The position numbers and the translations under genes are program-made. Of a DNA stretch of 64,000 nt, positions 1 to 64,000 are shown piece by piece. The notes under the pieces are model-generated. The model saw only the letters and a program-made list of their open reading frames with translations, had not been told where the DNA came from and searched no databases. Source of the DNA: Orbicella franksi (Eukaryota); contig OZ116705.1 in NCBI GenBank assembly GCA_964199315.1, positions 28,582,001 to 28,646,000 of the forward strand, written 5' to 3'. The stretch's first letter is position 1. Each line of letters begins with the position of its first letter.

Positions 1-11889: not shown

Positions 11890-14800
11890 ACCACTTTAAC
11901 TTTTTTGGACTATAGGAAGGGCTTTATATTACTTTTGTAGATTAGCAATACTTTTTTCGGTAAGAAGGATACAATAAAATTCGTCATCATTAATTTTGTT
12001 TCGTTGTTACTAGTCGTCAGCTACTGCCGACTTGTTTTGCTTTTTATTCCTCGGAAACCATTAGTGATCCAACTAAACCAATCTAAATTTGGCAGCCCTA
12101 AAATATAAAGTCACGGGCGGACATCGTACGAAATTATAGACTGTTTGGTCTGCTGGATTTTCCAAACAAAGTGTTTTAAAATGATACAGCTATAAACTTG
12201 ATAGAGGAATATATGTCAAATAATGAGATAACATTAGGGTAACTTTTCAATTTCAAAGAAAGCTGTGAGTCCAGGTTCCTCTTCAAGCTACTCCTCGTCA
12301 CATGTTGTGCTTCAGTTACGTTTACTTCATAAGTAAATCGAAGAAACGCCAACGCGATGAAATCAAACGCTCTTTGGACAAATTTACATCAAGCCGGGAA
12401 AAAGAAGGAGAGTATTTGAATATGAAAAGACCTTAAAACAGACAAGCCACAGTGACATCGACGACGACTCCTCGGAACATTTTTAATCTAGAGAGTCTCT
12501 AGAATCTTGCTCAGTTGCGAGAAGAAATTAAACCGAATTTGATTACATAACATGCTGCGATTTATAGTACGTTTTGATGGGATGGTGTAAAAATATTATA
12601 TTCATTTCATGGTCTAGCTAGCACTGTTTTTTAGCATCTTTTCTGTGTATAAACTAATCGTGTCGCGACTATGTAAAGTTATAATGTTAACAAATGAAAA
12701 AAAAAAAACGATGATAAAGCAATGGGTAGTAGATACTAGCCAGAAGCGAAATCTTTGAATGAACAGGATTTCTTTCTGTCGCAAAGAAAAGAGCAACAAG
12801 ACAAAGAACAATATGAACATGGCGTAGTTTAGAGACCAAAATAAAAGGAAAATATCTGTGAGGAAGAGAATGAGAGCCTTTTTTTCCCCACCCGCCGAAG
12901 GGCATTTAAATTCACCTAAAATGTATACTGTGGTTTGTATCATTTTCCTGCTATCAAAATTTAGTTTCTACACCGAAAAATCCACTTTCCCCCTGTAATC
13001 TTTCTAATTAAAATATGACAACTTTTCTTGCCTTTTTGTTGGTTTTCCTAACCTCTCAGCCAATCACATAGCCCCCAACAACGGCACGTGCATTTGACGT
13101 GCCTCTTTCGTCTGACAAGGGTAACCACGTTCGTCTGTGATTGGTTTAGCATTGAGAAAGCCAACAAAGAGATGCAAAGACAAAGCTACTTTGCGTTAAA
13201 ACAAATTCAACAGCAAATACTCTAAAATTTCATCGTTGCACGAAATATATAATAGCCTACTTATGATTCTACAACAGGTACTGTCGTATTGTTAATCGCT
13301 GTTGTTATACCAAGCAAGAAATATTAAATCTCCTAACTATTTCCGTACATTTCTTTTAATTTTAGATTTGAAAATTTAGCGTTACATCAAGATGGGCTCC
13401 CTTAGATGATGATTTTGTGTATTTCTATCACCTATCTACTTGATAATGTATTAAGATCGGGAGAAACTAGACGTTAAAAACACGCTTTTCGTTAAAAATT
13501 GTTTAATTATCTTTTATTTATTTAGTTCTCGAAGTGTGTTGACAACCTAACAATACATACAAGCATTTTCAATGGACAAACAGAGTGCGTTCACAACAAT
13601 TGTAAATGAAAAACACCACATACGTCCATTTTAGAGATTTTTAATTTGTTTCTGCGACGCCTATTGTAAAGTAGAGAATGCCTCCGCACGCAACATTAAA
13701 CGCCCACTTTTCAAGCTACAAACAATAAGTGTTGTGTCCGACGTTGGATAATCAGCAAAGTTTAGCAACAAAAACATATTGAAATATTGAGCTGCTTTCG
13801 TTTACTAAGTGCATGAAATTGAGTGAAACGTAACATCTAACTTGTACGTTCAATGCTTTCGGAACAAAGTCGATCAACGAGTCATGTCAGTCGAGTTGAT
13901 TTCGTATATATGTGATCGGGTTTGGAGTTTCTTCCGAAATCCAGTATTGCTAGCTATAGCGAACAAGACCGAAATTAATTAAGACGCCAACGATCTACTA
14001 AGGAGTGATGGTGAAAAGCATTTATCAAACAATGAAAAAAACGCAGATTTTCACTTAATACATTTCTTTGGTCATGTACGGTGGATTAAGACAACGTGTG
14101 ACCGCTTTATCCCCCTTTATGGAAAGTTACAGATCTTTACTTGTTTTTACTGACTGAAGAAAACCGTTTCACATATGCAAATGAGCTGATTAGTTGAAGT
14201 TTTGTTTCCTGGGCAGCTTTTTGTGAGAATTTTCAATTAATTAGCCAGTCACGTGACACATCAACGAGATCGTGCGAAGAGCACGGAAGTTAAAACTAGA
14301 GCCAGGCTCTGCGCTGAGGGATTTTTTTCTTGAAAAAAGGTTTTTTTAACTTAGTTATTTCTGTATTAATCAGATTGAAATTCAAATCAGCTTACGTCTG
14401 TTTTGTAACAGAATCTCCCTTGCAAGGTACTTTATTAAAATGATAAAAAGGCATACAGCATAACAAAAGTATCAATTCAGTTAAATGGACCTAAGAAATA
14501 CATTTTGAAAATGAGGTCTGGTTAGATTCAAATATCGTTTTGATGTTTTCGCTTCAGCTTGAGTAACAAATAAACCAATGATGTCTTTTGTTTGTTTCCT
14601 TAAGAGTGCTCTAAACGCATGTTAAAAGGTCCAATTTGTGTCACAATAAAAATGCGGCACATTTTACCAAGTTAAAGGACTCAAAATAATAGAAAACCAT
14701 GATTGCTTCAAAGTAGGCTTTCTGTTATTTTGACTGTTAAAATTGTTGTAATATTGTGGTAAGTTTCCCGCACTTTTCAGAGTTTTCCCCACATTTTTAG

Positions 14801-16719
14801 CTTCCAAAACAAACAGTGTTTCCCTGTTTCGTTTTTCGGTCTTCGGATTTGGAAGTTTTTTTTTCTCGAGTTTAACCTGCAGTTTAAATAAAACTGTAAA
14901 CCCCTTGGAGCTGTTTATTAATCAAATGAGAATTAACTCATAACGGACTCACAAAAAGAACAATGAAATCTATTTATTTAGCCTTGTATCTCATTATCCA
15001 TGCAGATATATGCTTTTTTTTGAGAACACAACTCCTTTTTTTGAGAAAGCACATATTTTTAAAAAAACCTAGCTACCATTAAAAGGCAGTTTGGGTTTTT
15101 AACTTTATCAGATGTTTTCAATGGACGCCCCTTGTGTGAGACATGATTGCATGTTTTGCATGAATAATCTGTGAATCTTCCAGCTCCCATCACCTGAAAA
15201 GGTGTCACATTCATACTCCTTACTTTGGACCTTATCTTTCGCTTTCCATGTGGCCCATTGTTTTCGTGTAGTTTTCACATAATCGCCAGATGGCAGCTAA
15301 TAAAATTAGCTTCTCGCAAACCACAACAATATTCTGTATTCACGCCAACAGGATCGAAACCTACTCGAACTTCAACCCTGTTAGGTTGAAGGCAGGGCCG
15401 GCGGAGCCTCTTTAGGCCTTCCTCGACCTGTTCCAGTTGATTTCATTCTTTTTTTTAGAGTAAATCGTTAATTTCCAAGCCTTTAAAGCACACAATACTT
15501 CGCCAGCCAAGAATCATTGATATGGTAAAACACACACGTAGGTGACATGTTCAGCGTTTGTGTGATCCTTGAACACATCAGGTACGAATAAAGACCTGAC
15601 AACTCGCACAACTCTTGAATAAGGCCAACGTGTATGGCGTAGGAAATCATTAGTCTCTCGCCAATGAGCCGCTAATTAGAGACTAAAGTCTGTAATCACT
15701 CACACAGCCTAGATGTGCCGTCACAGCATTGTATGAAGTTTCTATAATCAATTAAGCCAGGTGGAGGCTGACAAATGTTACTGGGGAAGCCTCCTGGACT
15801 TGCAGTTACCTTTGTCCCACCTTAAAAGCATCCTGTACACAAGCATTGTGAACTAACTGCTGGACAAGGTCACGGGAAAGCCCTTTTTGGCCAAGTTTTA
15901 AACCGCAAAAAAATACGAAAAAAACACTCGCCTCCTATTGCTATATAAATGGAACCCAAGGCTTTCGCGCATGCGCATAATACACCATTTCTCGTCGATG
16001 TGTTTACACTTTTATAGAAAGAAGATTTGCCAGCTCTGTCAAAATTGAGATAAAACATCCCGAACGTGTCTCTGTCTCTATCTTCTCTTCACGCATCAGA
16101 CATGGAGTCTCCGGCCTGTCTTAAGTTTTAAAACATGCAAATTTAACAATCAAGGGTTATTTTACAAAACTAGACGAAATAGCCAGTCCTCTCGCGAGTA
16201 TAGGATTTCTAATAATCGCTGCAAATCGCATCATTTTTGAGAGAGTACATGTCAAAAAAACATGTTGTAAATGTGACACTCGATGATTTCGTCTTGGGGA
16301 GGCGCTATGGAGAGTCAAATGTAGCTAATTTTCGCTTTGTGGCTCGGCTTGTTAGCAAAACTCCATTTTCTAAAGACCCTTTGCATCTTTGTTATCTAAC
16401 GTGGAGACTTAATCACTGGCAGTACACGTGGTTTTTTACAAGAATTTTTATTGTGAATGCCATTATGTTCCCTGATTTACTTGTCTTCAAAGTCGCAAAA
16501 TGAAGGGTTTGAATTTTTTTTTTTTTTTTACCTGAGGCGTGCCTAACGCTAACCATTGTTTACCGATGATCCCATTCTTTACCACGTGCGATCAGCTAAT
16601 CGCACAAAACTAGCTCAGCATTTACAAGTAAACACCACAACCCAGCAAGTCCCCCGAGCTCAAGAACACCCTAACATCACAAACGCACAATTATTTGCGC
16701 CTCGCTTAACCACCAACAG

Positions 16720-16986
16720 GTAAGAGGGCGGTTAAGTTGTTAAATTTTTAAACTTTAAAACAAAAATGCTAACAGGTAGTAAAGCGGTGAAGGTTTATTA
16801 TGACAAGTACCTTTTTGACCACTTAAGGCTCGCTAGAAACTGTTTTATGTGTTTTCGCTGAGATTCACTTTCGTGTCAGAAGTTCATGAGATCGTCAATG
16901 CATTTTCGTTAAGCTATCTCCTTCGCAGCTCGTCCAAGTGTTTTTGTTTATTTATCACAAGTATCTGTCATGTTGTCTTCTTGTAG
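16720..16986 (+). other. Putative 5'UTR intron of the bHLH gene
   Basis: Donor CAG|GTAAGA at 16720 and a pyrimidine-rich acceptor TGTCTTCTTGTAG ending at 16986, 23 nt before the ATG. An in-frame TGA at 16992 makes the upstream exon non-coding. Confidence 0.4.
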
Positions 16987-17009
16987 GTCTTTGACAGTTT
17001 GTTTCGGCT

Positions 17010-17507
17010 ATGAGCACCCAGGGATCAAGAAGGGGTCATTTTCAAACGCAGTCGCAAGCAAAAAAATTCGGCTCCACGACTTCAAAGGGTTTTATCAAGC
17101 CGGCAGGACCAAAGGTTACAAACACGAAATCGTTCAATGTGGATATGGAGGAGACGAGCTCGGAACTGTTGAGCAACAGCACAGAAAATGACACAAGAGG
17201 GCAAAAATGGACGAAAAATACCAGCGGCTGGCAAACACAGGGTAGAACTCGACCGACTGGTGTTAGAACAACGCGACAAATCAGGCGGAACGAGAGGGAA
17301 CGAGGAAGGAAGGCTAGACTGAATGCAGCTTTTCAAGTTTTACGTTCGGTCGTTCCAAGCAATGTGAACTCTTCCGGAGGAGTCAGTGAGAGAAAGATGA
17401 CTCAAGTTGAAATCCTACGGCTAGCGAAAAACTATATTTCAAATCTTACCGAGCTACTCAAGGAGGATCATGATAATAAGTACGCTCTTGGAACTTTCAA
17501 TGCTTAA
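17010..17507 (+). CDS. Group A bHLH transcription factor, divergent achaete-scute-like (165 aa, single coding exon)
   Basis: The ORF contains RRNERERGRKARLNAAFQVLRSVVP-loop-ERKMTQVEILRLAKNYISNLTELL. RRNERER and KMxxVExLRxA resemble ASC-family basic/helix motifs. Confidence 0.88.
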   Translation: MSTQGSRRGHFQTQSQAKKFGSTTSKGFIKPAGPKVTNTKSFNVDMEETSSELLSNSTENDTRGQKWTKNTSGWQTQGRTRPTGVRTTRQIRRNERERGRKARLNAAFQVLRSVVPSNVNSSGGVSERKMTQVEILRLAKNYISNLTELLKEDHDNKYALGTFNA

Positions 17508-20047
17508 ATGCTTTCATTGTCATCGAATGGGACTCTCTCGTGACATGGTAATTTCGGGGTTTTTACATTGACATGGATACACCAATGATAGCCAGTGTTT
17601 GAAGGTCTCGAAAACACAACAAACGGGCAAAGATCTTCATGATTTGTTTTAGAATTTGTCACATGAAGCTTGGAATAGCGCGCTTAGGACATTTTGATGT
17701 TTATTCCCTCGAGATCTAATTTGCATGTCGCTTCGCTCAGTTGTATCTTTTTGTAAAAAGTGACAATAGGTTAACATCGTTAAGAGTGATTTCGCAAAAG
17801 AGGTGTGTGAGATGTTTCACGGACCAGTGAGATTTCACGGTATTAGAGCCGCTAACCATCATTTAGCAAACTGAGTTCGCACTGGAGTGTTAAACATGGG
17901 CTGTTTGCAAAACGCTCTATGTTGATGTGAAATGGCAACGAGCCGCTACAAAAGATTGTGTTGGCTGTATAATCAATAAAATGTAAACATACACCAACAA
18001 AGATGAAGTCGTCCACAATAGTGGTAAAGGACTTAATGCAATGGACTTTTGTTTCATTCAGCTCAAGTAAAATTACCTTTTAAAACGGGAGAAACAAAAT
18101 GCCATAACCTGTAGCTACGAGAAGAGGTTTTCGTGTCGGCCAGCCGTTTGTTACACCTTCGCTGCTTTTATGCATGGTTAAAAAATGATTTATAATACCC
18201 AACATTTAGACAAAGGATCATAAAAATAGGGTATGACCCAATGGCAACATGTTCTCAATTTTGTTTTTTGAAAGTTATGGCTTTGCATGTTAAGTATTCT
18301 TTGATGATCGATGGCTGTTTAAAATGACAAATGCGATCTAAAATTTCTCCCATTGACGTCACTGAAGAAGAAGTTTTAACACCGCAGCGGGGCAAACTCG
18401 TTGAGAAGTTTTCACTGTTTGAAGATTTCGCCACACAAGCTTTTAACAGAAAAAACAGCGGGATGTATGGAATAAACACAAAATGGGATAATGGTTAAAT
18501 GTTGAATGCAATTGACAGATCAATCTATGAATCGTATAAAACTGCGTTGTTTTTTTTTTTAAAAATCAATTGTCTAGAACCAAATGTCTTTCAGTCATTC
18601 AGTTCATCTTATAATTAATTAACACTTTCATTAGTTCTACGCTCGAAATATCAAGTAGGGTAACAATGTATTTCTTTAACGTTTCTTCTAAGGATTTAAT
18701 AGTGCACTGGGGGAACAATATCTTCTAGTTTCTAATTTTATTATTTTGTCACCTGTGTTCTTGACAAGGTCAGACAGTGTTAGATCGAGACTACTCTAAC
18801 TACGCTGAAAAACAAGTTAATGAAACTCAGGTAACGGAGAAACCATTTGACTTTTTATTCTCAACAACATTCGAAGGAAATTTTGTCATTTTTTTTATCA
18901 TTTACTAAACGCAATCCTCGGTGCAAAAATTCAGCCAATGAGATGATGATAATACTGGCCAATCAGATGCGAGCCAAAGCAAATATTTTGACCGCCATGC
19001 GACTTTTTCCCGCGCTTATTTGGCGCCGGTTACAGAATTGGCTTGTGTTAGCGCCGTGTGGTTATCAAGTGTTGAACACAATACGATAACGTTATTTATA
19101 AAATTTAAAGTGATGCTTTAAAGTGATTAAGTGATACCTGGAGTTTAAAAACGCAATGATAAGAGGTATTAAAACTTTCTAAAGTGGAAAGTTGGATGAG
19201 CGCGTGAAAGAATCGTTATTCTAGTTTCCTGGTTTTTATTTTAGTAGTCGCTAGAAATCCCTTGTACACCACGAGGAATGTCGAAAAAAGCAGAGACTTT
19301 TTGTTACAAATTCAATAGCAAGTCGAAGCTTTGTGAAATTAAAGTTCTTCTACTGGTACCATCTCCAGTAATTTATTTCCCGAGTAACGTAGATTTCCAA
19401 AAGTAACGCCAGCCCACGCGAAATTAGTAGCGGCCTTTTGTAGATTACCACTCGACTACAATAAAAAACCGCACTACACTTGAAATAACGTTTCAAGCAG
19501 TACTATAGGTTAATATAAAACGCGATCATTACTTTCGCACTTCAGTACCAACATTTAGGGCCTTTGTTTGTTTGTTTGTACAGTCTGCTTTGCTTATGCG
19601 AGGTAGTTAGTAACATATATAAATGGAACTGCTAGCTTCATGTTAGCCATGTTACGCGTCCCCTTAGCTTGAAACGACCATGAATTACCGTGCAAACGTT
19701 TTTTAACCATCCGAAAGTAACAGCTACCCGAAAGCAGCGGCCCCTTTTGCCTGCTTAATCCGAAAGTAACAGCCCTCGTTACTACGGTGCAGCATTGACT
19801 GCGTTTACGCGAAAATTTTTCACCGCGGCGAAGGGTCTCTGGTAGTACCAGTCTAAAGCAAGCGAGAATAGTGCTTCCCGATTCTATGGAATTCATACTA
19901 AAATAAAGTTACCGAAGAAAAATAAAAATATCAAACTAATGCGAGCTTTTGGAGCCGTCAAGGCGCCTTTCTCAAGCGATAACGACTTCAAATGTCATTG
20001 ACTTGGTCTCTGATGACCGAAGTCGGGTGACAAAATGTCTCGTTATT

Positions 20048-20290
20048 GGGGCCGGTTTCTCGAAAGCTTCGTCGGAAACGTTTCGGGTCCGCAAAACCAT
20101 TTTTCAGAATTTTAATCTGTATCTAAAACAAAAAGGAGGTGTATAAGCCTGAAATTTCTTGTATGAATGGAACCTCTGTTTAGAGTAGGAATATGTGAAT
20201 AAAACAGCTCTGTAGTCATAAGGTTTGAGATTTTGCTGTGGCTTTCCAGGGGCGACTAAAAACATTTTGGGACCTTCGAGAAACGGGCCA
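20048..20290. mobile_element. PIF/Harbinger-like MITE
   Basis: Ends GGGGCCGGTTTCTCGAAAG / CTTCGAGAAACGGGCCA. Confidence 0.6.
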
Positions 20291-20595
20291 CAAGACCGGA
20301 AGTTTAATTGAAGGTTAGGGCCTGGCACTGGATTTCAATCGCCTCCCTTCTTCTTCTCCTAAATTTTACCTTGAACTGTTAAATGGTAGAGTAATCATTC
20401 GTGAAAGTGTGGTACTTTAAGAATCTGTTTTTAAGAAGCATTAAAACATGGCTCGAACTGATTTAAGTCCAAAATAAGTTAATGCAAAAGGAACGTTTCG
20501 TTGTGATTAACATAATTTAATAATTACTCTTCAATTAACACAAACTAAAATCGAATGGAAATAAAGAAAAACTAGGCAAATCAGTCTAATATAGT

Positions 20596-20815
20596 CCCGG
20601 GGGGGGGGGGGAAGACACTCCCTTATGTGGGCTATATGGGTATGTGCGGCCCCAAAGGCAGTATGGTTTTTCAGCCGTTTTGGTCATAAATAGGGTATCG
20701 AAGTTTTGGTCAAGTCATAAATAGGGTAGGGAAAATCGCAGATTTTAGTCATAAATAGGGTAAGGGTTTTGGGAAGGGGGCCGCACACCACCCAGTTTTT
20801 CTCTTAGTACGCTCC
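20596..20815. mobile_element. CCCGG-ended (EnSpm/CACTA-like) non-autonomous element; related fragment at about 59275-59395
   Basis: Starts CCCGGGGG and has subterminal direct repeats GTCATAAATAGGGTA (3x). The shared block GGGAAAATCGCAGATTTT..GTAAGGGTTTTGG..GGCCGCACAC occurs at 59275-59395, which ends in CCGGG. Confidence 0.55.
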
Positions 20816-21676
20816 TAGGAATAGAACTATAAGTTACACTCGCAATGAATTCATGCAGTTAGTTTTGTTTTCCCGAGAATCCCGAGAAACATGAGATTCG
20901 AGGGAAAGCTAACTGTTGTCCAATGCAAGGGACCAGTAACTAAGTGTTTTGCATAGCTTGAATGCTTGAGTTAAGTATAAAGTAACAAGGCAAGAAGAAA
21001 TCAAAGTCACCTCTGGTTAGTGACAGAGCGGGAGACACTTCGATATAGCCATTGCCACCTGATCATAAATCTACCAATAAGAGCGCGCATTAGAATCAAC
21101 TTAACTTCAGCTATTTAGCAAAAACCTTTATACCATGCCATAGAAAATACAGCCAATCAGAATACAGGAAAGCCGCTGTATAATCGACAGTATTACATCC
21201 GACCTTCGAATCTAGAACCATACGTATGTCTCATTGATTGCTGTATTTTCTATGGCATGGAATAAAATAGCTGAAAGGTTCGTGTGTACATCCGAGAAAA
21301 CACAAATGACTCGTGGAATATTCCATGACATACCACGAGAGAGTGTTGCATAATTCGTATTTATTGACTTTATTGTGTGCCAAATTTGTTTCCCTGAGTG
21401 TTACGGATTTTACAATATGCACCGCTAAAAAGGACAAGTTTCGTTCGACGAATTGCTTTGCAAAACTCTGCAAAAAGGAAGGCAGCTTGTTGTTTTGTGG
21501 AATTTTTTCCTTCGTGTTTGGCGGACAATTTCCAATCAAGTTAATTTCTACGAAGCAACCTTAAAAAAGAAAATGAAACCTTAACTTTGGCCAGTAGATT
21601 TACCGAGAATGGCTCGCATCAATTTTTCAGGAGAGTTTTAACGTTTTATGACCCACAAAGTGACCAGCTCCCGGTT

Positions 21677-21790
21677 GGCTTGATAGGTCAGTTGGTGGAG
21701 CACTGCACCGGTATCGCACAGGTCATGGGTTTGAATGTCGTTGAATCCTGAATAATTTTTTCAGGCTTATTTTTGCAACTGCCTAAGTTG
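21677..21790 (+). mobile_element. tRNA-derived SINE head / tRNA pseudogene
   Basis: GGCTTGATAGGTCAGTTGGTGGAGCAC (A-box-like) ... GGTTTGAATGTC (degenerate B-box), then an unrelated body. The stems are disrupted. Confidence 0.6.
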
Positions 21791-21809
21791 TGTACACCGA
21801 TAACTGCTA

Positions 21810-21840
<31 letters not shown>

Positions 21841-22113
21841 AAAGTTTCCACATCGAGTTTTCAATTTATTTTGCCCGCGAGTAAATGAAAGGATCAAATC
21901 AGGTATTGCACGTTTTCTAACAAGAATATCCCTAGTATGTAGAAAGCTTTGACTTATCAGAATGCCAAAGAGAATAGCTGCTCATAAAATTACTTCGTAC
22001 CAAGCGAGGATCAACCCTTGAGCGACTCTTGTCCATTGCCTAGTTCCTAGGTCTCGATACTTCTCCGCGGTCAATCCAGTTTGGGTCACGTGGTCCAGCC
22101 GTTCGTCTCAGGT

Positions 22114-22490
22114 AAGGCCCCGTTTACACTAAGCTGGAGAAATTTGAAAATGCAGCTTTATTTCTACGGTTAGGCCTACCGTCCACACTAATCTGTCACG
22201 AAAACGGAGCGTTTCGACTAAAACGGCTTTAAACGGGAGGAATTTGAAAACGCGGGCTTTGCGTTTAATGTGGACGGACAACATTTTGAAAACGGAGCTT
22301 TAAGAAAACGATGACGTCTCGATAATCACGTGATTTCCCTGTTTGAGTTTTCCTCAAACACAAATCCAAAATGACCGGTGATTGTTGCGTTTGCAAAATT
22401 CTCCGGCGTATTGTGCACGGAAAACATTTGATGCGTTTTCAGAGTGAAAACGCCGTTTTCAAATTTACGTAGTGCGTAACGGGCCTATAA
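22114..22490. mobile_element. Harbinger-like MITE family (GGCCCCGTCCACACTA ends), copy 1 of 4
   Basis: Core GGAG(A/G)AATTTGAAAA..GGTTAGGCCTACCGTCCACACTAATC..GAAAACGGAGC is shared with 33510-33826, 36940-37272 and 48249-48617. Confidence 0.75.
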
Positions 22491-23259
22491 GTCACCGAAA
22501 TAAATTGACCGCGAAGGCCCTCCAGAAACTAACCCGAAATCCGTAGGCGTTTGCCTCCGTTCGCTAAACCAATCAGATTGCTTACTTCTAGTTCGTTTTT
22601 CGTTAATTTGTATTTTTCGTTCATGTTATCATTTCAACGTCGAATAGTGTTAAAAGCTGCTCTCTTCATCCGCAGTCCAACACGCAAAATCATGATTGTA
22701 CACAGCAGTGGGTACAAAGTTTATTTACAATAGTTTACAGAAGGCTTGAATAGACTATGTTTGATGAAAATTCAAATTATTATAAAAACAGACCAGCTTT
22801 GCTTTTGCTGCAGTCATTCGTTCAAATGAACTGACAATGTCATAATGCACACAGCTTTGAACCAATCGCAACACGTGTGCAGCACTATCTTGGTATATGA
22901 CTTTCGTGCTCAAATTCTCGATGAGAAGAGGAACTTCAGTTTCACAGGATATGAAAGGTTTCGATATCTATTCTTGAATTTTTCTTTCAATTTTAAAATA
23001 ATGGATATGTAAAATGTTCATATACGTGGGATTTTCTCTGTGTAAGGAAAAACAAAAGTATCATAGATTTAATCATATGTTCAAAAACTTCCTCTTCCGC
23101 TAGCTTAACCATGTTTCTCTTTCGACGTACAGAATCTCGAACCAACCAGTTTCTTCTATTGTCATCCAAGTTCTACGTCCCATGCCCCTCAAGTAATCTC
23201 AATTCAACACGAGAGGGGTAAGGCAGTTTTTTTCTCCGTTGGCTTCTCCACTAAGGTTA

Positions 23260-26200
23260 TCATTCGTCCACTTTTACAAACACTTTGGGTCGGGAGAAAA
23301 TTTTGATAGCACTTTCTATTTCGGAAAGTTTCCTTTCAAGTTCGGCTTTTGTTGTCTTTACACGCAGTGTGTCTACCCGTACAGGAAGTGCGTTTAATTG
23401 GGTAAGAAGCTCTGTCTGATCTGGAAGAAAAAGAAACAAAAACAATAAAATTGGAAAGAAATTATAATTGTAAATTGGCGCCTGGGATTGAGGTTGGTTG
23501 TGAGGCAGACATTACTTGATTCTTGACACAAGCTAGTGGAAAACGTTTTTTGAGTTCTCCTACATGTCACAGGAGCTTAACCTAAGACCTTCAACAGATC
23601 AATCAAACGTTCTAACACTTTATTAAATTACAGGAATTTCTTGGGAACCAAATTGTAGGTCATACATGTATAACTACGTTACATCATTTTTACGGTGTAC
23701 CAAAATGTGTTAAAAGTAGAAAATCTCAGATAACAGAGGTAGTTTAGCACAGAACTTAAGACTAGGAAAGAAAAAAGGGCAAATTGCCTGGCTGTGAGGT
23801 TGATTCTGCCTACCTGGTTTGACAATGTAGAGGAAAGTTCTCCTTATAAAGAAGTTGATTTCAAAAAGTTTTGACACCCGGTAAAAATAGGTACTTAAAG
23901 GGTACATGTGTGGGATACGTGGATCCAGAATGCAATGCAATCTTTGCAACTCATTTACATTAACGGACACGAACAGATGACAATAGTGTGGGATACCTGA
24001 TACCACACTAAAACCAGTTGCTTTTCTACTAAAAATGTTGAAAAATGATAGATTTAAAGGCTAGAAAAGTCTACATTTTACAATTTTGTTGTTGTCAGAA
24101 CCAAACACTCGATATAGTACTCATACTTGTCAGCAGAAACTTCTGCGACTTACTCTTTTGAAGGCTAGCCAATGTCTGTAGTCGTTCTTCCCTTGGCATT
24201 AGCGTGTGTCCAGGGGGGACACTGGGATCTGGCATGTTAGCAATTCTTATCGCTTCTTCTTCCTTCCATTGTTGTTGACGAACTTTAAGGCTGAAAATAA
24301 TCATATTCATGGCATTGAGCATGGTTGCTTTCTTTGAAACTCAAAATCCTAATTCTCCTGAACGAATCATATACACAAGTTTCTATTTGGGTTTTGAGAA
24401 GTACGTAGTACATCATGAAAGTTCTTCAATCATTACTAACAAGTTCCAAACTAGTGAGAAGCATGCTGACCTGATGGCTATTGCACTGGACTGAGCCATT
24501 CAGGTTTTAGTGCTGGCTTACGCCAAGGTATTTTATTCTTGGGGAGACAATTTACTCTAGCAATGTCTCTTAGGACAATGCGTCAGAATGGTGGGGAGAC
24601 CTGTGATGACCTAGCATCCCATCCAGGGATCCTAGCAAGTCTTTTACCAACTGCTACATTTAGCACTTTTCCTTTCACCTCCAAGAATTGGGTGGAACAA
24701 CAAGAATCACCACGCAGTAACACATGTGACTGAAGAGGCTGCAAGAGTGAGCCAAGCCAAACTCGCAGGTTATCTATTGCTAGAATACACCATTACATAC
24801 AGGATGCCGTCTTGAATTTATATAAGAACAAAATTAATTCTCAAACCTAATTTTAACAAAGTGTTGTAACCATGTAAAGATAATTTAGATTTTGAGCCTG
24901 TATACTCACTACTTGGGTACTTTTCCTCTTTGATAACGTTTCTCCTCTTCCTGCTTCTTGGCTGCTAACTTCTCGGCTGCAACCACTGAGGGTGGGCGTG
25001 GTCTGAGAGGTGAGGGAGCATGGCGAACATTTTGACCAATATGATTGACATTTTTCACTTGTGGTTTGTGCTGCAATAATAAACGACAATAATCAGTGAG
25101 GAGAACATGTTATAACAGACATACAAATCTAGATCAAAACTCTAGCAGCTCACAGAACCATATACCCACATAACAGTCATACCTGTTATCAGTTACAATG
25201 TATAACACTTCACTGAATCTCTACTTTCTTTAGGCAGGGCATTTGTCCACAATTTTTGATGAAAACAGTGGTGAACAACAACTTAAGATCTGCCATTTTC
25301 TAAGTATTCCATGACCCGTACGAACCCTGCTGTATAAGCTGTAACAACAATTACAACATCAACAAGCTTTATTTCCCCTTGTTCTCACATACCGGTATAT
25401 ATTTTTACAAAATTAATACTTTATATTAATAGAATTAGGGGCAGTGGCTTCCTGAAATAACTAGAGAGTTAAAAAGAGCAGGCAGCTTAGGTCTTAATAC
25501 AAATTTAGGTCAGTACACACACCTATTATATGGTTAGCTCCGTGAGCGGACAAGATGAATCAAATCCTGCATTGTGATTGGCTACCCGAGCGAGCAAGAT
25601 GGAGCTATCTTGCCTGCTTGGGACTACCTGCCATATCCTGCAAGAAAAATTTCCCCAAAAGCCATATAATAAATCCTTTATTGACCAAGCTTGTTCGGTC
25701 AAGATGGCTGGATATTGGCCTCCGTCTCGGTCCATAAACTCGCAAAAAAAGAACTTGGCCAATATCTAGCCATCTTTTTTTCACACTTGGTCAATAACCC
25801 ATATATACAAAACAGAACACATAGTGAGCACTAAATAAATACTGTTCGCCCATGAATCTCACACCGCTGAGTAAACTGGATAGACTTTTGTGTCCTCAGC
25901 AACTGATGCTCACCTCTTTAGCAATAGTTGCCTTAGGAACAGTCAACTTCATCTCGCGTGGAATAACAGGCTCACATGATGTGGGTCGGTCCTTGACTGG
26001 AGGACCATTTCTTGAACCAGCTCGAAGAAATGTTGCAGAGTTCGATCTCTGTAGAGGGGGAGGAGGAGCCTATATACAATAGTGACAAAGGAAAAAACTG
26101 ACTTAAAATATGAAGGCATACATAATGTACATGTATACCATAGAATTCCAATAACCTCCACTCCCCTTCCCCCTGTAGCCTTTCGATCGGAAAAATATAA

Positions 26201-26409
26201 TAATCAAAGCATAAAATGAGACTTCTATCAGGTGTAAAAATCCACAGAATCATCTCCTTCCTTCTGAAAAGAAAATAAAAAAATCCTTCTGTTGAACTCA
26301 CATCCTTACATTCTGAGTAGAAAACATTCCAAGTAGAACTTGATTTGCTGGGGTGTAAATTAAGGAGGCAAAGAAAAATGTCAGTGCCCCATATTTACAT
26401 AATTAGTTT

Positions 26410-26440
<31 letters not shown>

Positions 26441-28519
26441 ATGTGGCAAAATTGTTTTCTAATCCTCATTTTGCAAAACACAAGTTACAATTTTTCTTTT
26501 CTTAACTTGGGCAATCTTAGAAACAAAAGGATTAACCAGACAACAAAATTTTACAAACCTTGATTTCGTGTGCCACTTTCGAGTCAACATGATCAAACTT
26601 TCCTGGCTTATAAACCGCTTTCACTGGTTCATTAGTGCCAGATTCTCGTTGCTTTTCTCGATTTGCCTTCTGGATTTCCTTAATCCGATGCACATTTTCC
26701 TTTGCAAAATTCTTGGATTGTGCCGAGGCTACAAAGAGACATTGTAATGAATCAGCTCAGGAAAGACAGACTTTATGTTATCCTTTCACAAAGCCTCTCC
26801 CAACATAGGTGTGCTTTATTTGGATTGTTCAGTACAGTGATCATGTGATCAGGAAATTATGTGAAACAAGTATTACTCTCACAATACTGAAACATTAAAA
26901 CTAACCTTACCTTAACCCTACAGCTTTGCCTGATCAGGTCTTACATATAACTACAAATCTCCCATTCGCACTCTGTCACGTTAATTCTAGTATGAGCACG
27001 AGTTCGTCTATGGTACCAAGTAATTTGATAGCATGACCAATTTAATATTAGCTCAGTAATTGACCAGTCTCTTGCTTATTAATCATTTAGTTAATCTGAG
27101 ATACAAACACACAAATGAGTGTGAAGTCCGAGATAAAATTTAACTTAAATCAAGTAACGGTCCATATAAGAAGGAAAACACCACATGGCAAGGAATGCAA
27201 ATAGGTGCTAACTTTTGTGCAACTTTGCTATTGTTGTATCGTACTTCTGACTGGTTCAATCAGCAAAATCTAACAAAACTTCAGAAAGCTGTACATGTGC
27301 TTATCTGCAACTGATCAACTATCTTTCTTTCAACAAAACTTCTTCTGAGTCTAAATACCACAGCAATCCTATGTAGGGAACATTGGAAAATTGGAAACTT
27401 TTATTGTTTTTGTTTATGACTGTTGTGATTGGTTGAAATGTTTCAACACAAAGGAAACTACCTTTCAAAATAGAGTTTAAATACATTTTATTTCATAAAC
27501 CTGCTTTCCATCAGTTGATACATTCTCCGTATGAAAGCACAACCATTTCAATGTGGGGAAAGCATATTGCCGCAGAACAATAGAAAATGTGACAGTTCTA
27601 ATCTGGATCATTACTTAAGGTCATTCCCCAGTATTACATTGCGCATCCCTACTGCGCATAATTTCAAGCGTGATTAGCATGTGCGCATTAAAAAATGGTG
27701 GCTTTTTCTTTACGGCTGGATCTCGTATAGAGGTAAATCGTCATTTTCTCGCAAAAGAGTATGGTGACCTATCATTTTTTTCTGTTGTTTTGAATTGAGT
27801 AATAGATTTCTCTGTGTAAAATAAATATGGACAATTCTCAGTGTAGAACAAAACCATTCGTCGGAAACGTAAATTTAGCAAGCAATCGTGACTACAATCA
27901 TGGTGCTATTATAAGGATTTATTGGGTATAAACAAGGTGCTGTTGCTCCTAAACGAACATGGGGATCCCTCATTTTTATTTCAAAATTTAAGTTCCTCTA
28001 CTATAACCAATCAATAGGCAAAGTTTCACAAAAATCTCAGTGCAGATTCTGTTTCAGTGGAATGACCTTAATAGCGTCAAAAACCTTTTTGACATCTCAC
28101 GAGATGTGAGCATATTCATGGCTTCAAATGTAAACACTCCATTGAGAATGATCAGCAAGTGTCGTTTACAAACACACCGATCTTCACTTTACTGTCAGAA
28201 GACGAGATATTCTTCTGGGATTTACATGGGCAAGGGTCTGAAAGTGTTTTTACGCTGAAACTGTACGTTCTAAGTGCATTGTAAGCTAATATGAGCTTAA
28301 CTATGACTTACAGGGTCTTGATCCGATAGAGTATGGTCTTCCTTGAGGATTAAACAACTGCGCCAGAGTTCCCTGGTTCTTGATTGCATTAGAAAGCGCT
28401 TCGGGCTTCACTCGTGCTTTCGGTAGCCTTTCTGCATAGACTGGACTGTATCTATCAGCGCTAGAAGGCCTTCGTGTATCAAATCCAGGGTCTGTAGGTA
28501 TCGTCCAAGTCGAAAGCAT
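23260..28519 (-). CDS. ENKD1: Enkurin domain-containing protein 1 (6 exons, 330 aa)
   Basis: Exons 28519-28312, 26728-26559, 26069-25914, 25070-24910, 24290-24154 and 23420-23260 are all GT-AG, phase-consistent and total 993 nt. Motifs [53 protein letters not shown] and the C-terminus [27 protein letters not shown] match ENKD1. Confidence 0.95.
25527..25808. repeat. Interspersed repeat in an ENKD1 intron
   Basis: Internally repeated CGAGC(G)..CAAGATG units and AT-rich ends. A related layout (AGCCAATCAG/GATTGGCT motifs) recurs elsewhere in the window. Confidence 0.45.
26408..26440. repeat. (TGT)n microsatellite
   Basis: About 10 TGT units. Confidence 0.9.
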
Positions 28520-28876
28520 TTTCTAGTTCACGACTTGAGATTTCCTTTAGTATCAATCGATTGACGACAGATCGCGAAATTTTATCCCTGGATTTTCATG
28601 GGTCATAGTTCCGTTTGGTTCTGAACGTTTTACGATGCAAGTCCACGAAGAATTTCACCACGATTTTCTCGGGTTTTCAACAACAAAAGCTTACTTCCTA
28701 CATGTATTTTCCGTTGGTATGCTAAACAACTAAAGCATGTCCCACAAGGCAACGGAGGCATGTTGCCATGTAACCGCTGTACACAGAAATCGCTCGCTTG
28801 AATTACCCGGTTCGTACCCAGGAAACGGATCATCCAGGATCTGCTCGTGCATTTAAATCCAAGATGGCGGCTTGAC

Positions 28877-29060
28877 TAGCCCGCGTAACAGACGTTTCCT
28901 TTCCTTTCCAGGCGGAGAGATCGAACAAGCGATCGAGCAAACGGGCGAGCTAAGGAACACGCCTGGGGTGAGAAAAGAAATGGGGAGAAGTGGGGAGGGG
29001 CTTCACCCCCTCCCCCTGCTCCTTAGTTTTTGCACTCGCTCTCGCGTGCTTTTTTGGAAA
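28877..29060. mobile_element. TAGCC-ended MITE with 9-bp TSD; right TIR mostly deleted
   Basis: CGGCTTGAC flanks both sides (28868-28876 and 29061-29069). The left end is TAGCCCGCGTAACAGACGTTTCC; only GGAAA(CG) remains of the right TIR. Confidence 0.65.
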
Positions 29061-30294
29061 CGGCTTGACCGGCTTTCATTTTTTTACGATTTTGTGGTTT
29101 CTTGCACGATATGTAATAAAAAGTTGCCGAAAAAAATAAATTTCCCACAACAGGGTAGGGCTACAAAATCTGAGAGAATACAAACAAACGTTAACATGGT
29201 TAAGGTCAGTGTTTCGCCATTTATCTTGCATTTGCGCGCCGTCTGGAGCCCTAGAAAATAAATCCCTGCGATAAAAAGGTAGGGCTATATACCCTCCCCC
29301 TCCGCAGTCCCTGCCCAAAAATTTTCTCCGCTAAAAATTTACTACACTGGCAAAAACATATAATGGTAATTGAATTGAGTGCAGTGCAATTTGTACAGGT
29401 AATCATACGGTTTCGAGTTCAATTTGGAATTAACCCACAAGTGAAAATTAATTCTAAATTGAACGAGGAAATCCGTATGATTACTTATTACGTCTGAAAA
29501 TCATACGCGTGATTTGAAAATCGAACGAGCGTGCAGCGCGAGATTCGATTTGAAATCACAAGTATAATTTTAGGTCAAAATTGTACTCCACTTTATTACA
29601 TTCGCTTTGAAATCGCACAATTTCATAGCCGAAATACAAGAATTTCGTTAGTACCAAAATTTGCCAAACAATAGCTTTTTTGTCTTTCAGTCTCCTGGAA
29701 TGTGATTCTTTAGTTTGAAAAAGCCTTGAAATCTGATTGGTTGTTTCGTTTTCGTATTCCATTCTCATTGGTCAGGAAAAAGATTCAATTTAGAGCAAAA
29801 AATAGTGCAATTCGTGAATAAATCACCCTGCTGAGAGCCATTTAAAGGCTAGAGGGGATTATTTCAGGCTCAGAGTTAGTTATAGCTAGCCCGGGCTAGC
29901 TAGTTATTGTCGCTGAGAGTTAGTATAGTCTGCAGTTTACACTTATCGACAGAAAGAAATACAGATGCCGCTAGCTTAGAAAAAAGTTTTTGGTTAACTA
30001 ACTTTTCTATCCAAAGATTTATTCTGCCTATGACGAAAAGGGTCCAAAACACAGAGCAAATGCGGTTGTTGATTTAGTTTTTATAAAGAGTTTATTTCTT
30101 AAGTTATCAATTTTACAATTTGCGAATAACTGTCCTCCAAGCTGCAATTTTATTACTAGCTAATATTTCCACTAGACTTATTTTTCGTCCCAGCCTCATA
30201 TTAGACCTACGTTTATATCAAAAGACCTGACAAACTAAAACGAACTCGCAAAAGGCGGAACAAATGTAGAAATCACGTCTGAAATTATTTATCA

Positions 30295-33200
30295 TCATTC
30301 GTTGGGGTCAAGGCTGCATTTGCGGCGGAATTCTTGTCCACGAATATGTAACCACTTATTGGCAACTGAAAAAGAACATCAAAGAAAAACATTGTGCTGT
30401 TAAATATGCTGTAAAGTGTTTTAAAAACAATCAGTGAAAGTTCTAGCACAGCGTGTCCCTTACTTCTGTTTTCCCGCGCTTTACACTGGTCATGTGTCTA
30501 GCTTCGAGCGGTGATTGGCTTACTGCATTACTTACGTGCTGCAGTGGGTCACCTAGTCTCCGTGACAGCCTCCTTTTGGGGTCCACCAACTAGGAAATGG
30601 GGAGGGAGGTGGAGGGAACATTGTGTGACCACCCAGAAAGACAGCTTTGAAGGAGACTATGGGTCACCGAGATATCATAACTTGGCAGAGAGGTCTTGTA
30701 TTAATAATTACGCAATGAGTCCGAGTTCTCTGACAGCAAATAGTCAAGGAGGGCCAGAAGAGTTGACTACGAAGGGCAACCAAGCAATTTACCATTTAAA
30801 TGTGGGAAGGATGGGGTGGGACGGGACGGGACGGGAAAAGGGCCCTAGGGACGAGGTTGAACGAGGGGAAGTAGACAGATTTTTTTAATGAACGCTATAA
30901 AGGTCAACAGATAATAATCATAAACCTACAAAATTTAGTTATTTTCTAAGCCATAAATCAAGAAAAATTGTCTCTTTCAATGGATATACATGCGAAATAA
31001 TTCGAGGATGAAAAATTCGCAGATTTCAAATAGAACACGTCGATTGACTTTCCAGTAGCCAGAAAATAATTGCATTTAACGCGGAATTAACCTTTGTCAG
31101 TTTTAGATCTGACTTGCCTTAGCTTAGCTTGACCTCTTAAAATATTTTAATTTCGTTTTGTTTCCTATTGGCCGATCAAACTTTGGGGGAAGTAGGCACC
31201 AATCCCATTTACAGACTCACCCCATTTATTTCCGCAGAGGACTGGGCATGCCGCATGCTCTGTTTCGTAATCTCCTTTCCCTGATCTCTTGAGGTTATAC
31301 CAGAACGCTGCATCACCCTGTAAACACGTCAGGAAATGACGTTAAAAGCTAGTATAATGGAATCAAGAAAGTGGAACAAAACAGGTCTGACAAAACCGGT
31401 CTGACAGGCTTTCAAAGTTTCTTACCATCGACGGACTCACAAAAGTTTTCGCTTTCGTAAATACTGTGTAACCTCCCCTGTTGACGTCATTAAGCTATAG
31501 AACCAAGCAGAAAAGTAGATTTTTATGTCAGTTAGCATTTTTCGAGATCCAACAACTTTTTCTCATTCTTAGAAAAAGAAAGTAAATTACTTTACTTTTT
31601 ATTTAATTTGCTATTTTTTTTAATGTGAACCGATGGCTAGGTCTGTGATGGGGTTGTTCTAAAGCCAACTGAAACTTTAAAATTCAGCAAGCGAAACAGA
31701 CGTACGAGTCTAACAGCTCTTAATAGAAACGAAACAAAAAAAATTGAAATATTTTGACAAATTATGAGTCTTGCCCTATGAATAATGGTTCTAAGATTCA
31801 GGTTTGTTTCTGGGTAGAATATAGAATTACTTTCAGAATGTAAACTTTTTTTTTCCTTACATAAATAAGAACTGTGGCGACTCGGTTTCCATTCGGAGAG
31901 ACATCTAAGGGTGAGCCTGGGTCCTAACAGTCGAAACAAACAATTAGTCGGTACACAATTATATACTCTTGACTGGCGATCTAGTGATCTCAGAAGGTAA
32001 TGTTTTGCTAAAGAACACTATACATTGACTCTAGCACTGCCCAGACCTGGGCAATTTAATCTCGAGAGTAGCGCTTTAGCTATGACATAAGACTACCGTG
32101 ACTCTCGCGAAAGGAACTGGATACTAAAATAAAGCAGTTTTCAATAGGCCATATTCGTATTCCCGGTATTGGACTGGAACTAGCTTGCAACTCAGGCTAA
32201 TGTGGGGAGTCTTTTCAAATGCAAATGCATGAATCTCTTTGTAAGATATTCCCCCGCCCAACGCCCCCCCCCCCCCCCCGAGCCTCCATTCCAAGCTAGT
32301 TCCAGTACGATACCGAGGATACGAATATAGTCAATTGAGTGTCGTTAAGCCAAGACCCAAGCTCTGATCATTCTGGCTAATTACAAAGGACGCAGACAAT
32401 CCAGTGAACCAATGAAAACTTGAAGCAAATACATGTAGGTGACGCGAAGCGCGGGAAAATGTGGGCTAGCGAGTCACGATTAGTTTTAGTTTTACTTCTA
32501 ATCGAAAGTTATCAACTTAATCTTGCGAAGTCAGGATTCACCGCTCAATATTTGGACGAGAGTCAATTAAAATTTTCTCTTTTCAGTGTGTTGTTAAAGA
32601 GTATATTATTATACAAAGGCTACTTACTCCAAAATCGAGGTGAAATTCATACTGACCGGCCATTCCATAGTTTGCGATCTGGTTGGTAGAAAAAACTTTT
32701 GTTTAGAGCATTGAGCATGGAAACCGAAGAAGTACATACATGTTAAAGGTGAATCAGTCCTCTCTATGTACCTTGTAAAATTAGCAAAATTAGTCAAATT
32801 TTATCGCGGTCTTTTCTAATTGGTTAAATTCTAGGTTATTACTGTTCTCATGAGTAAATCTCAGCGCCTGTAAAATAAATGACATATCTTGTATGTTAAG
32901 TTCTGAATAAAAGATATCTGTATTGATGCTTTACCTGCAATGGTTCTGCAGTACTCATTTCCAGTCCTGTCACGGCCCCAATCCGACGGTTCACCCTTGC
33001 AACGACCTCGTCATCCTCGTTTTCAAGCCAAGCGCTGTATTTTGGAACCATTTTTTCAGTAAATCACATAGTCATATGGCTCACATTTTATAATAAAACA
33101 GCACGCAATTTGTACGAGCAGTCGATCACCGTTTGCTTCATACCAGCGGTCAAACGCATCGCATGCGCATTTCCTGCTGTCATTCCCACCTAAACCATTC

Positions 33201-36200
33201 TCGTCCCTAGAGCCTCTGTTTCTTTAACGACATTTTAGAACGAGTAACACTGGGAACGAGAATGCCCCAAAACGGTCACTGTTAGAGGTATCTCGAATTT
33301 GTAAAATACTCCATTTACAGGCCAAAACTCAAGAAATTTACTGAAAACTTACGCTTTGTGCATCAAATCTGCACAGCAGATTTATTTCAATTGTTGTCCA
33401 TAGCGTCGTATTTTCATTTTCCTTTGTATTTCCGGTACGTTTTCTGACAGACATTCTTGCCGTTTTGTTTCAATCAACTTCAAGATGGCAAAGACAGACG
33501 TATCAAATGTTTTCACTCCACACTACCTCGGAGGAATTTAAAAACGCAACAATCACCGGTCATTTTGGATTTGTGTTTGAGGAAACCTCGGTCAGGAAAA
33601 TCACATGATTACCGTCATTATATCGTGACGTCATCGTTTTCGAAAAGCTCCGTTTTCTAAATGTTTTCCGTTCACACTAAAAAGCAAAGCCGCTGTTTCC
33701 AAATTCCTTCAGTTTGAAGAAAAGTCTCGTTTTCGTGACAGATTAGTGTGGACGTGTGAACGGTAGGCCTAACCGTAGAATTAAGGCGCGTTTTCGAATT
33801 CCTGCGGTGTAGGGACGGGGCCTAAATTGTTGCGTTTGAACGTTGCGCGCCTGTTTATATTATAAAGGATTAAATGGACATAATAAGTAATGAATGTAGT
33901 GGTTATCAGAAAACTTATTGACTCACTCTCTCATAGCCTGCGCAGCAAGCGTCCCCGTATACAAGACGAACCGGAAATCGAGCCTCACGAAAAATGGGGC
34001 GAGAATTGCTCTCGCCCCATTTTTGGCGCGGCTTGAATGCGAAAAAGGTCTTTCGCGCGGCGCAATGAAAAAGAACGCCTAATTAATCGCAGATTAGACC
34101 CGATTTCGCTCGGCTGGCTATACGCAGGATAACTCTCTCACCTCCTCACTCTCTAATTTCTTAAAGTGCACTGATACAGATTAAAACAGTCACCTTTTGC
34201 TTACTCTATAATGTGCGTTTTCCAGCACTCCGGTTTTTTTGTTAAACACAGTTGCTCTTCTTAGCTGTCAAATCAAGCCAAAACAAAGCGTCAGCTACTG
34301 GGAATCAAATGATAAATTTAGCAGCATTATAAAGGGTAAACCTTTAAGTAGAGTTTTCCAGATAGGAAGCCAATTTCCATGAGATCTGTGAGAGAGGTGG
34401 GTATCTTAAGTAGAACACAGGACTATCCTTGAAGAGATCCCGGGCTGACAAAGGGATTTTGCACGTAGGGCGTGAGATTTACCCCAGGGACGGAAGAAAC
34501 GCCCCTTCCTCCATCGTTTTAACCGTAGTATTACCACGGTTGAAGTAGCTGAAGTTCCCATTTTATTCTGCCCTATACTCATGATTGATAACCACAGTTA
34601 TTTTGCCCTTACGCTAGTTACGCAGCATATATTTCAAGAAAATTTTAGATTGTTGTTTCAAACCATGCGTAGTTCATGTGTTATGTTTGTTGCCGCTGTT
34701 TGCATTTTATTTCTTGTTAAATTGAAATGGTCAAAGAACAAGAGCGTTTATGATAGATTTCATGGCTTGTAGAATAATAGGTCTACCCCTTGTCTCGTGT
34801 GAACCCCCTAACAAAACGCCATAATCTACCAAGCAATAGAACAGTTTCACTCACGTGGCCAGCAGCCATACAAATTTATTGAAACAAAGAATGTGCCTCC
34901 CTAAGAAAAGAGTTCAACTCCCATAGTATTGGTTTGGAACATCAATATGGCCGCCGTTTTATTGTTCTTGTACACAAATATGGCTGCCGTGACGTCATGT
35001 ATGTGAAAACGCTCTTTACTTTCCCAATCTTGTTCCCAGGCTCTGTCTTCTTTGCCTCTCTTAGGAGGCAAACGAGAGAGAGCCTGGGAACGAGGTTGAT
35101 ACTTTCCCTACAGTTCGTATTTCAGCATACCCTGGGCGTGGCGACTTCCTTGATTCTGTTAGCCTCCGCTGTGCTCAGAAGGTTTCTAAAGATGATAAGA
35201 CGGGGTCGACGCCAAACCATTTCTACTTTAACAGGTCTGATCATAAGCAAAGGGTTCTTCTTCCCGTGATACCAACAAATCAGATTTCCTTGCGGAGTAC
35301 TCTAAGTCAGAAATGGAAAGGAAAAAACAGTTACGAGCTCAGTTAGTGAAATGTTCTGAAATTCACTGCTTCGCCATACTCGGCGAACATTACAAAGGAT
35401 GGAAATTTTCTTTTAAGCAACTTCCAGTCGTCACCGAACAAAATTTCTTGCCACATGTTATGGAATTCGCTGCTTTTGTATTTTCAAAACATTTTTACTC
35501 GGCAATATCTACCTAAGGGAGGTCCACTTTTTACAGATATCGACCTTCGGGAGGTATTTCGCCAGCTCGTAAAATGTCGGTCCGACGTTTTTCCATGCAA
35601 ATTTTCCCGAAAGTAATCCGTTTTTATCTTCTCCAATTTTGCCGATTCATGTCCCTTTTTGGCTGTCAGGTCTCTGTTTCGTTTGGGTTTTTCTACCGTT
35701 TTAAGCCGCTATTGTGATATTTCAGTTAATTCTGAAGCAAATTCATCCACTCAAAAACTGCTTAAAATTGCTTGACCTAATCTCTTTAAGCATTTCCCAT
35801 TCTCCTATCACAGACTGCGATAATAAGAAGCAGTTGGGTTTGCTGTGGCTATTCGAAGTTGGTTTACAGATGTCATTCCAATTATAGAAGCCATTACTGC
35901 AGAACAAATGGAAAGAAGAGAGAGGACTGGTACCTTGCTCGTATCGCCCCTGCACAGGCTCGCGTATTCTCCACTTGTAAAAGTAGTCGTGGTAATTTCT
36001 TCTTCTTTCGCCTTTATTTGCTCATGGGTGTCACGTGTGTTTTGTTCAGCAGCTCTTCTGTAGTGCATAACATTCTCTTTTGCCTGGGTGCTGTTGGGAG
36101 CTGTTTAAAAACATGTGAACAGTTTTTATTTCTGAAAAAACGAAGACTATAGGCCGCAAGCGCACTTTAAAGTGGAATAAAGAAATAAATAAAATATCTT

Positions 36201-37755
36201 ACCCAGTTGCACTATTTCCAAGGTAAGATTAAGAGCTCGCTCGGGGTTTCCTTTCTATATATAAAAAGATAGAAGACAAAATCATTCAAGTCAATATTAT
36301 TTTTCAAACCCTCGATTTTTCGAACCTCTCGAAAACTCGAATCAAAAGACGTTCCCCTGCCCTAGGTCGAACACTTTAATTTTATCCCCAATTTCTCGAA
36401 CCACCCTAATTTCACACCAATTTTCGTTTCAGTATTAATGATACCTGGGATGGCGCAGTAGTGAGAGCACTCGCCTCCCACCAATGTGGCCCGCGTTCGA
36501 TTCCGGCCCCGGTGCCATACGTGGGTTGAGTTTGTTGTTGGTTCTCGCCTTACTCCGAGGGTTTTTCTCCGGGTTCTCCGGTTCTTCGCCCTCCGAAAAA
36601 ACTAACATCTGCAAATTCCAATTCGACCAAGAAAGAGGCCCTGCATGAAAACCAGCTTAGGCTGATGTGTCTTCCTCTCTAAATATTGTAATTTATTGAT
36701 TTATTTATGAGTGCATCACTTTCTCATTGCCAACGAAAAACACTCAAAATTTTTAATTTCTAAATAATAATTCGTTAATGAGTTCTCTGCTGTCTGTTAC
36801 ACATTAAAGTCCAATTTATTCGCAGCTGTTTCTTGAATTGTTTTACAAGCTCCTGGAAATAATAGCTATAAATCCTCGAACAAAACAAATCTCTAGAGCC
36901 GTACTGAAATGCACATAACCAAATTACACGTTTTAAGTTGCGCAGTGTCCACACTACGCCGGAGGAATTTAAAAAAGCAGCTTTATTTCTACGGTTAGGC
37001 CTACCGTCCACACTAATCCGTCACCAAAACGGAGCTTTTCGAAAACGCTCTTCAAACCGAGGCAATATATGAAAGTGCCAGCTTTTCATTTTCGTGTGGA
37101 CGGAACTGAACATTTCGAAAACGGAGCTTTTCGCAAACGATGACGTCATAATAACCGTGTGATTTCCCTGCCCTCGTTTTTTGCGGTGTGGACGGAAAAC
37201 ATTTGATGCGTTCTCAGAGTGAAGCCTCCGTTTTCAAATTCTCACTCGGGTGTAATGTGGACGAGGCCCCTAATTTTTTGTTTGCGTAACGTTTAATTGA
37301 GAATCAAAGCAGCAAAGTCTGATTTTCTTACTATATATTCGATCCAAGCCAAGTACTCTAACACTTCTGTGCGATTAGCTACTCCGTCGTGTCTTCCTTG
37401 TCGTATCAGATCATCCGCCATGTTCAGCCAGGCCCTGGCCAGTCCATATCTCCCGGACTGGTAAGCTACTGTCCCCATATCAAAACAGTCTTCAGCCAAT
37501 AGCTTTGGAGCCGCTCCACATCCTAAGCAGGCATTATATATTTTTTTTAACATACATGTATACTCAAAACGCATCTTGATCACAAACGCTCAACAATATA
37601 AATGTTTTGAATTTGTACAGTACGACCCAGTAAATGACAGGGACACATATAAACGAAGTTAGGATGAATAATAATGGACAGCAAGGAATGGTATTATAAT
37701 ATACGGACGAATTATGAAGACAGCTACGAAATTATATGCTTTTCGTAACAAAATG

Positions 37756-37786
<31 letters not shown>

Positions 37787-40700
37787 TATTTAACTGTTGG
37801 CAACGTTTTTTTAAATGACTTGTCCTTTCATCGGTCAAAAATTAAGAGACAAGTCTGGAGTATTCAGCAATTTATAATTAACAGACCGATAACATATCCA
37901 AGTATTTTCGCTTTTGAGAATAGACAGTTTCTCTTCAATCTTTGTACCATTTTACCTTCAACTAAAATACATTGTTTTCTTTAAGGGTTCGATGCTCCTT
38001 TCTCTTGCTACATGCAGAAACTATTTAATACAACTATTTACACCATGCCATAGAAAATACAGCCAATCAGAATACAAGAAAGCCGTTGTATATTCAACGG
38101 TATTATTAGTTCGTGTGAGTATATGATCTATCTATAGAACGCGACTTTCCCACTCCAGCCCTGTCGAGCTCATTTTCTCTCAGTTAGAGGTCGTTCTGCC
38201 TAAACTCGTTCCCAGATCTCTCGTAAGCGCCCACAAGAGACCTGGGTACGTTCTGCCATTTCTTTCCACATCAGAACCATTTTTATGGGCAAAAAGACTG
38301 TTTTCAATTACTCATGATCACTGACAAATGTCGTTTTGTTTTTGGTTTCCTTTGCTCACCTGGAATATCATTATTCACCATGTCAGGAGTAGATATGTCG
38401 TATGTGTCTTGGAGCCGAAAGAGTGCGGCCATGGCTCCTATCAAGTCCTCATTGGAGGTTGGAAACTGCCATTTGTTTGACTTCAATAGATCTTTCAAAT
38501 CTACGGAAACAGAAGACAAGATTCAAACAAAAACATTTGGTTATAACATAACTAAAGCAAAGCGCGCGCTCTGATTGGTTAATTTAGCGTCTACTATTTG
38601 CCCATGGGTGTACGCTGCTGACGTGTGTGCTAACGTTTACAAAGCAAATCCTTTGACAGACATTGTTTCCAAAGTAATGGCCGACGTTCTTTTGCCAGAA
38701 ATGCGAAACTGTCTTCACAGTAGTCTGAAGATGAAACTTTATCGAGTTACTGGTGTGCAGTCGGTTGTCATGAATGAATTTTCGCGCGCTTGTTTTCTCT
38801 TGTCATGTAGGACTACACGAACATTTTTTTGTGATGTAGCTCAATAAAAGGGCTTCTGTTGTTCCAGTGTCTCAATGTTATGTTATAAAACAAATGGTAA
38901 ACGCCATAGCGTGCACTATTGAGTTAGGGATGCACTTGGGAGGTTTGCTAAGCACTCAAGAAGCTAGAGTCGCACTCGGCATCGCCTCGTGCGACTCTTA
39001 CGCTTCTTTCGTGCTTTGCAACCTCCCGCGTGCATCCATAACTCAATAGTACACGCTATGGCGTTTCCCATTTGTTAATTCTCTCAAACTTACTTCCGAA
39101 GACTCTTACGTTTATTCAAGACTTCCGTCAATATCCAATGACGACCGAAGCCTTCCGAAGATTACTGACGATTACCCGGAGACTTGTAAAGATTTGCAGG
39201 ACGTTTGAAGATATTTAGACAGAAAGTGGTTGGAAAGAGACCGGAAAGTTAACACATTTTTTTGATGGCCTCTCGAAAATTGCGGAATCAGTCATCCAAT
39301 ATCTTTATCAGCAGACTAAGTAATCGCATATTTTCTTACAATATATATTTTCTTAACAATATATTATGCTGTAATTTTAGTTTATAAACTTTTAATCTGG
39401 TAATGAATCTTTTGTATAAACGTAGGACTAACAGACCGAATTATGAGCATAAATGTGTCAACTGTCGTTCCCAATAGGCCAAGTTCGATAATTCTAACAT
39501 GGCTTCGAGGTTAGGACAAACCTCTATATTTGGTGTTGTTTTCTTTGTATCCAAGTCTCTTTTAGAAATTGAGAGACAAAAGAAATTTTAAAAATTTACA
39601 ATTTTGACCCGAAAGCCTCGGAGCCACGTTAGAATATTGATATATTCGCTCCGATCCGTTTCTCCAGACCAGGGACAGGGAAGTGCAAGGGATCTGGCAA
39701 CGAGTTTTGTCGTAGACATCTTAAAACATCCTGAGCTTGCCGAATCCTCCATTAAAAAAAAAATGTGCAGCTTAAAATCACTCTTGCTACTCAAATTTCT
39801 AGACGGCACAACTATAATCATAGTCACATTAGCCTGAGAAAGATGACGTATTTCCGGCTTTCGATTGTCTCCCGCAGAAAATATTTTCGGCGGAGACTTG
39901 AGGCTGGACAGCCGGAAACACGTCTGAGGTCGCAGCCATAGTCACATGGGACAATGCCTATTTTTCCCGCGTTTTCCGGCGGCGTGTTGCATGTTTTCGC
40001 TGTGATTTCTGATTGGTCCAATGCATGATTGACGTTTGCTGTAAACAACTAAACTTCCAAGGTGACTTTGATATCGGTTTTGCAGCAGTCATTAGGCCCC
40101 ACCAATCGGTTTTAAAATTGCATTGTTGAACTCGAGTGGAGATTATATTGACGAGGTTGATGCATTTAGTGTAATTCATAGAAAATACGACATGAAATAT
40201 TATCTAAACTTCAAAGAAAAAACCCTAGAATATAACTGGATTATTTTTTTTTATATTGATACTCAATTGTCCATACTTTTGTTTTCAGCGTTGCAATGTT
40301 ATTAGAATTTACAGGACTGATAAGTGTTGCAAATGTTCAGCTCGTGAAAAGCCATTTTACAATTTTTATGAAATATAAGATTGAAAATCGAGAAATGAAT
40401 ACAAATCTTGAAAAACCTAGCAGCGTGTAATAAAACAAGTATAGAAATCTAGTGATCATTAACGATGTTAATGAACGAAATAAAGAAACTTACCGTTCGA
40501 ATAATCCTTGTCCAAAAATTTGCCAAGCTCGCTCCATCCGTTCGCAAATCTTTTGATAAGAGCATAAGTTGTGGTTGGATTTTCTAGAGATTTCAATCCC
40601 TCTATCTTCACCCGATTCGTCGCTTCTTTGACGCTATCAGCAAACTGCTTGATCTGTTGCAATCTTTTCTTTTCTAACTCGACAAATTTCTCGAGGCTTT

Positions 40701-40839
40701 CTCCAAGTTTCATTTCCAAGTTTACAACTTGTGTCATCTCTGCGATAGACGTGTAACTATCTCCTTTAGCGAAGAATTTTCGACGAAAACTTCGACAGAA
40801 AGCCAGGAAGAGAATTACACACAGCCATCGAGTGCCCAT
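30295..40839 (-). CDS. P4HA: Prolyl 4-hydroxylase alpha subunit, paralog 1 (13 exons, 529 aa)
   Basis: Exons 40839-40494, 38500-38360, 37522-37332, 36254-36203, 36100-35934, 35301-35131, 34264-34194, 33034-32935, 32678-32628, 31923-31861, 31494-31426, 31317-31221 and 30365-30295 are GT-AG, total 1590 nt and in frame. There is a hydrophobic N-terminus plus RLQDTY, LCRG, YRVSKSAWL, HxD (EFHLD), distal His (TEHAACPV) and 2-OG Lys (GNKWVANKW). Vertebrate subtype cannot be assigned. Confidence 0.95.
32142..32334. mobile_element. MITE copy 2 (see 7665-7825), inserted into another repeat
   Basis: AATAGGCCATATTCGTATTC / GGATACGAATATAGTCAATT ends interrupt a GCAGTTTTCAAT|TGAGTGTCG sequence related to the 61790-62050 repeat. 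Confidence 0.65.
33510..33826. mobile_element. Harbinger-like MITE family, copy 2 (opposite orientation to copies 1 and 3)
   Basis: Contains GATTAGTGTGGAC..GGTAGGCCTAACCGTAGAA, the reverse complement of the copy 1 and copy 3 core. Confidence 0.75.
33934..34131. mobile_element. TAGCCTGCG-ended MITE with a perfect 9-bp TSD
   Basis: TIR TAGCCTGCG / CGCAGGATA; ACTCTCTCA at 33925-33933 and 34132-34140. Confidence 0.8.
35025..35098. mobile_element. 74-bp micro-MITE
   Basis: TIR CAATCTTGTTCCCAGG / CCTGGGAACGAGGTTG; flanks TTACTTTCC / ATACTTTCC (8 of 9 TSD bases match). Confidence 0.7.
36447..36708 (+). mobile_element. tRNA-derived SINE with a V-domain-like central motif
   Basis: A-box TGGCGCAGTAGTGAG, B-box GTTCGATTCC, central TTTTCTCCGGGTTCTCCGGTT, and an (ATTT)n-like tail. 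Confidence 0.75.
36940..37272. mobile_element. Harbinger-like MITE family, copy 3
   Basis: Same core as 22114-22490; ends GTGGACGAGGCCCC followed by TAA. Confidence 0.75.
38889..39076. repeat. Palindrome with arms of about 85 bp in intron 1 of P4HA(-)
   Basis: AACAAATGGTAAACGCCATAGCGTGCACTATTGAGTTA..AGAGTCGCAC / GTGCGACTCT..TAACTCAATAGTACACGCTATGGCGTTTCCCATTTGTT. Confidence 0.85.
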
Positions 40840-41631
40840 TTTGTCACCAGCAAGGTCTTACTGATTCAGGCTCGATACATGTGACCGATGAGTTTGCGCT
40901 AGCGAATTCTGAGAGGGGAAGTTTTCAAACTATTAATAATTAATCGTGAACATTTCTATACTATATTTGAAAGCAGATGGGATCTGCGCTATGTTTAGAA
41001 TATAATTCTTCGATGGTTTTTAAATGGAAAGTAGTCAATATCAAGATGTAAAGTAGGAATTGGTCGCTGAAATATATTTTCCAGAATATATCACTGATTC
41101 TTTTAAACAGTGTTTGGTCGAGCCATGTGAGTGTAGTTGCGGTGAAGTTCTCAAATAGATTTTTTTTTTCTGTGGCGCAAGTTGTTTACGGGTGTTACAC
41201 TGGTTTTTCTATTGTTTCAAAGACAGGCCGTGGTACTGATTCTCTTGTTAGACCCCTAGTAAACTTTAAGCGAAACGTTCAGGCAGTTGTGTAAAGACAA
41301 CATCGGAAGAATTGATTTAACTAATGGATTTATCCAGCTAAGCCAATTTTGTGTGGCAAACTTTATTTTCAATACCAGCTGGAACTGATCGAAAAGGCTC
41401 TTCAAAGGCCAGCTGATACCAGCTGAAGGCCAAGTGCTTCAAAATCGTAGCTAGGGTGAAGAGGGATGTTGCGATATGATGTCTGCCAATCTTAATGAAA
41501 CTGTCTTACGTGTCTTCCCTTTTTCTCAAACTATCATGCTTCAGAAAGGCAAATATTACCATCAGATCAAAACACTTACAGGTTAGAAATACAGATATAT
41601 ATAATAATAACTTTGCTTTGGCCTTTCCTTA

Positions 41632-41860
41632 AATACAGGCTGTCTCTTTTAGAATGTAGGTGGTTATTTTGGCCTTTTTTGGAATATAGGCTATTTCGCC
41701 TTCAGTTTTAGAATATAGGCTAGCCGTATTTGTTTTTAGAATATGGGCTATTTTGGCCATTGTTTAGAATATTGATTGTTTTGCTTTTTGGGATATAGGC
41801 CTAGCTTTTTTTAAAAGGCAAAAGTTGTTTGGCTTTTTTTTAGAATAAAAGGCTGGAACT
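41632..41860. repeat. Degenerate minisatellite (about 28-30 bp unit, TTTAGAATATAGGCTATTTTGGCC-like)
   Basis: About 7 imperfect units between the two P4HA start codons. Confidence 0.6.
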
Positions 41861-41869
41861 CGAATATAA

Positions 41870-41989
41870 AGCCTGGTTCACACTTGTGAGATAAGCTCAG
41901 GCATAAGCACGAGGATGTTCACACTAGTATTTTCCTGTGCTTAGGCTTGTGCTTATACCTTTGCTTATCCGACAAGTGTGAACCAGGCT
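41870..41989. mobile_element. Small Harbinger-like MITE
   Basis: TIR AGCCTGGTTCACACTTGT / ACAAGTGTGAACCAGGCT (18 bp, perfect). Confidence 0.75.
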
Positions 41990-43054
41990 CAAGGCTTCTT
42001 GCAGGAAGGTGGGGAAGGGGAAGGCTTGATGCTTAGTTCAGTACAGTCTGTATTTATTTATTAAAACCAAACTGGATACTGATAGCAGCTTCGAGGTTAT
42101 AGCAGTTTTACTGAGAATATTTACCCCGGGCGGTGGGAGGTCTGCAAATGTTTGTTGAGGCTGTGAAGCTGGGGCTGTGAAGCGACTTACCCTACATCAG
42201 ACCATGTTCAAATAAAAACACACACACAAAAAAAAACATAAAAACACGCACCAATGTAAAATCTTCCATTGTACCTAAAGAAGGCTGGTTTGGCCAGCCG
42301 AAATATAGTACACCTTCAAAAATCATTCTACGTTGTATCGGTTTTTGCTTTCAGTATTCTTCATGTTCAAATGCATTTTGTGTGAATTATTCCTTCCTAG
42401 TCTAGAGTAAATTTTTTTTGTGCCACTGAATCAGTTTCCCGGTATTGAGCTTATAACGTATTGTAGACCAAATCTCTCCCATGGCAGACCTCACAGCAAC
42501 ACATCCCAGTGTACCCCACTCCGAGGGTTCGAGGGAAAACTAGGTAGAGTGTTATATGACGTAGTAAGTGCAACGAGCTCCGCTCTCCACGAGTAATATG
42601 TGTCACTGCTTTGCTGAGACGCTTTCCAAAAAGTATTTGAAGTATTTTATTTCCACTACTTCAACGTGCAGTTTGCCATGTTTCCTTCCAGCTTCAATGA
42701 AATGAATAATTGATTGTTTTCATGAATGAATCGATTCATCCACTTTTTGGCAGGTTTTCCATTCCTGTGTCACGCTGGTTGTAAGAATTACTTCTGTGCC
42801 TTAGGACCAAGCGACATTTCCACGAGGGCTTTCGCTCTTCAAAACACCATTATTCTAGCTTAAGCACTAATTTGCAATTGTAATGAGTAGGAGACAACAA
42901 AATGGCGTTGGTCTAGACGTCATTATGAAAATTAGCAATGTTTGTTTGTTTTTTTATGAGATGAATATTCAAATTCTCAATAGTACATGTCTTCCTTGTC
43001 TAGGACCTCACAGAACTTCGTTCATTTTACTTGCGTGTGGCGCGGGTCTGCAAA

Positions 43055-46000
43055 ATGGCGGAGATGTTCTGCGCTAGATTTTCCCTATTAACACTGACTT
43101 TTTACCTGATTTTGAGTAGAACTCAAGGTGAAGTGTTCACGGCCTTAATCGATCTAGAGAACCTAGTGTACAGAGAACGTGAATTGAGGTTCACTTTAGA
43201 AGAGTATGTCAATTTAGAGGAACAGAGGCTGACCAAACTCAAGAAGTTTCTCGCTAAAGTGAACGCCGCGCATAAGGTTGTGGGAGAGGATGTATCAAGA
43301 TATTTAGGACATCCCGTAAACTCTTATCTCGAAATTAGGAGGATGTACAAGGAATGGCCCGAAGCAGAAAGACTAGTTCAGCTAGACAATTCTGAGGGTA
43401 AGTTTAGTTTTTCAGGGAGATTTTCATATAAGTTTGGTTGCATTTTATCGAGGTGATGAATTCAATAACAACTCGTTTTAATTTGTCTCGCCGATTAATT
43501 TCTCTCAGTTATAAAATTGGAGAGCAGCTACCCACGTAAGCTTGTTTGCCTTAAATTATATCGATATTGTTATGGAGATCTGATTTAATTTTATTTTAAT
43601 TCACGTTTGTGATGAGGACTTCAATTTAAGCTATTATATGCAATCAATTTTACACTCTCGAGAGTGCGTAATCTTACGACTAAAGACTAATACGAGAAAA
43701 TTTTTGAACACCATGCTTATTTATTCCCTTAGTATTAATTTTGGCTGACGTGTCAGTCACTGATTTAATCCAATTCTAATTGACATAGCTTGATGAGTTG
43801 TCATTATTGTCTTAATTTATGCATGAACATTTTTTAATGACGGTTTTCCCGTTAGAACTGCATCTTGGTAATATTCTTGAGATTAGGCTATTTTACTCAA
43901 TTTGAAACTGAAATATTATAGAATCTGTAGAATCTGGTACTTAAACAGAAAATTATTCAATCCCCTACGATGATACTCAGATACACAGGGGCCGGGCTCC
44001 AGGCAAATTGACCGGCTGTGAGAATGATTTTGCCTGCCTGATTTGACTATCTAAAGGAAACTTTTCTTACACAGACGTTCAGTTCAAAACGGTTTGCCTG
44101 CCTGTGAAAGGCAGTTGCCCTCTTGCTGAAAATGTTTATGAAACCCCTGATACACAGATCAAAACTAGCTAGAACTGACCAATCACTGTTGACAGACCAT
44201 TGACAGTCAGCGATCACATCAAAACTAACCAATCAGTTCCAACAGACAAGACTTATCATTGACTGACAAACTAAAGTCTTTGTTCACTTTATCCAGATAT
44301 GGTTTCTGCTCAGATTGGAGCAAATTTTGTGATCATCCAAAGTCATTTTCAGGATTACCTTCACATGGATGATTGTAATAAAATTTACATAAATTTGAAC
44401 TGCAACCTTCCTTAGCTTATGATTTATAGTTTATTTTTTCTCATAAGTAACGCATTAATACTTCACAATTTTATTGCGAGGAGAATTAAGTTCGCAGATC
44501 ATCATATCACATGCTTTTGTCTGGCAGCTGTGAGTGATGCTATTACCAAGCATAAAGAAGCATTTCCAGGAAAAGAAGACTTTGACGGAGCAATCACGGC
44601 ACTTCTGCGACTTCAGGACACATACCAACTTCAACCTTCGTCATTTGCTCTTGGAAAATTACCTGGGTCAGTGCAGTCACCTAAAATGACAGTGGGTGAA
44701 GTTTATGATGTGGGACGACATGCATATCTCAACAGTGACATGTTTTACACGAAGACCTGGATGGAGGAAGCTTTGAAACAGTACAACAAACAGAATGAGA
44801 CTGAAGATGTCCGTCTGTTTGATGTGTATGATCACTTGGCATTTTCTGAGTACAAAGTGAGGAACATTGAACTATACTTATTTATTTTGTAGCTGTAAAA
44901 TGTTTCCTTGTTTACCATAAACTTGTAAAAACAAACGTAAAGAGTTAGTGGAACTAGTATCTATGGTTGCTATCTATTCCTTATAATGTTTATATCTGGT
45001 TTTATGTCGACATCCCTCATGATCAAGAATCAAGCATTTAAATCTTAAACCTTAACCATCCTAAGAACTTTTTCATAGGATTTCTGCTGTGGCAATTAAG
45101 GGCAGCTATTTTCCTACATGTAAATGTCAGGTTTCAAAATTCTCCACATTTGTCTTTATATTAACATAATAGGTGTTAGACAGTGGCATGAAGATATGAA
45201 TTATATTTTCCAGTTGTAAAACACAATACTTTACGAACAGGTGCAGCAAGTGAGTAAAATATTGCTTTTAACATGAGAAAATATGTCTAATTCATATCTT
45301 CAAGCCACTGTAATTTTCTTTTTATTACATAGACAAAGTGACTGTTTGCACAAGCAAATTCATGAAAAAGTGGGAAGTGACATCATCAATATCCTTACTA
45401 GTGGGGACATATATAATATTCGGCACTTGGTTCCTGGATACATGTAGTTTAGTATGAATTTTATGAGTGTATTTTCTAGTAGACATGTCTCTATAATACT
45501 AAGATTATGGTACTTAAAAATGATCTCCAGTCCGTACTGTGCAGTCTCAGCACCCTAATGTTTATAAACATGAAAATTCTCACTCGATGGAATGCAAATT
45601 GAAGTTATTCGTTATGAGCCACATACCTTATCTTTGAGGCTTTTCAAATTCTTTTTCCAACTGCTTCATTGATTTTTACAGCTGTTAAGTTGTTTCGTCA
45701 AGTGATATCATGTAAGTAGTTGCAAAAAGTTCACATTTTGTGATGTCATACATGAAACAAAACAAAAAATGTAAACATACTCTTGCGAGTGTGCAGTACC
45801 AACTGGAAATCATCTTTAATAGTAGATAAAAATGAATAAATTAAGTAAGTAATAAATAAAGGTAGTTAATACCTCAAGTCAGTTAATCAGCTTCAGTTGA
45901 TTATCAAGTAACAACCTAAACAGAGATATACATCTGTGTTTTGCATGAGGCTAAGTGCGTACATGTACTATCTTAGCTGTGGCATGATCAAAAAATATAT

Positions 46001-49000
46001 CATTTCCTGACTGGTTCTTTTGTTTACATTGCAGCGGGGCAACTTTAGAAAAGCATTGGAGTACTCTAACAAGATGGTAGAAATTGGTAAGTAAAAAAAT
46101 TAAGGTTGTTTGTATATGTTCTGTTGGTCATTGACACATTATTTAAAACAATTTCAATGTAAAATGGACAATTCACGAATGGCATAAATTTTTTCACATC
46201 TGATACTTTTTTAGTAGTTTCTTGCATGACCTTGCACATCAGTGATACAAAATGAAACCGGCAAAGCCTGTTGAAAGCAAAGAACAGGAAAGAATAGAGT
46301 GCAGAACCCTTTTCTTGAATCCTATTCCAAGGCTTTTTGAGAAGTCTTTCATCAGCTGAAGAAATTTTTTTTTCCCTTTACTGATAATGCTTCATGTTTT
46401 ACTATACAGTTGAGCCCTGCAATCTTGATTAAGGGAAACAAAAAATAGTTCGAGATGTTGGGGGTTTGAGATAGTAAGTGACTAAAAGTACGTATAACCA
46501 AGGGAAAATGATTTCAGTTTGAGTAAGCGGGAGGTTCAACCAACTTAATTAGAGATTGCAAGTTTCTTTTAAGGTTTGTTCTGCAATAGAGTCATGGCAG
46601 ATTCTGTTACAAATAACCATTACCAAATTCCCTGAACATTGCAATTTGCTCACTCCCTCCAAAAAAACACTCAACAACTTCATCTTAGAGTACTAGGAAC
46701 ATTTAATTTTTGTGCAGGAGTGGAGATAAAGACTGCATACAAGCCAAGTGGCCCATCACGCCAGCTGTTATCCTAGTTTCTGTAGAATGAAGTGACTAGG
46801 ATTATTTCTATTCCTTCCTGGATGGGATGCTGGTCCATCGCAGTGTTACCCCTGGCAGCATTAAATTTGCTGGTACCCATTTATACACCTGGGTGGAAAG
46901 AGGCACTGTGAGAGTTAAGCGTCTTTCCCAAGAACACAACGCAATGTCGTCGGCCAGGGCTCAAACCCAGACTGCTTGCTCAGGAGTTGAGCACACTAAC
47001 CATGAGGCCAACGCGTCTCCTTCGAGAGTAGAGATATTCGGTCATAATTTAAATAAACAAAAATGCAGCCAAATCCCTTCTAAGGGGGTGAGTAGGGAGT
47101 CATGGTCAAATACAAGACTCAAAAGTGGCAGATTTACATTTCCCGTGCTGATTTCTAACTTAGATTTTCTATTTTGTAGATCCCACACATGAAAGAGCTC
47201 AAGGAAATGTTGAATACTTTGGGGAAGAAGTTAAGATGTACAAGCAGACTGGTCGCAGAGGTGATACTGGAATTATCACTGATACGAAAGTGAAACCAAG
47301 GAGTGAGCGAGCTGACTGGCATCAAACATCTTCCTTCCAAAACTACGAAAGGCTGTGCAGAGGGGAAGTCAGAAATTTGGTGAGTAGATTGCACAATTGG
47401 TACCCAAGTTTGAGTGTGAGCTGAGCTTAATTTCAATTCAGGTTGGTCCAAATCCTAGTTTCTTTTAATTTACGTTTCACAATATTAATTACCCCTTCAA
47501 CAAAAATGTCAGTTTCATAACCACTGTCTAACCTCTATTAAGCAGCGACCTATGAAGCAGCCACCCTTTATTAAGTGACCAGTTATTTAAGTCCCAAAAT
47601 GACTGTCAGTAAAATACTGTAAATAAAACCCCTATTAACCGGTCACCTCTATTAAGCGGCTGCAGCCACTTTTTGGTCATCCTGATGAAGGTTTTTCCAT
47701 TGTCTTTACCCCTATTAAACAGCCACCCAAAATTTGCTACAGGTAAATTAACTTTGTTTTGGAAAAGGCAATGGTAGAAAAGAGTCTGAAAGAGAAGGTG
47801 ATGAGTGATAAAAACATTCAAACACATGTTTATCATAATTGTCTTGAAGTGACTCCATGTTCACTAAGAAATTAACCGAAAATAGGCAAACCCCTATTAA
47901 GCAGCCAACCCCTATTAAGCGGCCACCTCCCATTTCCCCTAGGGTGGCCGCTTAGTAGGGATTCGACTGTATTTCCTCTTGTCCATGTGTCTGTTCAATC
48001 ACATGTCATATCATTTTGAAATTTTTTTACAGACTGCATGGGAACAGAGTAAAATGACGTGTTGGTACCACAGTGCTACACCAAGATTAAAAATCAGGCC
48101 TGCAAAATTTGAACGAGTGTTTGTCAAACCCGAGATACTTATTATGCGGAACATTTTATCAGAGTCAGAGATGAACAAAATAAAGGAACTGGCTGCGCCA
48201 AGGGTAATGTAACTCTTTCTTGTTCTCGTCTATAAAACTCCCATAACGTAAGGCCCTGTGCACACTACACGAGAGGAATTTGAAAATGGAGGTTTCGCTC
48301 TGGAAACCCAGCAGATGTTTTCGTCCACACTACACAAATGCAACAATAACCAGTCATTCTGGATTCGTGGTTGAGGAAAACTTGGGCAGGGAAATCACAT
48401 TTATTATCACGATGACATCATTTTTGAAAAGCTCTGTTTTCAAAATGTTTTCTGTCCATACGAGAATGAAAAATTGGCGTTTTTAAATTTCTCCGGTTTG
48501 AAGAGTGTTGTCAAAAAGGTCTGTTTTTGTGATGGATTAGTGTGGATGGTATAGGCCTAACTGTAGAAAGAAAGCTCCATTTTCAAATTTCTCTAGCATA
48601 GTGTGGACGGGGTCAAGCTCTGAAAATTATGCGTTTACTTTCCCCCTTTCATTATTTATACCTGAAAGTGGGTGTAGTTTCACCTGGATACATGTATATG
48701 TCTTTTTCCATTTTTACGTTTTTGTGAGATTTATTTTCATAAATTGTGGAATTTAAGTAAAATGTTATCGGCAAGCTGACATTTTTTTCTATCTGCTGTT
48801 GCTGCTGCTGCGTTATGAACCACAAGAATTGCTTCATTGCTTTGTCTGGTTTTCGACATTCAAGCTTGTTAAACCAGGGTTGCTGACAGCCTTAATTTCT
48901 TAATTAAGCTTTGCAGACCATACTCTCTGATTGAAAAATGAATTGGAAAAAATGCACTTCAACAATAAAGATCATGTACTCTGCACACTATTGTTTTGAA

Positions 49001-52000
49001 CCCAGCAAAAAGTCTACATATGAGCAAAGTGGCCCATCAGGCCAGAGCTTATCCCAATTTCTGTAGCGTGAAGTGAATCACTAGGAGTATTTCTACTCCC
49101 CCCTGGATGGGATGCTAGTCCATCACAGGGTTACCCCCTGCATTAGGTCTGCCAGTATCCATTTATACACATGGGTGGAGAGAGGCTCTGTGAGAGTAAA
49201 GTGTCTTGCCCAAGAACACAACAAAATGTCCCCAACAAATTGTGTATTTACATGTAAGCAAACCTCAAAACTGTAGTTTCCGATACATCAAACATACAAT
49301 GTTAGCCAGGTACAACATACATCTCAAGTCAAAAATGTTCCAAAACACAGCACATTTGGAGCTTTATAGCATCTCTGAGACTAGACAACCGGAAAATCTG
49401 CAGGAGTTGATGAATATGTTGTCGTCTTATTAATGTTTTGGCATATTATTTGGTAAATAAGTTGTTAAAAATTGAAGGCTTTCGTGCAAAAAGGGTGTAT
49501 ATAACTTTTTGGGCCAATTTTGCTAAATTATGCATCATTGGGCTAATTTGCTTCACTATTTGAAGATAAAAAAGGAGATAACATGTACTATAGTTGGCAA
49601 AATCGTGTTTTCTATGACCTGAAAAAAAGCTTAATTTTTTAGGAGATTGTTTGCCTCAGGAAATAGGAGAGAACAGCAACAGTACTATATAAATTATCAA
49701 TGAAAAGCCACTCAATTTGCCTAGTGCCTGGCCCTTAATGAAACTGCTGGTGGTTGTTCGAACTTGTATGGGCCATTTACCAAGACATCTTTAACAATTC
49801 ATTGCTAAAAGATTTGAATTGAGCTTTGCACATGACAGAGTTTTAATTAGCTTGCAAAAATAATTTTGGTGACTTCTGTCATGAACAAGAAGAATAATAC
49901 AACCATGTTCACATGTCAACATTTGGAGATTGAACCAATCAAATTCGTGTGTCTCCCACTAAGCATGCTGATTGGGTACTAATATGCGTTATTGACCTTC
50001 TTATAATCAGCTTCGTCGAGCCACAGTAAGAAGTCCAACAACAGGACTGTTAGAACATGCAAATTATAGAGTTAGTAAAAGGTAATGAGCCATTGCTTGT
50101 ATCAGTCACTGCAGTTAATCTTATGTTTCACGACTACACACAACGAGTCAACATTTGTTACTTTGTGATCATCAAGAAAATTAATAATATTAAGATATTA
50201 ATTGAAAATTAATGATTTATTAACATTCCTATTAGAAATTGTGAAAATATATGAAACATTATCCAAGGCAGATGTGGCTCAAAATTCTGCTTCATATGTG
50301 GCTGACTTTGCTTTTCACATAATTTGTGTTATTATGTAATATTGAGTAATATTTATGCAACATTGCATAATTATGCAACTTTGTGTAATTATGCAACATT
50401 GTGAAATTATGCAACAAAGCCCAATGGCTATTTAAGCTATCACACCAAGCTGATCTTTTGTGACTTCAGGACTGTCATTTAACTGTCAATCAAATGGTTT
50501 TATGTATTCAGCAAGCCTGATGTGAGACTATTTGATTTTGTAGAAATCAACTCTTTACATGTGCAACTCTCTGACAGAGTCAAATAAATATGATTCTAAC
50601 TTTTATGTCTGTGAATCAAACTTCAACCCAGGGTACAAGTGTTCAAATGAAACCTCATGAGGAATGCTTTTTGTGCTACTAATTGTGATGCTGTACAAGG
50701 TGGTTCTAGCTTCTAAGTCTGTGGATGAAACCCTAATGTGTGACCATTCAAATGAAAGCTATTGAGCGGAAACATGTTTTACAGGTTTAACAGACATCAA
50801 ATTATGTAAATATTATAGCATTTTGTAAAGCTTAGCTCTAGTTTTTGTCACAATAAATACTCCTCTTTTTCTATATTGAGCAGTACTTTCATGTGGTACT
50901 GTTTATTATGCTGCACAAGGTGGTTCTAACTTTTAAAGCGTGTGGATGAAACCCTAATGTGTGACCATTCAAATGAATGCTATTGAGCAGTACTTTCATG
51001 TAGTAATAACTGAGTGTTTATTATGCTGTACAAGGTGGCTCTAACTTTGAGGTCTGTCGATGAAACCCTAGTGTGTGACCATTCAAATGAAAGCTACTGA
51101 GTAGTACTTTCATGTTGTGCTATTTATTATGCTGTGCATGGTGGTTTCTTTTATTGTTTTCATTAATGCAAAGGCTAACTAAAGCTCTTAACTTGGTAAC
51201 CTTTCCCTTCAGGTTCATGTGACAATTAACGCATAATAGTAACAGCTTGGTTTTCTTTGCATGTTGTTGTCTAATTATATAGCTTGCACGTGCTACAGTA
51301 ACTCTTGATGATGGAACTTTAGAGACAAGTGAACATAGAGTTAGCAAAAGGTTTGTGAACACAGAGTCGTGTCAAAATTAGGTTTAAACATAAAAAGCCA
51401 GCCCACCGTGACATAGTCTATGCAGCCGTTATTTGAGTTGTCACGCAACACTCCACCACTGACACAGCTGTTAGTGGGAAAGGAACGTTGTGTGACAACC
51501 ATGACAAGCACCATTACAAGTAAAAAAAAAATTTTTTTTCCATAAAAGACCAAAAATAGTTCGCTTTCCTGGAGATATCGCTTAAGGCTCGTGTGGATTT
51601 AACTGTCTTTCTTTAAAAATTGTCCACTATTTTCATATAAAAGAAGTCAGGCCACCTTAAGAAGAATGGCATTAGGGAAGATAAAAGACCAAAGATAGTT
51701 CACTTTCTTTGAAATATCCTGTGAGGCTTATGTGGATTTAACTGGCTTTCTTGCAGGCAGAAATGGCCGTATGTTATGTTCATTCACAAAACGAAAACAA
51801 AAAATAATATACATATTTGAAAACATTAACAACCTCAAATAGAATTGCTCATACCATGATGCTAGAACCAATGAAATCTCTTGAATAATGTTTATCATAC
51901 ATTTTGCCTATTATTTTTGTTCTCACTGGCTCACAGTGTATAGCTTGTTCATGATGACATCGAACTGTGATGCAATATCTGTGGACATTAACATTTAAAA

Positions 52001-55000
52001 CATGATGGCACAGGCGTCACCCCGACTTAAACCTTAATTAGATGCTGTGCGACTATTTCTCGAGAGCTAGTCCTGTTGAATAATGGCAAACATAACAGAG
52101 AAAAAACGTGATGACATGAAAATTGCGATACAAAAACGACTAATAATTTTCCAGGTCACCATGAAGAAAGCATGATTTTCAAAAATGAGCCGCAACATAT
52201 TCATGCAGTTTTAGTATAATTAAGACGCACAGGGTGTTGGGAGGAAGCTTACAATCTAGACTCTGTGTACCAGAAATTTTGAGCGTGAGATACGGAATGG
52301 CATGGGTACAGTGGGAGGTGCAGTATGTTGGAAGGTACTGGGATGTGAGATTAACAACAGCATATCATTTGCTTCCAGTCATTGCACACAGTCCTTAAGA
52401 CGGATTTTATTATTTTTTTTTTTATAACCACTATGTTATTTTACTTGATCATTGCCGTAATTCAAGCCAAACAACCAATAACCTTTACGTCGAAAAGGTA
52501 ATCAAATAAGTTCTGATAAGAGAACATTGAATTATTGTTACTGCCCTTCAATTTCTCCCAAGGTACTTCCTAAAAGTATTTGTTGACTTAGTGGTACATC
52601 TCTTTTTTTCTGTACCCTTTCTGCATCTTTAACAACCAGGCTTATTTCCTTAGGTCTGTGACAAACTTATCTTTCTGATACAATATCCTTCCCCCCCCCC
52701 CCCCCACAACCTCCTAACCCAACCCCGAACAACAGAAAAATGTTACAGCGCTTCTTTCGCTTTGCGAGGTCAAACCTATTTTATTAACTAATTAGATCAT
52801 AAGTTCGAGGTTTCTAAGCCTTTCACGTGATAATTTTTGATTACTTCTCTACGTTGTAAGTAGAACAACATGCGTTACAGAAAGATCTCACACGGTAACT
52901 TGCAATTGTGCATGTACGCAGATCGGTTTTGTCAGCAATTTCGAGTTTTAATGTCACTTAATGGTAGCCGTTCGTCTTTTCCTCTTCTAAGGATTTTTAT
53001 TATTGAGTAGTATTTCTTAATCTTCCTCCAAAACTTCAGAAAAACGAGAAAATATCAACAATTTGTAGACAAGATCTCAAGAGTCACTGGTTGCGCATTT
53101 ATGGCTTATAGTGAACGATTGCTCCACCAATCAGGCTGCAGCATTTGGTAAAATGGTAGAATTGTACTAATTAGTGTTATTCACAAACGTTTCCAAACAG
53201 CTTCGTCGTGCGACAATCCAACATCCTGTCACGGGGAATCTCGAACATGCGTCCTACCGTATAAGCAAAAGGTTGGTTACTGCTGTTTTTATCAGGTTCA
53301 TTCATATTTGGTGATTGCTTGGAGCAGAGATTCTAGGGATGGTTTTTTACAGGCTAGAATGTGAAGGCTGTTTTCATCCTACGGTCCCGATTGCCTCAGT
53401 CGTTTAGAAAACCTGCGGGGATAATTTTTTTTTAAACCAGTGACTATTGGTAATCCAAAGAAATAACCATAATTTTTTTTGACTTTGTAAACTAAATCTG
53501 GTAACAACAACAACGACTTTATTTTCTGAATTCAGATAATGCCAGGTAATGTCTAACTGTAAACAAGGTTCTAATAATTCTCAACTGACGGACTGTCTGA
53601 TTGACGGACGGACACACGAACTGAATGACTGACTGACTGACTGACAGACTGACAGACGGACGGACGGACAGACGGACTGACTGGCTGACTGACTGACTGA
53701 CCGGGACCTTACTGACTGACTGAATGACTGGCTGACTGACTGACAGACAAGTGATGAAAGAAACTAGCCAACGAACCAACTGTTGATCGACTGACTGACT
53801 GACTGACTGATGGACGGACGGACGGACTGACGACTCACTGACTGACCTACAGACAGACAGACTAGCAGCGTAAGAAACTAGCCAACAAACCAACTGTCAA
53901 TCGATCGAGGGAAAGAATCAACTAACCAACCAAAGAACTGCGCTATCCATCTACGTAATTATTAATGATTTAAACTATCGATCAAATATGAATGAGCCTA
54001 TGTTGATAACAGCTGTAACATCTTCATATGCTCGGTTTGTAATGGCTGACAATATAGAAAGACAGTTGAATCCACACTAATTGACTTGATTTTACGTTGC
54101 TCTGATATTTGATATAACGCGTTATACTGTAGACCTAACTGAATAATTATGTTTAAAGCGATTCTATATGATTTTCCAGACTTAGCGCTAAATTCTCAGA
54201 GATAATGAAGCGAAATATATTACAGCCAATCTTGAACTAATAAAATATAAACTTACATGATAAACATTATCATAACGTATTGTAGATTTGAAGATTCTTC
54301 ATTTAAACATAGGATCATGAAGACTGAATATAAGGCTAAAATAAGACATTCTATTTTTTTATTTCAAAAAAAAAATTGCACTTCATATATTTAAGTAACG
54401 GTGATTGTGGCAAAGATGAGAACATCAGGGTCTTCAAAACGTTATCTGGGCCGTGACACAATGTTCCTCAAGCGTGACAATCGTGACAGCCGCGTCGTTA
54501 TGTTACGCTCGAGAAGCGTGACGCCATAAATAACAGTAGTGACGAGCGTCTGATAGAAACATCTTCAATTTAATATCGAAAATGTCCATCGAGATAAAAC
54601 CATTCCTTTTAATTAATGAGAAAGGGAATTAATACATTTTAACTTGATCAACAATAATCAACAGATGATAATTGTAAACTTTGAAAGTTAAAATAGCGTT
54701 TGAATTGACACTTAAATGACAGTGCTGTAAAGTGTTCTGCAGCTTATTGATTGGTTTTCCATCCGGGAAATTAGTACTGATTTTATTACGGACCCGTATG
54801 TGAGAATTTCTTGAACCCGCAATTATTTGAATTCTCGGTTGTTTTCTTTTGTTAATTTATTTCATTTATTACGTTGTTTACTGTCTGTTGTGTACTTTTC
54901 TGAATTTTTATATTTTGTTTGTTTGTTTGGCTTTTTTGTTTTGTTTATTTTGTTTATTTGTTTACTTGTTTACTTCCTGTAAGTGGCTGGCTGAAGGACG

Positions 55001-58000
55001 AGGACCACGAACTCATCAGACGAGTGAGTCTGCGCATTGAAGATGTAACAGGCTTGACTATGGACACTGCTGAGGAACTACAGGTGTGTACTGTCAAGGG
55101 AGGGGTAGGAAAAATATTACCACTGCTGAAAAAGGGCGATCAATTTGATTGCTAATTGGTCTCTATTTGATCGTTACAATTTATGATTGGAAACTTCTAA
55201 TCCTCCAAACTGCTCAGTAATGTTCAAAACATTTTAGAACTTAGGAAACTGAATGGTTAATTGAGTAATTTCAAGGATGTTTGAATGGGTAGGAGGGAGG
55301 GGGGCTGAGTAGAGAGGGTACCTTTAATAGGCCATTTCCTCGTTGCTTTTTGCCTCTCTTTCAAAACGAGTCCTCTTGCAAAACCTTTCTTATCAAATGA
55401 GTTTGATTGGCATGAAAATGAACTTATAGATGAAACCCTTTTTCAAAACAATGGTTTCGCACAACAATGGTTTTAACACAGAGGCAAACGGCAACTCGGA
55501 AATGGCCTATTTCGCAAAACACCAGCCATGTCTGGCTGTTTACTGGGTCATGCCAAGAGAGGCTGAAGGGTAACAGAGTGAATCCCCCGTTAAAGGCCTT
55601 ATTCCCAAGGGAACCCCTGTCAAGTTATTTTTAGATCACTAACCTGTTTCGGAAATCCCGAGGGGGTCTAGAAACAGCCAATCATGTGACGAATTTTGCT
55701 CACGTGAACAGTCATCTCAGTCGGCTTTTCGCGCTTTTCATCCTCCGCGCAACGCGTGCGATAATATTATCCGCGGAGGAACTGGGTACCATGTCTAAAA
55801 ATAACTTGAGAGGGAATGATTATTGATTCTCTTTACTCTTCATAATCTCTGGCTCATTCACATAATTTAATATTCCAGTTTCGTCTTTGCTTACATATGT
55901 GTTTTAATTTTTTTTCTTGTAGATTGTGAACTATGGAATTGCTGGTCATTACGAACCACACTATGACTTTGCCCGAGTAAGAAAAATATTAAAGGCTTCC
56001 GTGAACAATTTGCATGAGGATAACGTGTGTACTCGTGTGCCCTCTGCAGCTTGTTAATTGTACAGTATGTTAACTCTGGTGCTGGGGTAGTCGTTACAGT
56101 AGGGCCCGGTTCGTACGTCGCATTTCGACGTCTGAATCGGCAGCTGCATTTCCGCCGCACGTTCGATTGGTCTTTTCGCATTATCCGACAGAAATGCGAC
56201 ACCGATTCAAACGTCGAATTTCTGCCGTGTTGAACCTAATACATACATCATGATGATGTATTGAGCATGCGTAAATTTGGTCTGGCCATAGAAAGAGAAA
56301 CAACGTGGCCTTTCTCGTCCCCAGTCCTACCTGGCAGAAAGGCTCATTGGCTCGATAATCATGTTGCTGATATGCTAGGTGCGATCTGCTCAGACGACTA
56401 CTTTGCAAGGACAAGTTGCAGTTTTAACCGGAGTTCTAACCTGAACATATCGCTACACATACTGCTGTATTGTCAGCCTTCTCCTTCTCGTTTGATTGAC
56501 AATTTTCCGCAACAACCCTTCGTCGTTTAGTATCTTCGTCCGCCTTATTGGATACTCTACGTTTAAGACATTTTCCGATGACTGACATACGCGACACTGC
56601 AAAAATGTTGTGTATATAACTGCGATGATCAATCATGTCTTCATACGCGACAGTATTAATTTTGAATTAACTGCGACACAAGCGCGACGTATGAACCGAG
56701 CCTTAGCTACTCCCCTAGACCAGTGGCACCACTCGGCCACAATGTCTTCCATAACTATTTGTGTGCCTGTGTTTTTCTGTTATAGGGCAATGAAGATAGG
56801 TTCACGTCACTAGGTACCGGCAATAGGATTGCTACGTTTTTGGCTTACGTAAGTCAGTGCAAAATTCCCTTTTTTAAATTAAAATATGAAACAGATTAAG
56901 TAAAATTTGAATTGGATATAGAAGTGAAATCAATCCTTATGCAGTCGTAGAAGCTGTTTATACATTCTAGAATGATCTACACTTAAAAAGGTAAAAACTG
57001 TGCATTAAGAAGAACTTATAACGGCCAAACAAATATTTTACTTCAATATAATCAATTAAGGGTCTCGACAGACTTTAGACTTAAGCTTTAGATAATAGTT
57101 CCTGTCGATAACTATTAGTGCTTGATAGAGGTTTTCTATACAGTAGAGGCAATACTATGTGTGGGAACCGAGAAAAAGAGTATCTCTGCATATGTCAGAG
57201 TTTATGGCTTGACATTGCTGGAAGCAAACTTTAGTGAAGGTTTGGCTGTCGAAAGGTGTGTCACGGAATAAGAAAACCTTTTTCGTGAGAATTGTTCGTT
57301 ATGACAACTTGAACTAAGGGACCGTTCATTTTTTATCAGGTAGGGGGGCTGGTGGGATTTGGGGGGGGGGGGGCCATGCGAAAAAAAATGGCTTTCGAGG
57401 GGGGGCCATCCCAAAAAAATAAGGGAAAAAGGGGGGGTCACGTGAAATATTTTAGTAAAACGTTAAAATGGCATAATGTTTGAATATCAAAAACATTGCT
57501 ATAGAATAAACATAGAAGGCAGGATACAAATTTATTACAAACTTTCCTTCTGCTTTAAAAAAACGTTTGGCAACAAAAAGCATTTGTAGCTACTGAAAAG
57601 AAGTATTTAACACTGTTATTTTCGAATGCAACTTTCACTGGCACTCATCTTCATCTTCGCTGTCGTCGAGTTCTTCGTCGCCGTTTGTGCTGCTATGGGA
57701 GTCTCTTTCACCAATGCTGCAAGAAGCAGCAATGCTTTCCGTCAGGGTGTACTCTTCAGGGTACATGAAGGTGTAAACATAATCTCTGACTTCCCGCTCA
57801 AGGTTGGTGGTGATTCTGCTTCTTGCAGCATTGGTGAAATAATTCCCTTCCAAGAGCTGTGCGATGTATGGCCCATCTCTTCTAAATAACGACGTGGCAA
57901 CATCCTCAACTTTAGTACACTCTTCCGGGACGGCCGTTCTAGGAGGGTACACAAGGCATTGTGGAAGATCATTTCCTAGCGGGTTTCCAACACAGATTCC

Positions 58001-60912
58001 ATAAACTCGTTGGACGTTGTTTTCAGTCCGCTTCCTCTTTCTTTCATTTGACTTTCTGCGGTTTTCTTTTTTCCTTCTCCTTTTGTTGATGTGCTGTTTG
58101 AGTATGCCCTTAAATATGCTGTTATAATTGCTCTTATTTTCTAGTTCTTCTGTCCTGCGTGACCTTCGTCAACTTAGCTTCTATACATTTGATCTGTTTT
58201 ACATTAAAACTGTGGGCATTCATCAATTCAGATGAGGGAGATGCCAATGAGAGGCCAAATGCCACACACTCAGGGCGAGCCATAACTAGGAGATCCGAAA
58301 TTGAGTTCTCTTTCTTTTGATTTGTTTTTCAAACAACAGCTCTCTGTAGTATAGGGATTGTAAATATTGTCTTCACAGTGAGCACAGAACGTGAAGTAGG
58401 GGGAAATATTAGAGAAATATTAAAAAAGTTGAAATCTAAATATTGTTTGTTCAATTTTTTTTTTTTGGGGGGGGGGTCATCCCAAAAAATGACCGCTATA
58501 AGGGGGGGGCATGTGAAAAAATTGGTAAGCTGAGGGGGGGTCATGCGATTTTTAAATGGTGCTTCCCAAATCCCACCAGCCCCCCCCTCCCTCATAAAAA
58601 ATGAACGGTCCCTAAAAGAAGTTGTTGAGAACTATTATTTTGCAATCATTTGTGGTAGAGTATTGAAACATAGTTTGTCCAGCATATAACAACTTTCAGT
58701 TAGAGGAGTTACGTCACGGTTTGCACATCTTGAAAAGTTTAGCCTAAATTTTTCAAAGTTCGTCGTTTGTAATCCGTGTTAATCTTCTCCATCCTTAACC
58801 ATCCTTGTTCTTTTATGTTTTATTGTTATCTCTTTGGTGTTTTCTATCTTAGTAAACTACTATTTTCAGGTTTCCTTGAATTTAAAAGTAGTTTTGTTCG
58901 TGGTCAAAATAACTCAAAATACCGTGACTGAGCTCTTTCAAGTGTCCTTGGTCCCGATTGTTCAGTGATTTTAACTCATTGTTCTCGTGTTTTCAGATGA
59001 GTGATGTCGAAGCAGGCGGTGGCACAGTGTTCACTCAAGTTGGCACAACTTTATTTCCTAGCAAGGTAATAGAGAAATTTGTTTAGATTGTCACGCAGTG
59101 CTCCCCATTGCCTGACGAAGTCGCGTTAAGCCTACAATAAATCACATTAGCTTTTAAGAAGAAGCTACTTTTTCATCTTTATCAATAAGACCATAAATAA
59201 AAGCCTTTCAAAAACTATGTTTAGGGCAACTGTGTCAGTCGCAATAGTCATAAATAAGCTATCGAATGGTTGGTCTGGTCATAAATAGGGTAGGGAAAAT
59301 CGCAGATTTTGGTCATAAATGGGGTAAGGGTTTTGGAAAGCGGGCCGCACACCCCCACCCAATTTTTCTGGGAGTACCCCCCACCCCCACCCGGGATCCC
59401 GACGGAGTCCAGGGCAGTCGGAGTCCCCCACGATGGTATTGTGTTCGTTTCAAGTTTGGAACTTCTGGCGACACTGAATCAGTACCGAATCGTACTGAAA
59501 TCACAACTGGTTTCCACCCACGATTTGAAGTTGTAATCCTAGCGCGAAATAATTCTCAGTGAAAATCCCGACAAACATTTCATTACGCCTGTAGAAATGT
59601 GACTGAAAGAGCTTCGATCGACCTTGAAACCTGCTTTAGATAGTCTCCATCCTCTAGTTCTTCTATAAATTCATCGAGAGCACTAGCAAAATGTTAACCA
59701 GTAGAGATTGGACAGGCGCGAACTCCGGGAATGGGTGTTGGGGCGCGCCCGTCTGCGCTTTGCCATTATAACTGTAAAATAAACGGTGAACGGACTAGCT
59801 TTAAATGGCGCCAGAAGTTTAAAAATACTAGCATCATAAACTTCTGATACCGCTGATATTTTGCTTTTAACCATGAAACAACAGGGAGACGCTGCGTTCT
59901 GGTGGAACCTGAAGCGCAGTGGAGACGGTGATGATAGCACAAGACATGCTGGCTGCCCAGTATTGGTCGGCAGTAAATGGGGTAAGATAAGTAAATATGT
60001 ATTTATTTGTGATATTAACCTCTTACTAACTGAACGCCAGGGCCGCACGGGAATATTGGCCCGAGCTCGTTGCAGTACCAACCGAGCGCAGCGAGGTCCG
60101 TACAAAAACATCCGAGGGCATATATTTACCCGTGCGGCTCGAGCAAGCTAGTTTAGTAAGCAGGTTGTTATATGGCAGTCGGCCCTTGAATTTTCCGCTT
60201 TTCAAAAAGTGAGAAATACACGGCCTATTCCCTTCGTATATCAAAATCTGACCAAAAAGAACCAATCAGAACCCTCGGATTTAACTCAAGACTACCTTGC
60301 CACATAATAAATGGCGTTACTGACCAGGCGCGACGCCAAGAAATAAAACTATTCACCGTGTCCTACTTTGTTCGTGTGAACCGAGACGAAATCGCGGACG
60401 AAAACAATAAACAACGCAATATTTACAACGTTTGAATCGAACAGTCATGACAAATGAGGGTTTCTTTTCTTACTCAGAAAAGGTTATTGAAATAGTCTTC
60501 AAGCGAGTTTTCCGGTCAAGTACAAACGAAGCCAGACGCTCTCTAGAACTGATCAATCGCTGTTAACACCCGTGTTACAGCCAATACTATCACGGCTAAA
60601 CTGACCGATCAGTTTCAACGCACCAGAATTATAACACCATGGACTGACAAACACTATTCAATCCAAAAATGACTGCCGCTAGGATTCCTGAAACGTAAAT
60701 CAAAATAAAAGTCATCTTCAGAAGAACTATAAACTTTGTAAAACGTCAAGTCCTTAGAGGGTCTTGTATCTGATGAAAGCAAAACCTCAGAAGGATTTGT
60801 TTTTTTTTTATTTTGTAATATCGTATGTTCATGTTTTTCAGTGGCCAACAAGTGGATTCATGAACGCGGCCAGGAATTCAGAAGACGCTGTGGTCTTTCT
60901 CGACACGAGTAA
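43055..60912 (+). CDS. P4HA: Prolyl 4-hydroxylase alpha subunit, paralog 2 (12 exons, 538-539 aa; exon 6 present as three alternatives)
   Basis: Exons are 43055-43397, 44528-44856, 46035-46086, 47180-47379, 48033-48203, [50011-50081 or 51283-51350 or 53201-53271], 54984-55083, 55923-55976, 56786-56848, 58997-59065, 59885-59981 and 60842-60912, all GT-AG and in frame. Motifs: signal peptide, GEVFTAL, RLQDTY, LCRGE, SKSGWL, VNYGIAGHYEPHYDFAR, GNRIAT, TRHAGCPVLVGSKWVANKWIHERGQEFRRRC. Confidence 0.96.
46734..47020 (-). mobile_element. tRNA-headed CORE-type SINE
   Basis: On the minus strand: TGGCCTCATGGTTAGTG (A-box), GGGTTTGAGCCC (B-box), then GTGTTCTTGGGAAAGACGCTTAACTCTCACAGTGCCTCTTTCCACCCAGGTGTATAAATGGGTA (CORE-like). 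Confidence 0.75.
47521..47970. mobile_element. Tc1/pogo-like non-autonomous element
   Basis: Internal repeats of CC(C/T)CTATTAAGC(G/A)GCCA; the right end is GGGATTCGACTG followed by TA. Confidence 0.6.
48249..48617. mobile_element. Harbinger-like MITE family, copy 4
   Basis: TAAGGCCCTGTGCACACTA ... TAGTGTGGACGGGGTCAA; core shared with copies 1-3. Confidence 0.7.
49014..49234 (-). mobile_element. 5'-truncated CORE-type SINE (same family as 46734-47020)
   Basis: CAAAGTGGCCCATCA..GGATGGGATGCTAGTCCATC..CCATTTATACAC..GTCTTGCCCAAGAACACAAC is collinear with 46734-46950. Confidence 0.75.
50011..50081 (+). CDS. P4HA(+) alternative exon 6A (71 nt; LRRATVRSPTTGLLEHANYRVSK-S)
   Basis: ATAATCAG| acceptor, TACTAAT branch-like motif at 49977-49983, AAAAG|GTAATG donor; phase 0 to 2. 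Confidence 0.9.
50594..51148. repeat. Tandem repeat, unit of about 105 bp, about 4.5 copies with an interruption
   Basis: Repeated GTGGTTCTAACTTT..GTGGATGAAACCCTAATGTGTGACCATTCAAATGAAAGCTATTGAGCAGTACTTTCATGT..TTATTATGCTGTACAAG. Confidence 0.85.
51283..51350 (+). CDS. P4HA(+) alternative exon 6B (68 nt; LARATVTLDDGTLETSEHRVSK-S)
   Basis: TATATAG| acceptor, AAAAG|GTTTGT donor; phase 0 to 2, no stop codon, one codon shorter than 6A and 6C. Confidence 0.8.
53201..53271 (+). CDS. P4HA(+) alternative exon 6C (71 nt; LRRATIQHPVTGNLEHASYRISK-S)
   Basis: CCAAACAG| acceptor, TACTAAT at 53165-53171, AAAAG|GTTGGT donor; phase 0 to 2. Confidence 0.9.
53580..53870. repeat. Compound tetranucleotide microsatellite (GACT/GACG/GACA)n
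   Basis: Long runs of GACT, GACG and GACA units. Confidence 0.9.
55326..55511. mobile_element. MITE with a 14-bp perfect TIR
   Basis: AATAGGCCATTTCC / GGAAATGGCCTATT. Confidence 0.75.
56102..56703. mobile_element. PIF/Harbinger-like MITE
   Basis: Ends GGGCCCGGTTCGTACGTCGC / GCGACGTATGAACCGAGCCT in a TWA/TAG-like context. Confidence 0.65.
57318..58612. mobile_element. PIF/Harbinger-like non-autonomous element (1295 bp) with an internal open frame
   Basis: TIR of about 47 bp (GGGACCGTTCATTTTTTAT..GGGGGGCTGGTGGGATTTGGG) at both ends, perfect TAA TSD (57315-57317 and 58613-58615), and a stop-free frame at 58168-57635 on the minus strand. Confidence 0.85.
58703..58935. mobile_element. Non-autonomous DNA transposon, copy 2 (see 6797-7030)
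   Basis: Collinear high identity with 6797-7030. Confidence 0.7.
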
Positions 60913-61789
60913 TACTGCTGACTGGAACAGCGGGCTCAAAATAACTTTTTTAAAATACCAAGATAACTAAATGGCGGTCGGTTTTATAAATACCTATATT
61001 TCTACGATATTTCTACTGATATAATATTTCGGAGGCGTTTTTCGCGCCTTGAGTAGATTTTGTCTGTCACTAAAAATGGCCAACGTGTGATATCGCTTAT
61101 TAGCCTCCAGCACAGTTGTAAACCACTTTCTGAAGCAAGTCGAGTTATTTCGCTTATCCTTTAAGCTTCTTAGAAATTCAGTTTTCAACCATTTTGGTTA
61201 CACGAACGATTTAATATCTTTTTTTCGAGGGGGGGGGGGGATGTTATAAAGCGCGCCGCATTTTGCCACATGACAGGAATTAAAGTTTTCGATAATTTCG
61301 ATTTTAATTGGCCAAGAACTAAAAAAGCCGACATAAAGATCTAACAACAAGAAATTCAAACCTGTCTTGAGTGGCATTCGCCAGTCAGGCATTGACCAAT
61401 CACGTTTAAGACCAACAGAAATGGTGAGTTGACAGCGCGCGACATTTCCCGCGCCTGCCCCATGTCCTATCCAGAACCCACATCTCCCAGTTCGTCATCA
61501 GATCTGGGCACGAAATAGGCCCTGGCGTGATTGGTTTTTTTAATCATTCGACTTCTGCTTGGTTGATCGCGGTCTCTGTAGTGACTGACTCTGTGATTAC
61601 TTGGTTCTAGTTTTTCCGCAGTTTCGAGTCACCTCTTGCCCCTAAAAACTGAAAATGAGTACAGGAAAAAACGTGCTGTTTTCGTAATAAGGTAGAAAAT
61701 ATCTTTGCGTTGTCAAAGCCAGGCAACTCTACTAGTGTGTTAGAAATTGTACCGATCTTTGTTAGTAACCTTAGGGCGCTTTTCCTTTG

Positions 61790-62050
61790 ACTGTCGAAAG
61801 TTATTGTTATTTGCTTTGGTTTTGCATTACAACGCTTTGTGATTGGTTTAAAAATATCGCGCTACTTTCTCGTCCAATCGGAAGTAAAACCAAAATCGCG
61901 ATTTGCCCATAACGTTTTCCCGCGCTTTTTATCAGCGGCTTGTATTTAGTTCGAGTTCTGATTGGTTCGCTTGATTGTCTGTGTGCTTTGTGATTGGCCA
62001 GAGTGATCACTGGGTTTGGGTTTTAAACACTCAATTCAAAACCGCTCTAG
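61790..62050. repeat. Interspersed repeat related to about 32130-32510
   Basis: Ends in ACACTCAATTCAAAACCGCTCTA, the reverse complement of which matches GCAGTTTTCAAT..TGAGTGTCG at 32134-32344; repeated GATTGG motifs. Confidence 0.5.
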
Positions 62051-64000
62051 TAGAATTAGCAATTTTAACACTAGTGCCAAGGAAAGGGGAAAAAGGCGAA
62101 TTCACGCGTTGCTTTGTGCGCGCTGAGGAACAAAGAACTAGAGATAGTGACTATAGCTGAGGCATAAAACTGAGTAATGAAGAAATAATCGTAAATTGAT
62201 AACAATACATAGAAAATAGTATTAGAATTTTATATTAGAATTTTATAATGTTAAATAAAAAGTAATCCATTCTTGTTCAAGTATTTTTCCAAGGCTTCCC
62301 TCTCAGGTCAATGACAAACTTTTACGCAATGGAAATAAAGTTTATATATTCCTTATTCTTGACTCTCCTCTTTTTTGTACATCCGGATGTTTCCGCCGCA
62401 AAGGATTGGAACCGACGCGGGTTACAGTTCCGGTGCAGGAACTTCGTCCTCTCTGCATGCGTTCCCTCGGAGATTTCCAGCGGTTCCCCGTGTATTCTCC
62501 TCTTCCACTGTACTACACATGGAATCCACGAGGGGTAACACAAGATATTTCTCAACATTTATAAGTTGGTGATATCCTCTCATGCTATGGGTAAATTGTT
62601 AAGTAAACGGAAGACAAGTGTTAAACTTTTGGTAGCATTAGGAATGCAACTCAATGTGGCCTGATCTGACCCATGTTGGTATATGTGAAGTCAAAAGTTG
62701 ATCACATCATACCAAAAGACGATCAACGTAAGAGAGTTAATCCTTCCTTATACCCAAGGTAACACCTCTTGAGTTATTTTTATACATGGTACCCAGTTGT
62801 TCCACGGATGCTACTTACGCGTTGCGTTGACGTTTTCATCGAGGTTTTTTTTTTTTTTGGATATTTCTATATTAAAGAAGACAAAGGAGCAACTTCGCTG
62901 TTTTAATACATTTTGGAACTTAAAGACGGATGCACCCTGCCCACACATCATCAGCAGCACAACATGGTGTTATGACACCAGTAGAGTGAGCCCTGCCCAG
63001 ACGTTAAAAACTGAACGTACGGCAGATAAATGAACAGCCAAAGAGGGCAACCGAACTAACATGGGGAGAAATTTTCAGTAAATTCAGAGATTTTTTTCTT
63101 AACTCTGTCAAAGAAGGTTTCAGTTATAGATCAACAGGTGGAAAACAGTGTTGATTTAATTACTGAACGACCTGCAAGCAGAGCCTTTTCTTACCGTAAA
63201 AATAAAATAAATAAATAAAAAATAAAAGAGTCTGCTTGCAGGCGGTTACTGAAAATCCCTTTTCCTCGGGCCAAAGCCCAACCGGTTAAGAAAGACTGGT
63301 GGCCCTGGGACTCAAATTGAATATTTGCATTGCAAATGTCTTTTACACTTTTTCTTCGCCACCTTTGCACGAGGTTCTTTGGAAGTTTCTGCCTACAAAC
63401 CTTTGCCTAATGCCGTGTCTACATGAGAGGAAATGTTTCCAAACGTGTCCCAGACACAAACTTTTGCTTGTGGAACAAACTGGAGGGAAATTCGCTTACT
63501 TATTCAAGAGCCAGAAACAGCAAGCGACCTCGAGATGAAAAGTGTTGTCTTTGACCGTCCACGGTATGTACACGTATTGAAAAATTTATGTTCTATTACT
63601 ACTTTTGATTACTTAAATGGGTGAAAAGACTTTTACATGCTTCGAGATATTAATTTAGCCAAAGTAAATCGATATCTCGTGGATTACATCTTTTGCACCT
63701 ATCAATGTAAATCCCGCGGGAGGGGTGGGTGGGGAGGAGTGCGGGTAAGAGGCGGGGATTTATTTTCAGTGAACGAATTCCCCAGGGTGGGGAAACAAAC
63801 GTTAATCAAGAGTGTAAAAAAAAACCCCACTCTGGGGAAAAATAAAACATGAATGAACACTGGTAAAAGGGGTGTCTCTAAAACGGAGACCTCTAAAAGA
63901 CCCCAAAAACTCTAAAACGAAGACCCCCTAATTTTCTAAGCATTTTTACCTTAAGTGAAGTTCTGCTCCTTCTTTATGCGACCCGGGTTGATATATGTGA

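What the first reader, a model, noticed from the sequence alone, without database searches (positions are those of the whole stretch)
50011..53271. Three-way mutually exclusive exon cassette in the catalytic domain of a prolyl 4-hydroxylase alpha gene
Seen: between constitutive exons 48033-48203 (..ELAAPR) and 54984-55083 (S-GWLKDED..) are three homologous, stop-free exons with canonical AG/GT borders and the same phase 0 to 2. They are 6A LRRATVRSPTTGLLEHANYRVSK (71 nt), 6B LARATVTLDDGTLETSEHRVSK (68 nt) and 6C LRRATIQHPVTGNLEHASYRISK (71 nt). Only a length of 2 mod 3 keeps the frame. Any two give 139 or 142 nt, all three give 210 nt and none gives 0, so exactly one can be used. The spacers (1201 and 1850 nt) are too long for steric exclusion, and all three donors are weak (GTAATG, GTTTGT, GTTGGT). 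Established: this segment corresponds to the flexible loop ending in the YR(I/V)S / RTS arginine that covers the peptide-binding groove in P4H catalytic domains (beta3-beta4 loop of Chlamydomonas P4H-1). Inference: one gene makes three isoenzymes with swappable substrate-binding loops, possibly tuned to different collagens or matrix proteins. The ORF track misses all three exons.
Basis: partly seen in the sequence, partly recalled or inferred. Interest (0 to 1): 0.92.

Follow-up and report, generated by a model that had tools for sequence, protein, structure and literature searches.

The report
Three alternative substrate-loop exons in coral P4HA
A coral collagen prolyl 4-hydroxylase gene carries three tandem, interchangeable versions of the small exon that encodes its substrate-binding hairpin loop; this is a three-exon form of the two-exon swap long known in human P4HA1, and it is already annotated in related corals, a sea anemone and a sponge.

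Summary
Exons 6A (50011-50081, 71 nt), 6B (51283-51350, 68 nt) and 6C (53201-53271, 71 nt) are homologous, stop-free and AG/GT-bordered. They lie between exon 5 and exon 7 of a 12-exon collagen P4H alpha gene (43055-60912, + strand). Only single inclusion gives a full ORF (539/538/539 aa). Skipping or multiple inclusion gives a premature stop 326-503 nt before the last exon junction.

- **Conservation:** all three types are conserved across distant scleractinians. RefSeq lists the A and B types as isoforms X2 and X3 in Oculina patagonica.
- **Relatives:** genomic loci fetched here show a 68/71/68/71 cluster in Nematostella and a 71/71/68 cluster in the sponge Amphimedon. Fish p4ha1b isoforms swap the same segment.
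- **Function:** the segment is the substrate-binding 'hairpin loop'.
- **RNA evidence here:** junction reads support only 5->6C (50 reads plus a contig). 6A has some coverage but no listed junction. 6B has almost none.

No docking/selector RNA pairing was found. This is a real feature and a new member of a known kind. This scan's note s1-207859, on this same stretch, already pointed to the P4HA1 exon 9/10 position.

The parts
43055..60912 (+). Collagen prolyl 4-hydroxylase alpha gene, ATG to stop; 12 exon positions, 14 exons counting the three alternatives
   Evidence: Pfam P4Ha_N and TPR_P4H; spliced mRNA L002 aligned to the window; gene model with AG/GT at every border and a 539-aa ORF 97.4% identical to P0155
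48033..48203 (+). Constitutive exon 5 (171 nt, ends in phase 0 with ...ELAAPR), donor AGG|GTAATG
   Evidence: junction reads leave it at 48203
50011..50081 (+). Alternative exon 6A (71 nt), A-type hairpin loop (RATVRSP..YRVSK)
   Evidence: Orthologous A-type isoforms in Oculina, Montipora, Acropora and Porites. Porites-like mRNA contig L001 aligns here and not to 6C. dN/dS about 0.15 against L001. RNA depth about 3 per strand in the bin in X24, but no junction listed
51283..51350 (+). Alternative exon 6B (68 nt), B-type loop, one residue shorter and acidic (TLDDGTLETSEH)
   Evidence: 21/22 identical to Oculina patagonica RefSeq isoform X3 and 20/22 to the Acropora cervicornis model KAK2557062. 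Essentially no RNA depth in the four runs laid
53201..53271 (+). Alternative exon 6C (71 nt), C-type loop, the default and most conservative form (RATIQHPVTG..YRISK)
   Evidence: Junction 48203->53201 seen in 1 + 12 + 37 reads of three raw-read runs and in a contig of a fourth run. Every Logan transcript product examined from the window's closest relatives (P0154, P0155, P0159-P0161, P0163 and its cluster) carries this type
54984..55083 (+). Constitutive exon 7 (100 nt; its first base completes the split Ser codon, then GWLKDED...)
49976..49996 (+). Branch-point-like block GTACTAAT..GTTATT.AC, about 30 nt upstream of the 6A acceptor
   Evidence: shared with the 6C upstream block at the same distance from the acceptor; local alignment p about 0.014 against shuffles, uncorrected for six comparisons
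53164..53184 (+). The matching branch-point-like block upstream of 6C

Best explanation
Exons 6A, 6B and 6C are an old tandem triplication of the exon that encodes the substrate-binding hairpin loop of the catalytic domain of collagen prolyl 4-hydroxylase alpha. Each mature mRNA carries exactly one of them, giving three isoenzymes of 539, 538 and 539 aa that differ only in 22-23 residues of that loop. 6C is the default form and the most conservative in sequence. 6A is a minor form. 6B is a rare or condition-specific form with a loop one residue shorter and acidic. Shown: mutual exclusivity is enforced at least at the level of the reading frame. All three lengths are 2 mod 3, so skipping or including two or three exons puts a stop codon 326-503 nt upstream of the last exon junction. 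Inferred from the general rule: such transcripts would be removed by nonsense-mediated decay. Not established: what picks the exon. The weak acceptor and donor of the dominant 6C suggest dependence on trans-acting splicing factors rather than on competing RNA structures.
For: Anatomy and frame. Gene identity. Use of 6C: 50 junction reads in three runs plus a contig. Hint of 6A use: depth about 3.1 per strand in the 6A bin in X24 and about 0.4/2.2 in X23, in a bin where the repeat-rich contig run X3 has zero depth. Conservation of all three types across the deep scleractinian split: A 21/23, B 20/22 and C 20/23 between the window and Acropora, against 81% for the whole protein. RefSeq isoforms carry the A type in seven coral species and the B type in Oculina patagonica. 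An intronless 2083-nt mRNA contig carries the A type. 6A dN/dS is about 0.15 (pN 0.14, pS 0.56), similar to constitutive exon 5. The same architecture is read directly from genomic loci: Nematostella 68/71/68/71 nt with the C-type exon last, as in the coral, and Amphimedon 71/71/68 nt. Fish p4ha1b isoforms swap exactly the same segment. [quoted passage not shown]
Against: In this species no 5->6A or 5->6B junction appeared in the joints table. That table is truncated: 39 joints were not shown, and the listed ones total about 18 or more in reads plus contig depth, so a junction with fewer reads could be hidden. The 6B bin had essentially no reads in four runs. Every Logan transcript product I examined from the window's closest relatives (P0154, P0155, P0159-P0161, P0163 and its cluster) is C-type. 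The RefSeq X2/X3 isoforms are pipeline models whose transcript support I could not inspect. The A. cervicornis B-type protein is a gene prediction. I never saw a B-type mRNA directly: searches for spliced B-type fragments found none. RNA runs that hold 6B words also hold intron sequence, so they prove nothing.
Confidence: 0.8

Rival explanations
1. Only 6C and 6A are really used. 6B is a conserved sequence that is spliced in so rarely, or not at all, that it makes no functional isoenzyme in this coral.
For: No RNA depth over 6B in four runs. No spliced B-type fragment found in protein searches. The 6B donor GTTTGT is the poorest of the gene.
Against: 20-21 of 22 residues, the 68-nt length, the open frame and the AG/GT borders are kept between the window, Oculina and Acropora. 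That is better than the protein average and is not expected of unused intron sequence over that distance. RefSeq models a B-type isoform in Oculina. 68-nt short-loop exons also sit in the Nematostella and Amphimedon clusters.
Confidence: 0.12
2. 6A and 6B are decaying pseudo-exons left by old duplications, and the gene makes a single enzyme with the 6C loop.
For: Only 5->6C junctions were listed. Every transcript-derived protein examined from the window's closest relatives is C-type.
Against: 6A dN/dS is about 0.15. An A-type mRNA contig exists. Both exon types are conserved across scleractinians with intact frame and borders. Nucleotide identity between the copies is only 59-65%, so they are old, yet both are still open.
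Confidence: 0.03
3. Exon choice and exclusivity are set by competing RNA structures, a docking site pairing with one selector per exon as in arthropod Dscam1 or 14-3-3 xi, rather than only by the reading frame plus splicing factors.
For: Clusters of three or more exons in arthropods usually work this way (my knowledge of that literature, not tested here). A 21-nt block is shared upstream of 6A and 6C.
Against: A scan of 24-nt windows after exon 5 and before exon 7 against 350-nt zones beside each variant gave best three-way duplex energies (-17.6 and -16.7 kcal/mol) inside the range of shuffled controls. The shared block reads as a branch site (TACTAAT) at a normal distance from the acceptor, and 6B lacks it. 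The test has low power without orthologous intron sequence.
Confidence: 0.1

Closest known systems
Human and vertebrate P4HA1 mutually exclusive exons 9a/9b (also numbered 9/10)
   Same: Same gene family and same exon. Fish p4ha1b isoforms differ in exactly the segment between ...PR and S-A-W-L, 23 residues. It encodes the hairpin substrate-binding loop (PMC9676403), and either exon is included but not both (PMC11868403).
   Different: Two exons there, three here. One coral exon is 68 nt and gives a loop one residue shorter. Common origin is not resolved: a tree of the 23 columns is unresolved except for the B clade. The literature traces the event only to Bilateria (PMC8373072).
RefSeq isoform sets of Oculina patagonica (X2, X3), Nematostella vectensis (X1-X4) and Amphimedon queenslandica (X1-X3) P4HA
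   Same: Oculina X2 and X3 carry the orthologues of 6A and 6B (20/23 and 21/22 identical). The Nematostella genome has a 68/71/68/71-nt cluster with the C-type exon last. The Amphimedon genome has a 71/71/68-nt cluster.
   Different: Nematostella has a fourth exon, with no remnant in the window. The sponge introns are 74-247 nt, against 1.2-1.9 kb here. These are database models, and I found no paper describing them.
P4HA2 alternative exons 12a/12b
   Same: Homologous alternative exons in a collagen P4H alpha catalytic domain that change a substrate-binding loop (PMC9676403).
   Different: They change the betaII-betaIII loop, not the hairpin loop, so this is a different exon.
Multi-exon mutually exclusive clusters with docking/selector RNA pairing (Dscam1, 14-3-3 xi, MRP1)
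   Same: More than two tandem homologous exons, with one chosen per mRNA.
   Different: No docking/selector complementarity above chance was found here. The reading frame alone already penalises every wrong combination.

Membership tests
Collagen prolyl 4-hydroxylase alpha subunit (C-P4H alpha) | N-terminal P4Ha_N dimerisation region | tested here: met
   PF08336 at E 7.7e-19 on exon 1 and 2.8e-11 on exon 2
Collagen prolyl 4-hydroxylase alpha subunit (C-P4H alpha) | TPR-like peptide-substrate-binding domain | tested here: met
   PF23558 TPR_P4H at E 5e-9 on exon 2
Collagen prolyl 4-hydroxylase alpha subunit (C-P4H alpha) | C-terminal 2OG/Fe(II) dioxygenase domain with the His-x-Asp...His metal triad and the 2OG-binding Lys | tested here: met
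   The orthologue P0155 (97.4% identical to the window model) matches human alpha(II) CAT domain 7ZSC at E 5.3e-86. The window exons read ...GHYEPHYDF......STRHAGCPV... and ...ANKWIHERGQEF
Tandem homologous mutually exclusive exon cluster | Adjacent exons homologous in sequence, with the same phase and compatible lengths | tested here: met
Tandem homologous mutually exclusive exon cluster | Exactly one exon of the cluster in each mature mRNA, with each exon used in some mRNAs | tested here: inconclusive
   In this species only 5->6C junctions were listed. 6A use is suggested by read depth. Single-exon isoforms of all three types exist as RefSeq models in Oculina, and an A-type mRNA contig exists in a Porites-like coral
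Tandem homologous mutually exclusive exon cluster | Wrong combinations are non-productive | tested here: met
   Skipping, or including two or three exons, gives stops 326-503 nt upstream of the last junction. Decay of such mRNAs was not tested
Vertebrate P4HA1 exon 9a/9b event | Same exon position and boundaries in the protein | tested here: met
   Fish p4ha1b isoform pairs differ only between ...PR and S-A-W-L, the same 23-residue segment
Vertebrate P4HA1 exon 9a/9b event | Descent from one ancestral duplication (orthology of the exon copies) | tested here: inconclusive
   The tree of the 23 columns is unresolved. Pairwise identities give no one-to-one pairing beyond the C type. Annotated isoforms of Xenia, Hydra and Ptychodera do not differ in this segment
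Docking/selector RNA-competition clusters | One intronic docking site complementary to a selector beside each variant exon | tested here: not met
   Best three-way duplex energies lie within the shuffled range. Power is low without orthologous introns

The most novel reading that the evidence does not exclude
[quoted passage not shown] That would make this cluster older than the 'Bilateria-age' tandem-exon substitutions catalogued so far, and one of the oldest alternative-splicing events known. The acidic short loop would give the enzyme a distinct X-Pro-Gly preference.
Probability: 0.2. Interest if true: 0.65.

Novelty: new member of a known kind. Interest (0 to 1): 0.4.

Why it matters
Collagen P4H is essential for stable collagen in all animals. 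The hairpin loop is one of the two loops that enclose the substrate peptide. Nature has repeatedly, or very anciently, made this one exon swappable: two versions in vertebrate P4HA1, three in stony corals and a sponge, four in Nematostella. For enzymologists these are ready-made loop-swap variants on which to test what sets X-Pro-Gly preference. For splicing evolution the event reaches outside Bilateria, beyond the oldest dating I found in the literature (PMC8373072). For coral biology the isoforms could mark different matrix or skeletal-organic-matrix programmes, but none of that has been tested.

Tried and rejected
No 6x->7 junctions were obtained, and no further read laying was possible.
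2. A run search with the 6B exon alone listed RNA runs that hold its words. Runs of the same studies also hold intron sequence, so this is not evidence of splicing.
3. Searches for spliced B-type protein fragments or B-type cluster representatives found only single-exon genomic ORFs or C-type proteins.
4. The look-up of encoding contigs had no record for the RefSeq coral proteins or for Nematostella X1. An ENA coral contig of 100,969 nt holding exons 5 and 7 could not be delivered as DNA. No orthologous coral intron sequence was therefore available, and dN/dS for 6B could not be computed.
5. The docking/selector scan gave nothing above shuffled controls.
6. A tree of the exon peptides was unresolved except for the B clade.
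7. Rfam found no family in 42000-62000.
8. I rejected the idea that 6A and 6B are recent copies or gene-conversion products. Exon copies are only 59-65% identical in nucleotides, and synonymous sites between 6A and 6C are saturated.
Full report
**The observation**

The sequence at the stated coordinates is as described.
- 6A is 50011-50081 (71 nt), 6B is 51283-51350 (68 nt) and 6C is 53201-53271 (71 nt).
- Each follows an AG and precedes a GT. Each is open in the frame set by exon 5 and ends with the two bases AG, which the first base of exon 7 completes to a Ser codon.
- Exon 5 (48033-48203) and exon 7 (54984-55083) are as stated.
- A tblastn of the three peptides against the whole window finds these three copies and one more on the other strand at 34264-34194. 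That fourth copy is the single homologous exon of a second, head-to-head P4HA gene. There is no fourth copy in the introns of the + strand gene.

**The gene**

Exons 1 and 2 hit Pfam P4Ha_N and TPR_P4H. A profile-free search with exon 2 returned a full-length coral P4HA. Its relatives are annotated 'prolyl 4-hydroxylase subunit alpha-1-like' in Montipora, Acropora, Porites, Oculina and Nematostella.

A 1732-nt spliced mRNA contig from a close relative (L002) aligns to the window at 92-98% in twelve blocks. After refinement to AG/GT borders, the model runs from the ATG at 43055 to the stop at 60912. With 6C it encodes 539 aa, 97.4% identical to P0155, 89-90% to Oculina and 81% to Acropora millepora. 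The catalytic half of P0155 matches human alpha(II) (7ZSC) at E 5e-86 and Chlamydomonas P4H-1 (2JIG, 3GZE) at E 7e-27.

**Frame logic**

I built all eight combinations.
- C, A or B alone gives 539, 539 or 538 aa.
- Skipping gives a stop at codon 384.
- AB and ABC stop at codon 395, BC at 409 and AC at 410.
- These stops lie 326-503 nt upstream of the last exon junction. By the usual rule (established knowledge, not tested here) such mRNAs are substrates of nonsense-mediated decay.

The spacers of 1201 and 1850 nt do exclude steric hindrance.

On splice sites, 6A's donor GTAATG equals that of constitutive exon 5. 6B (GTTTGT) and 6C (GTTGGT) carry T at +3, unlike any constitutive donor in the gene. 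The pyrimidine tract of the dominant 6C is poor.

**RNA evidence in this coral group**

Runs were found with the 7.1-kb interval. I laid three raw-read poly(A) runs (organism B) and one contig run (organism A) on 47900-53400.
- **6C:** the joint 48203->53201 is supported by 1, 12 and 37 reads and by a contig of depth 319.
- **6A and 6B junctions:** none was listed. However, 39 joints were not shown, and the listed ones all total about 18 or more in reads plus contig depth. A junction with fewer reads could be hidden.
- **6A depth:** the bin holding 6A has depth 3.2/3.1 in X24 and 0.4/2.2 in X23, against about 4.4/4.1 in each of the two 6C bins in X24. The contig run X3, which is very deep wherever intronic repeats lie, has zero depth there. 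I read this as a hint that 6A is used at a fraction of 6C. It is not proof.
- **6B depth:** the bin holding 6B has at most about one read.

The direct test could not be finished.

**Comparative evidence**

Extracting the segment from the homologues shows three conserved exon types in stony corals.
- **C type** (RATIQHPVTG..YRISK): found in the X1 isoforms and in every Logan transcript product examined from the window's closest relatives. It is identical between Acropora and Nematostella X1.
- **A type** (RATVRSP.TG.LEHA.YRVSK): found in isoform X2 of Montipora capricornis and M. foliosa, Acropora millepora, A. palmata and A. muricata, and Oculina patagonica, and in Porites proteins.
- **B type** (ARATVT.DDG.LETSE.RVSK, 22 aa): found in Oculina patagonica isoform X3 (XP_078383612.1, 21/22 to the window) and in an Acropora cervicornis gene model (20/22).

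All three types are more conserved between the window and Acropora (87-91%) than the protein as a whole (81%).

An intronless 2083-nt contig with a complete 528-aa ORF of the A type (L001) aligns to 6A rather than 6C. Against it, 6A has pN 0.14 and pS 0.56, so dN/dS is about 0.15. That is similar to exon 5. The copies within the window are only 59-65% identical in nucleotides, so they are old.

**Beyond corals**

Two genomic loci could be fetched.
- **Nematostella** (L007): the four RefSeq isoform segments lie in tandem between the same flanking exons, as exons of 68, 71, 68 and 71 nt with AG/GT borders. The C-type exon is last, as in the coral. The coral order 71-68-71 matches the last three. 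No remnant of a fourth exon is in the window.
- **The sponge Amphimedon** (L006): three exons of 71, 71 and 68 nt sit in tandem, separated by introns of about 200 nt.

Fish p4ha1b isoforms swap exactly the same segment. Annotated isoforms of Xenia, Hydra and Ptychodera do not differ there.

A tree of the 23 columns resolves only the coral B clade. Pairwise identities pair only the C type across phyla. One ancient cluster and repeated duplication of the same exon therefore both remain open.

**What the segment does**

The segment aligns to LARATVRDPKTGVLTVASYRVSK of human alpha(II) and to the stretch ending in RTS of Chlamydomonas P4H-1. PMC9676403 calls this the hairpin loop (Cr-P4H Ser77-Thr94; alpha(II) Arg363-Val376, disordered without substrate). 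It is one of the two loops that enclose the substrate peptide. The paper notes that the C-P4H-I splice variants change this loop. A differing substrate preference among the three coral loops is an inference. The B loop is one residue shorter, strongly acidic, and has His in place of the Tyr before the Arg.

**How the exon is chosen**

I looked for docking/selector pairing and found nothing above shuffled controls. A 21-nt block containing TACTAAT lies about 30 nt upstream of both 6A and 6C (p about 0.014, uncorrected) but not of 6B. It reads as a conserved branch site. I therefore commit to the frame as the safeguard and to trans-acting factors acting on weak sites as the selector. The second part is inference.

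**What is known**

- The P4HA1 pair of homologous exons was described in 1994 (Helaakoski et al., cited in PMC9676403).
- It is regulated in hypoxia (PMC11868403).
- It is one of eleven events found by all surveys of tandem-exon substitutions, and it has been traced to Bilateria through C. remanei (PMC8373072).
- I found no paper on the cnidarian or sponge clusters, but RefSeq already models them.
- This scan's own note s1-207859, on the same stretch, pointed to the same position. I confirmed the position and could not settle 'ancient or convergent'.

**Verdict**

This is a real, conserved three-exon cluster and a new member of a known kind. Its use in this species is proven only for 6C.

Noticed in passing
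window 30310-40824, minus strand (homologous exon at 34264-34194): A second collagen P4H alpha gene lies head to head with the first, with start codons about 2.2 kb apart. It is about 40-47% identical to the coral P4HA1-like proteins. It has only one copy of the 71-nt hairpin-loop exon (RATVFNKKTG..YRVSK), with the same borders and phase.
   Followed up: partly
window 46728-46948 and 49009-49230: Two copies (81-86% identical) of an interspersed repeat lie in introns 3 and 5. RNA reads pile up on it at up to about 270-fold per strand in X23, against about 8-17-fold on the gene's exon 5. They carry loose ends with tRNA-like GGTTCGAACCC-type sequence, so it is probably a tRNA-derived SINE expressed from many loci.
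   Followed up: no
window 50683-51146: Nested direct repeats of about 114 and 221 nt lie in the 6A-6B intron and are heavily covered by RNA reads from elsewhere. In run X21 the cover is strongly one-stranded. 282 reads end at 50869 in a poly(A)-like tail, and 1542 reads continue upstream of 50799 into unrelated sequence. A related element probably forms the 3' end of an abundant transcript at another locus.
   Followed up: no
window 53576-53845: A (GACT/GACG)n-type microsatellite array lies in the 6C-exon 7 intron.
   Followed up: no
L007 9259-9305 (Nematostella): A partial second copy of the 3' two-thirds of exon X2, with its donor, lies 25 nt after that exon in the old Nematostella assembly. 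It is either a local duplication or an assembly artefact. The old gene model EDO36261 and a zebrafish X2 model join two of the alternative exons in frame; these are probably annotation artefacts.
   Followed up: no
window 54902-54965: A T-rich low-complexity stretch just upstream of exon 7 tripped the read-laying filter, which says nothing about its biology.
   Followed up: no

Follow-up and report, generated by a model that had tools for sequence, protein, structure and literature searches.

Mutually exclusive exons shared by vertebrates and invertebrates are, to our knowledge, rare, and we know of none well documented in sponges or cnidarians. The closest described system is P4HA1, one of the genes that encode the alpha subunit of collagen prolyl 4-hydroxylase, whose exons 9 and 10 are documented to be mutually exclusive in humans (PMC11868403; PMC9676403), an event that has been dated to Bilateria (PMC8373072; supplement of PMC9741552). 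In human alpha(II), residues Arg363-Val376 (RATVRDPKTGVLTV) form a hairpin loop that has been described as substrate-binding (PMC9676403). Recurrent tandem duplication of orthologous exons, for example in human and Drosophila ion channels, has been described as common (PMC9741552), and RNA structures made of docking sites and selectors have been reviewed for arthropod clusters of mutually exclusive exons of the Dscam and 14-3-3 zeta type (PMC6071210). Literature searches returned no description of a P4HA cassette in a cnidarian or a sponge. The window analysed here, a stretch of 64,000 nucleotides from the coral Orbicella franksi, contains a P4HA gene with three alternative exons, 6A, 6B and 6C. 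These correspond to exons 9/10 of vertebrate P4HA1 in being the same exon, with the same 71-nt length, boundaries, phase and hairpin substrate-binding loop. They differ in that the coral has three copies, one of them of 68 nt, whereas vertebrate P4HA1 has two, and in that the canonical-like exon is the final copy in the coral, whereas fish have it in first place. In addition, two Val-for-Ile changes are the only vertebrate V-type residues present in the non-canonical coral exons.

A coral P4HA gene and its cassette exons

The exons of the window cover residues 1-539 of the Montipora P4HA protein in 12 blocks (tblastn). Exon 2 matches the Pfam families P4Ha_N (PF08336, E 2.5e-11) and TPR_P4H (PF23558, E 3e-9), which gives the P4HA order of an N-terminal P4Ha_N domain followed by a TPR-like peptide-substrate-binding domain. 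The C-terminal 2OG-Fe(II) dioxygenase domain is colinear with that of known P4HA proteins: residues 300-539 of the Montipora ortholog match the catalytic domain of human P4HA2 (7zsc) with an E value of 7.7e-84, and exon 8 carries the motif HYEPHYD. These matches identify the gene as one for a collagen P4H alpha subunit. A P4HA paralog lies head-to-head with it, from ~40824 down to 30304, and contains the cassette-type exon in single copy, the nearest DNA match of which is 6A (47/71). The features discussed in the text are collected in Table 1.

Table 1. Features of the P4HA locus, in positions of the window
Feature	Position	Strand	Description
P4HA gene (collagen prolyl 4-hydroxylase alpha)	~43055-60912	+	12 coding exons, counting one cassette exon
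Constitutive exon 5	48033-48203	+	171 nt; phase 0 end after ...ELAAPR; from sequence and translation
Cassette exon 6A	50011-50081	+	71 nt, 23 aa, RATV...RVSK; AG/GT sites; exon 5 joint in RNA
Cassette exon 6B	51283-51350	+	68 nt, 22 aa, short loop ...DDGTLE...; AG/GT sites, open frame
Cassette exon 6C	53201-53271	+	71 nt, canonical type RATIQHP.TG.LE...YRISK; exon 5 joint in RNA
Constitutive exon 7	54984-55083	+	100 nt; the Ser codon left unfinished by each cassette exon is completed by its first base
Paralog cassette-type exon	34194-34264	-	71 nt, RATV...RVSK; tblastn
Candidate pairing arm, 6A side	50467-50490	+	~385 nt past the 6A donor; complementary to 54704-54727
Candidate partner arm of 6A side	54704-54727	+	6C-exon 7 intron, ~255 nt before the exon 7 acceptor
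Candidate pairing arm, 6B side	51591-51615	+	~240 nt past the 6B donor; complementary to 54053-54077
Candidate partner arm of 6B side	54053-54077	+	6C-exon 7 intron

The sequence bears out the positions given for the three exons in a first-pass annotation of this DNA, and their translations are LRRATVRSPTTGLLEHANYRVSK (6A), LARATVTLDDGTLETSEHRVSK (6B) and LRRATIQHPVTGNLEHASYRISK (6C). Each of them starts in phase 0 after an AG and ends with a K codon plus two further bases (AG), with GT directly behind. The annotation had also remarked that 6A and 6C are both 71 nt long with the same phases, which is confirmed and applies to the zebrafish exons as well; 6B is one codon shorter. The likeness of the three exons is not due to chance, because a tblastn search of the window found only these copies and the one in the paralog, with E <1e-5 for 6A, 6C and the paralog copy. 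The locus shows two of the features by which a mutually exclusive cluster is recognised: tandem homologous exons of the same phase with their own splice sites, and non-productive outcomes of skipping or multiple inclusion, as translation of all the wrong exon sets (skip, AB, AC, BC and ABC) runs into premature stops. Exclusivity is thus enforced at least by the reading frame, given that zero, two or three copies lead to premature stops, and intronic RNA pairings in which the downstream copies are looped out may contribute to guiding it.

The human alpha(II) hairpin falls inside the region encoded by the cassette exon, which encodes the "hairpin" substrate-binding loop of the catalytic domain. 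Each copy provides an alternative form of this hairpin, which together with a second loop closes over the peptide substrate, and for this reason the isoforms should differ in the X-Pro-Gly contexts or in the collagens that they hydroxylate. Since the collagen chain is gripped by the loop that this exon builds, the choice of copy probably tunes the set of prolines that become hydroxylated.

Distribution of the exon in animals and its duplication

Fish P4HA1 isoforms carry LRRATISNPITGVLETAPYRISK and LKRATVHDPITGKLTTAQYRVSK, a near letter-for-letter match to the vertebrate peptides given in the first-pass annotation, in a comparison made with the fish proteins. In zebrafish p4ha1b, the two alternative exons start at 10153 and 12868 of the fetched locus, are both 71 nt long and have the boundaries AG/L...K+AG/GT found in the coral. 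Positional homology between coral and fish holds because of these shared boundaries and the shared length, and the claim that the cassette sits at the mutually exclusive exon of vertebrate P4HA1 stands, also as regards phase.

Among stony corals, Montipora, Acropora and Porites have annotated isoforms of the 6A type (isoform X2) and of the 6C type, 6B is identical at 20 of 22 residues to an exon used in the Acropora cervicornis gene model, and the 6C type is present in all nine Logan coral protein clusters recovered. By these protein comparisons, other stony corals have the same three types. The cassettes of Nematostella vectensis and of the octocoral Dendronephthya gigantea (RefSeq isoforms X1-X5) resemble that of the coral in position, in having the canonical IQHP exon last and in having a 68-nt short-loop exon just before it; the last cassette exon of Nematostella is identical to 6C at 20/23 residues, and the head-to-head paralog is also shared with this species. 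They differ from the coral in having four copies rather than three, and their upstream copies have no one-to-one sequence match to 6A. Three copies, with the short exon last, were found in the sponge Amphimedon, and two in strongylid nematodes, where a 68-nt short exon directly precedes the canonical one in read-through gene models. The exon is single at the loci of the jellyfish Rhopilema, Hydra and the acorn worm Saccoglossus, and in nine bilaterian species (hemichordates, a crinoid, a spider, a tick, a thrips, a firefly and a stick insect) the annotated isoforms do not differ at this exon. The "equivalent exons" published for C. remanei were also considered as a possible case of the same exon; the only read-through model found for that species duplicates a different one (ANYG..HY.PH.D).

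An exon multiplied in a sponge, anthozoans, nematodes and vertebrates is a compact test case for the question of whether the splicing of duplicated exons was already diversifying matrix enzymes in early animals or whether one loop has been chosen repeatedly. The exon itself is ancestral to animals, because sponge, cnidarians and fish have it with identical boundaries. An early anthozoan array with the canonical exon, 6C, as its last member would be the source of the coral array, and a separate duplication of this exon most likely gave rise to the vertebrate pair (I-type first and V-type second, the V-type being common to P4HA2 and lamprey). Rated as a whole, we lean slightly towards the explanation in which the coral exons are a genuine three-exon mutually exclusive cassette and the vertebrate pair comes from recurrent duplication, the exon being a hot spot rather than a cassette kept since the cnidarian-bilaterian ancestor. 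The ion-channel cases are alike in that distant lineages have duplicated one and the same exon, with mutually exclusive isoforms as the result, and unlike in that independence in P4HA is just the more likely reading, not a demonstrated one. The published dating of the human P4HA1 event to Bilateria counts against recurrent duplication, as does the short and canonical exon pair that strongylids have in common with anthozoans. Spare copies are easily lost, so that single-copy lineages are weak evidence, and the data so far do not separate one ancient duplication from repeated ones.

Exon-level maximum-likelihood trees were built from 43 and 57 exons (23 columns, LG+C20; bootstraps had not settled) and are mostly unresolved. 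AU tests of four constraints gave p values of 0.11-0.30, none of which rejects its constraint. Forcing 6A/6B into a clade with the vertebrate V-type (RVSK) exons cost 18.3 lnL (p 0.11), which is a caution on the recurrent-duplication reading as the 23-column alignment leaves such a clade unrejected, and a vertebrate-only clade of I-type and V-type was disfavoured just as much (p 0.113). A clade of 6C with the I-type gave p 0.30, and monophyly of the short exons p 0.235.

The last of these values bears on a possibility that we rate as less likely, namely that a 68-nt short-loop exon followed by a 71-nt canonical exon formed an ancient pair before the cnidarian-bilaterian split, perhaps before sponges, to which 6A and the vertebrate V-type were added later. 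Such a pair would survive as 6B and 6C in corals, X3 and X1 in Nematostella, e3 and e4 in the octocoral and the short and canonical exons of strongylids. The short exon does lie immediately 5' of the canonical one in coral, Nematostella, Dendronephthya and nematodes, and all short exons lack one residue before the D/N-G turn, although a one-residue deletion yielding a tight D-G turn could recur. Nematode and octocoral short exons agree at 15 of 22 residues, compared with 13 for each and its own canonical neighbour, and the second tree places most short exons in one weak group (84/77). However, 6B groups with coral 6A and not with the other short exons, sharing just 10/22 residues with those of Nematostella and the octocoral; in the sponge the short exon is last rather than penultimate, and the nematode part of the evidence comes from read-through gene models.

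Intronic complementarity and RNA use

Two candidate pairings connect the introns downstream of 6A and 6B with the intron that precedes exon 7. The 6A-side arms are complementary at 22/24 positions (duplex -31.9 kcal/mol) and the 6B-side arms at 23/25 (-36.3 kcal/mol), and none of 200 dinucleotide shuffles was as good as either pair. An origin of the arms as transposon copies was considered and is disfavoured by their 81-nt flanks, which occur only once in the genome, although a local 72-nt direct repeat contains the left arm of the 6B pair. As in the docking-site/selector clusters of arthropods, intronic sequences just past the alternative exons other than the last show complementarity to the intron before the constitutive exon, and the sponge cassette shows intron complementarity of the same type. 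Unlike the shared docking site of arthropods, the two coral docking sites are separate and nested, and consequently the two pairings do not compete; overlap is seen only in the sponge. In scans for complementary intron pairs, Nematostella did not rise above background, Dendronephthya gave no pair, and the only complementarity in zebrafish was that of microsatellites. The coral pairings may regulate splicing of the cassette. A broader proposal, that an ancient module survives in anthozoans and nematodes and that docking/selector pairing was already used in the sponge, appears doubtful; if true, this module would be one of the oldest alternative-splicing events known.

Use of the exons was followed in four RNA runs, of tissues and stages not known, two of them raw polyA. 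The joint of exon 5 with 6A (48203>50011) is represented by 6 raw reads in run X23 and one transcript contig in run X2, and the joint with 6C (48203>53201) by 12 reads in X23, 1 read in X21 and one contig in X4. Among the best-supported joints listed there is none between 6A and 6C (exon 7 lies outside the stretch examined). Expression of both 6A and 6C points to control of collagen processing at the level of isoforms in corals, and studies of the skeletal organic matrix and of the mesoglea may need to consider P4HA isoforms. Exon 6B has no joint among those listed and zero depth in the two raw polyA runs, and in the other two runs it is covered by only low-depth, unspliced-looking contigs. 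This would fit a decaying or silent copy and a working cassette that in Orbicella is only two-way, between 6A and 6C. Such a loss of 6B seems improbable, however, in view of its intact frame and splice sites, of its near identity to the Acropora copy across the deep split of stony corals, which implies purifying selection, and of the short exon at the same position that is an annotated isoform in Nematostella and Dendronephthya; the four runs are also a small sample.

The RATV/RVSK and RATI/RISK signature

In the first-pass annotation, 6C was the counterpart of the vertebrate RISK exon, and 6A/6B were the counterparts of the RVSK exon. The 6C peptide is identical to the single exon of the acorn worm at 19/23 residues and to the fish I-type at 17/23, and single-exon invertebrates likewise prefer the I-type (17 vs 12). 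Since they share this preference, what 6C has in common with the vertebrate RISK exon is retained ancestral sequence. Compared with the two fish exons, 6A has 15 identical residues with each and 6B has 11 and 12, so that neither has a V-type preference. RVSK is also found in Priapulus, a bryozoan, human P4HA2 and lamprey, and arthropods and nematodes have RATV together with RISK. The I/V signature is thus homoplastic, and the proposed pairing of exons was not upheld.

The genomic order runs against the same pairing: zebrafish has the RISK exon first and the RVSK exon second, as do read-through models of >10 fishes, whereas the coral array starts with the RVSK types and ends with RISK, the reverse of what the mapping proposed. 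The exon phylogeny suggested as a check gave a divided answer, in that the types group in neither tree and the AU test rejects neither forced clade of types. Both types together were not found in the lineages sampled between cnidarians and vertebrates, where Saccoglossus has one copy and the annotated isoforms of the nine species do not differ at this exon; the nematodes carry a different pair, short and canonical. It is therefore very unlikely that RATV/RVSK and RATI/RISK exons were already present in the cnidarian-bilaterian ancestor, with 6C as the RISK ortholog, 6A/6B as RVSK and a further duplication in the coral, even though coral and fish share the exon, its length and phase, the common letters are real, the AU tests leave both the RVSK clade and the clade of 6C with the I-type standing, and the literature dates the human event to Bilateria or earlier: 6A and 6B show no V-type preference, that of 6C is general among single-exon invertebrates, RVSK and RATV arise independently in many lineages, order and trees disagree with the types, and medusozoans and the acorn worm have a single copy.

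From the idea of an ancient origin, what survives is that the cassette is far older than this coral, without the two types as proposed. The outcome that the annotation had set against its own idea, namely 6A, 6B and 6C clustering together and a single exon in other cnidarians and invertebrates, was not what was found either: there are 3-4 copies in other anthozoans, and it is their canonical exon, not 6A/6B, with which 6C groups. In nematodes and hemichordates, further exons of the P4HA catalytic domain are duplicated as well, which points to a general tendency of these genes.

The coral gene and its three alternative exons

The + strand of the window carries a collagen prolyl 4-hydroxylase alpha (P4HA) gene, on which residues 1-539 of the Montipora protein (P0004) were matched by tblastn in 12 blocks between 43055 and 60909. 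Its best full-length protein matches were the P4HA of the stony corals Montipora, Acropora, Oculina and Porites, and its exon 2 matched the Pfam families P4Ha_N and TPR_P4H. Three homologous candidate mutually exclusive exons, 6A, 6B and 6C, lie between exons 5 and 7 and are delimited by four introns of 1.2-1.85 kb each. All three have an AG immediately upstream and a GT immediately downstream, begin in phase 0 and close with a Lys codon plus AG. Translation led to stop codons in all cases when the cassette was skipped or when AB, AC, BC or ABC were included, which means that the reading frame enforces one exon per productive mRNA.

Features of the window P4HA gene and of related loci
Feature	Locus	Position	Strand	Remark
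Exon 5	window	48033-48203	+	
Cassette exon 6A	window	50011-50081	+	71 nt
Cassette exon 6B	window	51283-51350	+	68 nt
Cassette exon 6C	window	53201-53271	+	71 nt
Exon 7	window	54984-55083	+	
Candidate pair 1	window	50467-50490 with 54704-54727	+	intron after 6A; intron before exon 7
Candidate pair 2	window	51591-51615 with 54053-54077	+	intron after 6B; intron before exon 7
Complementary sites	Amphimedon, L004	3962-3975, 4227-4245, 4613-4638		shared site in intron before constitutive exon
ANYG..HY.PH.D exon copies	L006	39288-39344, 39399-39461		also proteins P0379, P0366/P0369, P0184/P0325, P0177/P0323

PolyA RNA from a close relative, as raw reads, and transcript contigs were mapped to positions 48000-53999. 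The joint of exon 5 with 6A (48203>50011) was supported by 6 reads from run X23 and one contig from X2, and that with 6C (48203>53201) by 12 reads from X23, a single read from X21 and one contig from X4. The 6C type was also found in 9/9 Logan coral protein clusters recovered by protein search. Exon 6B appeared in none of the joints listed and had zero depth in both raw RNA runs. It is nevertheless taken to be kept by selection, because 20 of its 22 residues are identical to an exon in an Acropora cervicornis gene model. Dispersed repeats occupy intronic positions 49000-49400 and 50650-51130, the second being an array with 114-nt spacing; their very high depth and many variants in the RNA runs make clear that these reads originate from other genomic copies. 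A long (ACTG/ACGG)n-like microsatellite is located at 53576-53870, about 300 nt 3′ of 6C.

The catalytic domain of human P4HA2 (7zsc) aligns over the cassette exon, where it reads LARATVRDPKTGVLTVASYRVSK, and the hairpin loop of the P4HA2 structure, Arg363-Val376 (PMC9676403), corresponds to the RATVRDPKTGVLTV stretch. According to the structure paper, this loop is disordered when no substrate is present, and two substrate-binding loops, of which it is one, close around the peptide in the algal P4H complex (PMC9676403). Since the exon covers the hairpin loop, the cassette exchanges a loop that contacts the substrate and leaves the strand ends (L.RA... and ...YR.SK) in place, and the isoforms may differ in substrate preference.

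Distribution of duplicated P4HA exons

The alternative exon pair of vertebrate P4HA1 is textbook knowledge. The isoforms of fish P4HA1 differ solely in the cassette segment, LRRATISNPITGVLETAPYRISK versus LKRATVHDPITGKLTTAQYRVSK. The first-pass annotation had placed the coral cassette at the position of this pair, and zebrafish p4ha1b (L003) bears this out, as its two alternative exons, at 10153 and 12868, are both 71 nt long with the same boundaries as in the coral. The exon with RATI/RISK (I-type) lies 5′ of that with RATV/RVSK (V-type) in zebrafish and in the read-through models of more than 10 fishes. Human isoform 1 is V-type. It uses exon 10, and the mutual exclusivity of the human exons is documented (PMC9676403; PMC11868403). 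A V-type isoform 1 on exon 10 would agree with the fish order, I-type then V-type.

In Montipora, Acropora and Porites it is precisely the cassette that sets the RefSeq isoforms apart, A-type versus C-type. Cassette isoforms are thus already in the automatic annotation; literature searches for a P4HA cassette described in cnidarians or sponges turned up none. There are four copies in Nematostella, arranged as 22 aa, 23 aa, 22 aa (NGTL) and the canonical IQHP exon, also four in the octocoral Dendronephthya (in order, two of 23 aa, one of 22 aa (EDGSL) and the canonical IQHP exon), and in the demosponge Amphimedon three, the last of 22 aa; AG/L...K+AG/GT boundaries are common to all of these and to the coral copies. 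Only one copy each was present at the Rhopilema, Hydra and Saccoglossus loci, fused to the next exon in the latter two, and no isoform difference at this exon appeared in the annotations of three hemichordates, a crinoid, a spider, a tick, a thrips, a firefly and a stick insect. In read-through gene models of two strongylid nematodes, a 22-aa exon, LERATVKAEDGSLITVNYRISK, stands immediately 5′ of the canonical 23-aa exon; the strongylid models (proteins P0365, P0411 and P0478) show the hairpin exon of the phy-2-like gene to be a tandem pair that the annotation lacks.

Two fragments were also observed. A partial fifth copy in Nematostella (L001:10602-10646; 15 codons plus donor site), 27 nt after the second cassette exon, looks like the remnant of a recent local duplication. 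In Dendronephthya, a near-identical copy of the canonical exon about 1.2 kb past the gene end (L005:14201-14266), with one residue changed and lacking a proper acceptor, is probably a fragment of a duplicated gene.

A second P4HA gene on the - strand (about 40824 to 30304) is arranged head to head with the cassette gene, the two start codons being about 2.2 kb apart. The hairpin exon occurs only once in it (34264-34194), and three further genomic paralogs have one copy each within the 10 kb examined. Nematostella has the same head-to-head pair (L001:1-1639), which is therefore older than the split between anemones and stony corals. Another catalytic-domain exon, ANYG..HY.PH.D, which encodes the iron-binding His-x-Asp, is present once in the window (55923-55976). 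It is tandemly duplicated or used alternatively in Caenorhabditis remanei, Nippostrongylus and hemichordates, and the Ptychodera isoforms differ in the following exon too.

Origin of the cassette

The first-pass annotation had paired 6C with the vertebrate RISK exon and 6A and 6B with the RVSK exon. These letters do not serve as a type signature, because they recur across lineages: RVSK is also found in Priapulus, lamprey and the P4HA2 of human and Polypterus, RVSR in a bryozoan, and RATV is combined with RISK throughout arthropods and nematodes. Neither 6A (15 and 15 identities with the two fish exons) nor 6B (11 and 12) has a clear V-type preference. Of the 23 residues of exon 6C, 20 are identical in the last Nematostella exon, 19 in the single exon of the acorn worm, 17 in the fish I-type and 13 in the V-type. 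Its tie to the vertebrate RISK exon is not specific, since the single exon of Saccoglossus (17 identities with I-type versus 12 with V-type) and those of other invertebrates have the same preference. The genomic order is also in conflict, the I-type being first in fish and the canonical exon last in anthozoans.

Maximum likelihood trees of 43 and 57 exons (23 columns) were both mostly unresolved. Exon 6A grouped only with coral A-types, 6B with Acropora B (100/100), adjoining the coral A-types in the larger tree, and 6C with anthozoan canonical exons. Vertebrate V-type exons and P4HA2 grouped in the 43-exon tree (88/80) and both lay within one weak group (84/77) with no finer structure in the 57-exon tree. 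The proposed types were not recovered as groups, yet AU tests rejected neither an RVSK clade (p 0.11) nor 6C with I-type (p 0.30), nor a grouping of all short (68 nt, 22 aa) exons (p 0.235) or of vertebrate I and V (p 0.113). Twenty-three columns are too few to decide between ancient and separate duplication.

We lean towards separate duplications for the vertebrate pair and the anthozoan array, because the order is reversed, shared residues specific to a type are lacking, the intermediates are single-copy and the P4HA family clearly tends to duplicate catalytic-domain exons. The dating of the human P4HA1 event to Bilateria (PMC8373072; PMC9741552 supplement) counts against this. A different ancient module, in which the canonical exon is preceded by a short one, is plausible if rather unlikely: coral, sea anemone, octocoral and nematodes all have this arrangement, and 15/22 residues are identical between the short exons of nematodes and octocoral, above the match of either to its own canonical neighbour.

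Candidate intronic pairings

The two candidate pairs in the coral introns have duplex energies of -31.9 (6A intron) and -36.3 kcal/mol (6B intron). Their score was reached in 0/200 dinucleotide shuffles, and the 81-nt flanks of the arms are single copy in the genome. If these arms pair as predicted, the alternative exons further downstream would be looped out and the 6A or 6B donor placed near exon 7, with 6C left as the default choice. In Amphimedon, each of the first two copies is followed, at 30 and 22 nt respectively, by a sequence complementary to one site in the intron before the constitutive exon, the two target stretches overlapping (-28.5 and -35.5 kcal/mol; two such pairs in 0/1000 shuffles). 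By sequence complementarity this is the classical docking/selector layout, whereas the coral pairs are nested and do not compete. Nothing convincing was found in the Nematostella, octocoral or zebrafish loci scanned. Zebrafish p4ha1b has a long dinucleotide repeat in the intron before the first alternative exon (L003:8937-9008) and its complement in the intron after the second (L003:13751-13837); both are simple repeats, and they could pair in the RNA.
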